Part shown: in pieces, positions 1-32,000 of the stretch
Layout of the letters: each line of letters begins with the position of its first letter
Position numbering within the stretch: position 1 is the first letter of the stretch
DNA from: Thermoanaerobaculia bacterium
GTDB lineage: Bacteria; Acidobacteriota; Thermoanaerobaculia; Gp7-AA8
Reading direction: 5' to 3'
NCBI GenBank assembly: GCA_035629395.1
Contig: DASPHZ010000056.1
Coordinates: 116,461 to 148,460, forward strand
Length of the DNA stretch: 32,000 nt
Position numbers and translations under genes: made by a program
Notes under the pieces: generated by a model
What the model was told of the DNA's origin: nothing
Database searches by the model: none
Seen by the model: the letters and a program-made list of their open reading frames with translations, nothing else

Positions 1-2
1 CC

Positions 3-332
3 GTGCTCTACCTCGATCAGGGTGCTTACCGCGTGGTGAAGGACGACCGCGGCAATCGCATGGTCAATCCGCTCGTCTCCAACGCCGTGCTCGTCGACAT
101 GCAGCGCGGCTCCGCCGTCGCCCCCGAGCGGCCGCGGCCGTTGCGCGAGTTCGAAGGCAACGTCCGCGCGACGATCCGCCATCGCGAGGCGCTGCGCATG
201 GAGATGGTCGAGCGCGAGAAAAAGCAGAAAGCGTCGCTCTGGCATCAGGTCCAGCGCAACAAGACGCTCGTCTTCCTCGCGCTGATCGGCGCCGCGCTCG
301 CGACGTGGCAGCTCATGCGCCGCACGTCGTAA
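3..332 (+). CDS. 3' end of a gene truncated by the window edge; unknown function, C-terminal membrane anchor
   Basis: The frame is open to the window edge and third-position G+C is high. There is a C-terminal hydrophobic segment, LVFLALIGAALATW. The stop TAA overlaps the next gene's ATG (TAATG at 330-334). No domain was recognised. Confidence 0.5.
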   Translation: MLYLDQGAYRVVKDDRGNRMVNPLVSNAVLVDMQRGSAVAPERPRPLREFEGNVRATIRHREALRMEMVEREKKQKASLWHQVQRNKTLVFLALIGAALATWQLMRRTS

Positions 333-1114
333 TGGCGGACGAGGGGGCGAAACGCGCGGCTCTCGAGCGGGCGCTCGACGACGACGAATCGCTCGTCCTC
401 CTCTATCAACCGATCCACGACGCGAAAACGCGCGAGGTCTACGCGGCCGAGGCGTTGCTGCGGCAGCGGCGCGAAAACGGCCAGTTGCGGGAGGCGTCGA
501 TCATCCACGAGGCGGCCGAGGAGAGCGGCGGTCCGGAGCTCTTCCTGCTCGATCACATCCTCGTGCGCAAGGCCTACATCGAGGCGGCGCACTGGCCGGA
601 AGCCGTCCGGCTCAACGTCAATCTCTCCCCGCGCGAGTTTCAGGAAGGGAACATCCTCGAGCGACTGCGCTCGCTCATCGGCTCGTGCGGCACCGATCCG
701 CATCGCGTGAACGTCGAGATCACCGAGACGAGCTACATCGAAAAGCCTGAAGAAACGATGAACGTGCTGCACGCGATCCGGAAGCTCGGCGTCCAGTTGT
801 GGCTCGATGACTTCGGCACCGGCCACTCCGCCCTCACCCATCTGCAGCACTTTCCGGTCGACGGACTGAAACTGCCGGGTGCCTTCATCAAGCCGCTGCC
901 GGACGACGAGCGCTGCCGCGCCATCGTCGCTTCCCTGCTCGCGCTCGCGCACGACCTCGGCATGAAAGTGATCGCCGAGGAGATCGAGCGGCAGGAGCAG
1001 CTCGAGTTTCTACTCGAGCACGGATGCGACTACATCCAGGGATTCCTCTGGAGCAAACCGATGCTGCCGGAAGACTTCGGGAAGTTCGTGGAGCGCCGGC
1101 GTCCCTCCGGCTGA
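332..1114 (+). CDS. standalone EAL-domain protein (probable c-di-GMP phosphodiesterase)
   Basis: EAL-family motifs occur in the canonical order: YQPI, AAEALLR, NVNLSPRE, EITE, LWLDDFGTGHS, KLPGAFI, IAEEIE, IQGFLWSKP. I prefer the ATG at 332, which overlaps the upstream stop, over the GTG at 305. Confidence 0.9.
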   Translation: MADEGAKRAALERALDDDESLVLLYQPIHDAKTREVYAAEALLRQRRENGQLREASIIHEAAEESGGPELFLLDHILVRKAYIEAAHWPEAVRLNVNLSPREFQEGNILERLRSLIGSCGTDPHRVNVEITETSYIEKPEETMNVLHAIRKLGVQLWLDDFGTGHSALTHLQHFPVDGLKLPGAFIKPLPDDERCRAIVASLLALAHDLGMKVIAEEIERQEQLEFLLEHGCDYIQGFLWSKPMLPEDFGKFVERRRPSG

Positions 1115-1150
1115 TCGGCGGCATTCCCGCCGGCGCTCCGCGTCACCATC

Positions 1151-1591
1151 CTAGTACGGGCATTGCGGCTGGCCCGAGCCACCGCAGGTCTTGACGCTGC
1201 GCGAGTACACGTCGCACAGGTTGTCGTTGTCCGTCACGGTCAGGGTCACCGTGTAGATGTCGGCGCCGAACGAGTGCGAGATCGTCGAGCTGGACGTCGT
1301 CGCGGTCTCCCCGTCGCCGAAGTCCCAGTGATACGAAACGATGCTGCCGTCCACGTCATAGCTGCCGGACGCGTTGAGCGAGTACGTCACGAAGCCGGTC
1401 TTCGCGTACGTGAACGTCGCGAACGGAGGCTCCGGGTCGTAGCAGCACTGCACGGCTTTGAGGGCGCCCCCACCGATCGAGGCGTTCGGCCCCATGGCGG
1501 CGTCGGCGCGCGCACCGAACGTTTCTGCGGCGAGAGGCAAGGCGAGGAACAGCATTGCGGCGACGAGGGCAAAACAGCGGGAAAGCTTCAC
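1151..1591 (-). CDS. small secreted PKD-domain protein
   Basis: PKD signature: YHWDFGDGETA ... YTVTLTVTDNDN. The GTG at 1591 gives a signal peptide, MKLSRCFALVAAMLFLALPLAAETFGARA, and is preceded by GGAGGA. The long 5' extension in the ORF track has no coding character. Confidence 0.8.
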   Translation of the reverse strand: MKLSRCFALVAAMLFLALPLAAETFGARADAAMGPNASIGGGALKAVQCCYDPEPPFATFTYAKTGFVTYSLNASGSYDVDGSIVSYHWDFGDGETATTSSSTISHSFGADIYTVTLTVTDNDNLCDVYSRSVKTCGGSGQPQCPY

Positions 1592-1733
1592 ACGGTCCTC
1601 CGAGATCTGACGTTTCGCGGCGGCTCCATTGCCACCGACATTCCGTGCAGATGGAAAGACCGCCACGATGTTCCGATGGACCAACGGAAAAAAACTCCGT
1701 AAAACGGAAGACGTAATACCTGATGGTGGAACG

Positions 1734-4700
1734 ATGCTCCGTGCCCAACTGCTGTTCCTCGCCCTCCTCACCGTTTCCGATCCTCCTCCGCTCCGCGAAC
1801 GCGCCGAAGCCTTCGTCACCGCGATGAACGCCGGCGACGTCGCGCGCGTCACGAGCATGTGGCATTCGCAGTCGACGACGGGACGCCACCGCATCTCCCG
1901 TCTCGGGCTCGACGGCGTGCAACTGAGCATCAGCGCGGTGCGTGACGATGCCGCGATCCTCGAGGTGCGCGATGCCACGCAGACGCTCGTCGCCGAATAC
2001 GAGCTGCGCTTCCAGCAGGAGAACGGCGAATGGCGTATCTGGTCGCTGCTCTCGACCTCCGCCGCGCAGGCCGACGATCCGCGGAACGCGACACCCACGC
2101 TCCCGCTCGTACGCGAGCTGCTCTATCGCGCCGCCGAGGCGCACGAGGAAGGGCGGAACGACCGCGCGGAGGCGGATTACACGATTGCCGGTGCGTACGC
2201 GGAGCAGCTCGGCCACACGCTCTTCCGCACCACCGCCGAGCGCGGTCTCGGCAACATCAGCCTCGGGCGCGGCGACACGGAACGCGCGGCGCGGCACTTC
2301 GAGAAAAGCCTCGAGCTCGCGCGCGCCGCGAACGATCGCAACAGCATCGCCCGCTCGCTCAACGCACTGGCGAACGTCGACGAGACCGTCGGCAACTGGG
2401 CGAACGCGGAAACGCGGCTGCGCGAGGCCTACGAGATTTTCCGCGAGATGGGCAAGAAAACGCTCGCCGGCTACATGCTCAACTCGATCGGCAACGCCTA
2501 CGCCGCGCGCAGCGACTACAAGGAAGCGCAGCGTCACTACGAACAGGCACTGCAGCTCTTCGAGGAAATCGGCGATCTCCGCGGCACCTCCGCCGCCCTC
2601 AACAACCTCGGCATCAACCATCGCGTGCAGGGCAGCCTGCGCGAGTCCGTCGCGCTGTTTCACCGCGCCATCGAGATCAACCGCACGATCGGCACGCAGG
2701 CCCTCAGCGGCATGGCCACGTCCTGGAGCAACCTCGGACAGTCGCTCACGCTGCAGGGCAACTACGTCGCGGCGCTGCAGGCGTTTCAGGAAGCGCTGAT
2801 CCTCAACGAGAAGCTCGGCCGCGCCGACACGATCAGGGCCACGCTCGACAAAGCCGGCGACATGCATCGCCGCCTCGGCGATCTGGAACAGGCGCGCACG
2901 TTCTTCGAGCGCTCCCTCGTCATCGCCGAAAAAGCGGAGGCGAAACCGGGCATCGCGTCGTCGATGCAGAGCCTCGCCAACGTGCGGCTCGATTCCGGCG
3001 ACGCGCGCGGCGCGCTGACGCTGTACGAGAAGGCGCTCGCCATCGACACGGAGACGGGCAACCGGGCCGCGGTCGCGCGCGGCCTCGAAAGCATCGGACG
3101 CGCACAGTTGCAACTGCGCAATCGCGAGGCGGCGCGCAAAGCGTTCGAGCGGAGTTTCACGATCGCCGAGGAGATCAACGACCGGGAACTGATGGCGAGC
3201 TCGCTCGTGCGCCGGGCGTCGATCACGGAGGCATTCGAAGCCGTGACGCTCGCCGAGCGCGCCGTGGCGATCGCGAGCGAGCTCGGCTTGCCGGAGGTGG
3301 AGTGGCAGGCGCATCTCGGACTGGGCCGCGCGTACCGCGGCGCGCGGCGGACCAGCGAGGCGCGCGAGGAAGTCGAGCGCGCGGTGCAGATCGTCGAGGA
3401 GTTGCGGCGCGGCGTGCCGGGCGAGGAGATGACGCGGCAGCAGGCGTTCGAGAACATGATCGCGCCGTATCACGAGCTGGTGTCGCTGCTCATCGCCCAG
3501 GGTGAGAACGCGGCGGCGCTCGAATACGCGGAACGCGCCAAGGCGCGCGTGCTGCTGGATGTGCTGCGCTACGGACGTCCGGATGTGGGCAATGCGCTCA
3601 CGCCGGAAGAGCGGCAGCGCGAGGCGGCGCTGACGGCGCAGCTCGCGGACGTGAATCGCGAGTACCGGCGCGCGCTCGTGGCGGGAACGCAGAACGCCGC
3701 CTTGTCGGCAAAGCTGCGGCGCGCGCGGCTCGAGCTCGATCGCTTCGTCACGAATCTGCATGCCGCGCATCCACAGTTGCGCATCGAGAGCGGCGAGGTC
3801 GAGCCGATCACGGCCGCGCAGTTGCGCGCGATGAAGGAGGCGGACGCGTTCGTCGAATTCGTCGTCACCGACGACGCGACGTATCGCTTCACGATCGCGG
3901 GAGGTGTCGTGCAGGTGGCGACGATTCCGATCCCGAAGGCGAAGCTGCAGAGCGAGGTACTGCATTTTCGCGAGCTGCTCGCCGACCGCGATCTCACGTA
4001 CGCGGCGGCAGGACGCTCACTCTACGACCGCCTCTTCGGCAGCATGAACGTCAGCGGGACGCTGTGCATCGTGCCGGACGGACCGCTGTGGGAGTTGCCG
4101 TTCCAGGCGCTGCAGCCGTCGGCGACGGAGTTCCTGATCGACCGGCATGCGGTGTTCCTCGCACCGTCGCTGACCGTATTGCGCGAGATGTCCGCGGCGC
4201 CGCGAACCGATGCGGCCACGCGCCTGCTCGCGTTCGGTTTCCCGAATGCGCTCGCGCCGCTGCCGCAGTCGGAGACGGAGGTGCGCAGCATCGCCGCGCT
4301 TTACGGCGCAAGGAACAGCCGCGTGTATCTGCGCTCCGAGGCGCGGGAGGAAGTGGTGAAGGCGGAGGCGGGCGCGTTCGACGTCTTGCATTTCGCCACG
4401 CACGGCGTGCTCGACGATCGCAATGCGCTCTACTCGCGTCTCGTCTTCTCGCCGCCCGCGGCCAAGCAGGAGGATGGTCTGCTCGAAGCGCGCGAGATCA
4501 TGCGCCTCCAGTTGCGTGCGCGGCTGGCCGTGCTGTCCGCGTGCGAGACGGCGCGCGGACGCGTCGGCGATGGAGAAGGACTGATCGGCATGTCGTGGGC
4601 GCTGTTCGTCGCGGGCGCGCCGGCGAGCGTGGTCAGTCAGTGGAAGGTGGATTCGACGAGCACGACGGATCTGATGATCGAATTTCATCGCAATCTGCGC

Positions 4701-4808
4701 ATCGAGGGACGCACGAATGCGGAGGCGCTACGCCGCGCCGCGTTGAAGGTGCGCGCGAACCACAAGCATCCGTTCTACTGGGCCCCGTTCGTCGTCATCG
4801 GGCGGTAG
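1734..4808 (+). CDS. TPR-repeat protein with C-terminal CHAT (caspase-like) peptidase domain; N-terminal hydrophobic leader and NTF2-like region
   Basis: About 15 TPR-like 40-aa repeats (for example A..L..LG.....G....A...YE.AL.I). The C-terminus carries the CHAT dyad motifs LHFATHGVLD (His codon 4401-4403) and LSACETARG (Cys codon 4542-4544), and ends HPFYWAPFVVIGR. The ATG at 1734 follows GGTGGA, and the codons upstream of it have low GC3. Confidence 0.92.
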   Translation: MLRAQLLFLALLTVSDPPPLRERAEAFVTAMNAGDVARVTSMWHSQSTTGRHRISRLGLDGVQLSISAVRDDAAILEVRDATQTLVAEYELRFQQENGEWRIWSLLSTSAAQADDPRNATPTLPLVRELLYRAAEAHEEGRNDRAEADYTIAGAYAEQLGHTLFRTTAERGLGNISLGRGDTERAARHFEKSLELARAANDRNSIARSLNALANVDETVGNWANAETRLREAYEIFREMGKKTLAGYMLNSIGNAYAARSDYKEAQRHYEQALQLFEEIGDLRGTSAALNNLGINHRVQGSLRESVALFHRAIEINRTIGTQALSGMATSWSNLGQSLTLQGNYVAALQAFQEALILNEKLGRADTIRATLDKAGDMHRRLGDLEQARTFFERSLVIAEKAEAKPGIASSMQSLANVRLDSGDARGALTLYEKALAIDTETGNRAAVARGLESIGRAQLQLRNREAARKAFERSFTIAEEINDRELMASSLVRRASITEAFEAVTLAERAVAIASELGLPEVEWQAHLGLGRAYRGARRTSEAREEVERAVQIVEELRRGVPGEEMTRQQAFENMIAPYHELVSLLIAQGENAAALEYAERAKARVLLDVLRYGRPDVGNALTPEERQREAALTAQLADVNREYRRALVAGTQNAALSAKLRRARLELDRFVTNLHAAHPQLRIESGEVEPITAAQLRAMKEADAFVEFVVTDDATYRFTIAGGVVQVATIPIPKAKLQSEVLHFRELLADRDLTYAAAGRSLYDRLFGSMNVSGTLCIVPDGPLWELPFQALQPSATEFLIDRHAVFLAPSLTVLREMSAAPRTDAATRLLAFGFPNALAPLPQSETEVRSIAALYGARNSRVYLRSEAREEVVKAEAGAFDVLHFATHGVLDDRNALYSRLVFSPPAAKQEDGLLEAREIMRLQLRARLAVLSACETARGRVGDGEGLIGMSWALFVAGAPASVVSQWKVDSTSTTDLMIEFHRNLRIEGRTNAEALRRAALKVRANHKHPFYWAPFVVIGR

Positions 4809-5634
4809 GAACGCCGGCGTTCCGCCACGAGCGCACCTGTGCGAGCAGGTCGCTTGCGCCCGCGCGCTCGAGCTCGCGCTCCGCTTCGTCGAGTGCGCCG
4901 AGTTGCGCGAGTGCGATGCCGCGTTCGCGCGGCGTCGTCGCGTCGACGTCGTGCGCGGCGACGTGGAACAGCACTTCCGCATCCGCCGCGCCGGGCGCTT
5001 TCACGCGTCCGGAGGACGTGCGCGCCGTCACCTGCCACGTATACGTCTTCCCGCGCGGCAATGCGGTGTCAGGACGCCAGGAGGTCTCTTTGCTCGTGCC
5101 GCTGGCGACGAGTGTTCCCGTTTCATCGGCGACCGCGACGTCGTAGGAGGTCGCACCCGTCACCGCATCCCAGGAGAATTGCGGACGCTGCTCGGTGACG
5201 ACGGTCGCAACCGGCGCACGCAGCGCGAACGAAGCGCCGGCGGATCCGCGCAGCACCGGCGTGGGACGGACGAGCGTGGCGAGGATGGCGGGTCGGGTGA
5301 GGATGACCGCCGGAGCGGGCGTTGCAGGCGCTGCAGGCGCAGGCGCCGCGGGCGCTGCGATCACCGGCTCTTCGGCGCGCCGCGGCAACAGGAACCACGC
5401 CAGCGCCACCGCGATCGCGAGCACCGCCGCCGCGGCCACGAGCCACCGCACCGGAGCGCCGCCCGGAAGCCGCCGCTCCGATGCAGCCAGCGCATCGCGC
5501 ATCGCCGCGAGGTCGTTCGCCTCGCCGCGGCACATGGGACATCGTCCCAGGTGGGCCTCCGCGCGCGCACGCTCGGCGGCGTCCGCACTCCCCTCCGCCC
5601 AGCGTTCCAGTTCTCCGTACGTCAAATGATTCAT
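4795..5634 (-). CDS. anti-sigma factor (zf-HC2 type), single-pass membrane protein with extracytoplasmic domain
   Basis: The N-terminus has the H-x3-C-x2-C motif (HLGRCPMC). There is a TM helix, WLVAAAAVLAIAVALAWFLL, then a Pro/Ala-rich linker, then a beta-rich domain. Its ATG overlaps the stop of the sigma gene (ATGA at 5631-5634). Confidence 0.8.
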   Translation of the reverse strand: MNHLTYGELERWAEGSADAAERARAEAHLGRCPMCRGEANDLAAMRDALAASERRLPGGAPVRWLVAAAAVLAIAVALAWFLLPRRAEEPVIAAPAAPAPAAPATPAPAVILTRPAILATLVRPTPVLRGSAGASFALRAPVATVVTEQRPQFSWDAVTGATSYDVAVADETGTLVASGTSKETSWRPDTALPRGKTYTWQVTARTSSGRVKAPGAADAEVLFHVAAHDVDATTPRERGIALAQLGALDEAERELERAGASDLLAQVRSWRNAGVPTAR

Positions 5635-6656
5635 CGGCGATTTCTCGTGAGGAGGACCAGGCTTGCTTTCCGTGAAGAGTCCAATTTCTCTTCGACGTTC
5701 CGTTGCTCGCGGTTTTTCTCCATTCTCCGCAGCCGCTCGCGCGCAAGGCGCCGCATTTTGATGACTTGGCGGGGCGACGCGTGCAGCAGCTCTCCGATCG
5801 CGGCGTCGCTGAGCGGGAGCTCCTTCCACAGCGCCTCGAATTGCTCCACCGGCATCTCCACGGCCGCTGCGATCTCCGGAAGGGTGGCGGTGCGTGTCAG
5901 CGGAAGCAGGCTCAGACACTCGCGGCCATGCGCGTCGCGCAGATTCAGCAGCAGCGCGGCGCGCTGTTTCGGCGCGAGCTGGCGCACGTCTTCCCACAAT
6001 TGCCGCAGCGAGACGCGCAGCTCGAACGCCGTATCGGCCGGCGTCTCCGACGCGAGCTCGTTCGTCAGCGGCACGTCCGCGCGCTGCATTTCGAGATGAA
6101 TGAGTCGCGCCACGGTCTCGACGAGCGTGTCGAGGAGGAGCGGCGCACCCACGCTGCGCAGGATTGCCGGCACGAGCGTGATGAGCTGCGCACGATTCTC
6201 GGCAGTGGGATCGCTGCGCGCCGGCACACTCACGTTGGCCTCGGCCACCGCCTCGCGCCCTTCCCAGTCGCGCAGTCCGCACACGACCGCGCCGTTCGCA
6301 TTGCGCCACGTCGTCAGCTTCGCGTGATGACCGCAGAGGTACTGCAGTTGATTGCGCAGGCGCGCGCGTGCGGGATAGCGCTCGCGCATGCGTTCGTGAC
6401 AACTGTTGTACGCGCACGTGGCGATGTAGCCGCGCAGATCGCGGATGGGCGGCGCGCCGCTGCCACGCAGATCGCGCAGCCGGCGCAACAGATCGACGAG
6501 CGTATCGGAGAGAAGATCCTCCGCCTCATCGCGCGCGATCGATTCGACGATCCGCCGCACCACCGGCCGCGCCACGTCCTGGAGCAGCCGCGCGAGCTGC
6601 CGGTCCGCCTCCTCTTCCGTAAGCGCCTGGAGATACGCGCGCAGCAGATCGTCCAT
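5631..6656 (-). CDS. ECF-like RNA polymerase sigma factor, unusually long (341 aa)
   Basis: A region-2-like segment (DLLSDTLVDLLRRL ... YIATCAYNSCHERMRERYP) and a region-4 HTH-like segment (LSDAAIGELLHASPRQVIKMRRLARERLRR) are present. They are separated by a long insert. The gene is translationally coupled to the anti-sigma gene. Confidence 0.8.
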   Translation of the reverse strand: MDDLLRAYLQALTEEEADRQLARLLQDVARPVVRRIVESIARDEAEDLLSDTLVDLLRRLRDLRGSGAPPIRDLRGYIATCAYNSCHERMRERYPARARLRNQLQYLCGHHAKLTTWRNANGAVVCGLRDWEGREAVAEANVSVPARSDPTAENRAQLITLVPAILRSVGAPLLLDTLVETVARLIHLEMQRADVPLTNELASETPADTAFELRVSLRQLWEDVRQLAPKQRAALLLNLRDAHGRECLSLLPLTRTATLPEIAAAVEMPVEQFEALWKELPLSDAAIGELLHASPRQVIKMRRLARERLRRMEKNREQRNVEEKLDSSRKASLVLLTRNRR

Positions 6657-6718
6657 GTCGAAGTATGTACGGAGAAGAGCGAAGAGGCGTTACTAAGAGG
6701 AGACGGGTTGGTTACGGA

Positions 6719-6768
6719 GGGGGCGGGAGGGCGGAGGGGGCGGCGGAGGGGGCAAGAGGGGACGGGGG
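6719..6768 (+). repeat. G-run tract (seven runs of G3-G5) with G-quadruplex potential
   Basis: Read directly: GGGGGcGGGaGGGcggaGGGGGcggcggaGGGGGcaagaGGGGacGGGGG. The tract lies 63-112 nt upstream of the sigma gene ATG, on the opposite strand. Confidence 0.5.
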
Positions 6769-6795
6769 ACCCGTGAAGGCAGAATGCAGAATGAT

Positions 6796-6844
6796 GAATG
6801 AAGAAAGGGGAACCAGGTTCAGGCGTGGTTCTTTTTCTTCATTC
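6796..6844. promoter_or_regulatory. long hairpin in an A/T-rich patch of the sigma/typA divergent intergenic region
   Basis: GAATGAAGAAA (6796-6806) is a perfect complement of TTTCTTCATTC (6834-6844). An inner pair is GAACCA (6810-6815) with TGGTTC (6826-6831). No gene ends here, so it is not a conventional terminator. Confidence 0.4.
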
Positions 6845-7020
6845 CAAATTCTGCTCCCCACCGTCCCGCGAATGCGCTGCACCGGTGTGGTGCGGCCATC
6901 GCGGCGGCGGTCTTCGACGTCGACGAATGCCTGGCTCATCTGCGGATTGGGGACCCGCGGCCATTCTGCACGAAAACGCCACAGGAATGAATCGGAACCG
7001 TTCCTGCTTAACCCGCGCGC

Positions 7021-8958
7021 ATGCAGCAGTTTCGATACGACATCCGCAACGTTGCCATCATCGCCCACGTCGACCACGGGAAGACCACGCTCGTCGACGC
7101 ACTCCTCAAGCAGGCCGGCGCCGTCCGTGCGAACCAGCACATGGACGAGCGGGTCATGGACTCGAACGACCTCGAGAAGGAGCGCGGGATCACGATCCTG
7201 GCCAAAAACACGTCCATTCGCTACCTCGTCGATCAGCCCGACGCCCTCGGGCATCCGGTCCATCACGAGCCCACGCACACCGCCAGCGGCCACGATCTGC
7301 CGGCCGAGTTCATCCATCCGGCCGAGGTGAAGATCAACATCGTCGACACGCCGGGCCACGCCGATTTCGGCGGTGAGGTCGAGCGCGTCCTGTCGATGGT
7401 CGACGGCGTCATCCTCCTCGTCGACGCCGCCGAAGGTCCGATGCCGCAGACGCGTTTCGTCCTGCGCAAAGCCCTCGGGCTCGGCCTCCTGCCGATCGTC
7501 GTGATCAACAAGATCGACCGGCCCGACCAGCGTGCGACGGAAGTCGTCAACGAAGTCTTCGATCTGATGATCGAGCTCGGCGCGTCGGACGAGCAGATCG
7601 ACTTCCCGATCCTCTACGCCATCGGCCGCAAAGGCATCGTGCGGCACGAGCTGACCGACACCACCGAGGATTGCCGTCCGCTGTTCGACGCGATCCTCAA
7701 GCGCATTCCGCCGCCCCCGGGCGTGCAGGATTCGCCGCTGCAGCTCCTCGTCAGCGCCATCGACTACAACGAATACGTCGGCCGCCTCGGCGTCGGCCGC
7801 ATCCAGCGCGGCAAGATCCGCCAGAACACGGACGTCGTCCTCATCCTCCGCGACGGCACGCAGAAGAAAGGACGCGTCACGAAGCTGTGGGCGTTCGAAG
7901 GACTCAAGCGTGCGGAGATCGAAGAAGCGGGAGCGGGTGAGATCGTCTGCGTCGCAGGCTTCGCGGACGTCGAGATCGGCGAGACCTTTGCCGCCGCCGA
8001 CGCGCCGGAGCGCCTCGAGCCGATCGCGATCGACGAGCCGACCGTCTCGATGTACTGGATGGTCAACGACTCGCCGTTCGCCGGCACCGAGGGCAAGTAC
8101 GTCACCTCACGCAACATCAAAGACCGTCTCGACAAAGAGCTGCGCAAAGACGTTGCGCTGCGCGTGCGTGAGACCGGTCAGGCCGACCGCTTCGAAGTGG
8201 CGGGACGCGGCGAGCTGCATCTCTCGATCCTCGCGGAGAACATGCGCCGCGAGGGCTACGAGTTCGCCCTGTCGCGCCCGCAGGTCATCCTCAAACAGGT
8301 CGACGGGCAGACGATGGAGCCGTACGAGGCCCTCGTCGTCGACGTCGAGGAAGCGCACGTCGGCACGATCATGGAGAAGATCCAGCAGCGCCGCGGCGAG
8401 ATGACCGACATGGTCAACCCCGGCACCGGACGCGTGCGCATCGAGTTCAAGATCCCCACCCGCGGCCTGTTCGGCATCCGCACGGAGTTCCTCTCCGAAA
8501 CGCGCGGCACGGGACTGCTGTACCACACGTTCCTCGAGTACGGTCCGTATCGCGGCGAGCTCGCCTCGCGCAATCGCGGTGCGCTCGTGGCGAAGGAAGC
8601 CGGCGACACGACCGCGTACGCGATCGAGCCGCTGCAGGAGCGCTCGACGCTCTTCATCGGCCCGGGCCTCAAGGTCTACGGCGGACAGGTCGTCGGCGAG
8701 AACTCGCGCGACGTCGACATGGTCGTCCAGGTCTGCCGCGCCAAGCACCTCACCAACATGCGCGCGTCGGGCTCGGACATGGCCGTCAAGCTCACTCCCC
8801 CGCGCCTCATGACGCTCGAGCAGTGCCTCGAATGGATCGAGGACGACGAGCTCGTGGAAGTGACGCCGGAATCGATCCGCATCCGCAAGCAGCTCCTCGA
8901 CCATTCGCAGCGCGAAGTCGCGGCGAAGAAGGCGAAGAAGGCGGCCGCGGAAGGCTGA
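7021..8958 (+). CDS. typA: translational GTPase TypA/BipA
   Basis: Near-identical G-domain motifs to BipA: [56 protein letters not shown]. The characteristic C-terminal domain is also present ([12 protein letters not shown]...[18 protein letters not shown]). Confidence 0.97.
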
Positions 8959-9013
8959 GCACGCGTCCCGTTTTAGACAGACATCCCTCCTGACGTCCGG
9001 CTAGATTGCCGCC

Positions 9014-9277
9014 ATGCACGTGGCGGTGGCGGCACACGTTCGGACGACGGCGGACGGCGACGGAGCGGTGCTGCTCGATCTCGAGCGCGGCGTGTATCTG
9101 TCGCTGAATCGCTCCGGTGCCGCCATCTGGAGCGAGCTGACGGCCGGCGCTGCGCCGGCGGACGTTGCCGCTCGGATCGCGGCGCGCTGCTCGAAACCGG
9201 TGGCCGAGGTCGAGCGCGACGTGCGCTCCTTCGTGGACGAGCTCGCGCGCCGCGGCCTCGTCCGCGTCAGCGGGTGA
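9014..9277 (+). CDS. PqqD-like RiPP recognition element (lasso peptide B1 protein)
   Basis: An 87-aa protein with the PqqD-family pattern (GAVLLDLERGVYLSLNRSGAAIWSEL ... VERDVRSFVDELARRGLV). It sits immediately upstream of the B2 and cyclase genes. Confidence 0.85.
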   Translation: MHVAVAAHVRTTADGDGAVLLDLERGVYLSLNRSGAAIWSELTAGAAPADVAARIAARCSKPVAEVERDVRSFVDELARRGLVRVSG

Positions 9278-9281
9278 TCGC

Positions 9282-9656
9282 ATGCGCACACTCCTGCTCC
9301 TCCTGGCGTGGCTCGCGTTTCTCGTGACCTCGCTCGCGGTGCGATTCGCCGGATTCACGCGTGTGCATCGGCGCGTGCGCCAATGGCGTGTTTCGCGATC
9401 GCGTCGACGGCCGTCGATCGAGATGCTGCGCGATGCGATCGAAGCGGCCGCACGATGGACGCTGCTTCCCGTGCAATGTCTGGAGCGCGCGGCCGTGACG
9501 ACGTGCCTCTTCCGCACGTTCGGCTACGACGCGGCTTTCGTCATCGGCGTGCGGCGTACGCCTTTCTATGCACACGCGTGGACGGAGCTCGACGGTGCGG
9601 TACTGACCGACCCCGCCGAGCGCGTGCGCGAGCTCGCCGTCGTGGAGCGTTGCTGA
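9282..9656 (+). CDS. lasso peptide B2 leader peptidase (transglutaminase-like Cys protease)
   Basis: The N-terminus has a TM-like segment. Cys/His/Asp triad context typical of lasso B2 proteins is present: QCLERAAVTTCLFRTFGYDAAFVIGV ... FYAHAWTELDGAVLTD. The ATG at 9282 lies 5 nt after the B1 stop. Confidence 0.85.
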   Translation: MRTLLLLLAWLAFLVTSLAVRFAGFTRVHRRVRQWRVSRSRRRPSIEMLRDAIEAAARWTLLPVQCLERAAVTTCLFRTFGYDAAFVIGVRRTPFYAHAWTELDGAVLTDPAERVRELAVVERC

Positions 9657-9657
9657 C

Positions 9658-11484
9658 GTGAGCGTCGTCGCGGGCGTGCTTGCGTTCGACGGCGCTCCCG
9701 TGGCCGAGGAACAGCACGCGCTGCAGGCGTATGCGCGGCGCTACGGCGCGGTGTCGATCGTGAGCGGCAGCGGCGTCACGCTGTTTGCGAACGACACGTT
9801 CGTCACGCGTGACGACGCGGGGCGCGTGCGTACCGCTGTCGCGATCGACGGCCGCGTCGACGTTCTCCAGGCTTACGAACGCAATCCGCACGACTTTGCG
9901 GGCCGGCTCATCGGCGACTTTGCCTTCGCGTTATGGGATGAACCGCAGCGCACGCTCTTCCTCGCGCGCGACGCCTTCGGCTCGCGTCCGCTGTACTGGC
10001 ACGGCGATGCGAAGCGCCTCGTGTGGGCGTCGCACCTCGCTCCCCTCCTCGGACTCGCGCGCGAGCCGCTGTCGATCGACCGCGATTCCCTCGCGGCCTT
10101 CGTCATCCGCGGCGCGATGCGCGACCGCACGCCCGTCGCCGAGATCCGCTCCGTCCGCGCGGCAGAACTGTGCGTCGTACGCGACGGCGTGATGCAGCGC
10201 TCGCGGCACTGGTCGCTCGATCCACACGCCACCGTCGACGTCCGCTCGGATGCAGAGGCGGAGGAGAAGCTGCGTGCGCTATTGAGCGAGGCGGTTCGCT
10301 CGATGACGGGCGACGGACCGGCGAGTGTGCTGCTCAGCGGAGGCGTCGACTCCTCCTCGATCGTTGCGGTCGCCGACGCGGTGCGGCCGGAACCGCCGGT
10401 GCAGACGATCTCCTGGGTTTTCGAAGCGTCGCCCACGTCGGACGAGCGGGAGTTCGTCCGCGCGGTCGAGACACATCGTGGCCGCAGGGGCGTGCACATC
10501 GGCGAGCGCGAACAGGCGCTGCTCGAATTCGATCCCGAAGATCCCGGCACCGAGATCCCGACGTCGTACGTCTGCTTCGCGCGACGCTGCGAGGCCACGC
10601 GTGCCGCCATGCGCGCGGCGGGGTCGCGCGTGCTGCTGACCGGCATCGGCGGCGATGACGTGCTGTACGGCGACTTTGGGTTCATCGGCTCGATTGCGGA
10701 TGCGCTCGCGCGCGGGCGCGTGCTGCGCGCGCTGTCGGAAGTGCGCAAGTGGGCGCCGCATGTCGGCGTGTCGCATCTGCAGTTGCTGTGGCGCTCGGGC
10801 ATCCGGCCGCTGAGCGGTGCGGCGCCGGTGTCGCTGGTCGCGCCGTGGTGGTCGCGGGAGTTTGTCGAACGGATGCACGACGGCCGAGGATGGCCGTCTC
10901 GACCGCTGCCGAGCCGCCGGTTCGACCTGCAATGCTTCGAGGGACTCGTCGGCTCGATGGCGCGGCGCTGGTATTTCGAGCACGACGAGATCGTGACGCG
11001 CGAGCCGTTTCTCTACCGGCCGCTCGTCGAGTACTGCTTCGCGTTGCCGTTCGAGCAGAAGCTGCGTCCCGGCGCGACGCGCTCGATCCTCCGCCGCGCA
11101 TTACGCGATCTCCTGCCGCCGGCCATCCTGACACGCCTCTCCAAGTGCGGGCCGGACGAAGCGCTGTTGCGTGCCGCGCAAAGACGCGCGGGTGCGCTGC
11201 GCGCGCTGTTCGCCGAGGCGCGAGTGGTGCGTCACGGCTTCGCCGACGGCACGGCCATCGACGCCGCGCTGACGAAGATCGCGCACGGCTTCGACGCCGG
11301 TGTCGCCTTTCTCCTCCGCCTCATCGCCCTCGAGCTCTGGTTGCGCTGGTTCGAGCGCCGCCCTCTCTCATCCACCGCCGCAGTCACTGAAGTCAACGGA
11401 GGAATTGCATGCACGAGCACGAAATCCAGAATGACGAGTACGAAGTCCCGACCATCCTCGAGCTCGGCGACGCCGCCGACCTGA
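9658..11484 (+). CDS. asparagine-synthetase-like lasso peptide cyclase (C protein)
   Basis: The PP-loop motif LLSGGVDSSSIV is present, the overall layout is AsnB-like, and the N-terminal Cys nucleophile is absent (starts MSVVAG). The GTG start is 2 nt after the B2 stop. The last ~40 codons are S/T/P-rich and overlap the precursor gene out of frame. Confidence 0.9.
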   Translation: MSVVAGVLAFDGAPVAEEQHALQAYARRYGAVSIVSGSGVTLFANDTFVTRDDAGRVRTAVAIDGRVDVLQAYERNPHDFAGRLIGDFAFALWDEPQRTLFLARDAFGSRPLYWHGDAKRLVWASHLAPLLGLAREPLSIDRDSLAAFVIRGAMRDRTPVAEIRSVRAAELCVVRDGVMQRSRHWSLDPHATVDVRSDAEAEEKLRALLSEAVRSMTGDGPASVLLSGGVDSSSIVAVADAVRPEPPVQTISWVFEASPTSDEREFVRAVETHRGRRGVHIGEREQALLEFDPEDPGTEIPTSYVCFARRCEATRAAMRAAGSRVLLTGIGGDDVLYGDFGFIGSIADALARGRVLRALSEVRKWAPHVGVSHLQLLWRSGIRPLSGAAPVSLVAPWWSREFVERMHDGRGWPSRPLPSRRFDLQCFEGLVGSMARRWYFEHDEIVTREPFLYRPLVEYCFALPFEQKLRPGATRSILRRALRDLLPPAILTRLSKCGPDEALLRAAQRRAGALRALFAEARVVRHGFADGTAIDAALTKIAHGFDAGVAFLLRLIALELWLRWFERRPLSSTAAVTEVNGGIACTSTKSRMTSTKSRPSSSSATPPT

Positions 11485-11543
11485 CCCTCGGACGTCCGAT
11501 GGGCGGCCAGGCCGACGCGGCCGACGAGTTCCGCATCCTGTAG
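11409..11543 (+). CDS. lasso peptide precursor (44 aa), not in the supplied ORF track
   Basis: Hand translation: MHEHEIQNDEYEVPTILELGDAADLTL|GRPMGGQADAADEFRIL*. GGAGG at 11398-11402 lies 6 nt before the ATG. The leader matches the lasso motif Y-x2-P-x-(L/I)-x3-G-x5-T-x. The core starts with Gly and has Asp at position 9. Confidence 0.8.
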   Translation: MHEHEIQNDEYEVPTILELGDAADLTLGRPMGGQADAADEFRIL

Positions 11544-11566
11544 CACGCACGCGCGGGCGGCGCGGC

Positions 11567-11604
11567 GAGGCCGCCGGACGGCGAGTCCGGCGGCCTCGTT
11601 TTTT
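11567..11604 (+). terminator. rho-independent terminator after the lasso precursor
   Basis: A perfect 13-bp stem, GAGGCCGCCGGAC / GTCCGGCGGCCTC, has a 5-nt loop and is followed by GTTTTTT. Confidence 0.8.
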
Positions 11605-11620
11605 GCAGGGAGCGTCGGGC

Positions 11621-12298
11621 ATGGAACAAGCCGCACGCTGTCCGCTTCGCGTTCTCGTCTTCGCCGCCTCCCTGCGCCACGATTCGCTGAACGCGAAGCT
11701 CGCGGCGCTCGTCGAAGGGATCGTGACGCGGCACGGGGCGGAGGTCGTGCACGGGTCGATGCGCGACTTCGACTGCCCGTCGTACGACGGCGACGTCGAG
11801 ACAGGCGCCGGCATCCCCGCGGGCGCGCAGAAATTGCGCGACGCGCTCCATGGCTGCGACGCGTTCGTCATCGCCTCGCCGGAGTACAACGCGTCGATGC
11901 CGGGCATCCTCAAGAACGTCGTCGACTGGACGTCGCGCTTCCGTCCGCAGCCGTTCAACGGCAAGCAGGGGTTCCTCCTGTCCGCCTCTCCGTCGATGGC
12001 TGGCGGCAACCGCGGCCTCTGGTCGCTGCGCATCCCCCTCGAGCACCTCGGCGCCCGCGTCTATCCCGACATGTTCTCCCTCCCGCAGGCGCACGAGGCC
12101 TTCCGCGAAGATGGCCACCTCACCCGCGAATCGACGGAGAAGCGCCTCGAAACGATCGTCTCCTGCTTCCTCGACATCACCGAGGCGAGCAAACACTACG
12201 GCCGGATGAAGAAACAGTGGTTCGAGTTCCTCGGCGAGCACCCGAACGAGGCCACGGACCGCGTCGAGGCGACGGAGGTCACGGCTTCGCCGGCTTGA
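11621..12298 (+). CDS. NAD(P)H-dependent FMN reductase family protein
   Basis: Flavodoxin-like FMN_red pattern: RVLVFAASLRHDSLNAKLA ... DAFVIASPEYNASMPGILKNVVDWTS ... GKQGFLLSASPSMAGG. I prefer the ATG at 11621; the TTG at 11603 lies inside the terminator. Confidence 0.85.
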   Translation: MEQAARCPLRVLVFAASLRHDSLNAKLAALVEGIVTRHGAEVVHGSMRDFDCPSYDGDVETGAGIPAGAQKLRDALHGCDAFVIASPEYNASMPGILKNVVDWTSRFRPQPFNGKQGFLLSASPSMAGGNRGLWSLRIPLEHLGARVYPDMFSLPQAHEAFREDGHLTRESTEKRLETIVSCFLDITEASKHYGRMKKQWFEFLGEHPNEATDRVEATEVTASPA

Positions 12299-14837
12299 AC
12301 TCCGGTCGAATGTCGGCCGCTTCCACGAGGATGTAGCCGGCCAGCGCGAGGATTTGCGGGATGGCACGGACCATTGCGCGATCGACGTCTTTCCACTGCG
12401 TCGGGAGCTTCGACCACGGCACCAGATACGGACTGTGTTTGGGACTGTCCGTCGCCTCATCTCCTTTGACGTACCCAGCGGCCTTCTTGCGATTCATCCA
12501 GATGTCGTGCTCCATCTTCGCGAGCTGCTCGTACTCCGCGTCGGTCAGTTTCCGCTCTTCCGCACTTCCAGCGGGAGCGATCGTGTACCCGGCATTTTCG
12601 AGCTTCCGCGGAATCCAGCGGACGGTTCCGCGATTCGCTTCTTTCGCGTGCTCGGGGAGCTTCTCGTACTCGACGAGGAGGTTGTGACGCCTCTTCCCGT
12701 CGTTGCGAACTTCCGCGTAATGCCAACCCTGTTTCGTCTTCGTCTCGCAAAACACGTCATGAGCGTATTTCGCCTGTTTTTCGAGCACCTCGATGTCGTC
12801 TGTGAACCGCGGCACGTGCGTCTCGCTGACAAAAGGCAGTTCGACGTGCAGAGCCATTTGCGGCTCCGGCGGCAGACTGGAGCTCTCGAAACGTTTCCGT
12901 CCAGCCAGCATGCTCATGGCGATGACGGACTCGAGGGATCGTGCCCCGTGCAGATACGTTTTGGTGGTCAGGAATGCCCGCAGGACGCCGGGTGCAATCC
13001 GCAGAGTTTCGTCTTTTCGGAAAAGATCTTTGCAATGCCGCAGGAGCATCGAGCGCAGCAGAATGGCGCGGCGAATGAGGTAATGCGGATCGCCGTTCGG
13101 ATTGCGCCTGTTCGGCCCGATGACGTTCAGGAATCCTTTGAGCCGGCTGACGAAGTCCGGGACCTTCAGCGCTTTCCGCTCCTCGGTGGAACCGGGCTGC
13201 ATGAAATCTTCGATGGAAGCCGCGGTTCCTCCTGCAAAGACGAAGATGCTCGTGCCGATCGGATGGGTGACCTGGTCTTCCTGAAACTCACCGTCCTGCA
13301 TGGGACCGATGAAGTAGCGAAGCCACCCAAGCGGTTTCCCTTCGTGCGTCGTATCGAACTCGTCCCAGAACACGAGTGGGATTTCTCCCTTCAGTGACAC
13401 GTCACGCACCTGATGAAACGCACCGTGCAGATCTTCATAGCGGGCGAATTGCGTGAGGTTGAACGTCAACCGCTTGATTTTTTTCTGTCCGCCGATCGAC
13501 TTTGCGATCTCTACGACCCCAAACGACTTGCCTGATCCGGGCGAGCCGAACACCGCAATCGACAGCGGCTTGCTCGGGGTGCGATCGACGTACTCCGACA
13601 ACAGTGCTTTGACACTGCGGTACGCCTCGATCTCCTCTCGGTCGACCGTAAACAGGTCGCCGATGCGCAACTGCGGAACCTCGGCCAGAGTCTGGTCGGG
13701 ACCGTAAATCGCGACTCGCGCCGCGAGCTCGTAGAGCGGATCGTCGGATTTCCCGTCCGGAGCACTCCTCGCCGCCGTGCTGAGACGGTCTTCGAGGATG
13801 CTCCAGCTCTTGCGGCTCGGATCGTGGACGACGGCAGTGGAAACGCTCTCCTTCCTTTTCAACACGGCCTGCGTAATCGCGGGAAGTGGCATCTCCGGAT
13901 TCGCTTTGTCTTTTCCGAAGCCGCTTTCGAACAGCGCACGCATTCCCGCGATCGCGCGCGGCAGAGCGTCCGCCAGTTGCGGCCAGGTGGGATGGAGCAT
14001 CACTTCGTGAGTGACCGCCGCGGCGGCGATGGTCGCGTAGCCGATCATGTGTCCCGACGGCTTCTTCGGCGGCGCCCACTCACGCTCCATCAGTGAGGGA
14101 TCAAACACCAGGCGCGGTGGCTCATCGTCGCGTGGCAGCACCATCGCACCCGCGGGGCCGAACGAAACGATGAGGTACTTACAGCGCCGCAATGCGTGCA
14201 GCGACGTGCTTTTTCTGATCTCCGTGACGACGTCCTGCGCCGTCCGCTCCCACGACACCCGCCGAATCAACTGAATCTCTTTCCGGCGCAGATCGTCAGC
14301 CGTCATCACGACGATCAATCGATCCGCGTGCTTTGCCGCGAGGTGCTGCCACAGTTTTTCGTGAAATGCCGGTACCGACGTCTTGAGGATCACCCACGGC
14401 GTGTGTTTGCCGTTGCGAATCGCGGCAGGCCAGAACTTTTCCTTCATCTCGAAGCCGAGGTCCGAGTCGAGCAGCGCCACGACCGCGGCCTCGGGATCGT
14501 CGTGAGAAATGTCGTGCGGAGGCGTGCCCTTGCTGCGTTCGACGCCGAGAAACTCGTGGACTCGCAGGACGTCATCCGTCGCGGACGTGACGACGGTATA
14601 CGTCTGATGAACAGAGGCATCACTGGCAGGACGAACGATCCCGCGAACGATTGCGTCAGGAGCGAGCTGTCGGATCAGATCTTCGAGCAGCCATGCGCCG
14701 CCGTACTGCCGAACGCGATGCACGTCTCCTGCGTCCGCCCATGACCGCGTCGCCACGATCTTGTCGCGATCGACCGAGAGGTTCCAGTCGATCATCACGT
14801 CCCCGGCCACGACCACGGTGTTTGCTGAGCTCATCAC
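12279..14837 (-). CDS. three-part protein: ribokinase/pfkB-like N-terminal domain, AAA+ ATPase, two C-terminal RyR domains
   Basis: - N-terminus: VVVAGDVMIDW, YGGAWLL, LIVSFGPAGAMV resemble pfkB-fold strands (weak, by eye).
- AAA+: Walker A FGSPGSGKS (13524-13547), Walker B LVFWDEFD, sensor-1-like FVFAGGT.
- C-terminus: two RyR-like repeats (AKYAHDVFCETKTKQGWHY...LVEYEKLPEHAKEANR and AKMEHDIWMNRKKAAGYV...PYLVPWSKLPTQWKDVDR), about 12324-12791.
- Start is either GTG 14837 or ATG 14834. Confidence 0.85.
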   Translation of the reverse strand: MMSSANTVVVAGDVMIDWNLSVDRDKIVATRSWADAGDVHRVRQYGGAWLLEDLIRQLAPDAIVRGIVRPASDASVHQTYTVVTSATDDVLRVHEFLGVERSKGTPPHDISHDDPEAAVVALLDSDLGFEMKEKFWPAAIRNGKHTPWVILKTSVPAFHEKLWQHLAAKHADRLIVVMTADDLRRKEIQLIRRVSWERTAQDVVTEIRKSTSLHALRRCKYLIVSFGPAGAMVLPRDDEPPRLVFDPSLMEREWAPPKKPSGHMIGYATIAAAAVTHEVMLHPTWPQLADALPRAIAGMRALFESGFGKDKANPEMPLPAITQAVLKRKESVSTAVVHDPSRKSWSILEDRLSTAARSAPDGKSDDPLYELAARVAIYGPDQTLAEVPQLRIGDLFTVDREEIEAYRSVKALLSEYVDRTPSKPLSIAVFGSPGSGKSFGVVEIAKSIGGQKKIKRLTFNLTQFARYEDLHGAFHQVRDVSLKGEIPLVFWDEFDTTHEGKPLGWLRYFIGPMQDGEFQEDQVTHPIGTSIFVFAGGTAASIEDFMQPGSTEERKALKVPDFVSRLKGFLNVIGPNRRNPNGDPHYLIRRAILLRSMLLRHCKDLFRKDETLRIAPGVLRAFLTTKTYLHGARSLESVIAMSMLAGRKRFESSSLPPEPQMALHVELPFVSETHVPRFTDDIEVLEKQAKYAHDVFCETKTKQGWHYAEVRNDGKRRHNLLVEYEKLPEHAKEANRGTVRWIPRKLENAGYTIAPAGSAEERKLTDAEYEQLAKMEHDIWMNRKKAAGYVKGDEATDSPKHSPYLVPWSKLPTQWKDVDRAMVRAIPQILALAGYILVEAADIRPEFKPAKP

Positions 14838-14882
14838 AAGTGGAGTGACGGGGACGTTCTTTTTCCTACCCGCGCCGCCGCG

Positions 14883-17447
14883 TCACGGCACCAGCTTCAC
14901 TCCCAATTCCCGCAGAATCGGATCGATCGGCAGGACGATGGCCGTCACTTTGTCCGAGCCCCAGAGGATGCCGACGAGGTCGTTGTTCTCGTTGAAAACG
15001 GGGGCGCCGGAGTCGCCGCCTTCGGCCTGGAAATCGGTGAGGATCTCGTCGTCGCGAACCTCCACCACATGGCCGGTGGTGATGCCGGAGCCGCGGGCGA
15101 TCATGCGCAAGGTGTCGCCGGAACGCACGGTCGCCGTCCGGCCGGAGAGGCGGCCGAAGCGCCAGAGTGAGGAGTCGATCGTGACGCCGGGGCTCAGCGC
15201 GACGAGCGCGCCGGAGCGATAGTCGTCCTTCCCCGCGCGGGCGAACGTCCCGATGACCGACCGCGCCGTGCCGCCATCGCCGGGACCGGGCTGGATGACG
15301 CGGTCGGATTTGCCGCTCACGATGAACGGCAGCGTCAGCGCGTAACGCGTCCTGCCGTCGGTCACCGCGCAACAGAGGCTGCCGGTCGCGCCGCCCGCGG
15401 AGCCGATGCTCGCGCCGAGGCGCAGGGGACGGGTCATCGAACGGAGATTCCAGCGCGTGGCGTCGAGCAGGCGCTCCGACTGCGAGGTGATGACCCGGTT
15501 GAGCACCGGCGTCATCGCGCGCTGCACGGCCTGCGTGGCCTCCACCTTCTGCTCGACGAGCTCCTTTTCGGCCGCATCCCTCGCTTCGAGAGCTGCCTGC
15601 AACTCGCTGTTGCGATGTTCGACGAGCGCCAGCGCCTGCAGCGTTTTTTCCTTCTCGGCTTTCAGCTCGGCGGCGTACTTTTGCATCGCGTCGTAATCCG
15701 CTTTGTTGACCTTGCCCAGCAGTTCCTCCGCACGCGCGGCCGCGATCTTCGCTTCGATCTCTGCTTTGTCGGCTTCCCGCTCGGCTTTGGCCTTGTCACG
15801 CTCGCTGCGCAGCTTCATCCATTGCGTGTACATCACCGCCAGCACGAGCACCGCGACGAGCGCCAGCGCGAAATGCTTCACGCGACGCTGCGAATTCACC
15901 AGCTTCCGGCTCTCCCGTACGAGCGCCTGCAGCGACTCGCTCGCGCTCAGATCACGCGCCTCTTCGCTGCTCAGCCACGCCTCCGCCTCCTCCACCTGCT
16001 CGCGATCGAGATACCCGCCGCGGCGATCGAAGCGCAGCCATTCATCGGCGAGCGCTTCCAGCCGGCGCAGCTCGACGAGCGCGCCGCGTTTGGTCTCCAG
16101 CCAGCCGACGAGCAGCGGCCAGTTGCGGATCAGCGCTTCATGCGAAACCTCGACGGTGTCCTCGTCGCCGCTCTTCCCTTTCGTACGGCGGATCAGCTTC
16201 GATTCCTCGAGCTTCCCCAAAACCTCGGCGATGCGTTGCGGATCGTCGCCGATCGATCGGACCAGCATACCGACGCGTACGCGATTGCTCGTCAGCTCCG
16301 CGCCCGCCGCCGCGCGGACCATGCGCAGCAGCACGCGGCGCATCGTGTCGCGCGATTGCGGCGTGAAACCGCGATAGACCTCGTCCGCCGAACGCTCGAG
16401 CGCCGCCAGTCCGCCGCCGAGCTTCTTGTACGCGGCGAGCGTGAGGCGATTGCGATCGCGATCCTTCCACAATCGCCACAGCGTGAACTGCAGGAGCGGC
16501 AGCGCACTCGCCTCCCCTTTCACGTCCCGGATCAGCGCGTCGGTGAGCCCCGGCTCGAGCTTCAGCTTGATATTGGCCGCCGGTTTTTCGATCGCTTCGC
16601 GCAGCTCGTCTTCGTCGAGCGCGGTCGCGGCGATGCGGCCGGCGCTGTAGACCTTCTGCAGTTCCGGAATGGTGGTGAGGCGATATTCGTAATCACTGCG
16701 GATCGTAATGACGACGCGGCAGAGCGCACCACTCGCGAGCGCCACGAGACGCCCCGCGAACGAAGAGCGCACCTGATGGTCGTCACAGAGCGTGAAGAGC
16801 TCCTCGAACTGATCGACGATCACGACCAGCGTGCGCCCGGCTCCCGCCTGCAGCAGCGCGTCGATGCCGGCCAGACTCTGCAGCGGATCGCTGCCCGGCG
16901 TGACCGGATCCGCGTAGAGCCACTGCTCGCTTCCTTCGATCGCACCGTCTTTGAGCGCGGGAATGATGCCGGCCAGCACGATCGACGACTTGCCGCTGCC
17001 GGACGATCCCGTCACGCCGACGAAATGCGACTCCCGCAGCCTTGCGAGGGCCGCGTCGACCGCGCGTTTGCGGCCGAAAAACTTCTGGCTGTCGCTTTCG
17101 CGGAATGCCGTCAGTCCGACGTACGGACAGAGATGCTCCTCGAGCTTTTCCGCGAACGAGTTGTCGAACTCCGCGAGTGTGGAATCGTTCACGCCGAGCG
17201 ACGCGCGCACGAGCGTGGTCGACCAGTAGTCGATGAGACCCTGCGCCGCATCGCGCTGCTCGTCCGCGTCGAGGTACACACCGGTCAGGCGCGCGCGGCG
17301 GATGAACAGCCGCGCCTCGTCCGCGACGTCCGTGACCGACATGGCCTTGCGCTGCCGCGTGAGCAGCGAGGTGTGCGTCGCGCGCAGCTCCACGATCGAC
17401 GGGAACGCTTCCTTCACGGTTTCCGCAGTGACAGGGGTCTCGCTCAT
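14883..17447 (-). CDS. STAND-type P-loop NTPase (nSTAND-like), then TM helix, coiled coil and C-terminal trypsin-like domain
   Basis: - NTPase: CPYVGLTAFRESDSQKFFGRKR precedes Walker A GSSGSGKS (16986-17009); Walker B is LVVIVDQFEELF.
- Winged-helix-like segments: LPLLQFTLWRLW and VSHEALIRNWPLLVGWL.
- TM helix HFALALVAVLVLAVMYTQWM (15816-15875), then a K/E/A-rich coiled coil.
- Trypsin-like domain with GDSGAP (Ser codon 15009-15011).
- The ATG at 17447 overlaps the TIR gene stop (ATGA). Confidence 0.88.
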   Translation of the reverse strand: MSETPVTAETVKEAFPSIVELRATHTSLLTRQRKAMSVTDVADEARLFIRRARLTGVYLDADEQRDAAQGLIDYWSTTLVRASLGVNDSTLAEFDNSFAEKLEEHLCPYVGLTAFRESDSQKFFGRKRAVDAALARLRESHFVGVTGSSGSGKSSIVLAGIIPALKDGAIEGSEQWLYADPVTPGSDPLQSLAGIDALLQAGAGRTLVVIVDQFEELFTLCDDHQVRSSFAGRLVALASGALCRVVITIRSDYEYRLTTIPELQKVYSAGRIAATALDEDELREAIEKPAANIKLKLEPGLTDALIRDVKGEASALPLLQFTLWRLWKDRDRNRLTLAAYKKLGGGLAALERSADEVYRGFTPQSRDTMRRVLLRMVRAAAGAELTSNRVRVGMLVRSIGDDPQRIAEVLGKLEESKLIRRTKGKSGDEDTVEVSHEALIRNWPLLVGWLETKRGALVELRRLEALADEWLRFDRRGGYLDREQVEEAEAWLSSEEARDLSASESLQALVRESRKLVNSQRRVKHFALALVAVLVLAVMYTQWMKLRSERDKAKAEREADKAEIEAKIAAARAEELLGKVNKADYDAMQKYAAELKAEKEKTLQALALVEHRNSELQAALEARDAAEKELVEQKVEATQAVQRAMTPVLNRVITSQSERLLDATRWNLRSMTRPLRLGASIGSAGGATGSLCCAVTDGRTRYALTLPFIVSGKSDRVIQPGPGDGGTARSVIGTFARAGKDDYRSGALVALSPGVTIDSSLWRFGRLSGRTATVRSGDTLRMIARGSGITTGHVVEVRDDEILTDFQAEGGDSGAPVFNENNDLVGILWGSDKVTAIVLPIDPILRELGVKLVP

Positions 17448-18868
17448 TTCAGTGCCTCGACGACCTCGGCCAGCGGCCTGCCGATCGTGCCGAGCTCCTC
17501 GCATTGCTCTTTCAGGTTCGTGTCGACGGTGAAGAACCGCGTGTTGGCTTTCTTGCGGAAGCGCACGAAGAAGCGGTTCATCTGCGCGGGATCGCCCGCG
17601 GCAATGGCTTCGTCGACGCTGCGCGCGTCGTCGCGGAGCGGCTGCACCCAGTCGCCCGGCGACGCCCACAGCACGGTCACCATCTTCAGGAGATCGCTCC
17701 AACTGATCTCCAGCTCGCTCGCGTCTTTCGCCGAGATGTTCGTCTCGATGCGCCGCATCTCCACCTCGACGTCCTGCCACAGGCGGTGACCGCGGACGAG
17801 AATGCCGAGGTTTTCTTCGAGGGCTTCCATGACATCGCGGGCGTGCTCGAGGGAGAGCACTTTCTCCGCGGCCATGCCGAGCTCACGGCCGGTGCGGCAG
17901 ACGAACGAAAGCGCGTCGATGACCGCTTCCAGCTCGAGATTGGCCGCCGCTTCGCCGAGACGGGCGTCGATGCGCGCGGGCTCGTTCGCAAGCACGCGAT
18001 TGAGGAGCCGCGCCGCGCCGCGCACCCCTTTTTCGTCGCGCGCCTTCACCGCCACCGCCAGCGCCTTCTGCGCCTCGGCCAGCGTGTCGATCCACGCCAT
18101 GCGCATGTTCTCGAACATCGGCCTTGCGTCGATCTCGCGCAGCGTGCCGATGGCCCGTTGCAGGTCGTTGGAGTAGTAGTCGATGGCGTCGACGGCAGTG
18201 TCGTCGTCCGCGATGCGCGGTGCGTCGCGGAGGATCGCCTCGTAGACGTGCAGTTGCACGTGGTGCAACTGGTCGTGCACGGACTTGAACGCATCGAGGC
18301 GGTGGATGAGGCCGACGATCGTGTTGAAGCGGAGCTCGTATTCGAGGAGTTTCTCGCGCACGTGTCCCGCGGAGATGAGCTCGGACATCGTCCGGAGCCC
18401 CTCGCCCACGGGTCTGGTGCGGACGACGTCGGGCGCGCCGAGGGGACGGGCGAGGCTGCGGACGAGCTTCGCCATCTGATCGCTGATGGTCGCGTCGTTG
18501 ACGCAATCGACGTACGTGCGCAGCGACAGCCACGGCGGGGCGTTGCATTTTTCGCGGAGGATCGGGATCAGCCGTCCGCGTGCGCCGGTGGGATCCTGCT
18601 GCACGCTGAGCATCCCTTCGAACTGCGACCACTCGCTGTCGACCCAGTTCTGCGTGAGCACGGCCACGGTGCGGCGCGACTGGAGGACGCCGTCCGTCAT
18701 GTTCGTGATCGAGCTGTTGCCGGCGGCGAAACCGTCCTCATCGACGAGCACGCGCAGGCCGCCGTCGCGCAGCGCCTTCACGAGCACGCCCGAAACCCAC
18801 GCCTTGTCTTTGTGGCTGTAGCTCACGAAGACGTCATGGGGGTACTCCGCCGGTGTCGTGGCGCTCAT
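17444..18868 (-). CDS. TIR-domain protein with ~330-aa all-helical C-terminal domain
   Basis: TIR motifs are HDVFVSYSHKDKAW, TVAVLTQNW and DSEWSQFE (putative catalytic Glu codon 18617-18619). I prefer the ATG at 18868 because the codons upstream of it (to GTG 18919 / ATG 18910) have low GC3. Confidence 0.88.
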   Translation of the reverse strand: MSATTPAEYPHDVFVSYSHKDKAWVSGVLVKALRDGGLRVLVDEDGFAAGNSSITNMTDGVLQSRRTVAVLTQNWVDSEWSQFEGMLSVQQDPTGARGRLIPILREKCNAPPWLSLRTYVDCVNDATISDQMAKLVRSLARPLGAPDVVRTRPVGEGLRTMSELISAGHVREKLLEYELRFNTIVGLIHRLDAFKSVHDQLHHVQLHVYEAILRDAPRIADDDTAVDAIDYYSNDLQRAIGTLREIDARPMFENMRMAWIDTLAEAQKALAVAVKARDEKGVRGAARLLNRVLANEPARIDARLGEAAANLELEAVIDALSFVCRTGRELGMAAEKVLSLEHARDVMEALEENLGILVRGHRLWQDVEVEMRRIETNISAKDASELEISWSDLLKMVTVLWASPGDWVQPLRDDARSVDEAIAAGDPAQMNRFFVRFRKKANTRFFTVDTNLKEQCEELGTIGRPLAEVVEALK

Positions 18869-18965
18869 GGATCCCTGGATGGACGGATTTCCATGAGTAT
18901 AGCCCACCATCCTCGGCACTCCACGTGCACGCCCCGTTTGTCACACCTTTACAGGAGGCTGAACG

Positions 18966-19739
18966 ATGAGAGTCGCCGTCGCCCTTTTCGCCGCCATCGT
19001 GCTCGCGCTGCCGCTCGCCGCTGCAAACGACCAGGAAGTCGAATACGAACAACTGCTGCTCACGGTCGCGCCGTCGATCGTGCATTGCGCGCGCGACTCG
19101 CGGTACGAGACGCGGCTCATCGCGTACAACGGCGACGAGAGCGCGCGCACGCTCTGTCCGGCAGGGCGCTGCATGGCCGTCGAGCCGAACACCGGCGCCG
19201 AGTTCACCGGCGATTACGCGGGCGGCGTGCCGCTGCCGGTGTTCATGTACGTGCCGAAGGAAGAAGCGGCGCGCATGCGCTTCTCGTTGATGGTCGAGAG
19301 CAGCGAGCTCAATCATCCCGAGGATCGCGCGTACACGGAATTGCCGATCGTGCGGGCCAGCGACTTCCGCGAAGGGAAGATGCAGTTCATCGGCGTCCGC
19401 CTCGACGAAGACTTCCGCCAGACCGTGCGCACGTACGGTCTCGACGGCAGGCAGACGGGACACCTGATCATGCGCGTGTACTCGCTGAAGACGGGCGAGC
19501 TCGAGCACTCCTGCCTGCACTACGTCGGCCCGCTCTCCGAGACGCCGGAACTGACCGCGGACGGCCGGCAGTTGCGTCCCTCGTTCGGAATGGAATGCAA
19601 CATGGCCGACCACGTCCACGCGCACGGGCAGAAGGTGCGCATCGAGCTCGAGTCGCTGACGCCGGGACTGAAGTACTGGGCGTTCCTGTCGATCACGAAC
19701 AACAAGACGCAGCACTTCTATACGGTGCTGCCGCAGTAG
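18966..19739 (+). CDS. secreted protein of unknown function
   Basis: GGAGG lies 7 nt before the ATG. The signal peptide is MRVAVALFAAIVLALPLAAA. GC3 is high throughout. No domain was recognised. Confidence 0.7.
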   Translation: MRVAVALFAAIVLALPLAAANDQEVEYEQLLLTVAPSIVHCARDSRYETRLIAYNGDESARTLCPAGRCMAVEPNTGAEFTGDYAGGVPLPVFMYVPKEEAARMRFSLMVESSELNHPEDRAYTELPIVRASDFREGKMQFIGVRLDEDFRQTVRTYGLDGRQTGHLIMRVYSLKTGELEHSCLHYVGPLSETPELTADGRQLRPSFGMECNMADHVHAHGQKVRIELESLTPGLKYWAFLSITNNKTQHFYTVLPQ

Positions 19740-19753
19740 CTCGCCCGCGTCAT

Positions 19754-19853
19754 CCTGAGCCGCGCAGACGGCGAAGGATCTCGAAATGCGCGTCCGCAGC
19801 CACGGGCCATGGGCGTCGCATTTAGAGCCCCTTCGCCGTCGTTCCGGCTCAGG
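19754..19853. repeat. nested palindromic (REP-like or bidirectional-terminator-like) element between convergent genes
   Basis: Three arm pairs were read directly:
- CCTGAGCCG (19754-19762) with CGGCTCAGG (19845-19853)
- GACGGCGAAGG (19767-19777) with CCTTCGCCGTC (19830-19840)
- AAATGCG (19784-19790) with CGCATTT (19817-19823). Confidence 0.45.
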
Positions 19854-19865
19854 GAGACGAGACGG

Positions 19866-22472
19866 CTACTCGGCGAGCGTCATGAGCCACACGTCCGCTT
19901 CCGTCTTGCGGTCGGAGAAGACGAGCGTGCGGGCGTCGGCGGAAAGGCTCATCGACGCGATGGGGAACGGCGCGTGGACGTCGCGGATGGCATTCGTGTC
20001 GATGTTCACGATGCGCAGGCGGCCGCCGTCGCCGTAGAGGATCTCCCGTCCGCCCGGCAGCCAGATCGCGCGCGCGCCGGTCTCGGTGAGCTCGCGATAC
20101 GTCTTCGTGGCGAATGAGTAAACGGCGATGCCCGGCCGGCTCAGCTCCCCGGCCAGCATCGTGCCGTCCGGCGACCAGGCCGTGAACTGCGCTTTGCGTC
20201 CTTGCGGTCCCGGCGGCAGCGGCGTGATGCGCCCGTCCTCGAGCACGTACGTGTTCTCGTCGTTGTAGAACGAGAGGCGTTTTCCGTCCGGCGCAACGCC
20301 CGGATACCACATCGATTGCGTCGTCGAATGCGGCACGCGCGCGAGCCCGCTGCCGTCGGCGTGGATGCTCCAGATCTCGTAGCGTCCGGTCTCGCGCTGC
20401 GAGTAGAAGTAGATCGTCGAGCCGTCGGGCGACCACGTCGCGCCGCGGTCGCGCGCCATGTCGTTCGTGAGCTGGCGGATCTCCCCCGTCGCGATCTCGA
20501 TCACGTACAGGTCTTCCTGCCCGCCGCGATTGGTGATGGCGACGAAGCGCCCATCCGGCGACACCTGCGAGCTGAAGACGAGGAACGAGCCCGCGACGAT
20601 CGGCCTGGACTCGCCGAGAATCGCGCCGGATGCGGGATCGAACGGCGCGCTGCGCATCGACTCGCTCTGATCGATCGACGCGAACAGCATGCGCTTCCCG
20701 TCCATGGCCATGCTGAAGTGGCCGCTGTAGCGCGCGGGCGTCGTCACCGGCTCGGGCGTGCCGCGCGGCTTGCCGCTCTCCTCGTCGATGCGCACGCGCC
20801 ACAGATTCATCGCGCCGTTGCGATCGCTGCCGAAGTAAAGATGTTGACCATCCGGCGACCAGGCCGGATTCCAGTCCACCGCCACGTCCTCGGTCACCCG
20901 CACCACCGTCGACGCCGGATCCTTCGCGTTCGGATCGATGGTCCAGAGATCGCGCTGCGCGCCGTCGCCGATGATGCTCCAGTACGCGATGCGCGAGCCG
21001 TGCGGCGACCACGCCGGCTGCACGGCGTCCGACGCGAGCAGCTTCCGCTCCGCGCCGCTGGCCACGTCGACGACGAGGAGGCTGCTCATCTTCCCGCGCG
21101 ACGTCGGCACGTACCCCACCGGTTCAGTGGCGCACGCGATCTGCTTGCCGTCCGGCGACCAGGTCGGGTTGAAGCACGAGGCGGTGATGCGGCGATTCGA
21201 CTCGCCTGTCGCGCCCATGATGAAGATCCCGCCGCCGTCGCACTCGGAGCGGTAGGCAATCATCGACCCGTCGGGGGAAAACGCCGGCTGCGAGTCCGCG
21301 GCGCGGCAGCGTTTGGTGAGGTTGATGGCATTGCGGCCGGTGACGCGCTGCAGATAGATGTCCGCGTTCGGACCGCTGCCGCGCGCGAAGACGAACGTCT
21401 CCCCGTCCGGCGCGATCGACGGCGCGAGATCGAGCCCGTCCTGCACGGTCAGTTGCGTGAACGACGCCGTCACCGCCTGCGCACCGGCGCTGCGGCCGCG
21501 CAGCAGCCACCCGGCCGTGAGTCCCACGATCAGCAAGGCCAGGGCGCCCCCGATCGCGGCCCACCGCTTCGGCGAGATTGCCGGCACTTCCATCGTCGGC
21601 ACCGTGCCCGAAGCGGAGGAGAGCATCTCCAGATGAAACGCGAGATCGCGTGCGGACTGGAAGCGCTGCTCCGGACTCTTCTCCAGGCAATGCCGCACGA
21701 CGCGATCGAGTCCCGGGGTCACATTCGGATTCGCGCCGACGAGGTCCGGCGGATCTTCGCGCAGGATCACCGACATCGTGTCGGCGGGCGAGGTGCTGCG
21801 GAACGGATGCTCGCCGGCGAGCATCTCGTACATGACCGTGCCGAGGGAGAAGATGTCGCTGCGATGGTCAACAGCTTGACCACGCACCTGCTCGGGCGAC
21901 ATGTAGCCGACGGTGCCGATGACGGTGCCGGGCGAGGTGTCCTGCTCCATCGTGTCGTCGTCGGCGAGGGCGTGATCGTCGGTGCGCAGTTTGGCGACGC
22001 CGAAATCGAGGATCTTCACGCGCCCGTCTTTGGTGACGAAGAGGTTCTCCGGCTTGAGGTCGCGATGGATGATGCCGCGGTCGTGCGCGGCGGCGAGTCC
22101 GTTCGCGATCTGGATCGCGTAATCGACCGCTTTGCGGATGGGCAGCTTCATCGGCACGCCGTTGTCGCGGAGGCAACTGCGCAGCGTCTGCCCTTCGAGC
22201 AGCTCCGTGACGATGTACGGCTTCCCGTCGGCGCTCCCCGCGTCGAAGATCGTGAGGAGATTCGGATGATTGAGCGCACCGACGGCACGCGCTTCCTGCT
22301 CGAAGCGATGCATGCGGTCCGCGAACTTGGCGAAGGTCGGCGGCAGGACCTTCAACGCGACGTCGCGCCGGATGCGCGGATCATGAGCGCGGTACACCTC
22401 GCTCATTCCACCCGTTCCGATCCGCGTCACGATTTCGTACGGACCGAGGCGCGTGCCTGGTGATAACGACAT
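19866..22472 (-). CDS. Ser/Thr protein kinase fused via one TM helix to a TolB-like (PD40/WD40-like) beta-propeller
   Basis: - Hanks kinase motifs: [46 protein letters not shown].
- TM helix: [21 protein letters not shown].
- Repeated P.(W/F)SPDG. motifs, typical of PD40 repeats.
- I prefer the ATG at 22472 because the codons upstream have low GC3. Confidence 0.92.
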
Positions 22473-22510
22473 TGGACGGAGGAGATTGTACGTGGTTCGC
22501 GCTGCGCGCG

Positions 22511-22553
22511 CGGTTGTCGGTTGTCGGTTTTCCACCCGGCCGCATACCCGTTG
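22511..22553 (+). repeat. three tandem heptamers (CGGTTGT CGGTTGT CGGTTTT) running into copy A of the motif CGGTTTTCC-N12-ACCCGTTG
   Basis: Read directly. Copy A spans 22525-22553. Confidence 0.5.
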
Positions 22554-22718
22554 CTCACCCAGTGGCGCGAGGAAAGCGCGGGCCGTCCGAGCACCACGCA
22601 GGCGACGCGCAGGAACGGGTGTGCGGCCTTGCGGACAACAGGCAACCGGCGTCTCGGACGTGACGGCTCGGTGAACACGTGATCCCGCTCACGCAACTTC
22701 CCGCGCTTCGGGCCGAAT

Positions 22719-22964
22719 ATGCACAGCACCATGAGCTACACCGATTGGCTTCGCCGTCAGGTCGAAACGATGGAGGACGAGATTCGCCGCCATTCCGTCT
22801 TCGACACCGACAGTCCCGCCACCGCGGGGCAGCTCCGCGAGCTGCGCTCGAAGGTGGTCATCCACACGTATCTGAAGCAGCAATTGCTGCGTCGCGAGAC
22901 GATCCAGACGGTCGCGGAAGAAGAGCACGACACGCAGGAGTTCGTGCTGGTGCGGCGCTCGTAG
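22719..22964 (+). CDS. small hypothetical protein (81 aa, coiled-coil-like)
   Basis: GC3 is high and the amino-acid composition is plausible. No recognisable domain. Start is uncertain (ATG 22719 or 22731). Confidence 0.45.
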   Translation: MHSTMSYTDWLRRQVETMEDEIRRHSVFDTDSPATAGQLRELRSKVVIHTYLKQQLLRRETIQTVAEEEHDTQEFVLVRRS

Positions 22965-22975
22965 CGCGGCATGGC

Positions 22976-23079
22976 CGGTTTTCCGTTGCCTGCACACCCG
23001 TTGAGGTGCGCGCCCGCCGGCGCGCCTTGCTCTCGACCTGAATCATCGGAGCAACGGGTGCGCGGGGAGCGGAAAACCG
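22976..23079. repeat. inverted pair (copies B and C) of the motif CGGTTTTCC-N11-ACCCGTTG flanking a GC hairpin
   Basis: Copy B is at 22976-23003 (+). Copy C is at 23052-23079 (reverse orientation). An inner hairpin, GCGCGCC/GGCGCGC, lies at 23008-23025. The element starts 12 nt after the stop of the 22719-22964 ORF. Confidence 0.5.
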
Positions 23080-23095
23080 GTACGCTCGTCCGCGC

Positions 23096-23479
23096 ATGGC
23101 GCATTACGACATTCCCCTCGACCTCCCGCACGCCGGCCGGATCGCCGGACGCATCGAGGAGCTGCTCGCGCGGCACGCCGAGGAGCATGGGAGCGGGATG
23201 GATGCGGCGCTGGAGCTCGCGGAAACGCTCGACCGCCTCCTCTTCCCTTACACCGCGAAGGACGAGAACCCCGAGGAATCGGAAGCCCTCGCCGTGCGCG
23301 AGCAGGCCGCGGACCTCGGCCGCAAGCTCGTCGACGCCCTCGAGGCGAGCGGCATCGCGGGGGACCGCCTCGGCCAGTTCGTACGCAATCTTTTCGAATG
23401 TCTCGCGCTGGGCGAAGAAGGGGCGCGAATCTCGCTCCGCGCGGGCGAGAATCCTGCATCGTTGCAGCGACCGGTTTAG
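23096..23479 (+). CDS. hypothetical acidic helical protein (127 aa)
   Basis: GC3 is high and the composition is plausible (E/A/L-rich, no low-complexity Arg runs). No domain was recognised. Confidence 0.55.
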   Translation: MAHYDIPLDLPHAGRIAGRIEELLARHAEEHGSGMDAALELAETLDRLLFPYTAKDENPEESEALAVREQAADLGRKLVDALEASGIAGDRLGQFVRNLFECLALGEEGARISLRAGENPASLQRPV

Positions 23480-23560
23480 AGTGGATACGGCGCGGTCCTT
23501 GCGAATCTTCTCGCGAGGCTGTCAGACTGTACGGATTACAGGCAAGAAAGTGATGATTGG

Positions 23561-24076
23561 ATGCCTTCTAAAGTCTTTGTAGGGAACCTCGATTTCAACA
23601 CGACGCGCACGGAAGTGCAGGACCTCTTCGCGCAGGTCGGCGAGGTTCGCGACGTGTTCCTGCCGACGGACCGCGAGAGCGGCCGGCCGCGCGGCTTCGC
23701 CTTTGTCGAATACACGAAGGATGAAGACGCGACGGCTGCCATCGAGCGCTTCAACGGCTACCAGCTCTCCGGTCGCGCACTTCGCGTGAACGCGGCGGAA
23801 GAGCGGCCGCGCACCGGTGGTGGCGGCGGTGGACGCGGCGGTTACTCGGGTGGCGGCGGCGGTCGCGGCGGCTACTCGGGTGGCGGCGGCTACGGCGGTG
23901 GCGGTGGCTACGGCGGTGGCGGCTACGGCGGCGGCGGTGGCGGCGACTACACCGGCGGCGGCGGCGGTGGTGGCGATTACACCGGCGGCGACTACGGCGG
24001 TGGCGGCTACGGCGGCGGCGGCGGCAAGTCGAAAGGCAGCCGGCGCAACATCCGCGGCAAAAAGCGCAGTCTGTAA
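23561..24076 (+). CDS. RRM-type RNA-binding protein with long Gly/Tyr/Arg-rich C-terminal tail
   Basis: RNP-2 is KVFVGNL and RNP-1 is RGFAFVEY. These are followed by ~70 aa of GGGRGGYSGGGG / GGYGGGG / GGDYTGG repeats and a basic end, KSKGSRRNIRGKKRSL. Confidence 0.92.
   Translation: MPSKVFVGNLDFNTTRTEVQDLFAQVGEVRDVFLPTDRESGRPRGFAFVEYTKDEDATAAIERFNGYQLSGRALRVNAAEERPRTGGGGGGRGGYSGGGGGRGGYSGGGGYGGGGGYGGGGYGGGGGGDYTGGGGGGGDYTGGDYGGGGYGGGGGKSKGSRRNIRGKKRSL
23816..24025 (+). repeat. GGY-codon low-complexity repeat encoding the Gly-rich tail
   Basis: Direct reading shows degenerate repeats of GGCGGCGGT/GGCTACGGC units. The repeat creates a spurious Ala/Thr/Val-rich antisense ORF. Confidence 0.8.
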
Positions 24077-24084
24077 ACAGGTGT

Positions 24085-24114
24085 AGGGACGGCCGCCCCC
24101 GGGCGGCCGTCCCT
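24085..24114. terminator. 13-bp GC hairpin between convergent RRM and vWA genes (candidate bidirectional terminator)
   Basis: AGGGACGGCCGCC-cccg-GGCGGCCGTCCCT is a perfect stem. There is no clear U-tract on the + strand, and only TGTTT follows on the - strand. Confidence 0.55.
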
Positions 24115-24123
24115 GGTTCGCAC

Positions 24124-26433
24124 CTAGTTTGCGCGATAGCCCTGGATCGTCCGCACGTTCGCGCCCGGTTTGGCCACGCTCACCTTGATCGTGCGCCAGC
24201 TTCCCGGCGTGACGCCCGTAGGCCGTTCGAACGAGAGCACGTACTGGCCACGGATGTCCTCCGCGAGCTGATCGAAGACTGCCGGCAGCTTCTCGAGCGG
24301 CGTGGCGTGGAACATCAGCCCGCCCGTGGCTTGCGCGATCGTGCGCAACGCGTGATTCATGCGTTCCCCTCCCTGCGGCACCACGACGTACACCGGCACC
24401 CCGATCGTCCGCGCCAGCCGCTCGCACTCTTTCGCGCTCGCGCTGCTGACGCCTTCGCGTCCATCCGTGAACACGATCAGCGCTTTCTTTCCGGCGATGC
24501 CCTGGAACTGCTGGAGCGCGAGCGTCACGCCGTCGAACATCGACGTGCCGCCGACCGGCGCAAGGTCGAACACCGAAGCGCGCAGCGACTCGACGTTGTT
24601 CGACCGCGGATGCACGAGCCGCGGCATCGTGTCGAACGCCACGATGAAGGACTGATCGTCGTCGCGAATGCGTCCCAGGAATTCGCTCGCGGCGCGGAGC
24701 ACGTAGATCTGCTTCCCCTGCATGCTCGACGAGCTGTCGATCGCGATACCGACCGTCACCGGCTCGTCGTCGCTCGAGCGCAGGGATGCCGCGACTTTCC
24801 TCCCCTCCTCCTCGACGGCGAAATCGTTCGCCGTGAGCCCCGCCATGCGCTTGCCTGCCTTGTCGGTGACGGTCGCGATGACGGTGACGGCCGCCACCTC
24901 GACGTTCTCACTCACACCCGTCGCGTTGTAGATCTTCGTCGCCTCGGACGTCGTCCCGTCGTCGAGCACACCCACCGCGCGCAGATAGCCGAACTCGCGG
25001 CCGTGCACCTGCACGTTCGTGCGATACGGCGGTGCGGTGAGCGTCGCCACCGGAACGTCGTTCCACGACACGTCGACTTTCTGCACCGCGCGTCCGGGCG
25101 GCACACGCACGTCGAGCTGCACCTCGGTCTCACCTTCGACGGTCGCCGCCGCCGGCGAGACGATCGAGACGAGGAACGCGTCGTTGCGGTCGTTGATCGT
25201 GAGGACGGCCTCCCCCTGCGCGCTGCCGGTGCTGTCGAACGCGCGCGCTTTCAACGTGCGGACGCGGGGCGTGGGACCGACGTCGATCGACGCGCGGAAC
25301 GGTGCCTCGTTCCGCGACGCCACCTTCTTTTCGTCGAGATAAAAGTCGACGCGCGCCACACCGCCCGGCGTCTCCACGAGAAAGTCCGCGTCGCCCGTGA
25401 GCGTCCGCCGCGCCGGAGGGACGATGCGCAACGCCGCCTGCACGCCTTCCTTCGGCGGCAGCGGACGTTTATCGAACTGCGCGAGCGCGCGACGCGCCAT
25501 CTCGAGGGTCGTCGTGCCGGGTGCCGCGAGCGCGTACGCCTTCCGATACGACTCGACGGCGAGATTCATCTCGCGTCGGTTCGGCGCCGCGGTGCCGACG
25601 GACGTGAGGACCTGCATCGGCAGCGATCCCGTGCTGTTGCGTCCGCGGCGTCCGGTCGGAGCGATGGGCGTGGCGTCGACCTGCCGCGCCTGTGCCTGCG
25701 ACACGTGAATCGCCCCCATCGCCAGATGCCCCTCGGCCGCCACGGCGTTGCTGATCGGCTGGCGCAGGATGTCGCCGACGATCGTGCGTCCGCGCACTTT
25801 CTGTCCCGCGCCGTACCAGGCATAGCCCGCGGAGACGCGCGCGAGCTGCTCCGATTCTTTGTCGCCCGCCTTCGCATACGCTTCGGTGGCCTTGTCGAAT
25901 CGAACCGCGGCCCCGGGCCAGCGGGCGATGCTGACGAGTGCATTGCCGGTCGCGAAATCGGCCGCCGCCTCCTGTCCCGCGAGACGCAACGCGGCAGCCT
26001 CGGCGACGAGGTCGCGAATGCTGCGGAAGCGCAGCAGGTCTTCTCCGATCTGTGCCGTTGTGAGCTTGTCCACCACGCCGAGCTGCACGCCGGATGCGTC
26101 GTAGATCGCGAGCAGCGGCACCTTCTCCCGCTTCGACAGCTCCTCGGCGATCGGATGCTGTACCGCCCCTTTCGTGATCTTCAGCGGAAGAAACGCGTCG
26201 AACGCGCGCAACAGGACCTCGTCGGTCCCCAGCTTGCGCATGAGCGCATCCGCGTCGTCGTTGCATGTGTCGCAGTCATCGCGGAAGTAGACGAGCAGCA
26301 TCTTCTGCTGCGCACGCGCGACGGCGCTGGCGACGGTCGGCACCGTGTGCCACGGAATCGACGGCGCATCCTGCGCGAACGTAACCGGAACGAGGAGAAC
26401 GAGCGCGAATACCGCTGCAGCGGTGCGGATCAT
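24124..26433 (-). CDS. secreted multidomain protein with N-terminal thioredoxin-like region and C-terminal vWA domain (acidobacterial VWFA-related type)
   Basis: - Signal peptide: MIRTAAAVFALVLLVPVTFAQ.
- Thioredoxin-like segment: LLVYFRDDCDTCNDD.
- vWA MIDAS context: VGIAIDSSSSMQGK ... GGTSMFDG ... ALIVFTDGRE. Confidence 0.9.
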   Translation of the reverse strand: MIRTAAAVFALVLLVPVTFAQDAPSIPWHTVPTVASAVARAQQKMLLVYFRDDCDTCNDDADALMRKLGTDEVLLRAFDAFLPLKITKGAVQHPIAEELSKREKVPLLAIYDASGVQLGVVDKLTTAQIGEDLLRFRSIRDLVAEAAALRLAGQEAAADFATGNALVSIARWPGAAVRFDKATEAYAKAGDKESEQLARVSAGYAWYGAGQKVRGRTIVGDILRQPISNAVAAEGHLAMGAIHVSQAQARQVDATPIAPTGRRGRNSTGSLPMQVLTSVGTAAPNRREMNLAVESYRKAYALAAPGTTTLEMARRALAQFDKRPLPPKEGVQAALRIVPPARRTLTGDADFLVETPGGVARVDFYLDEKKVASRNEAPFRASIDVGPTPRVRTLKARAFDSTGSAQGEAVLTINDRNDAFLVSIVSPAAATVEGETEVQLDVRVPPGRAVQKVDVSWNDVPVATLTAPPYRTNVQVHGREFGYLRAVGVLDDGTTSEATKIYNATGVSENVEVAAVTVIATVTDKAGKRMAGLTANDFAVEEEGRKVAASLRSSDDEPVTVGIAIDSSSSMQGKQIYVLRAASEFLGRIRDDDQSFIVAFDTMPRLVHPRSNNVESLRASVFDLAPVGGTSMFDGVTLALQQFQGIAGKKALIVFTDGREGVSSASAKECERLARTIGVPVYVVVPQGGERMNHALRTIAQATGGLMFHATPLEKLPAVFDQLAEDIRGQYVLSFERPTGVTPGSWRTIKVSVAKPGANVRTIQGYRAN

Positions 26434-26673
26434 GACCCGATCAGTGTAGCTCCCCTCTTATCGCAACGCGGGAGAGGAGACTGGAGTTCGGCGAACAGAC
26501 ACACGGAACCAGGCATGCTCGCCGGACGAGGACGTTCAGCACTTCCTGCTCAACGAAATACACGAGCGAGTATGGATACTCGGAGCGACGACGAATGACC
26601 GGTTCCGCGGCGGCGGATCGTGCAGAGCCCTCGCACCTCGTTTGGTGCCTTTGTCGCTGTATTTGTCGGTGGA

Positions 26674-28482
26674 TCAGATGCCGGTAACGCGCACGACTTC
26701 TTCGAAACTCGTGATCCCCTCGGCCAGTTTGCGCAGCGCGCTCTGCCGCAATGTGCGCATGCCGCGTTTGATGGCCATGTCCTTGATCTTGAGAAAGTCT
26801 TCGCCGTGGTCGATGAGGTCGCGGATGGCGTTGTCGACGGGGAGAATCTCGAAGATGCCGGTGCGGCCGAAATAGCCTGTGTTGCGGCAGCGGATGCAGC
26901 CCGCGCCTTCCTTGACGATGATGCGCTTCCCTGCCGGAGCCTGCAGGTTCAGCATCGCCGCCTCTTCGACCGTCAGCGGGCGATTGCGTTTGCAGTCGTC
27001 GCAGATGCGGCGCACGAGGCGCTGCGCCATCGCGCCGACGAGCGACGAAGAGATGAGGAACGGCTGGATGCCGAGGTCCGTGAGACGTGTGATCGAAGTC
27101 GCGGCGTCGTTCGTGTGCAGCGTCGAAAAGACGAGATGGCCCGTGAGCGCGGCCTGCACGGCGTTCTGCGCGGTCTCCTGATCGCGGATCTCGCCGACCA
27201 TGATGATGTCGGGGTCCTGGCGCAGGATCGTGCGCAGCGCGGATGCGAACGTGATCCCGATCTTGTTCTGCACCGAGGTTTGATTGAACTCGTCGTGCAC
27301 CATTTCGATCGGGTCTTCGATCGTAGTGATGTTGATCTCCGGCGACGCGAGCGATTTGAGCGCGGAGTACAGCGTGACGGTCTTGCCGGAGCCGGTCGGA
27401 CCGGTGACGAGGATGATGCCGTGCGGGCGCTTGATCCAGTCCGCAAACGTCTTCATCTCGTCCTCATAGAAGCCGAGGCCCGAAAGCTCGCGGATCATCA
27501 CCTCCGGGTCGAAGATGCGCATGACCACTTTTTCGCCGAACGCGGTCGGCAGCGTGGAAACGCGCAGCTCGATCTCCTGCCCCGCGTGCTCGGTCTTGAT
27601 GCGGCCGTCCTGCGGGCGGCGCTTCTCGGCGATGTCCATGCGGCACATCGTCTTGAGGCGCGAGGTGATGGCGAGGTTGACGAGCTTCGGGACGCGCTGG
27701 ATCTCGTGCAGCACGCCGTCGATGCGGAAGCGGATCACGGCGAGCTCGCGCTTCGGCTCGATGTGGATGTCCGACGCGCGCGACTCGTACGCGTGCTGCA
27801 GCAGAAAGTCGACGGCGTTGACGATGTGCGCGTCGCTGGTCTCGATCTCCGATCCCGACTTGAGCTTGATGTACTGCTCGAGATTGCCGAGGTCGATCGC
27901 GCCTTTGGTGAGGTCGCGCTCGGCCTTCGTGACCGAGGCTCGGAAGCCGTACTGCTCGTTGATGACGCCCATCACGTCGCTCTCGGCGGAGACGACGACC
28001 TCGATGTCCTGCTTGGCCATCGGGCGGTACGAGTCGATGGCCATGCGGTCGTACGGATTCACGACCGCGACGACGAGCTTTCCGTCGCGCACGGCGACCG
28101 GCACCATCTTGTGCTTGCGCGCGAACGGCCGCGAGATGCGCGATTCGATCATCTGCACGTCGAGCTTGAGCGTGTCGATCTTGAAGAACGGCAACCGCGC
28201 ATCCTCGGCGATGAGGCGCGCGAGGAGGATGTCGTCGATGCGCGTCCCGTTGCCGCTGGCGTCGGTGAGGTTCATGGCCATGAGTGCGCGGAACGGACTC
28301 GCTTCCTCGTCCGTGCGGAGCTTGGAGCTGCGCGCCTGCAGCCGGAACTGCCGGTCCGCCGCCTCCACGTCCGCTCGCTGCCGGTCGTCGATGAATCCCG
28401 CGTTGAGGAGCAGATCGCCGAGGTACGCGACCGTGATCTCGCGCGAGGCGGTGGGCAGCGGAACGTTCGTGAGCGTGGTCAT
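26674..28482 (-). CDS. GspE/PilB-family secretion ATPase (type II secretion / type IV pilus assembly ATPase)
   Basis: Walker A is VTGPTGSGKTVTLY. The Asp box, Walker B and His box are present (DPDIIMVGEIRDQETA ... TGHLVFSTLHTNDA), as is the tetracysteine motif (CDDC ... CIRC). The N-terminus is GspE_N-like. I prefer the ATG at 28482 over the TTG at 28524. Confidence 0.93.
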   Translation of the reverse strand: MTTLTNVPLPTASREITVAYLGDLLLNAGFIDDRQRADVEAADRQFRLQARSSKLRTDEEASPFRALMAMNLTDASGNGTRIDDILLARLIAEDARLPFFKIDTLKLDVQMIESRISRPFARKHKMVPVAVRDGKLVVAVVNPYDRMAIDSYRPMAKQDIEVVVSAESDVMGVINEQYGFRASVTKAERDLTKGAIDLGNLEQYIKLKSGSEIETSDAHIVNAVDFLLQHAYESRASDIHIEPKRELAVIRFRIDGVLHEIQRVPKLVNLAITSRLKTMCRMDIAEKRRPQDGRIKTEHAGQEIELRVSTLPTAFGEKVVMRIFDPEVMIRELSGLGFYEDEMKTFADWIKRPHGIILVTGPTGSGKTVTLYSALKSLASPEINITTIEDPIEMVHDEFNQTSVQNKIGITFASALRTILRQDPDIIMVGEIRDQETAQNAVQAALTGHLVFSTLHTNDAATSITRLTDLGIQPFLISSSLVGAMAQRLVRRICDDCKRNRPLTVEEAAMLNLQAPAGKRIIVKEGAGCIRCRNTGYFGRTGIFEILPVDNAIRDLIDHGEDFLKIKDMAIKRGMRTLRQSALRKLAEGITSFEEVVRVTGI

Positions 28483-28554
28483 TGAGAGGAAAATGTTAGC
28501 CGAGGATGGGAAAACTCCCCACAAGGAGCGGCGGCGTCCGCGCCGCGCCTTCGA

Positions 28555-30699
28555 TCACGGCAGGATGAGCGGCCCGTTTCCGGCGATCGCCGATGGAAAC
28601 TGCGCGCGCACTTCCGGCATCGCAAATGGATCCGCGCCCGGCGGCAGGTGCGGCGGACGCGCCAGCCGCGAGAAGCCGCGATAGACGACGATCGGCGCGC
28701 TCTCGACGAGCGAGAGCAGGACTGCTTCTCCGTTGGCCGTGAACGGCATGCGTCCGCGCATCGTCTGATGCCGCGCCAGCGCACCGGCGGGCACGATCAC
28801 GGCGCCGATCGCGACTCCGAGCTCGTATTCGGCATCGGCCGCGGTGCGGATGGCAACGTCGCGGACCGGCGCGGCAGGAACGCGCAGGCGCAGCGGTCCG
28901 GTCGCGGGGAGTGAGAGCACGGCGAGCGGATGACTGGCGCTGACAAACACCGCGCGCTCGTTCGCGCCGTGCGGCCGGCGATGTTTGAAGTTCCCGTCAG
29001 CGTCGACGCTGACGGCCTCCGATTGCGCGCCGTCGGGCGTGACGAAGAACAGCATGCCGCCCTTCACCGCGGAAAGGCCTTCGATGACTCCGGCGAATGT
29101 CTCGATGCGCGTCAGCGCGATCACGAGCGGATCGGACGTTTCGTTCTGCACGCACCGCGGCGCGTAGTCCTCTGCACGCGCGCAGACGGAGAACTTCCCG
29201 AGCGGCATGCGGCGGAGCGTCACGGCGCCGTCCTCCCCCGCGGGATCGAGCACTTCCGTGAAGCGCTCCGCCCGCGGGTTGCCGGGATCGACCACGAGCG
29301 CGTGCACTCGCGCACGTGCGATCGGCTTCGTGGTGGCGGCGTCGACTACGCGGACGTTGAGGGGCGAAGGGAGCTCGATGTCGAGTTTCGGGAGCGTCGA
29401 CAGCGGGACCTCGGAAAGATGCACGAACTCGGCGTCGCCCGCACAATCGCGAATGACGGCGCGATCCGTCTCCTTCGGAAAAAGAATGGCATAGGCGCCG
29501 CCGCCTCCCGTGAGGGCGCTCCCGCCACCGGCAACCACGCGTGCGTGGACCGGTTTGCCGTTGCGCGTCACGCTGCCGGCGAGCGTGAACAGCGGAAGAT
29601 CGAGCGTGACGTCGTGCGTCCCTGGCGACACCGTGACGGGCTGCTTCCATGTGTTGCCGAGGCGAAGCTCGTAGGTGCCGGAGGGGACGCTGGCGAACGT
29701 CGCCGCTCCGTCGACGAGTGGAAGCGCGCGCATGGCCGGACAGCTCGCGCCGATGCAGTGCAGCTCGAGCGCGCTCGGCTTGCGGCCATCGCTGCACTCC
29801 GGGTCGTCGAGGCGGCGCAGCCATTCGACCACCGGCGTCGTGGCGCGGACGCGCAACTCCGCGGCAGGCGCGAGCCGCAGCGCGGGAATCGTGGCCACCC
29901 GCGTGGCCGGTCCCGGCTTCACGGCCGTTTCTGCCGTCTCCCACGTGGCGCCGCTCAGCCGCAGCGTGCCCTCGCCGCCGGACACGCTTTTGAAGATCAC
30001 CAGATCGCGATCGCGCAGCGGACCGCCCGCAAAGAGTGGCGTCTGCGGACGCCCGCCGGAGAGCAGTTCCACCTGTGGCGCCGGCAACGCGTCCGGCGGG
30101 CGCGATGCGGCGGCGAGATACGCCACGGCGTCGCCAGTCGCGGGGCGCTCAAAGTCGTCGAGCACGACGCGGGCACCTGCCGCTGCGCCCGCGTGCGCGT
30201 CGCCGAATCGAAGCTCGCCGTTCCGTACGCGCACCGGTACGAACGGCAGGTTCGCGGGGATGGTCGCCGTCTTCGACAGCATGGGCAACGCGAACGCGAG
30301 CGTCTTCTTCGTCCCCGGAAAGTAGAGGCGGCCCGGCTCCTCCGCGGACACCGTCGCCGCCGGGGCGAGGTCGATCGTGATCTCGCGGTACCCGCTGTCC
30401 GCGTCTGGCGGATCGTCGCGTACTACGAGCAGGTACGGATGCGTGCTCGCGTACTTGCCTTCCACGACCGCAAAGACGTTCCACCTCCCCTTCGGAAATG
30501 CCACCACCGTCGACGCCGGAAAACAGTCGACGCCACTGCCGCTGAACCATTGCTCCACCGGCGACTCCCCGCCGGCAAACGCGCACACCTCCGCCCCGCT
30601 CACCGGCTTGCCGGTAGGCGTGCGCAGCGTGAACCCGAACCGCACCGCAAACGCGGGAAACGCGAAGAGGAGCACCGCGAGGAGACGAAGCGTGCGCAT
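28555..30699 (-). CDS. large secreted protein of unknown function, probably repeated Ig-like/carboxypeptidase-regulatory-like beta domains
   Basis: The signal peptide is MRTLRLLAVLLFAFPAFA. Segments of the type G.V...G.P..GA.V recur. GC3 is high. The domain call is by eye only. Confidence 0.7.
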   Translation of the reverse strand: MRTLRLLAVLLFAFPAFAVRFGFTLRTPTGKPVSGAEVCAFAGGESPVEQWFSGSGVDCFPASTVVAFPKGRWNVFAVVEGKYASTHPYLLVVRDDPPDADSGYREITIDLAPAATVSAEEPGRLYFPGTKKTLAFALPMLSKTATIPANLPFVPVRVRNGELRFGDAHAGAAAGARVVLDDFERPATGDAVAYLAAASRPPDALPAPQVELLSGGRPQTPLFAGGPLRDRDLVIFKSVSGGEGTLRLSGATWETAETAVKPGPATRVATIPALRLAPAAELRVRATTPVVEWLRRLDDPECSDGRKPSALELHCIGASCPAMRALPLVDGAATFASVPSGTYELRLGNTWKQPVTVSPGTHDVTLDLPLFTLAGSVTRNGKPVHARVVAGGGSALTGGGGAYAILFPKETDRAVIRDCAGDAEFVHLSEVPLSTLPKLDIELPSPLNVRVVDAATTKPIARARVHALVVDPGNPRAERFTEVLDPAGEDGAVTLRRMPLGKFSVCARAEDYAPRCVQNETSDPLVIALTRIETFAGVIEGLSAVKGGMLFFVTPDGAQSEAVSVDADGNFKHRRPHGANERAVFVSASHPLAVLSLPATGPLRLRVPAAPVRDVAIRTAADAEYELGVAIGAVIVPAGALARHQTMRGRMPFTANGEAVLLSLVESAPIVVYRGFSRLARPPHLPPGADPFAMPEVRAQFPSAIAGNGPLILP

Positions 30700-30729
30700 C
30701 GCGTGAGTTACTGCATGATGCCGAGTGCC

Positions 30730-31881
30730 TCACCGCACCTCGAGCAGAAATCCCTTCAAATACTCCCCTTCCGGACAATACAGCGACACCGGATGGTCGC
30801 TCCCGGCCGTGAGCCTGCGCACGAACGACACCTGCCGTCCCGAATCCAGCGCCGCGGCGAAGATGACTTTCTGGAAGAGGTCGAGGGACATGTGGCCGGA
30901 GCAGGAGAAGGTCATCATCAGACCACCCGGCGCGACCATGCGCATGGCGTGGAGGTTGACGTCCTTGTAGCCGCGCGCGGCGCGCTCGACTTCGCCGCGG
31001 CTCTTCGCGAATGCCGGCGGATCGCAGATGAGGAGGTCGAACGGCTCGTGGCGCTGGCGCACGTACTGGAACGCGTCCGCGACGACGTGCTCGCCGGTGG
31101 TGCCATTCAGTTCGTGATTCATCCGCGCGGTCTCGATGGCAGGCGCGGAGATGTCGACGTTCGTCACGGACGATGCGCCGCCCGCGGCGGCGTACACACC
31201 GAATGCGCCGCTGTACGAGAACAGATTCAGAACACGCTTCTCCGCCGCGAACGAACGCGCCATGCGCCGGTTCTCGCGTTGATCGAGAAAGAACCCCGTC
31301 TTCTGCCCTTCCGACGGATCGACGCGGAACTGCAATCCCGATTCGAGGATCGTCGTCGCGGCACCGGTGCCCTCGTTGCCCGTCGGCAACCGTTCCAGCG
31401 CGCGCGAGGGCAGATCGTTCTTGAAGAAAATCGTGCGCGGTGCGAGCTCGCGCTGCAGCGTCTCGACGATCAGCGGCTTGAACTGCTCGGCGCCGCGATT
31501 CGTGATCTCGACCACCACCACGTCGTTATAGCGGTCGACGACGATGCTGCTCAGGTCATCGCCTTCCGCGTGCACGAGGCGCGCGGCGTTCGTCGAGCCG
31601 TCGGCGAAAAGGTGCTGGCGTCGCGCAATCGCGCGAACGAGGCGCGCGGCGATGAGCTCCGGCGTCACTTCCTCATCGCCGAACGTCAGCGCACGGAGGC
31701 GGATCTGCGAGTGCCGCGAGTAGAAGCCGCTCGCGACGCGCTTCCCCTCCGCGTCGACGAGCACGCCGAGCGGTGCGTCCTCCGGCCCGCGCTCCGCTTG
31801 GATCGCGCCCGCGAAGATCCACGGATGTTTGTTTGCAGCAACGCGTTCTTTTCCGCGCTTCAGCGTGATCGTTCGAATCAT
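30730..31881 (-). CDS. class I SAM-dependent rRNA methyltransferase, RlmI/RlmK-like (PUA + MTase)
   Basis: The N-terminus has HPWIFAGAI. Other motifs are QKTGFFLDQRENRR, the SAM motif VLNLFSYSGAFGVYAA, and the catalytic region LLICDPPAFAKS ... GYKDVN ... TFSCSGH. Confidence 0.9.
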   Translation of the reverse strand: MIRTITLKRGKERVAANKHPWIFAGAIQAERGPEDAPLGVLVDAEGKRVASGFYSRHSQIRLRALTFGDEEVTPELIAARLVRAIARRQHLFADGSTNAARLVHAEGDDLSSIVVDRYNDVVVVEITNRGAEQFKPLIVETLQRELAPRTIFFKNDLPSRALERLPTGNEGTGAATTILESGLQFRVDPSEGQKTGFFLDQRENRRMARSFAAEKRVLNLFSYSGAFGVYAAAGGASSVTNVDISAPAIETARMNHELNGTTGEHVVADAFQYVRQRHEPFDLLICDPPAFAKSRGEVERAARGYKDVNLHAMRMVAPGGLMMTFSCSGHMSLDLFQKVIFAAALDSGRQVSFVRRLTAGSDHPVSLYCPEGEYLKGFLLEVR

Positions 31882-31888
31882 TCGTCGC

Positions 31889-31894
31889 TATAAT
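31889..31894 (+). promoter_or_regulatory. consensus -10 box TATAAT, 9 nt upstream of the ATG at 31904 (possible leaderless or near-leaderless transcript)
   Basis: Read directly. The whole divergent gap is only 22 nt (31882-31903). I found no convincing -35. Confidence 0.25.
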
Positions 31895-31903
31895 CCCCCA
31901 CCG

Positions 31904-32000
31904 ATGGTTGCGCTGCGCAAAGAGTTCCACACCCAGTGCCAGGAGGAGGTCTACCGGCAGGTCAAGACCTACCTCGACGAGCTGGTCGAAGAGCATTTCG
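31904..32000 (+). CDS. 5' end of a gene running off the window; unknown function
   Basis: ATG at 31904; translation MVALRKEFHTQCQEEVYRQVKTYLDELVEEHF... By hand count 28 of 32 codons end in G or C. Too short for a domain call. Confidence 0.45.
   Translation, partial: MVALRKEFHTQCQEEVYRQVKTYLDELVEEHF

What the first reader, a model, noticed from the sequence alone, without database searches (positions are those of the whole stretch)
9014..11604. Compact lasso-peptide biosynthetic cluster (B1-B2-C-A) directly downstream of typA
Four tightly packed genes are present: a PqqD-like RRE, a transglutaminase-like peptidase, an Asn-synthetase-like cyclase with SGGVDSS, and a short precursor. The gaps are 4 nt and 1 nt, followed by an overlap. 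The cluster ends with a strong rho-independent terminator at 11567-11604. This is the complete minimal split-B lasso gene set. The precursor is last in the order, rather than first as in the best-known clusters. No ABC exporter, isopeptidase or tailoring gene is adjacent. If the host is an acidobacterium, few lasso peptides from that phylum have been characterised. The product would probably be new chemistry from a known RiPP class.
Basis: partly seen in the sequence, partly recalled or inferred. Interest (0 to 1): 0.75.

Follow-up and report, generated by a model that had tools for sequence, protein, structure and literature searches.

The report
Minimal lasso-peptide gene cluster, acidobacterial MAG
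This is a real, intact four-gene cluster for a lasso peptide (a small knotted ribosomal peptide) in an uncultured acidobacterium; the predicted peptide sequence is new, but the machinery and gene order are ordinary for this type of cluster.

Summary
Window 9014-11604 holds four co-directional genes:
- a PqqD-type leader-binding protein (B1);
- a transglutaminase-like leader peptidase (B2);
- an asparagine-synthetase-like cyclase (C) with the SGGVDSS ATP-binding loop;
- a 44-aa precursor (A) that overlaps the last 76 nt of C.
A strong hairpin plus U6 terminator follows.

The precursor is real. It passes NCBI's lasso-leader model. It has its own GGAGG ribosome-binding site and a normal coding-frame GC pattern. 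It is conserved at the same position in five independent related contigs (and, just after C, in a sixth), with an invariant Y-17, P-14, I-12, G-8, T-2 leader, G1 and D9.

The predicted product is a 17-residue, cysteine-free (class II) lasso peptide, GRPMGGQADAADEFRIL, with a G1-D9 ring and a mass of 1784.863 Da. It matches any of 55 characterised lasso peptides at no more than 5 of 17 positions.

The host is a Thermoanaerobaculia (Acidobacteriota) MAG.

- B1-B2-C-A order is common among related clusters in Acidobacteriota and Cyanobacteria, and has been published for soil acidobacterial clusters.
- The typA adjacency is seen only in the closest relative whose upstream flank was recovered, and is lost in more distant ones.
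- NCBI already annotates B2 as a lasso protein.

Verdict: a new member of a known kind, of modest interest.

The parts
9014..9277 (+). B1: PqqD-family RiPP recognition element (87 aa) that binds the precursor's leader
   Evidence: PF05402 E 1.4e-16, 61 bits against a cutoff of 23.4. NF033530 lasso_PqqD E 9e-17, which is below its curated cutoff. Matches the solved lasso RREs TbiB1 (5v1u, E 6e-9) and TfuB1 (6jx3, E 8e-6).
9282..9656 (+). B2: transglutaminase-like cysteine leader peptidase (124 aa)
   Evidence: NF033537 lasso_biosyn_B2 scores 74.6 bits against a cutoff of 33. PF13471 E 4e-22. Cys66 and His98 (AHAW motif) are invariant across 19 B2 homologues. NCBI already names it 'lasso peptide biosynthesis B2 protein', HYH07978.1.
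9658..11484 (+). C: asparagine-synthetase-like, ATP-dependent lasso cyclase (608 aa). The conserved domain ends near residue 570; residues 584-608 are a by-product of the overlap with A.
   Evidence: PF00733 E 1e-35. The best NCBIfam hit is NF033535, lasso isopeptide-forming cyclase, E 1e-61, but at 209 bits it is below the cutoff of 525. The N-terminus is MSVVAG, with no Cys2 glutaminase nucleophile (consensus MSxxAG). It is always preceded by B1-B2 in relatives.
10336..10356 (+). PP-loop ATP-binding motif SGGVDSS (C residues 227-233)
   Evidence: Read directly from the sequence. S227, G228, G229, D231, S232 and S233 are invariant across 23 homologues.
11398..11402 (+). GGAGG ribosome-binding site of the precursor gene, lying inside the C coding region, 6 nt before the ATG
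   Evidence: Read from the sequence. GGAGGA precedes the precursor ATG in the window, L003, L004, L005, L006 and L007.
11409..11543 (+). A: lasso precursor, 44 aa. Leader 11409-11489 (MHEHEIQNDEYEVPTILELGDAADLTL). Core 11490-11540 (GRPMGGQADAADEFRIL). Stop 11541-11543.
   Evidence: NF033521 lasso_leader_L3 scores 24.6 bits against a cutoff of 19. Y-17, E-16, P-14, I-12, E-10, L-9, G-8, L-3, T-2, L-1, G1 and D9 are invariant in 7 homologues. GC by codon position is 0.76/0.33/0.89, like typA, whereas the C frame in the overlap reads 0.20/0.88/0.76. Against L005, 12 of 20 nucleotide differences fall at third positions of the A frame.
11565..11604 (+). Rho-independent terminator: 15-bp GC-rich stem, 5-nt loop, U6
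   Evidence: The fold of 11540-11620 is -48.5 kcal/mol, z = -2.87. The next gene, an FMN reductase, starts at 11621.

Best explanation
This is a self-contained split-B lasso-peptide biosynthetic operon (B1-B2-C-A) in a Thermoanaerobaculia (Acidobacteriota) MAG.

Inferred mechanism, by analogy with characterised split-B systems:
1. The 44-aa precursor is translated from its own strong Shine-Dalgarno site, which lies inside the 3' end of C.
2. B1, the PqqD-type recognition element, binds the leader through the YxxPx(I/L) motif (Y-17, P-14, I-12).
3. B1 presents the precursor to B2, a Cys66/His98 peptidase. B2 cuts after L-1, with T-2 as the specificity determinant.
4. C uses ATP, bound by the SGGVDSS PP-loop, to adenylate the side chain of Asp9. 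C then closes an isopeptide bond to the new Gly1 amine around the pre-threaded tail.

Predicted product: a cysteine-free (class II) 17-mer, GRPMGGQADAADEFRIL. It has a 9-residue G1-D9 ring and the 8-residue segment AADEFRIL beyond it. Phe14 and Arg15 are the likely plug residues. Monoisotopic mass is 1784.863 Da ([M+2H]2+ 893.439).

Shown here: gene identities, motifs, conservation, coding status of A, and the terminator.
Inferred: enzyme order, cleavage site, ring residue, threading, and whether the cluster is expressed.

Biological role is unknown. No exporter or immunity gene is linked.
For: - Family hits for all four genes.
- B1 matches the solved lasso RREs TbiB1 and TfuB1.
- The B2 Cys and His are invariant.
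- The C PP-loop is invariant and Cys2 is absent.
- Five independent metagenomic contigs, with C 49-87% identical, carry B1-B2-C plus a small ORF overlapping the 3' end of C. A sixth, short contig (L088, C not compared) carries B2-C with the precursor starting 5 nt after C.
- The flanks differ in L005, L006 and L007, so the four genes travel as a unit.
- Precursors show the RiPP signature. The leader positions -17 to -1 are 13-16 of 17 identical, while the core falls to 3-5 of 17. G1 and D9 stay invariant.
- Codon-position GC and the third-position substitution bias show that selection acts on the A frame.
- D9 is the only acidic residue at positions 7-9, the only ring sizes known. Eight residues after the ring satisfies the minimum of 3 loop plus 2 tail residues (PMC12214591).
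- The YxxPxL and T-2 rules come from the literature (PMC6784204; PMC10368454).
Against: - No expression or chemistry data exist.
- The cyclase (209 bits against a cutoff of 525) and B1 (61 against 70) score below NCBIfam's curated lasso cutoffs, so both are divergent.
- No promoter-like site was found. There is also no terminator between typA and B1, so transcription control is unknown.
- Two published acidobacterial clusters with the same B1-B2-C-A core (one with a kinase gene inserted, one with ABC transporter genes) and a third whose precursor was not assigned gave no detectable product in E. coli (PMC9064862).
- The third catalytic residue of B2 is not conserved across the wider alignment.
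Confidence: 0.88

Rival explanations
1. The cluster is genuine lasso machinery, but it is silent, or it yields an unthreaded branched-cyclic peptide or a heat-labile lasso. In that case no stable lasso natural product exists in vivo.
For: - No recognisable promoter.
- The tail beyond the ring is short, at 8 residues, with only F14 and R15 as bulky candidates.
- Heterologous expression of similar acidobacterial clusters failed (PMC9064862).
Against: - All four ORFs are intact.
- The precursor is under purifying selection in several lineages, which argues for a functional product.
- The ring and tail dimensions are within those of known stable lasso peptides (PMC12214591).
Confidence: 0.2
2. The small ORF is a chance open frame in GC-rich DNA, and the true substrate of B1/B2/C is encoded elsewhere.
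For: The window is 66.6% GC and full of spurious ORFs. Gene callers did not call the ORF on the ENA and Logan contigs.
Against: - It hits the lasso leader model above cutoff.
- It has a conserved GGAGG site.
- The leader, G1 and D9 are invariant in 7 loci, including two (L007 with a 17-nt overlap, L088 with none) that do not share the 73-79-nt overlap.
- Its coding-type GC3 pattern sits in the A frame, not the C frame.
- A motif scan found no other lasso-like precursor in the window.
Confidence: 0.03
3. The three enzymes are not a lasso system. Instead they are an ordinary asparagine synthetase paralogue sitting next to unrelated PqqD and transglutaminase genes.
For: NCBI names C only 'asparagine synthase-related protein'. 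The closest solved structures to C are AsnB-type amidotransferases.
Against: - There is no Cys2 glutaminase nucleophile.
- The top NCBIfam hit is the lasso cyclase model.
- Linkage to B1-B2-A is tight, with gaps of 4 and 1 nt and then an overlap, and is conserved across divergent contigs.
Confidence: 0.02

Closest known systems
Split-B lasso systems with solved RRE-leader complexes: TbiB1 (Thermobaculum terrenum, PDB 5v1u/5v1v) and TfuB1 (fusilassin/fuscanodin, Thermobifida fusca, PDB 6jx3)
   Same: Separate PqqD-type B1 and transglutaminase-like B2. The leader carries the YxxPx(L/I) motif and Thr-2. The cyclase is Asn-synthetase-like. B1 aligns to TbiB1 over 69 residues at about 39% identity, E 6e-9.
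   Different: By my recollection, those clusters are ordered A-C-B1-B2. Here the order is B1-B2-C-A, with A overlapping C. The host phylum is different and the core is unrelated.
Soil-metagenome acidobacterial lasso clusters BGC 44.1 and BGC 482.1 (PMC9064862)
   Same: Acidobacterial origin. The gene order is B1-B2-C-A, with the precursor last and about 140-150 bp long. No product has been characterised.
   Different: BGC 44.1 also has ABC transporter genes (D1/D2). BGC 482.1 has a kinase and two precursors. The window's cluster has neither. Those precursors reportedly have Leu or Ser at -2, whereas this one has the canonical Thr. I did not compare the sequences directly.
Characterised lasso peptides with G1-D9 rings: capistruin (GTPGFQTPDARVISRFGFN); also LP2006 (GRPNWGFENDWSCVRVC, ring size not checked here)
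   Same: Gly1 start; capistruin has Asp at position 9; the overall size is similar at 17-19 aa. These two are the best positional matches among the 55 characterised lasso peptides in Table 1 of PMC12427821.
   Different: Only 5 of 17 positions are identical. LP2006 is class IV, with a tail disulfide. Capistruin comes from a fused-B ABCD cluster with an exporter (my recollection). No functional inference can be made.
Albusnodin family (NF033525 precursor, NF033561 cyclase)
   Same: The cyclase aligns end to end with the albusnodin/ikarugamycin-type model, residues 90-566 against model positions 83-559 of 561. The precursor gives a weak hit.
   Different: Both hits are well below cutoff (117 against 300 bits, and 21 against 30). 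No acetyltransferase is present. Albusnodin's leader lacks YxxPxL (PMC6784204), whereas this one has it. The cluster is not a member of this family.

Membership tests
Lasso peptide biosynthetic gene cluster (RiPP class) | Asn-synthetase-like ATP-dependent cyclase with a PP-loop (SGGxDS) and no glutaminase nucleophile | tested here: met
   PF00733 E 1e-35. SGGVDSS at residues 227-233 is invariant in 23 homologues. The N-terminus is MSVVAG, without Cys2. The best NCBIfam hit is the lasso cyclase model, E 1e-61, though below its curated cutoff.
Lasso peptide biosynthetic gene cluster (RiPP class) | Transglutaminase-like cysteine leader peptidase (B or B2) with catalytic Cys and His | tested here: met
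   NF033537 scores 74.6 bits against a cutoff of 33. Cys66 and His98 are invariant in 19 sequences. The third triad residue is not resolved. Asp110 (His+12) is conserved only among the acidobacterial relatives.
Lasso peptide biosynthetic gene cluster (RiPP class) | PqqD-like RiPP recognition element (B1, or the N-terminal domain of B) | tested here: met
   PF05402 scores 61 bits against 23.4. PDB matches to TbiB1 (E 6e-9) and TfuB1 (E 8e-6).
Lasso peptide biosynthetic gene cluster (RiPP class) | Short precursor with a leader carrying Thr at -2 (and YxxPxL in split-B systems), a core starting with Gly/Ala/Ser/Cys, Asp/Glu at position 7-9, and at least 5 residues after the ring | tested here: met
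   The leader reads ...YEVPTILELGDAADLTL | GRPMGGQAD-AADEFRIL. NF033521 scores 24.6 bits against 19. The invariant positions are listed. The rules come from PMC6784204 and PMC12214591.
Lasso peptide biosynthetic gene cluster (RiPP class) | The product is a macrolactam with its tail threaded through the ring | not testable with these tools
   This needs expression, MS/MS, protease and heat challenge, and NMR or ion mobility.
Class II lasso peptides (no disulfide) | Core without cysteine pairs | tested here: met
   The core GRPMGGQADAADEFRIL has no Cys. The relatives L006 and L007 have Cys7 and Cys17, so they would not be class II.
Albusnodin-type (acetylated) lasso peptides | Precursor and cyclase above the NF033525 and NF033561 cutoffs, plus a linked acetyltransferase | tested here: not met
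   Scores are 21.1 against 30 bits and 116.7 against 300 bits. No acetyltransferase is present in the window.
Phosphorylated (paeninodin-type) lasso peptides | HPr-kinase-like gene in the cluster and a C-terminal Ser on the core | tested here: not met
   No kinase is adjacent. The core ends in Leu. The L003 variant ends in Ser, but it too lacks a kinase.
Antimicrobial ABCD-type lasso clusters (microcin J25-like) | Linked ABC exporter or immunity gene (D) | tested here: not met
   No ABC transporter was found in the 32-kb window, or next to the module in L003-L007 or L088.

The most novel reading that the evidence does not exclude
The product would be the first isolated lasso peptide from Acidobacteriota, founding a new 'GxPMGGxxD' ring family with a bioactivity or cellular role not seen before. 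It may act inside the cell, since there is no exporter. The same biosynthetic clade also contains Cys7/Cys17 cores (L006, L007), which would extend the very rare ring-to-tail disulfide class III. That would show class switching within one enzyme lineage.
Probability: 0.25. Interest if true: 0.45.

Novelty: new member of a known kind. Interest (0 to 1): 0.3.

Why it matters
Lasso peptides are useful scaffolds as antibiotics, enzyme inhibitors and receptor antagonists. In the literature I could search, I found no acidobacterial lasso peptide that has been isolated. This cluster is a compact 2.5-kb, four-gene target with a precisely defined precursor and a precise expected mass, so it is easy to synthesise and test.

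It also gives a clean example of a precursor gene hidden inside the 3' end of the cyclase gene. Gene callers miss such a gene: it was not called on the ENA and Logan contigs, and no NCBI entry for it was found. Mining pipelines should therefore scan all frames across the end of C. Beyond that, it confirms known biology rather than changing it.

Tried and rejected
- **typA link.** The idea that typA is functionally tied to the cluster is rejected. The upstream gene is typA only in L004 (99% identical). It is not typA in L005, L006 or L007.
- **FMN reductase as a tailoring enzyme.** Rejected. It lies beyond the terminator, and it is adjacent only in near-identical relatives.
- **A function for the Ser/Thr/Lys-rich C-terminal tail of C.** Rejected. 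Its codon-position GC is aberrant. L007 overlaps A by only 17 nt, and L088 has a 567-aa cyclase with no overlap.
- **Precursor-only searches.** These gave almost nothing. The word-indexed search found only the sequence itself. Full phmmer over 1.8 billion proteins found 3 hits, of which one (P0123) was useful.
- **Degenerate-pattern scan of metagenome contigs.** It found one locus, L089, which has the same leader motif but an A-then-fused-B1B2 layout.
- **PDB searches.** Searches with B2, as a single sequence and as a profile, found nothing. The cyclase profile hit only AsnB-type or beta-lactam-synthetase-type enzymes, so no structure-based check of the B2 triad was possible.
- **Promoter.** A sigma-70 promoter scan found none. 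There is no hairpin between typA and B1.
- **Literature gaps.** The RODEO paper (PMC5391289) and the LassoPred supplements were not held.
- **RNA genes.** Rfam and tRNA scans of the window were empty.
Full report
**1. What is in the sequence**

- B1: 9014-9277, ATG start, 87 aa.
- B2: 9282-9656, ATG start, 124 aa.
- C: 9658-11484, GTG start, 608 aa.
- A: 11409-11543, ATG start, 44 aa.

The spacings are 4 nt, then 1 nt, then a 76-nt overlap. typA ends at 8958, 55 nt before the first gene; it matches TIGR01394 at E 2e-274.

After the last gene, an RNA fold of 11540-11620 gives a 15-bp GC-rich stem (11565-11579 paired with 11585-11599), a 5-nt loop and a U6 run ending at 11604. The energy is -48.5 kcal/mol, z = -2.9 against shuffles. 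The consensus terminator scan did not list it. The next gene, an FMN reductase, starts at 11621.

**2. Identity of the four genes**

- **B1.** It matches Pfam PqqD at 61 bits against a gathering score of 23.4. Its best NCBIfam hit is a lasso-specific PqqD chaperone model, E 9e-17, below that model's strict cutoff. It also matches two crystallised lasso leader-binding proteins, TbiB1 (5v1u, E 6e-9) and TfuB1 (6jx3, E 8e-6).
- **B2.** It passes NCBI's equivalog-domain model for lasso B2, at 74.6 bits against 33. NCBI already names it as such, under HYH07978.1. In an alignment of 19 B2 proteins from related loci, Cys66 and His98 (in an AHAW motif) are invariant. The third triad residue is not clear: Asp110 is conserved only among the acidobacterial relatives.
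- **C.** It has the Asn_synthase and GATase_7 domains. Its best NCBIfam hit is the lasso isopeptide-forming cyclase, E 1e-61, but at 209 bits it is below the cutoff of 525. The PP-loop SGGVDSS (residues 227-233) is invariant across 23 homologues. The N-terminus is MSVVAG, so the Cys2 glutaminase nucleophile of true asparagine synthetases is absent.
- **A.** It passes the lasso leader model NF033521, at 24.6 bits against 19.

**3. Is the 44-aa ORF real?**

The window is 66.6% GC and full of chance ORFs, so this needed its own test. Four lines of evidence agree.

(a) A GGAGG site lies 6 nt before the ATG. It is conserved upstream of the equivalent ORF in every close relative.

(b) GC by codon position in the A frame is 0.76/0.33/0.89. 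That is the same pattern as typA (0.69/0.39/0.89). The C frame over the overlap reads 0.20/0.88/0.76, which is not a coding pattern.

(c) Between the window and L005, whose cyclase is about 61-66% identical, 12 of the 20 nucleotide differences in the last 35 codons fall at A-frame third positions.

(d) Relatives keep the ORF.
- Contigs L003-L007 carry cyclases 49-87% identical to the window's. All have a small ORF at the same place.
- So does L088, found through the precursor itself. There the cyclase is 567 aa and the precursor starts 5 nt after it, with no overlap.
- In L007 the overlap is only 17 nt.
- The Ser/Thr/Lys-rich tail of the window's cyclase lies beyond the conserved ...ELWLRWFERRP end. 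It is therefore a read-through shadow of the leader sequence, not a functional extension.

**4. The precursor and predicted product**

Seven homologous precursors were aligned. The invariant positions are Y-17, E-16, P-14, I-12, E-10, L-9, G-8, L-3, T-2, L-1, G1 and D9.
- This is the YxxPx(L/I) leader motif with a penultimate Thr, described for split-B lasso systems (PMC6784204; PMC10368454).
- The leader positions -17 to -1 stay 13-16 of 17 identical while the core drops to 3-5 of 17. A conserved leader with a variable core is the usual RiPP pattern.
- Asp9 is the only acidic residue at positions 7-9, the only ring sizes known. The eight residues after it satisfy the empirical minimum of 3 loop and 2 tail residues (PMC12214591).

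The predicted product is GRPMGGQADAADEFRIL with a G1-D9 isopeptide ring.
- It has no cysteine, so it is class II.
- Its monoisotopic mass is 1784.863 Da; the linear form is 1802.873 Da.
- Phe14 and Arg15 are the only bulky candidates for plug residues. That assignment is inference.
- Compared position by position with the 55 characterised lasso peptides tabulated in PMC12427821, the best matches are 5 of 17, to LP2006 and capistruin. The sequence is new.

**5. Host and context**

The cyclase is 100% identical to HYH07979.1, from a Thermoanaerobaculia MAG on a 179-kb contig. That class belongs to Acidobacteriota.

The rest of the window has no ABC transporter, isopeptidase, kinase, acetyltransferase or PIMT-type methyltransferase. 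The flanks of the module differ in L005, L006 and L007.
- typA is upstream only in the near-identical L004, not in L005.
- The FMN reductase downstream is likewise shared only by close relatives, and it lies beyond the terminator.

So the four genes form a self-contained unit, and the typA neighbourhood is incidental. No promoter-like site was found, and no hairpin separates typA from B1. Read-through from typA is therefore possible but unproven.

**6. How unusual is the gene order?**

It is not unusual. A profile scan of one genome per species returned 80 loci with related cyclases.
- About 30 of them have B1-B2 immediately upstream of C.
- A leader-motif scan places the precursor just downstream of C in Blastocatellia, Pyrinomonadaceae, Vicinamibacterales and other Acidobacteriota, and in several cyanobacteria such as Nostoc. 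These are L014, L016, L020, L029, L053, L054, L067 and L076.
- Mesorhizobium and sphingomonad loci have it upstream of B1 instead.

The order B1-B2-C-A has also been published for soil-metagenome acidobacterial clusters. Expression of those in E. coli gave no detectable peptide (PMC9064862).

Metagenome surveys routinely report lasso clusters in Acidobacteriota. I found no paper in the held library reporting an isolated acidobacterial lasso peptide, and none that mentions Thermoanaerobaculia together with lasso peptides.

**7. Mechanism, and what is shown versus inferred**

Shown here: the gene families, the catalytic and ATP motifs, the leader motif, the conserved G1 and D9, the coding status of A, and the terminator.

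Inferred from established lasso biochemistry:
1. B1 binds the leader.
2. B2 cleaves between L-1 and G1.
3. C adenylates Asp9 and closes the ring around the tail.

Not testable here: threading, stability, expression and bioactivity.

The strong Shine-Dalgarno site on A, against weak sites on the enzyme genes, suggests the precursor is made in excess. That too is inference.

**8. Verdict**

The cluster is a standard minimal split-B lasso system from an under-explored phylum, encoding a new core sequence. It is a new member of a known kind.

Its practical value is as a small, well-defined expression target. It is also a reminder that precursor genes overlapping the cyclase gene go unannotated. 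It does not challenge current understanding, so I score interest at about 0.3.

Noticed in passing
window 12279-18910 (- strand): Three consecutive genes. The first is an 852-aa RyR-domain protein. The second is an 854-aa nSTAND1 NTPase. The third is a 488-aa TIR-domain protein, with PADLOC hits to PDC-S66 (1e-13), bSEFIR (5e-10) and ThsB-like models. Together they look like a TIR-STAND (NLR-like) conflict or defence module. The same three genes lie near the lasso cluster in L004, there with the FMN reductase gene between the RyR and nSTAND1 genes.
   Followed up: partly
L006 7782-7922 and L007 7808-7954: Sister clusters encode the cores GRPWFDCIDFSGQTRPCQ and GKRFFDCLDDFGMTRACP, with Cys7 in the ring and Cys17 in the tail. 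These would be the rare ring-to-tail disulfide class III (BI-32169 type). They share a G-x-P-W/F-aromatic-D-x-x-D pattern with propeptin, actinokineosin and BI-32169, at 6 identical positions.
   Followed up: partly
window 11409-11484 (and the equivalent region in L003-L006): The last 25 codons of the cyclase are dual-coded with the precursor leader. The resulting cyclase tail (…TSTKSRMTSTKSRPSSSSATPPT) has a non-coding GC pattern and is absent in L088. The ENA and Logan gene calls skip the precursor, and no NCBI entry for it was found.
   Followed up: yes
L010, L011, L013 (Pyrinomonadaceae MAGs): These loci carry two cyclase paralogues flanking B1-B2, in the order C-B1-B2-C. L014 (Blastocatellia) has two tandem precursor genes after C, with Cys-rich cores such as GSALTNYDCCTCGHKG....
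   Followed up: no
L089 3495-4374: A metagenome locus has a near-identical leader motif (YEAPEILELGDAAELT). Here the precursor comes first and is followed by a single fused PqqD-transglutaminase (B1-B2) ORF of 274 aa. The same leader type is therefore used with a different gene architecture.
   Followed up: partly
window 7021-8958 vs L004 2-277: The typA C-terminus is 99% identical between the window and L004, while the adjacent lasso enzymes are only 80-87% identical. The precursor is 95% identical. The biosynthetic genes therefore diverge faster than the housekeeping neighbour, while the precursor is held nearly constant.
   Followed up: partly
window 1734-4808 (+), 19866-22535 (-), 5631-6656 (-): Three other genes stood out. 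One is a 1024-aa TPR-CHAT protein. One is an 889-aa Ser/Thr kinase with Tricorn and PD40 repeats. One is a 341-aa protein with only weak ECF sigma-70 similarity (TIGR02937, 34.6 bits, below cutoff), divergently oriented upstream of typA.
   Followed up: no

What the first reader, a model, noticed from the sequence alone, without database searches (positions are those of the whole stretch)
11409..11543. Hidden 44-aa precursor with a textbook lasso leader motif; predicted core GRPMGGQADAADEFRIL
This ORF is absent from the supplied track because it is too short, but it has the best Shine-Dalgarno in the region (GGAGG-N6-ATG). The leader ...YEVPTILELGDAADLTL matches the conserved lasso recognition motif Y-x2-P-x-L/I-x3-G-x5-T-x, with Thr at -2. 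The predicted core begins at Gly (codon 11490-11492). The only acidic residue at core positions 7-9 is Asp9 (codon 11514-11516). This predicts a 9-residue Gly1-Asp9 macrolactam ring and an 8-residue tail, AADEFRIL. Phe14 and Arg15 are candidate steric plugs.
Basis: partly seen in the sequence, partly recalled or inferred. Interest (0 to 1): 0.7.

Follow-up and report, generated by a model that had tools for sequence, protein, structure and literature searches.

The report
Unannotated lasso peptide precursor gene
The 44-codon ORF is a real, conserved precursor gene for a lasso peptide (a small knotted peptide natural product), lying at the end of its three-gene maturation operon in an uncultured Acidobacteriota bacterium; it is a sound but ordinary new member of a very large, well-understood family.

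Summary
ORF 11409-11543(+) encodes MHEHEIQNDEYEVPTILELGDAADLTL|GRPMGGQADAADEFRIL. It has GGAGG-N6-ATG, the leader motif YxxPxI at -17..-12, Thr at -2, Gly1 and Asp9.

It scores above NCBI's curated cutoff for lasso leader peptides. It is the last gene of a tight B1 (PqqD-type recognition protein) - B2 (Cys protease) - C (Asn-synthetase-like cyclase) - A operon, which ends in a 15-bp hairpin plus U6 terminator.

Five independent metagenomic clusters, with cyclases 49-86% identical, carry the same small ORF at the same place. All have the same ribosome-binding site, and Tyr, Pro, Thr(-2), Gly1 and Asp9 are invariant. The full motif occurs once in the window and in none of 300 simulated windows.

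The Gly1-Asp9 nine-residue ring and the AADEFRIL tail are therefore well supported by comparison, but they are unproven chemically.

Nothing is mechanistically new. The B1-B2-C-A order is common in this clade. The 76-nt overlap with C is read-through of an unconserved C tail. No exporter or tailoring gene is linked.

Verdict: new member of a known kind (class II lasso peptide, Thermoanaerobaculia MAG), of low to moderate interest.

The parts
9014..9277 (+). B1: PqqD-like RiPP recognition element (87 aa) that binds the leader
   Evidence: Pfam PqqD scores 61 bits against a cutoff of 23.4. NCBIfam lasso_PqqD_Strm scores 61.1, below its exception-level cutoff of 70. The closest solved structures are the lasso leader-binding proteins TbiB1 (5v1u, E = 6e-9) and TfuB1 (6jx3). 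An 87-aa homologue sits at the same position in L003-L007.
9282..9656 (+). B2: transglutaminase-like cysteine leader peptidase (124 aa)
   Evidence: NCBIfam NF033537 lasso_biosyn_B2 scores 73.6 bits against a cutoff of 33. Pfam Transglut_core3 scores 78 bits. Cys66, His98 and Asp110 are invariant in six homologues. The ATG lies 4 nt after the B1 stop.
9658..11484 (+). C: Asn-synthetase-like, ATP-dependent lasso cyclase (608 aa). The conserved domain ends at about nt 11364 (...ELWLRWFERRP). The last 39 aa are an unconserved read-through tail.
   Evidence: Pfam Asn_synthase scores 124.6 bits, with GATase_7 also matched. The best NCBIfam hit is NF033535, lasso isopeptide-bond-forming cyclase, E = 1e-61, but at 209 bits it is below the 525-bit cutoff. 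The PP-loop SGGVDS is present. The GTG start is 1 nt after the B2 stop. The C-terminal alignment shows that homologues P0008-P0012 and P0014 end 5-6 residues after the conserved ...WLR..E.RR stretch.
11398..11402 (+). Shine-Dalgarno GGAGG, 6 nt before the precursor ATG and inside the C reading frame
   Evidence: Read directly. GGAGG precedes the small ORF in all five homologous clusters; in L007 it lies further upstream of the start than in the others.
11409..11489 (+). Leader peptide (27 aa), MHEHEIQNDEYEVPTILELGDAADLTL. YxxPxI occupies -17..-12 (nt 11439-11456) and Thr(-2) is at 11484-11486.
   Evidence: NF033521 lasso_leader_L3 covers residues 11-30 above its cutoff. Y, E, P, I, ELGD, A and LTL are invariant in six clusters. 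The motif position matches the YxxPxL at -17..-12 described in PMC10368454.
11490..11543 (+). Core peptide GRPMGGQADAADEFRIL (17 aa) plus the stop codon. Gly1 is at 11490-11492 and Asp9 at 11514-11516. The predicted ring is Gly1-Asp9 and the predicted tail is AADEFRIL.
   Evidence: Gly1 and Asp9 are invariant in six clusters. Against L005, 11 of 19 nucleotide differences fall at third codon positions of this frame, with 7 synonymous codon changes. The calculated lasso mass is 1784.8628 Da.
11565..11604 (+). Intrinsic terminator: a 15-bp GC-rich stem, a 5-nt loop and a U6 run, 22 nt after the precursor stop
   Evidence: Fold of 11541-11625: the hairpin dominates both the MFE and the centroid structures. 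Comparable hairpin-plus-U-run structures follow the precursor ORF in L003, L004 and L006, with weaker versions in L005 and L007. The simple terminator scan missed it.

Best explanation
The ORF is the precursor gene (A) of a class II lasso peptide. It is the last gene of a four-gene B1-B2-C-A operon in a Thermoanaerobaculia (Acidobacteriota) MAG.

**Proposed mechanism, by inference from the established lasso pathway:**
1. The 44-aa precursor is translated efficiently from its strong GGAGG site.
2. The PqqD-like B1 protein binds the leader through Tyr(-17), Pro(-14) and Ile(-12).
3. The B2 Cys-His-Asp protease, guided by Thr(-2), cuts between Leu(-1) and Gly1.
4. The Asn-synthetase-like cyclase C adenylates the Asp9 side-chain carboxylate. 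It then joins it to the Gly1 amine while the tail is pre-threaded.
5. The product is a 17-residue lasso with a 9-residue ring (GRPMGGQAD) and an 8-residue tail (AADEFRIL). Phe14 and Arg15 probably act as steric locks.

**What is shown:** the ORF, its ribosome-binding site, its motifs, its operon context, its conservation and its terminator.

**What is inferred:** expression, the cleavage site, the ring residue, threading and the plugs.

The biological role of the product is unknown, and no exporter, immunity or tailoring gene is linked. My guess, weakly held, is a secreted antimicrobial or signalling peptide exported by an unlinked transporter.
For: - **ORF and ribosome-binding site:** read directly.
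- **Leader model:** the NCBIfam lasso-leader model is met above its curated cutoff.
- **Maturation genes:** B1, B2 and C are identified by Pfam and NCBIfam, 1-4 nt apart.
- **B1 relatives:** the nearest solved relatives are the lasso leader-binding proteins TbiB1 and TfuB1.
- **B2 catalytic residues:** Cys, His and Asp are invariant.
- **Conservation of the ORF:** the same small ORF, with GGAGG, is present in all five homologous clusters (cyclase 86, 85, 61, 58 and 49% identical). Y, P, I, ELGD, LTL, Gly1 and Asp9 are invariant.
- **Selection on this frame:** the substitution pattern is biased to third positions of this frame.
- **Chance:** the motif is unique in the window and absent from 300 simulations.
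- **Wider family:** profile search finds about 50 short metagenomic and genomic proteins with the same leader. Several are named by NCBI as lasso RiPP leader or albusnodin-family peptides.
- **Terminator:** a conserved terminator lies directly after the ORF.
- **Size:** the 27-aa leader and 17-aa core fall within the published ranges of 20-40 and 13-33 aa (PMC13352647).
Against: - There are no expression or mass-spectrometry data, and the organism is an uncultured MAG.
- The cyclase is far below NCBIfam's lasso-cyclase cutoff (209 against 525 bits), and B1 is just below its lasso-specific cutoff (61 against 70). NCBI names the cyclase only 'asparagine synthase-related'.
- Pfam DUF5974 and the NCBIfam albusnodin model are hit only below threshold.
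- No ABC exporter, isopeptidase or immunity gene lies in the 32-kb window.
- An 8-residue tail on a 9-residue ring is short, so stable threading is not guaranteed.
Confidence: 0.85

Rival explanations
1. The precursor is real, but the product differs from the prediction. It could be an unthreaded branched-cyclic peptide, because the 8-residue tail and the Phe14/Arg15 plugs cannot hold a 9-residue ring. Or it could carry a further modification made by an unlinked enzyme.
For: The core is short (17 aa) for a 9-membered ring. Tail residues vary among relatives (RIL, RIS, KIL). Related clusters do carry tailoring genes, for example HPr-kinase-like and nucleotidyltransferase genes in L013.
Against: Phe14 and a basic residue at position 15 are conserved in all five sequences that share the GRPMGG core. 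No tailoring gene is linked in the window or in L003-L007. From memory, not tested here: capistruin (G1-D9 ring, 19 aa) is held by Arg15.
Confidence: 0.1
2. The ORF is a chance open frame in GC-rich DNA. It overlaps the 3' end of the cyclase gene and is not translated.
For: The window is GC-rich and full of long spurious ORFs in all frames. The ORF overlaps the annotated cyclase ORF by 76 nt. It appears not to be annotated in the NCBI record.
Against: It is conserved in frame, with its GGAGG, in five independent assemblies down to 49% cyclase identity. It is hit by a curated lasso-leader model above cutoff. None of 300 simulated windows has the motif. The overlapped part of C is an unconserved tail that most homologues lack, so the conservation there belongs to the precursor frame.
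Confidence: 0.02
3. The cluster is intact but cryptic or silent, so no peptide is made under natural conditions.
For: No sigma-70-like promoter was found between 8700 and 12500. No exporter is linked. According to review PMC13352647, many predicted lasso clusters could not be matured in vitro: of 42 uncharacterised precursor/RRE pairs tested in a cell-free assay, only 27 bound and only one lasso peptide could be matured in vitro.
Against: Purifying selection on all four genes across relatives implies function. The promoter scan covers only the E. coli-type consensus. The operon may also be read through from bipA, 55 nt upstream.
Confidence: 0.05

Closest known systems
Class II lasso peptides made by split-B systems (fusilassin/fuscanodin TfuA-B1-B2-C of Thermobifida fusca; the TbiA/TbiB1 system of Thermobaculum terrenum)
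   Same: All the defining genes are present: separate PqqD-type B1 and protease B2, an Asn-synthetase-like C, and a leader with YxxPxL...G.....Tx. The core has no Cys. B1 is detectably homologous to TbiB1 and TfuB1.
   Different: The gene order is B1-B2-C-A, with A last and starting inside the 3' tail of C. No ABC exporter is linked. The host is Acidobacteriota. The core sequence is unrelated.
Capistruin (Burkholderia; GTPGFQTPDARVISRFGFN). Sequence and plug data are from memory, not tested here.
   Same: It shares Gly1, Pro3, a nine-residue Gly1-Asp9 ring, Ala10 and Arg15, which is the tail-trapping residue in capistruin. Its length is similar (19 against 17 aa).
   Different: Capistruin comes from a fused-B, A-B-C-D cluster with an exporter, and it targets RNA polymerase. 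There is no evidence that this peptide shares that target. Identity outside these positions is negligible.
Albusnodin-family lasso precursors (NCBIfam NF033525 / Pfam PF19399 DUF5974)
   Same: The C-terminal half of the leader is nearly identical (ELGDAAELTLG). NCBI-named albusnodin-family peptides appear among the weak profile hits.
   Different: Both models score below their cutoffs (21.1 against 30, and 23.4 against 38.5 bits). There is no acetyltransferase gene and no Lys in the core. The core is unrelated.
BI-32169, a class III lasso peptide with a ring-to-tail disulfide (class definition from PMC13352647; sequence from memory)
   Same: This applies to the relatives only. L006 and L007 have cores GRPWFDCIDFSGQTRPCQ and GKRFFDCLDDFGMTRACP, with one Cys in the predicted ring, one near the C-terminus, and Asp9.
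   Different: The window's core has no Cys, so it is class II.

Membership tests
Lasso peptide (RiPP class) | The precursor leader carries the RRE-recognition motif YxxPxL at about -17..-12 and Thr at -2. | tested here: met
   Y11, P14 and I16 sit at -17, -14 and -12, and T26 at -2. The positions match those given in PMC10368454. NF033521 scores 24.6 bits against a cutoff of 19.
Lasso peptide (RiPP class) | The core starts with a small residue (usually Gly) and has Asp or Glu at position 7, 8 or 9. | tested here: met
   Gly1 is present, and Asp9 is the only acidic residue at positions 7-9. Both are invariant in six clusters.
Lasso peptide (RiPP class) | A PqqD-like RiPP recognition element (B1 or the N-terminal domain of B) is encoded in the cluster. 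| tested here: met
   Pfam PqqD is met above cutoff. The protein is homologous to TbiB1 and TfuB1.
Lasso peptide (RiPP class) | A transglutaminase-like Cys protease (B2/B) with a Cys-His-Asp triad is present. | tested here: met
   NF033537 scores 73.6 against a cutoff of 33. C66, H98 and D110 are invariant. That these are the catalytic residues is inferred from family knowledge.
Lasso peptide (RiPP class) | An ATP-dependent Asn-synthetase-like macrolactam cyclase (C) is present. | tested here: met
   Pfam Asn_synthase and GATase_7 are met above cutoff. The best NCBIfam hit is the lasso cyclase model (E = 1e-61), but it is below the model's strict cutoff. SGGVDS is present.
Lasso peptide (RiPP class) | An isopeptide bond joins the N-terminus to the Asp/Glu side chain, with the tail threaded through the ring. 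| not testable with these tools
   This needs MS/MS, protease and heat stability tests, and NMR.
Class II lasso peptides | No disulfide bonds (PMC13352647). | tested here: met
   The core has no Cys.
Albusnodin family (NF033525 / PF19399) | The family models are met above their curated cutoffs. | tested here: not met
   21.1 against 30 bits and 23.4 against 38.5 bits.
Albusnodin family (NF033525 / PF19399) | A cluster-encoded acetyltransferase and an acetylated Lys in the core (from memory of the albusnodin work). | tested here: not met
   The core has no Lys. No acetyltransferase was found among the window's ORFs.

The most novel reading that the evidence does not exclude
The most novel reading not excluded concerns the start of the precursor gene inside the cyclase gene. 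In five of the six clusters the overlap is 73-79 nt, and the cyclase stop codon TGA lies within the Leu(-3)-Thr(-2) codons CTG-ACC.

On this reading the arrangement is a selected translational device. Ribosomes finishing C would sweep over the precursor's GGAGG and start codon, so enzyme and substrate synthesis would be coupled or mutually tuned. The product would be the first lasso peptide from class Thermoanaerobaculia. Because it has no linked exporter, it might act on a target or in a compartment not yet seen for lasso peptides.
Probability: 0.1. Interest if true: 0.4.

Novelty: new member of a known kind. Interest (0 to 1): 0.28.

Why it matters
The finding adds a correctly delimited precursor to a cluster whose precursor appears not to be annotated in the NCBI record. 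It also adds a predicted 17-residue, nine-membered-ring lasso peptide (1784.863 Da). NCBI names the cyclase only as 'asparagine synthase-related'.

It defines a small subfamily of six clusters, plus P0122, in uncultured Acidobacteriota. My literature searches found no paper linking lasso peptides with class Thermoanaerobaculia.

The practical value is for natural-product mining and for fixing annotation of short genes. It does not change understanding of lasso biosynthesis.

The more unusual chemistry seen in relatives (two-Cys and very Cys-rich cores) may be the better lead.

Tried and rejected
**Searches that gave little**
- A word-indexed search with the single peptide found only itself.
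- An exhaustive phmmer search of 1.84 billion representatives gave only three hits at E <= 0.001, one of them the peptide itself. Single-sequence searches are too weak for a 44-aa query. A profile of the six precursors worked.
- A scan of GTDB species genomes with the two most conserved leader patterns returned only three distant loci (Ilumatobacteraceae, Acidimicrobiaceae, Pseudomonadota). None had the same cluster. The subfamily is therefore absent from the species-representative genomes scanned, at least at these strict patterns.
- Literature searches for GRPMGG, for ELGDAAELT, and for 'lasso peptide' with Thermoanaerobaculia found nothing.
- The consensus terminator scan missed the obvious hairpin. 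Folding was needed to see it.
- No sigma-70-type promoter was found.
- B2 has no sequence-detectable solved structure.

**Ideas considered and rejected**
- The downstream FMN reductase (11621-12298) as a tailoring enzyme. It lies beyond the terminator, is absent next to L005-L007, and is displaced in L004.
- The gene order B1-B2-C-A as a novelty. It recurs in L011, L012 (C followed by three precursors) and L013.
- The overlap as evidence of a frameshift or assembly error. It recurs in five independent assemblies.
- Membership of the albusnodin family. Both models score below cutoff and there is no acetyltransferase.
Full report
**1. The observation**

Window 11409-11543(+) translates to MHEHEIQNDEYEVPTILELGDAADLTLGRPMGGQADAADEFRIL. 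GGAGG lies at 11398-11402, six bases before the ATG.

Reading the starts of the neighbouring genes shows this is the only full GGAGG in the operon:
- B1 has no recognisable site.
- B2 has only GGGTG.
- C has GGAG at a 10-nt spacing.
- The downstream FMN-reductase gene has GGGAG.

Tyr11, Pro14 and Ile16 fall at -17, -14 and -12 relative to the proposed cleavage site. Those are the positions reported for the YxxPxL motif (PMC10368454). Thr26 is at -2.

**2. Is it more than chance?**

The window is GC-rich and carries long open frames on all six frames, so an open 44-codon frame means nothing by itself. Three further results do.
- The full pattern (Y..P.[LIVM]...G.....T.[GASC] followed by Asp or Glu at core position 7-9) occurs exactly once in the six-frame translation of the window. 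It occurs in none of 300 second-order Markov simulations.
- NCBIfam NF033521, 'lasso RiPP family leader peptide-containing protein', matches residues 11-30 at 24.6 bits, above its curated cutoff of 19.
- Pfam DUF5974 and the NCBIfam albusnodin model are hit only below threshold. In the protein collection, proteins carrying DUF5974 are named albusnodin-family lasso peptides by NCBI.

**3. Context**

Four genes lie head to tail immediately upstream and around the ORF.
- **B1, 9014-9277.** An 87-aa PqqD-family protein (Pfam 61 bits). Its nearest solved relatives are the lasso leader-binding proteins TbiB1 and TfuB1.
- **B2, 9282-9656.** A 124-aa protein matching lasso_biosyn_B2 (NF033537, 73.6 bits against a cutoff of 33), with invariant Cys66, His98 and Asp110.
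- **C, 9658-11484.** A 608-aa Asn-synthetase-like protein with the SGGVDS PP-loop. Its best NCBIfam match is the lasso isopeptide-bond-forming cyclase model (E = 1e-61), though far below that model's strict cutoff.
- **A, 11409-11543.** The precursor.

Gaps between B1, B2 and C are 4 nt and 1 nt. Twenty-two bases after the precursor stop lies a 15-bp GC-rich hairpin followed by U6, at 11565-11604. The precursor is therefore the last gene of the transcription unit.

An identical cyclase sequence in the NCBI collection is named 'MAG TPA: asparagine synthase-related protein [Thermoanaerobaculia bacterium]' and lies on a 179-kb contig. That points to an uncultured member of Acidobacteriota as the source.

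The identical peptide is on record only from JGI and ENA gene calls on two short contigs.

**4. Comparative test**

I fetched the contigs encoding the five closest cyclases, which are 86, 85, 61, 58 and 49% identical.

All five have B1-B2-C in the same arrangement. All five have a 43-48-codon ORF preceded by GGAGG that begins inside the 3' end of C.

The alignment shows these residues invariant: M1, Y, E, P, I, E-L-G-D, A, L-T-L, Gly1 and Asp9. A seventh sequence, P0122, comes from another metagenome and has core GRPMGGAADAADEFRIL.

Core residues behave as follows:
- Asp12 is Ala in L005, so it is dispensable.
- Glu13 is kept in all five sequences with the GRPMGG core, but it lies outside any known ring size.
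- Phe14 and Arg/Lys15 are kept in those same five sequences.

At the nucleotide level, the comparison with L005 has 11 of 19 differences at third positions of the precursor frame, and 7 synonymous against 6 non-synonymous codon changes.

Hairpin-plus-U-run structures follow the ORF in the other loci too.

A profile of the six precursors retrieves about 50 short proteins with the same leader and very diverse cores. Some of them are named lasso RiPP leader peptides by NCBI.

**5. The overlap with C**

The precursor starts 76 nt before the C stop. The C stop codon TGA (11482-11484) sits inside the leader codons CTG-ACC, which encode Leu(-3) and Thr(-2).

Alignment of cyclase C-termini shows that conservation ends at ...ELWLRWFERRP, at about nt 11364. 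Six of the more distant homologues (P0008-P0012 and P0014) stop 5-6 residues after that point. L007's cyclase overlaps its precursor by only 17 nt.

The last 25 residues of the window's C (...TKSRPSSSSATPPT) are simply the leader read in another frame. I therefore read the overlap as read-through of an unconserved tail in GC-rich DNA, not as a functional C domain. A role in translational tuning cannot be excluded, but nothing requires it.

**6. What is not there**

No ABC exporter, isopeptidase, kinase, acetyltransferase or other lasso-associated tailoring gene lies in the 32-kb window.

The FMN reductase just downstream (11621-12298) is beyond the terminator. It is not linked in L005-L007 and is displaced in L004. 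I do not count it as part of the cluster.

The order B1-B2-C-A is not unusual in this part of the cyclase tree. It recurs in L011 (Thermoanaerobaculia, with an ABC transporter), in L012 (Pyrinomonadaceae, where C is followed by three tandem precursors) and in L013 (Armatimonadota, with kinase and nucleotidyltransferase genes).

**7. Mechanism**

This follows the established lasso pathway, summarised in PMC13352647.
1. B1 binds the leader.
2. B2 removes the leader after Leu(-1).
3. C adenylates Asp9 and closes the Gly1-Asp9 isopeptide around the pre-threaded tail.

The leader (27 aa) and core (17 aa) fall within the published ranges of 20-40 and 13-33 aa. With no Cys, the product would be class II (class definitions). 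The predicted mass is 1784.8628 Da.

The identities of the genes are shown. The cleavage site and ring residue are strongly inferred from invariance. Threading and the plug residues are plausible inferences. From memory only, capistruin shares G1, P3, D9, A10 and R15, and its R15 traps the tail.

**8. Novelty and verdict**

Literature searches found no report of this core, of its leader string, or of lasso peptides in Thermoanaerobaculia. Papers that mention Acidobacteria lasso clusters concern other features.

Even so, the ORF is recognised by a curated NCBI model, the enzymology is canonical, and thousands of such precursors have been predicted. This is a new member of a known kind. Interest is low to moderate.

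Noticed in passing
L011:5874-6008 (Thermoanaerobaculia GCA_054337595.1); also proteins P0125, P0126, P0129, P0132, P0139: Related clusters encode precursors with the same leader but extremely Cys-rich predicted cores. One example is GGCGCCCDCECGYRCCCGGEELQQV, with 9 Cys, followed by an ABC transporter. Others carry CDC/CNC/CEC motifs and 4-6 Cys. That is well beyond the 4 Cys of class I lasso peptides. It could mean multi-disulfide or metal-binding lasso peptides. One literature search turned up nothing directly relevant.
   Followed up: partly
L006:7782-7922 and L007:7808-7954: The two more distant members of the subfamily have cores GRPWFDCIDFSGQTRPCQ and GKRFFDCLDDFGMTRACP. Each has one Cys in the predicted Gly1-Asp9 ring and one near the C-terminus. 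That suggests class III (ring-to-tail disulfide) lasso peptides, a class with very few known members. L006 resembles BI-32169 at G1, P3, W4, D9 and G12 (BI-32169 sequence from memory).
   Followed up: partly
window 12279-18919, minus strand: Next to the lasso operon lies a trio that looks like a defence or signalling island:
- a P-loop protein with two RyR domains (12279-14837);
- an nSTAND1 NTPase with a C-terminal trypsin-like domain (14883 to about 17423);
- a TIR-domain protein (17444-18919), with weak PADLOC hits to PDC-S66, bSEFIR and ThsB.

The same three gene types lie beside the lasso cluster in L004.
   Followed up: partly
window 7021-8958 (+): The TypA/BipA GTPase gene directly upstream of B1 (55-nt gap) appears to carry an insertion of about 35 aa in its G domain. 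The inserted stretch is roughly ...[47 protein letters not shown]... In the Pfam GTP_EFTU match, 223 residues align to 185 profile positions.
   Followed up: no
window 11482-11484: The cyclase stop codon TGA is formed across the leader's Leu(-3)/Thr(-2) codons (cTGAcc). The conserved-looking C-terminal 'KSRPSSSSATPP' of the cyclases is the leader read out of frame. Annotated cyclase lengths in this subfamily are therefore inflated by about 39 residues.
   Followed up: yes
L012:3412-4159 (Pyrinomonadaceae GCA_035273105.1): Three tandem 42-43-aa ORFs (MYEVAEVLEAGKAQDVIKAEPKE...DENGQ...) follow two Asn-synthase-like genes. They lack the YxxP/Thr(-2) lasso leader, so they may be precursors of a different cyclase-dependent peptide type.
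   Followed up: no
window 1629-4808 (+) and 19866-22535 (-): A large TPR-CHAT protein and a Ser/Thr kinase fused to PD40/TolB-like beta-propeller repeats flank the region. This is typical Acidobacteriota signalling content and is unrelated to the finding.
   Followed up: no

Follow-up and report, generated by a model that had tools for sequence, protein, structure and literature searches.

A three-gene unit on the minus strand

We analyzed a 32,000-nucleotide stretch of a Thermoanaerobaculia genome (contig DASPHZ010000056.1; hereafter the window) and identified a 6.6-kb unit of three co-directional minus-strand genes, designated G1, G2 and G3. G1 (17444..18868) encodes a 474-aa protein, a predicted effector subunit in which a TIR domain is joined to a helical, putative docking domain (G1C), and 36 full-length homologues were found for this reading frame. 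The G1 frame can be extended to a GTG at 18919, and the homologues begin at the ATG. G2 (14883..17447) encodes an 854-aa predicted membrane-anchored nSTAND1 receptor whose family was recovered at full length. G3 (12279..14837) encodes 852 aa from a GTG, or 851 aa from an ATG at 14834, and combines a ribokinase-fold domain, an AAA+ ATPase and RyR (R12) repeats. As read from the sequence, G1 and G2 overlap in an ATGA (17444-17447), and G2 and G3 are separated by a 45-nt spacer (14838-14882). A promoter/terminator scan, which is uninformative at high GC, found no terminator-like sites on the minus strand between the genes. The unit is bounded on one side by a divergent 257-aa gene (18966-19739, plus strand) and on the other by a convergent FMN-reductase gene (11603-12298, plus strand) that overlaps the G3 stop by 20 nt. 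The preliminary description of this DNA had proposed a tight three-gene unit, and its reading frames, overlap, spacer and both flanking genes were all confirmed. The divergent gene was rejected as a fourth component since it was present in close relatives only (L006 and L171) and absent from L007 and L009.

The locus is chromosomal, with synteny near BipA across Thermoanaerobaculia, and its neighbours include BipA, a lasso-peptide-like cluster, the FMN reductase and a Ser/Thr kinase. No obvious defence island was found among the neighbouring genes. We scanned G1-G3 and the partners of the G3 family with PADLOC and NCBIfam and obtained no system-level match; the matches were to generic TIR, CHAT or TPR models and to QatA and mad through the P-loop only. 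For the three genes themselves, PADLOC returned no system-specific model, only generic TIR ones and weak matches to ATPases, in agreement with the earlier view that the unit corresponds to no named system. The judgement that the genes are of a conflict type was also upheld.

The G1-G2 pair

The TIR domain of G1 lies at 18449..18838 on the minus strand (aa ~11-140; Pfam TIR_2, 3e-22). The AF2 model of G1 had a pLDDT of 84.5, and Foldseek matched the domain to TIR structures, AbTir included. The catalytic Glu84 (codon 18617-18619) was invariant in 36/36 sequences. By its residues, G1 thus combines the TIR fold with the conserved Glu expected of catalytic TIR domains, and is a candidate NADase or signal synthase that is likely to be enzymatically competent. 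The rest of the protein is G1C (17447..18436, minus strand; aa 145-474), an all-helical C-terminal domain and a putative constant docking module; both parts had been recognized in the preliminary description as a TIR domain with a retained Glu and a helical domain of ~330 aa. G1C had no match in a Pfam scan or in a Foldseek search of the PDB. TTYH2 was considered as a Foldseek analogue of G1C and rejected for its low probability, and VMAP-C or a Pfam EAD was rejected as the identity of G1C or of the N-terminal domain of G2 (G2N) for want of a Pfam match. G1C occurred at the C-terminus in 1171 representative protein clusters with variable N-termini. The N-terminal heads included TIR, CHAT, EAD1/7/9/10, DUF4062, kinase and HEPN domains; among 104 G1C proteins scanned, there were 27 with TIR, 15 with CHAT, 8 with EAD7, 7 with EAD1, 4 with EAD10 and 3 with DUF4062.

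G2 begins with G2N (17127..17447, minus strand), a ~107-aa domain that occupies the effector/adaptor position of a STAND protein. HMM matches to G2N were confined to genes lying directly after a G1C gene, and in two loci (L023 and L087) a TIR domain fused directly to nSTAND1 took the G2N position. The nSTAND1 NTPase domain follows (16023..17126, minus strand; aa 108-475) and matched Pfam PF20703 at 1.4e-100 (338 bits; cutoff 27.1). In 84-88 of the 88 G2 homologues the motifs CPYxGLxxF, GSGKSS and DQFEE were conserved, with Walker A (GSGKSS; Lys153, codon 16989-16991) and Walker B (DQFEE) invariant in all 88, suggesting from the intact motifs that the domain is ATPase-competent. Next comes a single transmembrane (TM) helix (15816..15878, minus strand; aa ~524-544) with a Kyte-Doolittle 19-aa mean of 2.07, a segment that scored at least 1.8 in 86/88 homologues. 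The preliminary assignment of G2 as an nSTAND-type NTPase with a TM helix was thereby verified. The N-side of this helix carried more positive charge in 77/88 homologues, indicating an N-in/C-out topology. The TM helix is followed by a charged helical, coiled-coil-like stalk (15483..15815, minus strand; aa 545-655), assigned solely from its composition (E/K/R/A/Q/L, 71% of residues).

The C-terminal domain of G2 (14886..15440, minus strand; aa ~670-854) is a degenerate trypsin fold. It matched Trypsin_2 weakly (9e-5, under the Pfam gathering score), and its alignment to V8/Spl proteases covered the Ser-containing half only (aa 792-832). Ser813 (codon 15009-15011) is present; the His column is occupied by Pro707 and the catalytic Asp is also missing, so that the complete His-Asp-Ser triad of an S1 serine peptidase is lacking. 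Across the family (n=88), the Ser column held Ser in 25/88 and the His column His in 15/88, while Cys692-Cys693 was invariant. In L019 and L175 a WD40 domain replaced the trypsin fold and the TM helix was retained. The GDSGAP trypsin-like domain of the preliminary description is therefore sustained as a sub-cutoff fold and not as a complete protease. The topology predicts that the domain lies beyond the cytoplasmic membrane, and a degenerate protease domain in that position is likelier to be a sensor than an effector; we rejected its role as an active effector, as had been proposed for it, on the triad analysis. These observations bear on a three-component reading of the locus, in which a STAND sensor would activate a TIR signal generator whose product is read by an obligatory G3, with the trypsin-like domain as proteolytic effector. 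The incomplete triad, the substitution of the Ser in most relatives and the predicted position of the fold beyond the membrane all argue against the last step.

We then considered how G1 and G2 are associated in other genomes. A G1-type gene directly followed by a G2-type gene was found at 13 further TIR loci, among them one in Chthoniobacter and, where a single MAG held two paralogous copies (L015 and L020), a second pair. The same adjacency was seen with other heads, CHAT-G1C in L175 and EAD7-G1C in L176, and at least 16 further apparent shared contigs link the G1 and G2 match lists. In every locus tested, G2 was directly downstream of the G1-type gene. G1 and G2 are hence a conserved two-gene immune-type module. 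Since the constant G1C lies directly upstream of G2N-nSTAND1, a new protein-protein docking pair is predicted, and synteny points to a putative contact between G1C and G2N.

The predicted external position of the sensor domain also raises the question of what the pair responds to. G1-G2 might not be anti-phage and might instead be an envelope-surveillance or kin-recognition/programmed-death switch that answers extracellular or periplasmic cues. The effector repertoire is the one that Kaur et al. described for conflict and apoptosis-like systems (PMC7159879, PMC8195603), a role of this kind was proposed earlier for 'multicellular' bacteria, and the locus occupies a syntenic chromosomal position near BipA and not an obvious mobile island. 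On the other hand, the experimentally characterised TIR/STAND modules are anti-phage, and the paralogous copies in one MAG (L015, L020) suggest diversifying conflict. We consider such a switch rather unlikely. Phage sensing through an extracytoplasmic sensor would nonetheless be unusual, and this counts against the anti-phage reading.

The G3 family and its genomic context

The AF2 model of G3 had a pLDDT of 84.7 and a pTM of 0.85. Its N-terminal domain (13803..14837, minus strand) adopts a pfkB/ribokinase fold by Foldseek, with matches to HldA 4e8z (E 9.5e-7) and ribokinase 1vm7, both at E~1e-6 with probability 1.0 over ~350 columns. No pfkB Pfam match was obtained, and the fold is supported at the structure level only. 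The GD and GG motifs were invariant in 52 homologues and M-I-G-Y/N replaced the catalytic GAGD, and the domain is predicted to be kinase-dead. The pfkB-like domain of the preliminary description was accordingly borne out as a ribokinase fold by AF2 and Foldseek, and neither a kinase motif nor a Pfam match accompanied it. The AAA+ ATPase (12828..13640, minus strand) carries a Walker A Lys437 (codon 13527-13529) and the Walker B WDEFD; the motifs G..PGSGKS and DEFD were invariant in homologues, PF00004 is annotated on G3 homologues and the AF2 model has an alpha/beta core. A PDB sequence search with this region gave no match, and G3 had weak QatA/AAA matches, of which QatA aligned at the P-loop only (19.9 bits; cutoff 600).

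The C-terminus is a tandem RyR (Repeat12-type) region (12303..12812, minus strand) that matched Pfam RyR (PF02026) at 3.4e-25 in two stretches (88.6 bits; cutoff 27.4), as well as the RyR R12 structure in the PDB and a B. thetaiotaomicron RyR protein. The AAA+ and two RyR domains had been named in the preliminary description, and both assignments hold. Binding or cleavage of 2'/3'cADPR has been shown for R12 domains of the RyDEP family (PMC13232231). When aligned at the positions of RyDEP gp78 H75/W78/H100/D117, G3 repeat 1 reads H/F/H/N and repeat 2 reads H/W/S/D, and the His, Trp and Asp of repeat 2 were invariant in 52/52 sequences. A G3 RyR repeat thus appears to retain the residues that RyDEP uses for cADPR binding or cleavage, and the region is a putative ADPR/cADPR-type nucleotide pocket. 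The likeliest signal-reading element of G3 would be the RyR tandem, with or instead of the kinase-dead ribokinase fold. The RyR R12 literature and the TIR-like neighbours of the family lend more plausibility to the suggestion that a TIR product is read by G3, and the ribokinase fold, previously put forward as a speculative reader, is no longer the likeliest one. A phage origin of G3 was rejected, as one IMG/VR contig had similarity to the AAA+ part only and three phage records to RyR only.

The G3 family, with >2136 homologues, is a separate family from the G1-G2 module and is undescribed. G3 was found within 10 kb at 2/14 G1-G2 loci and was absent from 12/14. The two copies, in the window and in L006, are non-orthologous; they share 46% identity as against 71-88% for their neighbours, and flank the FMN-reductase gene on opposite sides. 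The closest relatives of the window G3 (L001, L003, L173 and L174) are solitary, in unrelated contexts with no TIR or STAND genes. The GC content of G3 (0.60-0.62) is lower than that of the adjoining sequence (~0.66), so the adjacency could reflect an insertion hot-spot. In the wider family, a SLOG-like neighbour was present at 38/80 metagenomic G3 loci, 21 of them directly downstream and co-directional, and a DUF4062/TIR neighbour at 28/80; no SLOG-like or DUF4062 genes were found in a control of 69 loci (986 kb). The usual DUF4062- or TIR-bearing sensor partners were mostly STAND-TPR/WD40 proteins, and a G3-CHAT fusion was also seen (P0033). The window itself has no SLOG-like ORF or DUF4062 gene. 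A PDB sequence search with the SLOG-like profile gave one marginal match, to nucleoside 2-deoxyribosyltransferase. Because the PDB was nearly silent, the SLOG label rests on weak YpsA/YAcAr/DprA Pfam matches, motifs and SLATT fusions. We found no described bacterial RyR+AAA+ or RyR+SLOG/SLATT system in the literature.

These distributions weigh on how G3 is related to the pair. The three-component reading draws support from the tight co-directional spacing with no terminator seen (by a scan uninformative at high GC), from the linkage of the G3 family to TIR-like genes in other genomes, from the binding of TIR-derived signals by RyR domains (PMC13232231) and from the second, non-orthologous G3 that adjoins G1-G2 in L006. 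An obligatory G3 is difficult to reconcile with the 12/14 loci that have none and with CHAT- and EAD-headed pairs that lack G3 within the DNA examined; together with the protease evidence, this makes the reading improbable. Thus, of the single sensor/signal/effector module in the preliminary description, the TIR and STAND pair stands and the conserved triad does not, and its co-occurrence in other genomes held for G1-G2 and failed for G3. Alternatively, G3 may be functionally unrelated, a stand-alone regulatory or conflict ATPase placed beside the TIR-nSTAND1 pair by chance or through an integration hot-spot. Its solitary nearest relatives in unrelated neighbourhoods, its lower GC, the different positions of the two divergent copies and the scarcity of G3 near most G1-G2 pairs are all consistent with this. 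However, chance is unlikely to have placed a G3 next to this pair twice independently, as one copy within 10 kb is expected at ~0.5-1% per genome by a rough estimate; TIR-like and SLOG genes are strongly enriched among the neighbours of the family, and the spacer is only 45 nt with no terminator seen (again, the scan is uninformative at high GC). A G3 unrelated to the pair is a possibility that we hold to be doubtful.

Proposed mechanism and comparison with known systems

The reading that we favour, with modest confidence, is that the unit is a composite of a split-effector G1+G2 nSTAND1 system and a later-acquired G3 that probably acts downstream of TIR. G1+G2 would be one case of a widespread two-gene nSTAND1 system with its effector split off. 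The cytoplasmic part of G2 would consist of G2N and nSTAND1, followed by the TM helix and the coiled-coil stalk, and the external degenerate trypsin fold would sense a ligand or damage. G1 would be the effector subunit, with G1C docking on G2N. Activation of the receptor and oligomerisation of nSTAND1 may then cluster the Glu84-bearing TIR domains, which could either hydrolyse NAD+ or turn it into signals of the ADPR type. G3 would have been acquired later and separately from a large ribokinase-fold/AAA+/RyR family whose members in other phyla share operons with a SLOG(-SLATT) gene and with sensor genes that carry DUF4062 or TIR. In the window, the most likely place of G3 is downstream of TIR, where an ADPR-derived product would be bound in the RyR R12 pocket and might be cleaved there, and the kinase-dead ribokinase fold may take part. 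Ligand binding might be coupled to the AAA+ activity, making G3 a second effector or a regulator. A broader proposal is that the G3 family (>2000) comprises host-side receptors or degraders of TIR/DUF4062 ADPR signals and forms the core of an undescribed, widespread Thoeris-like system of G3, SLOG(-SLATT) and DUF4062/TIR-STAND genes; in the window, such a reader would be wired to a membrane-spanning nSTAND1 receptor that detects an extracytoplasmic cue by its pseudo-protease domain and fires the separately encoded TIR via G1C/G2N. We offer this proposal tentatively and think it less probable than the composite.

The composite reading suggests a split-effector rule for nSTAND1 receptors, in which a constant helical domain with interchangeable heads is encoded upstream of G2N-nSTAND1 in the tested loci, and the G1C/G2N pairing offers a way to catalogue effectors. 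It also points to membrane-spanning STAND receptors with WD40 or dead-protease domains predicted to face outside, and bacterial NLR-like sensing may therefore reach the envelope or periplasm. To our knowledge, the sole immune role known for RyR domains is in phage counter-defence against cADPR signalling (2026). The large cellular G3 family, with the same pocket residues and ties to TIR-like NADases and SLOG-SLATT, indicates a possible host-side use of RyR. If the family does read or quench signals, it would be a new receptor class in NAD-derived immune signalling, and would bear on why animal ryanodine receptors carry the RyR domain.

The nSTAND1/EAD conflict systems of Kaur et al. (PMC7159879, PMC8195603) resemble G1-G2 in the nSTAND1 NTPase core, in the repertoire of TIR, CHAT/caspase, EAD and kinase effectors found as G1C heads, and in an effector on a neighbouring gene recruited via an adaptor region, with a variable sensor end. 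In those systems one EAD is common to both partners, whereas G1 and G2 carry unlike domains, the 330-aa G1C and the ~100-aa G2N, and no Pfam EAD was found on either protein. G2 further differs in its TM helix, external sensor and degenerate trypsin fold. Avs and bNACHT share with G1-G2 the logic of a STAND NTPase placed between an N-terminal effector and a C-terminal sensor. They differ in that the effector is here a separate polypeptide, where Avs is a single one that ends in a TPR-like cytosolic sensor, and in the nSTAND1 clade, the membrane-spanning receptor and the external sensor; PADLOC gave no match to an Avs or NACHT model. None of the Qat partner genes of QatABCD was found among the neighbours. 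DUF4062 is a TIR-like NADase (10.64898/2026.05.01.722283), and the DUF4062 NADase systems Swarozyc and Evangelion (2026 preprints) are comparable in that the usual partners of the G3 family elsewhere are DUF4062-STAND proteins. The TIR of the window is canonical and not DUF4062, and the preprints make no mention of RyR, SLOG or ribokinase-fold partners.

Thoeris is similar to G1 in its TIR with a catalytic Glu, and G1 gave weak ThsB-type PADLOC matches; it is also similar in that a neighbouring protein, here G3, has candidate ADPR-signal-binding domains. In type IV Thoeris (Rousset 2025, as cited in PMC13581612), TIR leads to a caspase-like protease. A ThsA-type effector joins a SLOG or Macro sensor to SIR2, a TM segment or a protease. 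Unlike Thoeris, the window had no ThsA match and no SLOG or Macro effector. The Thoeris TIR is free-standing and that of G1 is predicted to be tethered to a STAND receptor; the RyR/AAA+/ribokinase-fold protein is not a known Thoeris effector, and G3 is not a constant partner. RyDEP is closest to the C-terminus of G3, as both belong to Pfam PF02026 and the His/Asp dyad and adenine-stacking Trp are retained in repeat 2 of G3. However, RyDEP is a ~138-aa phage anti-defence homodimer, whereas G3 is an 852-aa cellular protein that carries R12 as an internal tandem repeat, joined to an AAA+ ATPase and a ribokinase fold.

Gene layout and chromosomal surroundings

We called three open reading frames on the minus strand: G1, coding for a TIR protein with a helical domain termed G1C (474 aa, 17444-18868); G2, coding for an nSTAND1 protein with an N-terminal domain termed G2N, a transmembrane (TM) segment and a trypsin-fold end (854 aa, 14883-17447); and G3, coding for a ribokinase-fold/AAA+/RyR protein (852 aa, 12279-14837). 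Proteins identical to G1-G3 are assigned to a MAG of the Thermoanaerobaculia (Acidobacteriota). The coordinates in the preliminary description were found to be correct, including those of the codons for Glu84 (18617-18619) and Ser813 (15009-15011). The G1 stop and the G2 start share an ATGA at 17444-17447, the spacer between G2 and G3 is 45 nt, and a scan of the minus strand detected no terminator-like sites within the unit. A divergent gene for a 257-aa protein (18966-19739, plus strand) and a convergent FMN-reductase gene (11603-12298, plus strand) form its boundaries. The 257-aa protein starts with a signal-peptide-like stretch and is without Pfam matches; its gene is kept next to the G1-G2 pair only in the close relatives L006 and L171 and is absent from L007 and L009. 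The locus is further flanked by a Ser/Thr kinase-PD40 gene (19866-22535, minus strand) and a BipA gene (7021-8958, plus strand). Since both also occur near G1-G2 in L007, L009 and L171, the pair lies in a conserved chromosomal region and not in an evident mobile island. Scans with PADLOC and NCBIfam gave no system-specific model for G1-G3, and PADLOC matched no named system by such a model, in line with the preliminary description.

We also noted a lasso-peptide-like biosynthetic trio at 9014-11484 on the plus strand, made up of two ORFs, one PqqD-like (9014-9277) and one transglutaminase-like (end at 9656; motif AHAWTE), and of an Asn-synthase-like cyclase gene (9658-11484). In L006 the three genes found in synteny with these matched Pfam PqqD, Transglut_core3 and Asn_synthase; a precursor peptide was not located.

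The G1-G2 pair

G1 matched Pfam TIR_2 (3e-22), and the N-terminal part of its AF2 model (pLDDT 84.5) superposed by Foldseek on TIR structures, among them that of the NADase AbTir. Glu84 was invariant across 36 full-length homologues. The remainder of the protein, G1C (residues 145-474), is all-helical and has no counterpart in Pfam or the PDB. A phmmer search of 1.84 billion representative proteins recovered G1C in 1171 clusters, always at the C-terminus and preceded by a region of 0 to ~500 aa. When 104 members were scanned, the heads were TIR (27), CHAT, which is caspase-like (15), the effector-associated domains EAD7 (8), EAD1 (7) and EAD10 (4), and the TIR-like DUF4062 (3), with kinase, HEPN and EAD9 in single members each.

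Full-length G1 homologues were recovered at 13 additional, distinct loci by searching the species genomes of GTDB with an alignment of G1 and by contig look-ups, and at all 13 a G2N-nSTAND1 gene comes directly after the G1 homologue. One of the loci belongs to Chthoniobacter (Verrucomicrobiota), and another is a second pair, paralogous and divergent, within a single MAG. Neighborhoods were checked for two G1C members without a TIR head: in L175 a CHAT-G1C gene is followed by an overlapping G2N-nSTAND1-TM-WD40 gene, and in L176 an EAD7-G1C gene is followed by a G2N gene that is truncated by the contig edge. The nSTAND1 proteins of L023 and L087 have a TIR domain fused directly in the G2N position. 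Two divergent G1-G2 pairs (L015 and L020; 49% and 25% identity to G1) were observed in the Thermoanaerobaculia MAG DASPMO01, and an additional nSTAND1 gene and an opposite-strand TIR-containing gene lie upstream of the pair in L010 (L010:1234-7969). These observations suggest that G1-G2 pairs have diversified as paralogues.

In G2, the 107-aa G2N precedes an nSTAND1 domain (1.4e-100) with invariant Walker A and B motifs. One strong TM segment (aa ~524-544) was present in 86 of 88 homologues, and its N-terminal flank was the more positive in 77 of the 88, which implies an N-in/C-out topology. The segment is followed by a charged helical stalk and by a C-terminal trypsin-fold domain, which scored below the Pfam cutoff and whose Ser-containing half alone aligned with V8/Spl proteases. 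In Chthoniobacter, WD40/TPR replaces the trypsin fold after the TM segment. The trypsin-fold domain had been taken for a trypsin-like protease effector, a reading that now appears unlikely. The nucleophile column of the 88-member alignment holds Ser in 25, Ala in 25 and Thr in 14 members, the catalytic His column holds His in 15 (Pro707 in G2), and no conserved Asp was detected. We conclude from these residue losses that the G2 clade carries a predicted pseudo-protease. Some homologues (e.g. P0145-P0151) still have both residues, His and Ser, and do score as Pfam Trypsin_2. Unlike the catalytic residues, two neighboring cysteines on the domain's first strand (Cys692-Cys693, window 15368-15373) are conserved in 81-85 of the 88; they might form a disulfide or bind a metal or ligand in what is predicted to be an extracytoplasmic domain.

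G3, its putative pocket and its partner genes

The preliminary description had treated G1-G2-G3 as one three-gene operon. Neighbor co-occurrence held for G1 and G2 but did not extend to G3: among the 13 further loci, only L006 had a G3 homologue within 10 kb of the pair. L006 is closely related to the window (flanking genes 84-88% identical, G1 80%, G2 71%), yet its G3 (L006:7843-10293) shares only 46% identity with that of the window, and the two copies flank the FMN-reductase gene on different sides. The homologues most similar to the window G3 (L001, L003, L173 and L174; 57-69% identity) are encoded by solitary genes whose neighborhoods are unrelated, and its GC content (0.60-0.62) is below that of the surroundings in this high-GC DNA (~0.66). 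We conclude from its rarity near pairs, its solitary relatives and its lower GC that G1 and G2 form the conserved unit and that G3 was acquired separately. The low identity and different placement of the two copies between well-conserved flanks, along with the lower GC of the window copy, point to repeated acquisition of G3 at one spot.

AF2 modelling and Foldseek recovered the domains proposed earlier, namely the TIR of G1 and the ribokinase fold and RyR domains of G3. In the G3 model (pLDDT 84.7, pTM 0.85), the N-terminal ~350 residues matched the ribokinase-fold kinases HldA and ribokinase (E~1e-6), and the C-terminus, which holds two RyR repeats (aa 676-845; 3.4e-25), matched structures of RyR Repeat12, of which several contain a bound nucleotide. 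GD and GG, the motifs for ribose binding, were invariant in 52 homologues, while M-I-G-Y/N stands in place of the catalytic GAGD, so this fold is probably a ligand binder and not a kinase. The Walker A and B motifs of the AAA+ domain were also invariant. A protein of the 118-kb viral contig L170 (IMGVR_UViG_3300048597_000653) was 37% identical to the AAA+ region only (aa 387-665); the ribokinase-fold and RyR parts of G3 were unmatched.

Phage proteins with RyR(R12) domains (RyDEP) are nanomolar binders of 2'/3'cADPR or cleave it via a His75/Asp117 dyad, with Trp78 stacking the adenine and His100 contacting the phosphates (Lopez Rivera et al., PMC13232231). We aligned RyDEP gp78 (MN234187; L177:14664-15080) with both G3 repeats. 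At the H75/W78/H100/D117 positions repeat 1 has His/Phe/His/Asn and repeat 2 has His/Trp/Ser/Asp, of which His, Trp and Asp were invariant in 52/52 homologues.

The G3 family has more than 2136 members, found in Acidobacteriota, Planctomycetota (e.g. Gimesia algae) and Chloroflexota. We surveyed 80 metagenomic loci by de novo clustering of neighboring ORFs and HMM searches, and found two partner types. One is a SLOG-like protein of ~190 aa (motifs GVTGHR, EGADR, WDG and GGT; weak YpsA/YAcAr/DprA matches), long forms of which are fused to SLATT_1/3 two-TM effector domains; its gene was present in 38/80 loci and was immediately downstream and co-directional in 21/80. The other, in 28/80 loci, comprises DUF4062-STAND-TPR/WD40, TIR-FGE-sulfatase or TIR-WD40 proteins. 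Of the 39 loci whose sequence outside G3 amounts to 6 kb or more, 28 had either type, and SLOG-like or DUF4062 genes were found in none of 69 control loci (986 kb). A recent preprint showed that DUF4062 acts as a TIR-like NADase (10.64898/2026.05.01.722283); neither it nor the Evangelion preprint mentions RyR, SLOG or ribokinase partners. Judged by RyDEP-residue conservation and partner-gene loci, the G3 family is a cellular RyR family with a preserved putative nucleotide pocket, genomically tied to TIR-like NADases. To our knowledge, its association with TIR-like and SLOG genes is new, and it is open to direct testing.

Outside the window, the order G3-family gene, SLOG-like gene (long forms with SLATT 2TM), DUF4062/TIR-STAND-TPR/WD40 gene recurs as a conserved operon in L092, L093, L097, L121, L005 (Gimesia algae CP036343, 2.06-2.08 Mb) and some 30 more loci; PADLOC had no system-specific model for its proteins. 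The family may also be recurrently associated with CHAT, and a G3-CHAT fusion was detected (P0033). CHAT genes also adjoin G3 homologues in L001 and L172, and the window encodes a 1059-aa TPR-CHAT protein (1629-4808, plus strand) 7.5 kb from G3.

Proposed function and relation to known systems

We consider the G1-G2 module model highly probable. The C-terminal domain of G2 would serve as a swappable sensor outside the membrane, and sensing would cause nSTAND1 to oligomerize; docking of G1C to G2N would then gather the TIR heads and activate NAD+ cleavage or signal synthesis. The evidence is compatible with G3 reading the TIR-derived product, as suggested earlier, or processing it, given the category-level association of its family with TIR-like sensor genes, the two independent non-orthologous copies adjoining the same G1-G2 pair (window and L006), the tight G2-G3 spacing and the recently reported RyR biochemistry (PMC13232231), although most pairs lack a nearby G3, its closest relatives stand alone and its GC is unlike that of its surroundings. 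A functional link of G3 to G1-G2 is thus tentative, somewhat short of an even chance. The composite statement, a G1-G2 module with a functionally linked, separately acquired G3, is moderately favored, since it combines the firmer module model with this weaker link. An anti-phage role may be assigned by homology only, and because the sensor is predicted to be external there is room for envelope surveillance or kin recognition instead.

In a literature search whose scope did not include Burroughs et al. 2015, we found no description of G1C/G2N coupling, of TM-nSTAND1 pseudo-protease receptors or of the G3-SLOG-DUF4062 operon. The G1-G2 pair follows the same logic as the NTP-dependent conflict systems with coupled effectors that Kaur et al. 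described (PMC7159879, PMC8195603), but differs from them in its unlike docking pair, G1C/G2N, for which there are no Pfam models, and in a receptor that spans the membrane.

Follow-up and report, generated by a model that had tools for sequence, protein, structure and literature searches.

What does a bacterial protein do that joins a ribokinase-like fold, an AAA+ ATPase and two ryanodine receptor (RyR) repeats in a single chain, and how did its gene come to its present place? The gene lies in a stretch of 32,000 nucleotides from a Thermoanaerobaculia bacterium (contig DASPHZ010000056.1), which was analysed as a whole and is called the window here. A preliminary description, made from the letters of the window, had marked an open reading frame of 852 aa at this place. 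It is a real gene: the product is 100% identical to the database protein P0001 (851 aa), and the positional GC of 12279..14837 (0.64/0.43/0.75) is typical of coding sequence. Because the identical P0001 has 851 aa, translation probably begins at the ATG at 14834. Full-length homologues align over residues 3-848, and the AlphaFold model of the whole protein is confident (pLDDT 87.4, pTM 0.87). In the model, residues 1-345 fold like ribokinase/pfkB proteins and are followed by an AAA+ ATPase and, at the C-terminus, by a tandem of RyR repeats, the "Repeat12" (R12) domain. The three-part architecture that had been proposed is borne out. The gene and its parts are as follows.

12279..14837, minus strand: whole gene, ribokinase-fold + AAA+ ATPase + tandem RyR (R12); GTG start, 852 aa; stop codon 12279-12281
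13803..14837, minus strand: N-terminal domain, aa 1-345, ribokinase/pfkB-like fold, family-specific (Foldseek, conservation)
12858..13577, minus strand: AAA+ ATPase module, aa 421-660 (Pfam sub-threshold, Foldseek, conservation, profile)
13524..13547, minus strand: Walker A GSPGSGKS, aa 431-438 (sequence; G431, G434, G436 and K437 invariant in 135 relatives)
13353..13373, minus strand: Walker B VFWDEFD, aa 489-495 (sequence; D492, E493 and D495 invariant in 135 relatives)
12567..12812, minus strand: RyR repeat 1, aa 676-757 (Pfam PF02026, alignment to RyDEP and RyR Tad; pocket positions H693, F696, H718, N735)
12312..12560, minus strand: RyR repeat 2, aa 760-842 (Pfam PF02026, same alignment; pocket positions H777, W780, S802, D819)

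The two RyR repeats were recognised correctly from the start. Pfam PF02026 matches the whole protein in two stretches with 88.6 bits (cut-off 27.4) and the isolated C-terminus with 94.5 bits, and a profile of the family matches RyR2 Repeat12 in four stretches (E 2e-34). Foldseek with the AlphaFold model found RyR3 Repeat12 (9l9b and 6uhe; nucleotide and dantrolene complexes) and a Bt-hRyR chimera (E 1e-8, TM(target) 0.6-0.7), and the modelled domain has the two-fold symmetric helical structure of R12. As to function, the view that RyR domains in bacteria and phages are essentially uncharacterised is outdated, since in two 2026 preprints the R12 domains of two phage proteins, RyDEP (mycobacteriophage DyoEdafos gp78) and RyR Tad (Pectobacterium phage CB1 gp68), are reported to use H, W, H and D residues to bind or cleave the TIR-made cADPR isomers 2'cADPR and 3'cADPR (PMC13232231; 10.64898/2026.06.04.730250). 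These ligand residues (H75, W78, H100 and D117 in RyDEP) align with H693/F696/H718/N735 in repeat 1 and H777/W780/S802/D819 in repeat 2, so that each repeat keeps three of the four positions, with N735 and S802 as the exceptions. All conservation figures given here were computed over 135 relatives. H693 is kept in 93% of them, an aromatic residue at 696 in 90%, H718 in 73% and N735 in 83%; for repeat 2 the values are 94% (H777), 93% (W780) and 81% (D819). Position 802 is Ser in the clade of the window protein and His in 11 of 16 TIR-adjacent members, in which the H/W/H/D set of repeat 2 is complete.

The likeness to RyDEP and RyR Tad includes PF02026, the R12 fold and the link to TIR and cADPR. 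The phage proteins are single-repeat homodimers of 138-183 aa that act as an anti-defence sponge or glycosidase, whereas the window protein is host-encoded, has 852 aa and, like the animal receptors, bears both repeats on a single chain, where they are fused to AAA+ and ribokinase-fold domains; it would act on the host side. A small, homodimeric, virus-encoded protein of the RyDEP type is ruled out by the length, the tandem repeat and the cellular origin. The tandem two-repeat domain is shared with animal RyR Repeat12 (R12/RY12), but the latter is part of a Ca2+ channel of 5,000 aa, while the window R12 forms the C-terminus of a soluble AAA+ protein.

The motifs GSPGSGKS and FWDEFD, described before as classical for AAA+, are both present and invariant in the 135 relatives, and agree with the Walker A (GxxGxGK[ST]) and Walker B (hhhhDE) patterns, although the score for Pfam AAA (PF00004) is sub-threshold (16.3 bits, gathering 21.2, E 0.013). 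Precomputed PF00004 matches are present on some relatives. Foldseek matches of this part include FtsH, ORC2, ClpA and dynein, and the AAA+ profile is remotely similar to the ATPases Mpa/ARC and 26S Rpt (E about 1e-3). Among the candidate arginine-finger or sensor residues (R565, R589, R590 and R633) R565 and R633 are invariant and the others invariant or nearly so; T538, likewise a candidate, is kept in 129 of 135 relatives.

For the N-terminal domain, a pfkB-like nature had been suggested, which stands for the fold but not for the sequence family. With the AlphaFold model, Foldseek found HldA (4e8w and 4e84, E 5e-7 to 2e-6) and ribokinase (1vm7, E 2e-6), and the pfkB-family matches cover 330-368 aligned columns with TM(target) about 0.5. 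In contrast, at E up to 10, residues 1-353 are without a match in Pfam, and a 42-sequence profile of the domain, run against the PDB, hit none of the pfkB chains there, nor does any NCBIfam family match the N-terminal region; the model therefore points to a ribokinase-like fold outside the pfkB (PF00294) family. Kinases of the pfkB family carry a C-terminal DTxGAGD anion hole with the catalytic Asp. The window domain shares with kinases such as HldA and RbsK the alpha/beta fold with a beta-sheet lid, the N-terminal GD..D strand and the GG motif in the expected places, but unlike them it lacks DTxGAGD and has a family-specific SWERTAQD motif. The position of the catalytic Asp (residue 267, after G266), equated by motif and secondary structure and not by superposition, is occupied by Y (80), N (19), L (14) or K (6) among the 135 relatives, and the lack of GAGD seen in the preliminary description is confirmed. 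Invariant residues are G12, D13, G46, R92, G98, D124, S195, W196 and G306; G47 of the GG motif is 87% conserved, and D182, R184, E197 and E251 are retained in 132-134 of 135 relatives. In each of the best 150 of 1,227 clusters (50% identity) the domain precedes this AAA+ in the chain and does not occur apart from it. Since the sugar-site motifs of ribokinases (D17, G46-G47) are kept and the canonical catalytic Asp is missing, the domain may be a non-canonical enzyme whose substrate contains ribose or, besides R12, a second sensor of a ligand. The preliminary suggestion of a ligand-binding domain instead of a kinase is plausible. NAD-derived nucleotides, proposed before as ligands of this domain, are by now better supported as ligands of the RyR domain.

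Two neighbouring genes bear on the question of function.

14883..17447, minus strand: nSTAND1 NTPase with C-terminal trypsin-like domain, 854 aa from the ATG at 17447 (Pfam nSTAND1 E 1e-100, Trypsin_2 weak)
17444..18919, minus strand: TIR-domain protein, 491 aa (Pfam TIR_2 E 3e-22; orthologue 80% identical in locus L092)

The three genes are on the same strand with gaps of -4 and 45 nt. The TIR stop overlaps the nSTAND1 start (ATGA), the nSTAND1 stop is 45 nt before the start of the gene under study, which places the TIR gene 2.6 kb upstream of it, and no terminator-like site was found on the minus strand across the three. In the TIR protein the usual position of the catalytic Glu, a conserved column, is filled (SEWSQFE, judged from the motif), and this protein is a candidate source of a signal of the ADPR type. 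The nSTAND1 NTPase is a possible partner of the gene in function, though not an obligatory one: the TIR-nSTAND1 pair is conserved in the orthologous loci L093 and L094, where the gene is absent, and for this reason the gene is not an obligatory part of the module.

The same loci speak to the origin of the gene. L092 has flanks with 77-88% identity, and the family member between them, which occupies another site, is only 46% identical; it adjoins the orthologous TIR-nSTAND1 pair and is not co-transcribed with it. The G+C content is 60.6% in the gene and 66.6% in the window, where the gene is the lowest stretch of 2.56 kb (the next lowest outside the gene has 63.8%), and its GC3 is 0.747 compared with 0.862 +/- 0.027 in 14 other window genes (z = -4.3). 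The locally lower G+C noted before, from hand counts of two 60-nt lines that prove exact (48.3% and 53.3%), is hence confirmed by sliding-window and GC3 analysis. The absence of the gene from L093 and L094 and the divergent member in L092 support the earlier hint of horizontal acquisition, which we take to be recent.

The architecture was considered unusual, which does not hold in the sense of rare. At 90% clustering there are 2,136 full-length relatives, the N-terminal domain by itself gives 1,227 clusters at 50% identity, and members occur in at least 327 GTDB species; archaea and a fungus are among the carriers. It is a large, uncharacterised family of cytoplasmic proteins: no paper describing it was found in a literature search, and PADLOC has no model for it. 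Variants exist as well. TIR takes the place of the N-terminal domain in some paralogues, and there are TIR-AAA-RyR and TIR-RyR fusion proteins, one of which adjoins a canonical member in locus L076; in other genomes, 2TM-RCK channel-like proteins carry a related R12 domain as a fused part.

Neighbourhoods were counted in 83 loci, with genes within 300 bp taken as adjacent. A TIR or SLOG-like gene is adjacent in 35 of 83 loci, TIR in 16-17 and SLOG-like in 21, and the two sets are almost exclusive (2 loci overlap). In 16 of the 21 the SLOG-like gene is directly downstream on the same strand, usually without TIR; the SLOG calls rest on sub-threshold Pfam matches (E 0.003-0.04). TIR is the commonest Pfam family in the immediate neighbours (13 of 79 downstream, 6 of 76 upstream). 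The density of TIR ORFs is 35 per 100 kb within 300 bp and 0.55 per 100 kb at 5-8 kb, that of SLOG-like ORFs 44 per 100 kb and 0, and both genes are about 60-fold enriched at the gene borders. NACHT/STAND (DUF4062) proteins are found in 22 loci, and SLATT-type proteins also adjoin some members.

Because the family adjoins TIR and SLOG immune-signalling genes in many genomes, we favour, at a probability of roughly 45%, the reading that this horizontally acquired gene belongs to a nucleotide-signalling conflict (anti-phage) system family and acts as a host-side reader of ADP-ribose-type signals. The C-terminal R12 would be the input. Its ligand would be a nucleotide of the ADP-ribose type, for which a cADPR isomer from a TIR protein is the most plausible choice; in the window, the TIR-nSTAND1 module, which lies 45 nt to 4 kb upstream, could supply it. 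Binding would control assembly and/or ATP hydrolysis of the central AAA+ as a switch, which would in turn drive the ribokinase-fold domain as output or second sensor. Several observations count against a receiver. At about half of the loci, and at those of the six closest relatives (57-67% identity) without exception, neither TIR nor SLOG stands beside the gene, the TIR-nSTAND1 pair occurs without the gene in L093 and L094, the L092 member is not co-transcribed with the pair, and each window repeat lacks one of the four RyDEP positions. Moreover, the ligand could be an ordinary adenine nucleotide, since animal R12 binds ATP or ADP.

Known systems resemble parts of this arrangement. Thoeris combines a TIR protein (ThsB) with a signal-activated effector, for example the SIR2-SLOG protein ThsA, and likewise a TIR gene adjoins a protein with a putative ADPR-signal domain in 16-17 of the 83 loci; in the window, TIR is on the same strand with nSTAND1 in between. 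Unlike in Thoeris, half of the family, and the clade of the window protein, has no adjacent TIR. Thoeris types I-XI have been described, none with an R12, AAA+ or ribokinase-fold effector; 'RyR' and 'AAA' are absent from the main text of that study, and its Table S1 lists an untested 'ATPase' effector type (Yirmiya et al. 2025, 10.64898/2025.12.03.692087). No described Thoeris effector or defence model was matched here, as PADLOC gave only P-loop-level matches (E > 5e-4; QatA at E 6e-4). The family also resembles tripartite NTPase immune receptors (STAND/NLR-like Avs, NACHT; the AAA+ protein RdrA of RADAR; QatA) in its effector-NTPase-sensor layout, in that TIR can replace the N-terminal domain and in its co-location with NACHT/nSTAND genes. 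However, its NTPase is a divergent AAA+ and no STAND, and the QatA match reaches 19.9 bits against a cut-off of 600.

The near exclusiveness of the TIR and SLOG sets fits a protein in the place of TIR at least as well as a receiver. The protein would then be both upstream sensor and signal generator, in the position of TIR (ThsB) or a CD-NTase: its ribokinase-fold domain would make or modify a nucleotide messenger read by adjacent SLOG-like, SLOG-like+4TM or 2TM-RCK-RyR channel proteins, and its own R12 would sense a phage or metabolic nucleotide or give feedback. The same-strand SLOG-like genes downstream point this way, the SLOG-like+TM and channel-like R12 proteins have the appearance of membrane effectors, the exchange with TIR in paralogues puts the N-terminal domain in the place of an enzyme, and many of its charged residues are invariant (D13, R92, D124) or nearly so. 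We still hold this to be rather unlikely, as neither the catalytic Asp nor the anion hole that are canonical for pfkB kinases is present, the product cannot be specified, the SLOG identity of the neighbours is sub-threshold, and the window gene and its closest relatives have no SLOG-like neighbour.

A housekeeping role would make the immune neighbours coincidental: R12 would respond to ATP/ADP, a role that has been proposed in animal RyR1, and the ribokinase-like domain to a sugar or nucleoside, and AAA+ would remodel a cellular target as part of a metabolic or energy sensor. Animal R12 does bind ATP, ADP and AMP-PCP, according to PDB 6uhh and 9l9b and to the titles of published papers, the closest relatives are solitary among housekeeping genes, and the family is very widespread. 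Yet the enrichment of TIR and SLOG-like genes at the borders, the TIR fusions and the 22 NACHT/STAND loci make such a sensor quite improbable, as do traits common among defence genes: a patchy distribution, xenologous replacement and an atypical G+C.

The alignment of H777/D819 with the catalytic dyad of RyDEP (H75/D117) raises the converse idea of a host-encoded signal sink or off-switch, in which repeat 2 would sequester or hydrolyse cADPR isomers and so limit or end TIR signalling, like the ring nucleases of type III CRISPR, while the ribokinase-like domain recycles ADPR. The conservation of both residues, the adjacent TIR genes and the position of the RyDEP gene within an NAD-salvage operon would agree with it. 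Nevertheless, most RyDEP homologues with these residues are reported to bind the signals and not to cleave them, a protein of 850 aa with an intact AAA+ motor is hard to square with a simple sponge or hydrolase, and variants without a functional R12 persist (degenerate in P0025; other members only 690-790 aa long), so we judge a sink to be distinctly improbable. An ordinary pfkB sugar or nucleoside kinase with accessory domains, suggested by the HldA and ribokinase folds and the kept GG motif, is very improbable given the lack of matches in the Pfam search and of pfkB chains in the PDB profile search, the Y/N/L/K at the catalytic position and the constant fusion to this AAA+ in the best 150 of 1,227 clusters.

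Under the favoured reading of a host-side reader, a further step is possible, though we think it doubtful: R12 would be the native host receptor for TIR-made cADPR-type signals, and the family a class of AAA+ immune proteins gated by signals, so far undescribed and very widespread, amounting to a new branch of Thoeris-like systems in bacteria, archaea and some fungi. Its pseudo-kinase domain would represent a new nucleotide-directed output, and related R12 domains would gate 2TM-RCK channels in the same operons. If this is true, the family would be a prokaryotic precursor of the connection between cADPR and the ryanodine receptor in animals.

The target gene, a single long ORF (12279..14837, minus strand), encodes 852 aa from a GTG start. 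The identical database protein has 851 aa, which makes the ATG at 14834 the probable start. The positional G+C (0.64/0.43/0.75) and the full-length homologues show that the gene is real. Its G+C content is 60.6%, compared with 66.6% for the window, and it is the lowest 2.56-kb stretch in the 32 kb (the next-lowest elsewhere is 63.8%). GC3 is 0.747 in the target and 0.862 ± 0.027 in 14 other genes (z = -4.3). The preliminary description had suspected this drop from hand counts of two 60-nt lines, which are exact (48.3% and 53.3%). Across the family, the G+C of relatives follows that of their flanks (slope 0.92, r 0.97), and thus the low value is specific to clade and locus and not intrinsic to the family. 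In the three of the six closest relatives that were measured, the gene lies 3–4.5 G+C points under its own flanks.

The three-part architecture proposed for the protein is upheld. The two RyR repeats (PF02026, 88.6 bits) are the only Pfam matches above threshold; AAA stays below it (16.3 vs 21.2 bits), and residues 1–353 have no match with E up to 10. An AlphaFold2 model drawing on 58 homologues has high confidence (pLDDT 87.4, pTM 0.87). In Foldseek searches against PDB, residues 1–350 resemble pfkB-family kinases over 330–368 aligned columns (HldA, E 5e-7; Thermotoga ribokinase, E 2e-6), the centre resembles the AAA+ proteins FtsH, ORC2 and ClpA, and the C-terminus resembles Repeat12 (R12) of RyR3 in complexes with ATP, ADP, AMP-PCP and dantrolene (E 1e-8). 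A profile of 42 N-domain sequences retrieved no pfkB chain from the PDB sequences. Because neither this search nor the Pfam search found pfkB, membership of the pfkB sequence family is rejected and fold similarity alone is kept, a correction to the preliminary description; the likeness is purely structural.

Conservation of the target residues was counted in 135 relatives. In the N-domain, G12, D13, G46, R92, G98, D124, S195, W196 and G306 are invariant, while D182, R184, E197 and E251 are kept in 132–134 of 135. A GD..D strand and a GG motif lie at ribokinase sugar-site positions, as placed by motif and secondary structure rather than by superposition. The position following G266, which is the site of the catalytic Asp in the pfkB GAGD motif, is Y, N, L or K, so the kinase motif is absent, as had been noticed before. 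Both Walker motifs of the AAA+ module are invariant, as are R565, R590 and R633; R589 occurs in 134 of 135 relatives, and ATP hydrolysis is therefore expected. The module is divergent: its profile gave only weak PDB matches, to the classical clade (Mpa/ARC and the 26S Rpt ATPases, E ~1e-3), over the Walker A–B half. An NtrC/MoxR-like reading of the segment 'PMQDGEF' was an impression only and was set aside. PADLOC and NCBIfam gave P-loop-level matches only (QatA, mad8), with scores far under the cut-offs, which excluded a known defence family as the identity of the target.

The architecture had been regarded as unusual, but it is widespread. There are 2,136 relatives among clusters at 90% identity, and most of those listed are full length; their names, where present, are 'hypothetical', 'RyR domain-containing' or 'AAA family ATPase'. 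The architecture occurs in at least 327 GTDB species, from Chloroflexota, Planctomycetota, Acidobacteriota, Chlorobi, Clostridia and Actinomycetota to methanogens and other archaea. The N-domain alone forms 1,227 clusters at 50% identity, and in the 150 of them listed it is N-terminal in the same protein type, short fragments aside, indicating that N-domain and AAA+ module form the family core. R12 is usual, and sometimes degenerate, doubled or absent. For example, P0025 (~785 aa; sequence read) has a shortened and degenerate R12 which has lost the H..W motif, four relatives of the same length (P0028, P0031, P0034, P0035) have no Pfam RyR match, and P0042 (1,090 aa) contains four RyR repeats. 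P0033 (1,251 aa) is extended at the N-terminus and has a precomputed CHAT match there. A protein of the fungus Hortaea werneckii (P0199, 869 aa), whose cluster represents 35 member sequences, shares the AAA-RyR region (31% identity over 72% of a TIR-AAA-RyR query), suggesting that the family was passed to eukaryotes. When the R12 region was compared by tblastn with 50,697 phage records, 3 weak matches and no close phage relative were found.

Prokaryotic RyR domains were a long-standing curiosity. The earlier statement that their function in bacteria and phages is essentially unknown has been overtaken by two phage preprints of 2026, in which such domains, in phages only, were shown to bind or destroy TIR-derived cADPR signals (PMC13232231; 10.64898/2026.06.04.730250). 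RyDEP (phage DyoEdafos gp78) is a glycosidase of R12 fold, and the majority of its homologues bind the signal at nanomolar level without cleavage (PMC13232231). RyR Tad (phage CB1 gp68) sequesters 3'cADPR, 2'cADPR and cADPR through the ligand residues H129, W132, H154, K170 and D171 (10.64898/2026.06.04.730250). We aligned the RyDEP and RyR Tad genes with both target repeats, and the pocket positions correspond to H693, F696, H718 and N735 in repeat 1 and to H777, W780, S802 and D819 in repeat 2. These positions are 73–94% conserved within the family, and among the 16 TIR-adjacent members, 11 have the complete H/W/H/D set in repeat 2. In our literature search, no paper on the cellular ribokinase-fold/AAA+/R12 family or on a tie between it and TIR came up, and neither Kaur et al. 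2020 nor Iyer et al. 2022 mentions RyR or ribokinase.

For the gene neighbourhoods, 80 GTDB loci and several metagenomic loci were compared, with neighbouring ORFs clustered and immediate neighbours scanned with Pfam. TIR is the commonest adjoining family, accounting for 13 of the 79 neighbours downstream and 6 of the 76 upstream. With a TIR HMM built in-house and applied to six-frame ORFs, the TIR density per 100 kb is 35 within 300 bp of the family gene, 3.2–3.7 at 0.3–3 kb and 0.55 at 5–8 kb. A second recurrent neighbour of ~195 aa occurs in 19 loci, mostly directly downstream (e.g. L011:10608-11189), with the motifs GVTGHR...LAEGADR...WDG..G.GGT. We read it as putatively SLOG-like, on sub-threshold Pfam matches only, to the SLOG families YpsA, YAcAr and DprA. 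Within 300 bp it reaches 44 per 100 kb, and at 5–8 kb 0. A TIR or SLOG-like gene lies within 300 bp in 35 of 83 loci, and the two sets coincide in 2 loci only. In ~10 loci the SLOG-like domain is joined to four TM helices (e.g. L004:10744-12597), and this protein may be the '4TM SLOG' type which, like an 'ATPase' type, appears among the untested predicted Thoeris effectors in supplementary Table S1 of Yirmiya et al. (10.64898/2025.12.03.692087). The 'ATPase'-type TIRs in that table have generic similarity only (~30%) to the TIRs of the compared loci.

Other neighbours include DUF4062-NACHT-TPR/WD40 NTPases in 22 loci and SLATT_1 proteins in 3 loci. Proteins of ~600 aa with 2TM, TrkA_N (RCK) and a C-terminal RyR are found in 13 loci; in the following examples the family member lies one or two genes upstream of them:

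L055:11285-13117, 2TM-TrkA_N-RyR protein
L017:7672-9504, 2TM-TrkA_N-RyR protein
L042:11234-13048, 2TM-TrkA_N-RyR protein

They look like R12-bearing ion channels, a prokaryotic parallel to ryanodine receptors. Natural operons combine the family gene with TIR in L021, L023 and L061, and with SLOG-like and channel genes in L055. In loci L001 and L090, CHAT modules with ECF-sigma or anti-sigma genes lie no more than 7 kb from family members; in the window, a TPR-CHAT protein (1,059 aa, 1629-4808, plus strand) adjoins a sigma-70-like gene (5631-6656, minus strand).

Independent evidence for cooperation between TIR and R12 comes from fusions: both TIR-AAA-RyR (P0121, P0122, P0149) and TIR-RyR proteins (P0185, P0197) exist. 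In a Methanobacteriaceae genome, P0121 (L076:10706-12688) directly follows a canonical family gene. In these paralogues TIR holds the position that the N-domain occupies in the family.

In the window, two genes lie upstream of the target on the same strand:

17444-18919, minus strand, TIR protein of 491 aa with a conserved Glu at the usual catalytic position, assigned by motif
14883-17447, minus strand, nSTAND1 NTPase of 854 aa with a trypsin-like C-terminus

The TIR stop overlaps the nSTAND1 start (ATGA), by which the two genes are translationally coupled, and 45 nt separate the nSTAND1 stop from the target start. No terminator-like site was found along the TIR-nSTAND1-target strand, and a promoter and terminator scan gave nothing beyond shuffled expectation. 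A search for tRNA genes around the target, as a mobile-element sign, found none, and flanking repeats were chance-level short matches only. Divergent from the TIR gene is a 257-aa ORF (18966-19739, plus strand) with no Pfam match, a GC3 of 0.89 and strong coding composition, whose orthologue, 88% identical, has the same place in locus L092. Between this ORF and a Ser/Thr kinase-PD40 gene (19866-22535, minus strand) lies a 43-nt imperfect inverted repeat (19748-19859; 79% complementary, 26-nt spacer), possibly a bidirectional terminator.

Three orthologous loci settle the history of the gene. L093 and L094 contain a BipA 92% identical to that of the window and a TIR-nSTAND1 pair ~50% identical, with no RyR-family gene. 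The flanks of L092 (Ser/Thr kinase, 257-aa ORF, TIR, nSTAND1, FMN reductase, AsnB) are 77–88% identical to those of the window, while its family member (L092:7843-10293) is of a different lineage, only 46% identical to the target, and is found beyond the FMN reductase gene, on its opposite side. The TIR-nSTAND1 pair, conserved in all three loci and adjoining BipA in two of them, is thus an independent two-gene module, likely an NLR-like conflict system by itself. The acquisition or replacement of the target was a separate event, in agreement with its atypical G+C, and the horizontal acquisition supposed in the preliminary description is borne out. The difference between L092 and the window is due to xenologous replacement or else to a hot spot next to TIR-nSTAND1. 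That two distinct family members are found next to this one module points either to a functional link or to a hot spot of integration. Among the 80 GTDB loci, no orthologues of the window TIR and nSTAND1 stand beside family members; the association holds at domain level only. The six closest relatives (57–67% identity) are solitary genes in unrelated contexts.

The family fits best within nucleotide-signalling (TIR/Thoeris-like) immunity. In the reading we favour, tentatively and as a whole at a probability of about 0.45, R12 would be the pocket that receives an ADP-ribose-type nucleotide, with a cADPR isomer made by TIR as the most plausible ligand. The AAA+ module would act as a ligand-controlled switch or motor, and the ribokinase-fold domain would be the output, or a second sensor of a ribose ligand, in line with the preliminary description. 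Domains, motifs, pocket residues, adjacency, fusions and the history of acquisition are directly documented, while the ligand, the direction in which the signal flows, the activity at the output and a part in defence are inferred.

The main alternative reverses the flow: next to SLOG-like and membrane effectors, the target-type protein would take the place of TIR and generate the signal. That the TIR and SLOG partner sets hardly overlap agrees with this at least as well as with the R12-input reading; all in all, we consider the alternative unlikely. A housekeeping sensor of adenine nucleotides is improbable, although animal R12 binds ATP or ADP according to PDB entries and paper titles. We give about as little credence to a host signal sink working through the H777/D819 dyad, for which the phage proteins offer both a cleaving enzyme and a majority of non-cleaving binders. 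A plain pfkB kinase, with the fold in its favour and Y, N, L or K at the catalytic Asp position against it, has hardly any chance of being correct.

The host side of RyR/cADPR biology is undescribed, and the target family provides more than 2,000 host proteins that join the same pocket to an ATPase motor and are linked by adjacency and fusion to TIR, SLOG-like, SLATT-like and channel-like genes. The target locus is a clean example of xenologous replacement beside a conserved TIR-nSTAND1 module. If R12 is a signal receptor, the family would be a new and broadly distributed class of effectors or regulators in TIR immunity, and would offer a defined system for the role of a catalytically atypical ribokinase fold in immunity, as well as a concrete path by which the cADPR regulation of animal ryanodine receptors, itself debated, could have evolved.
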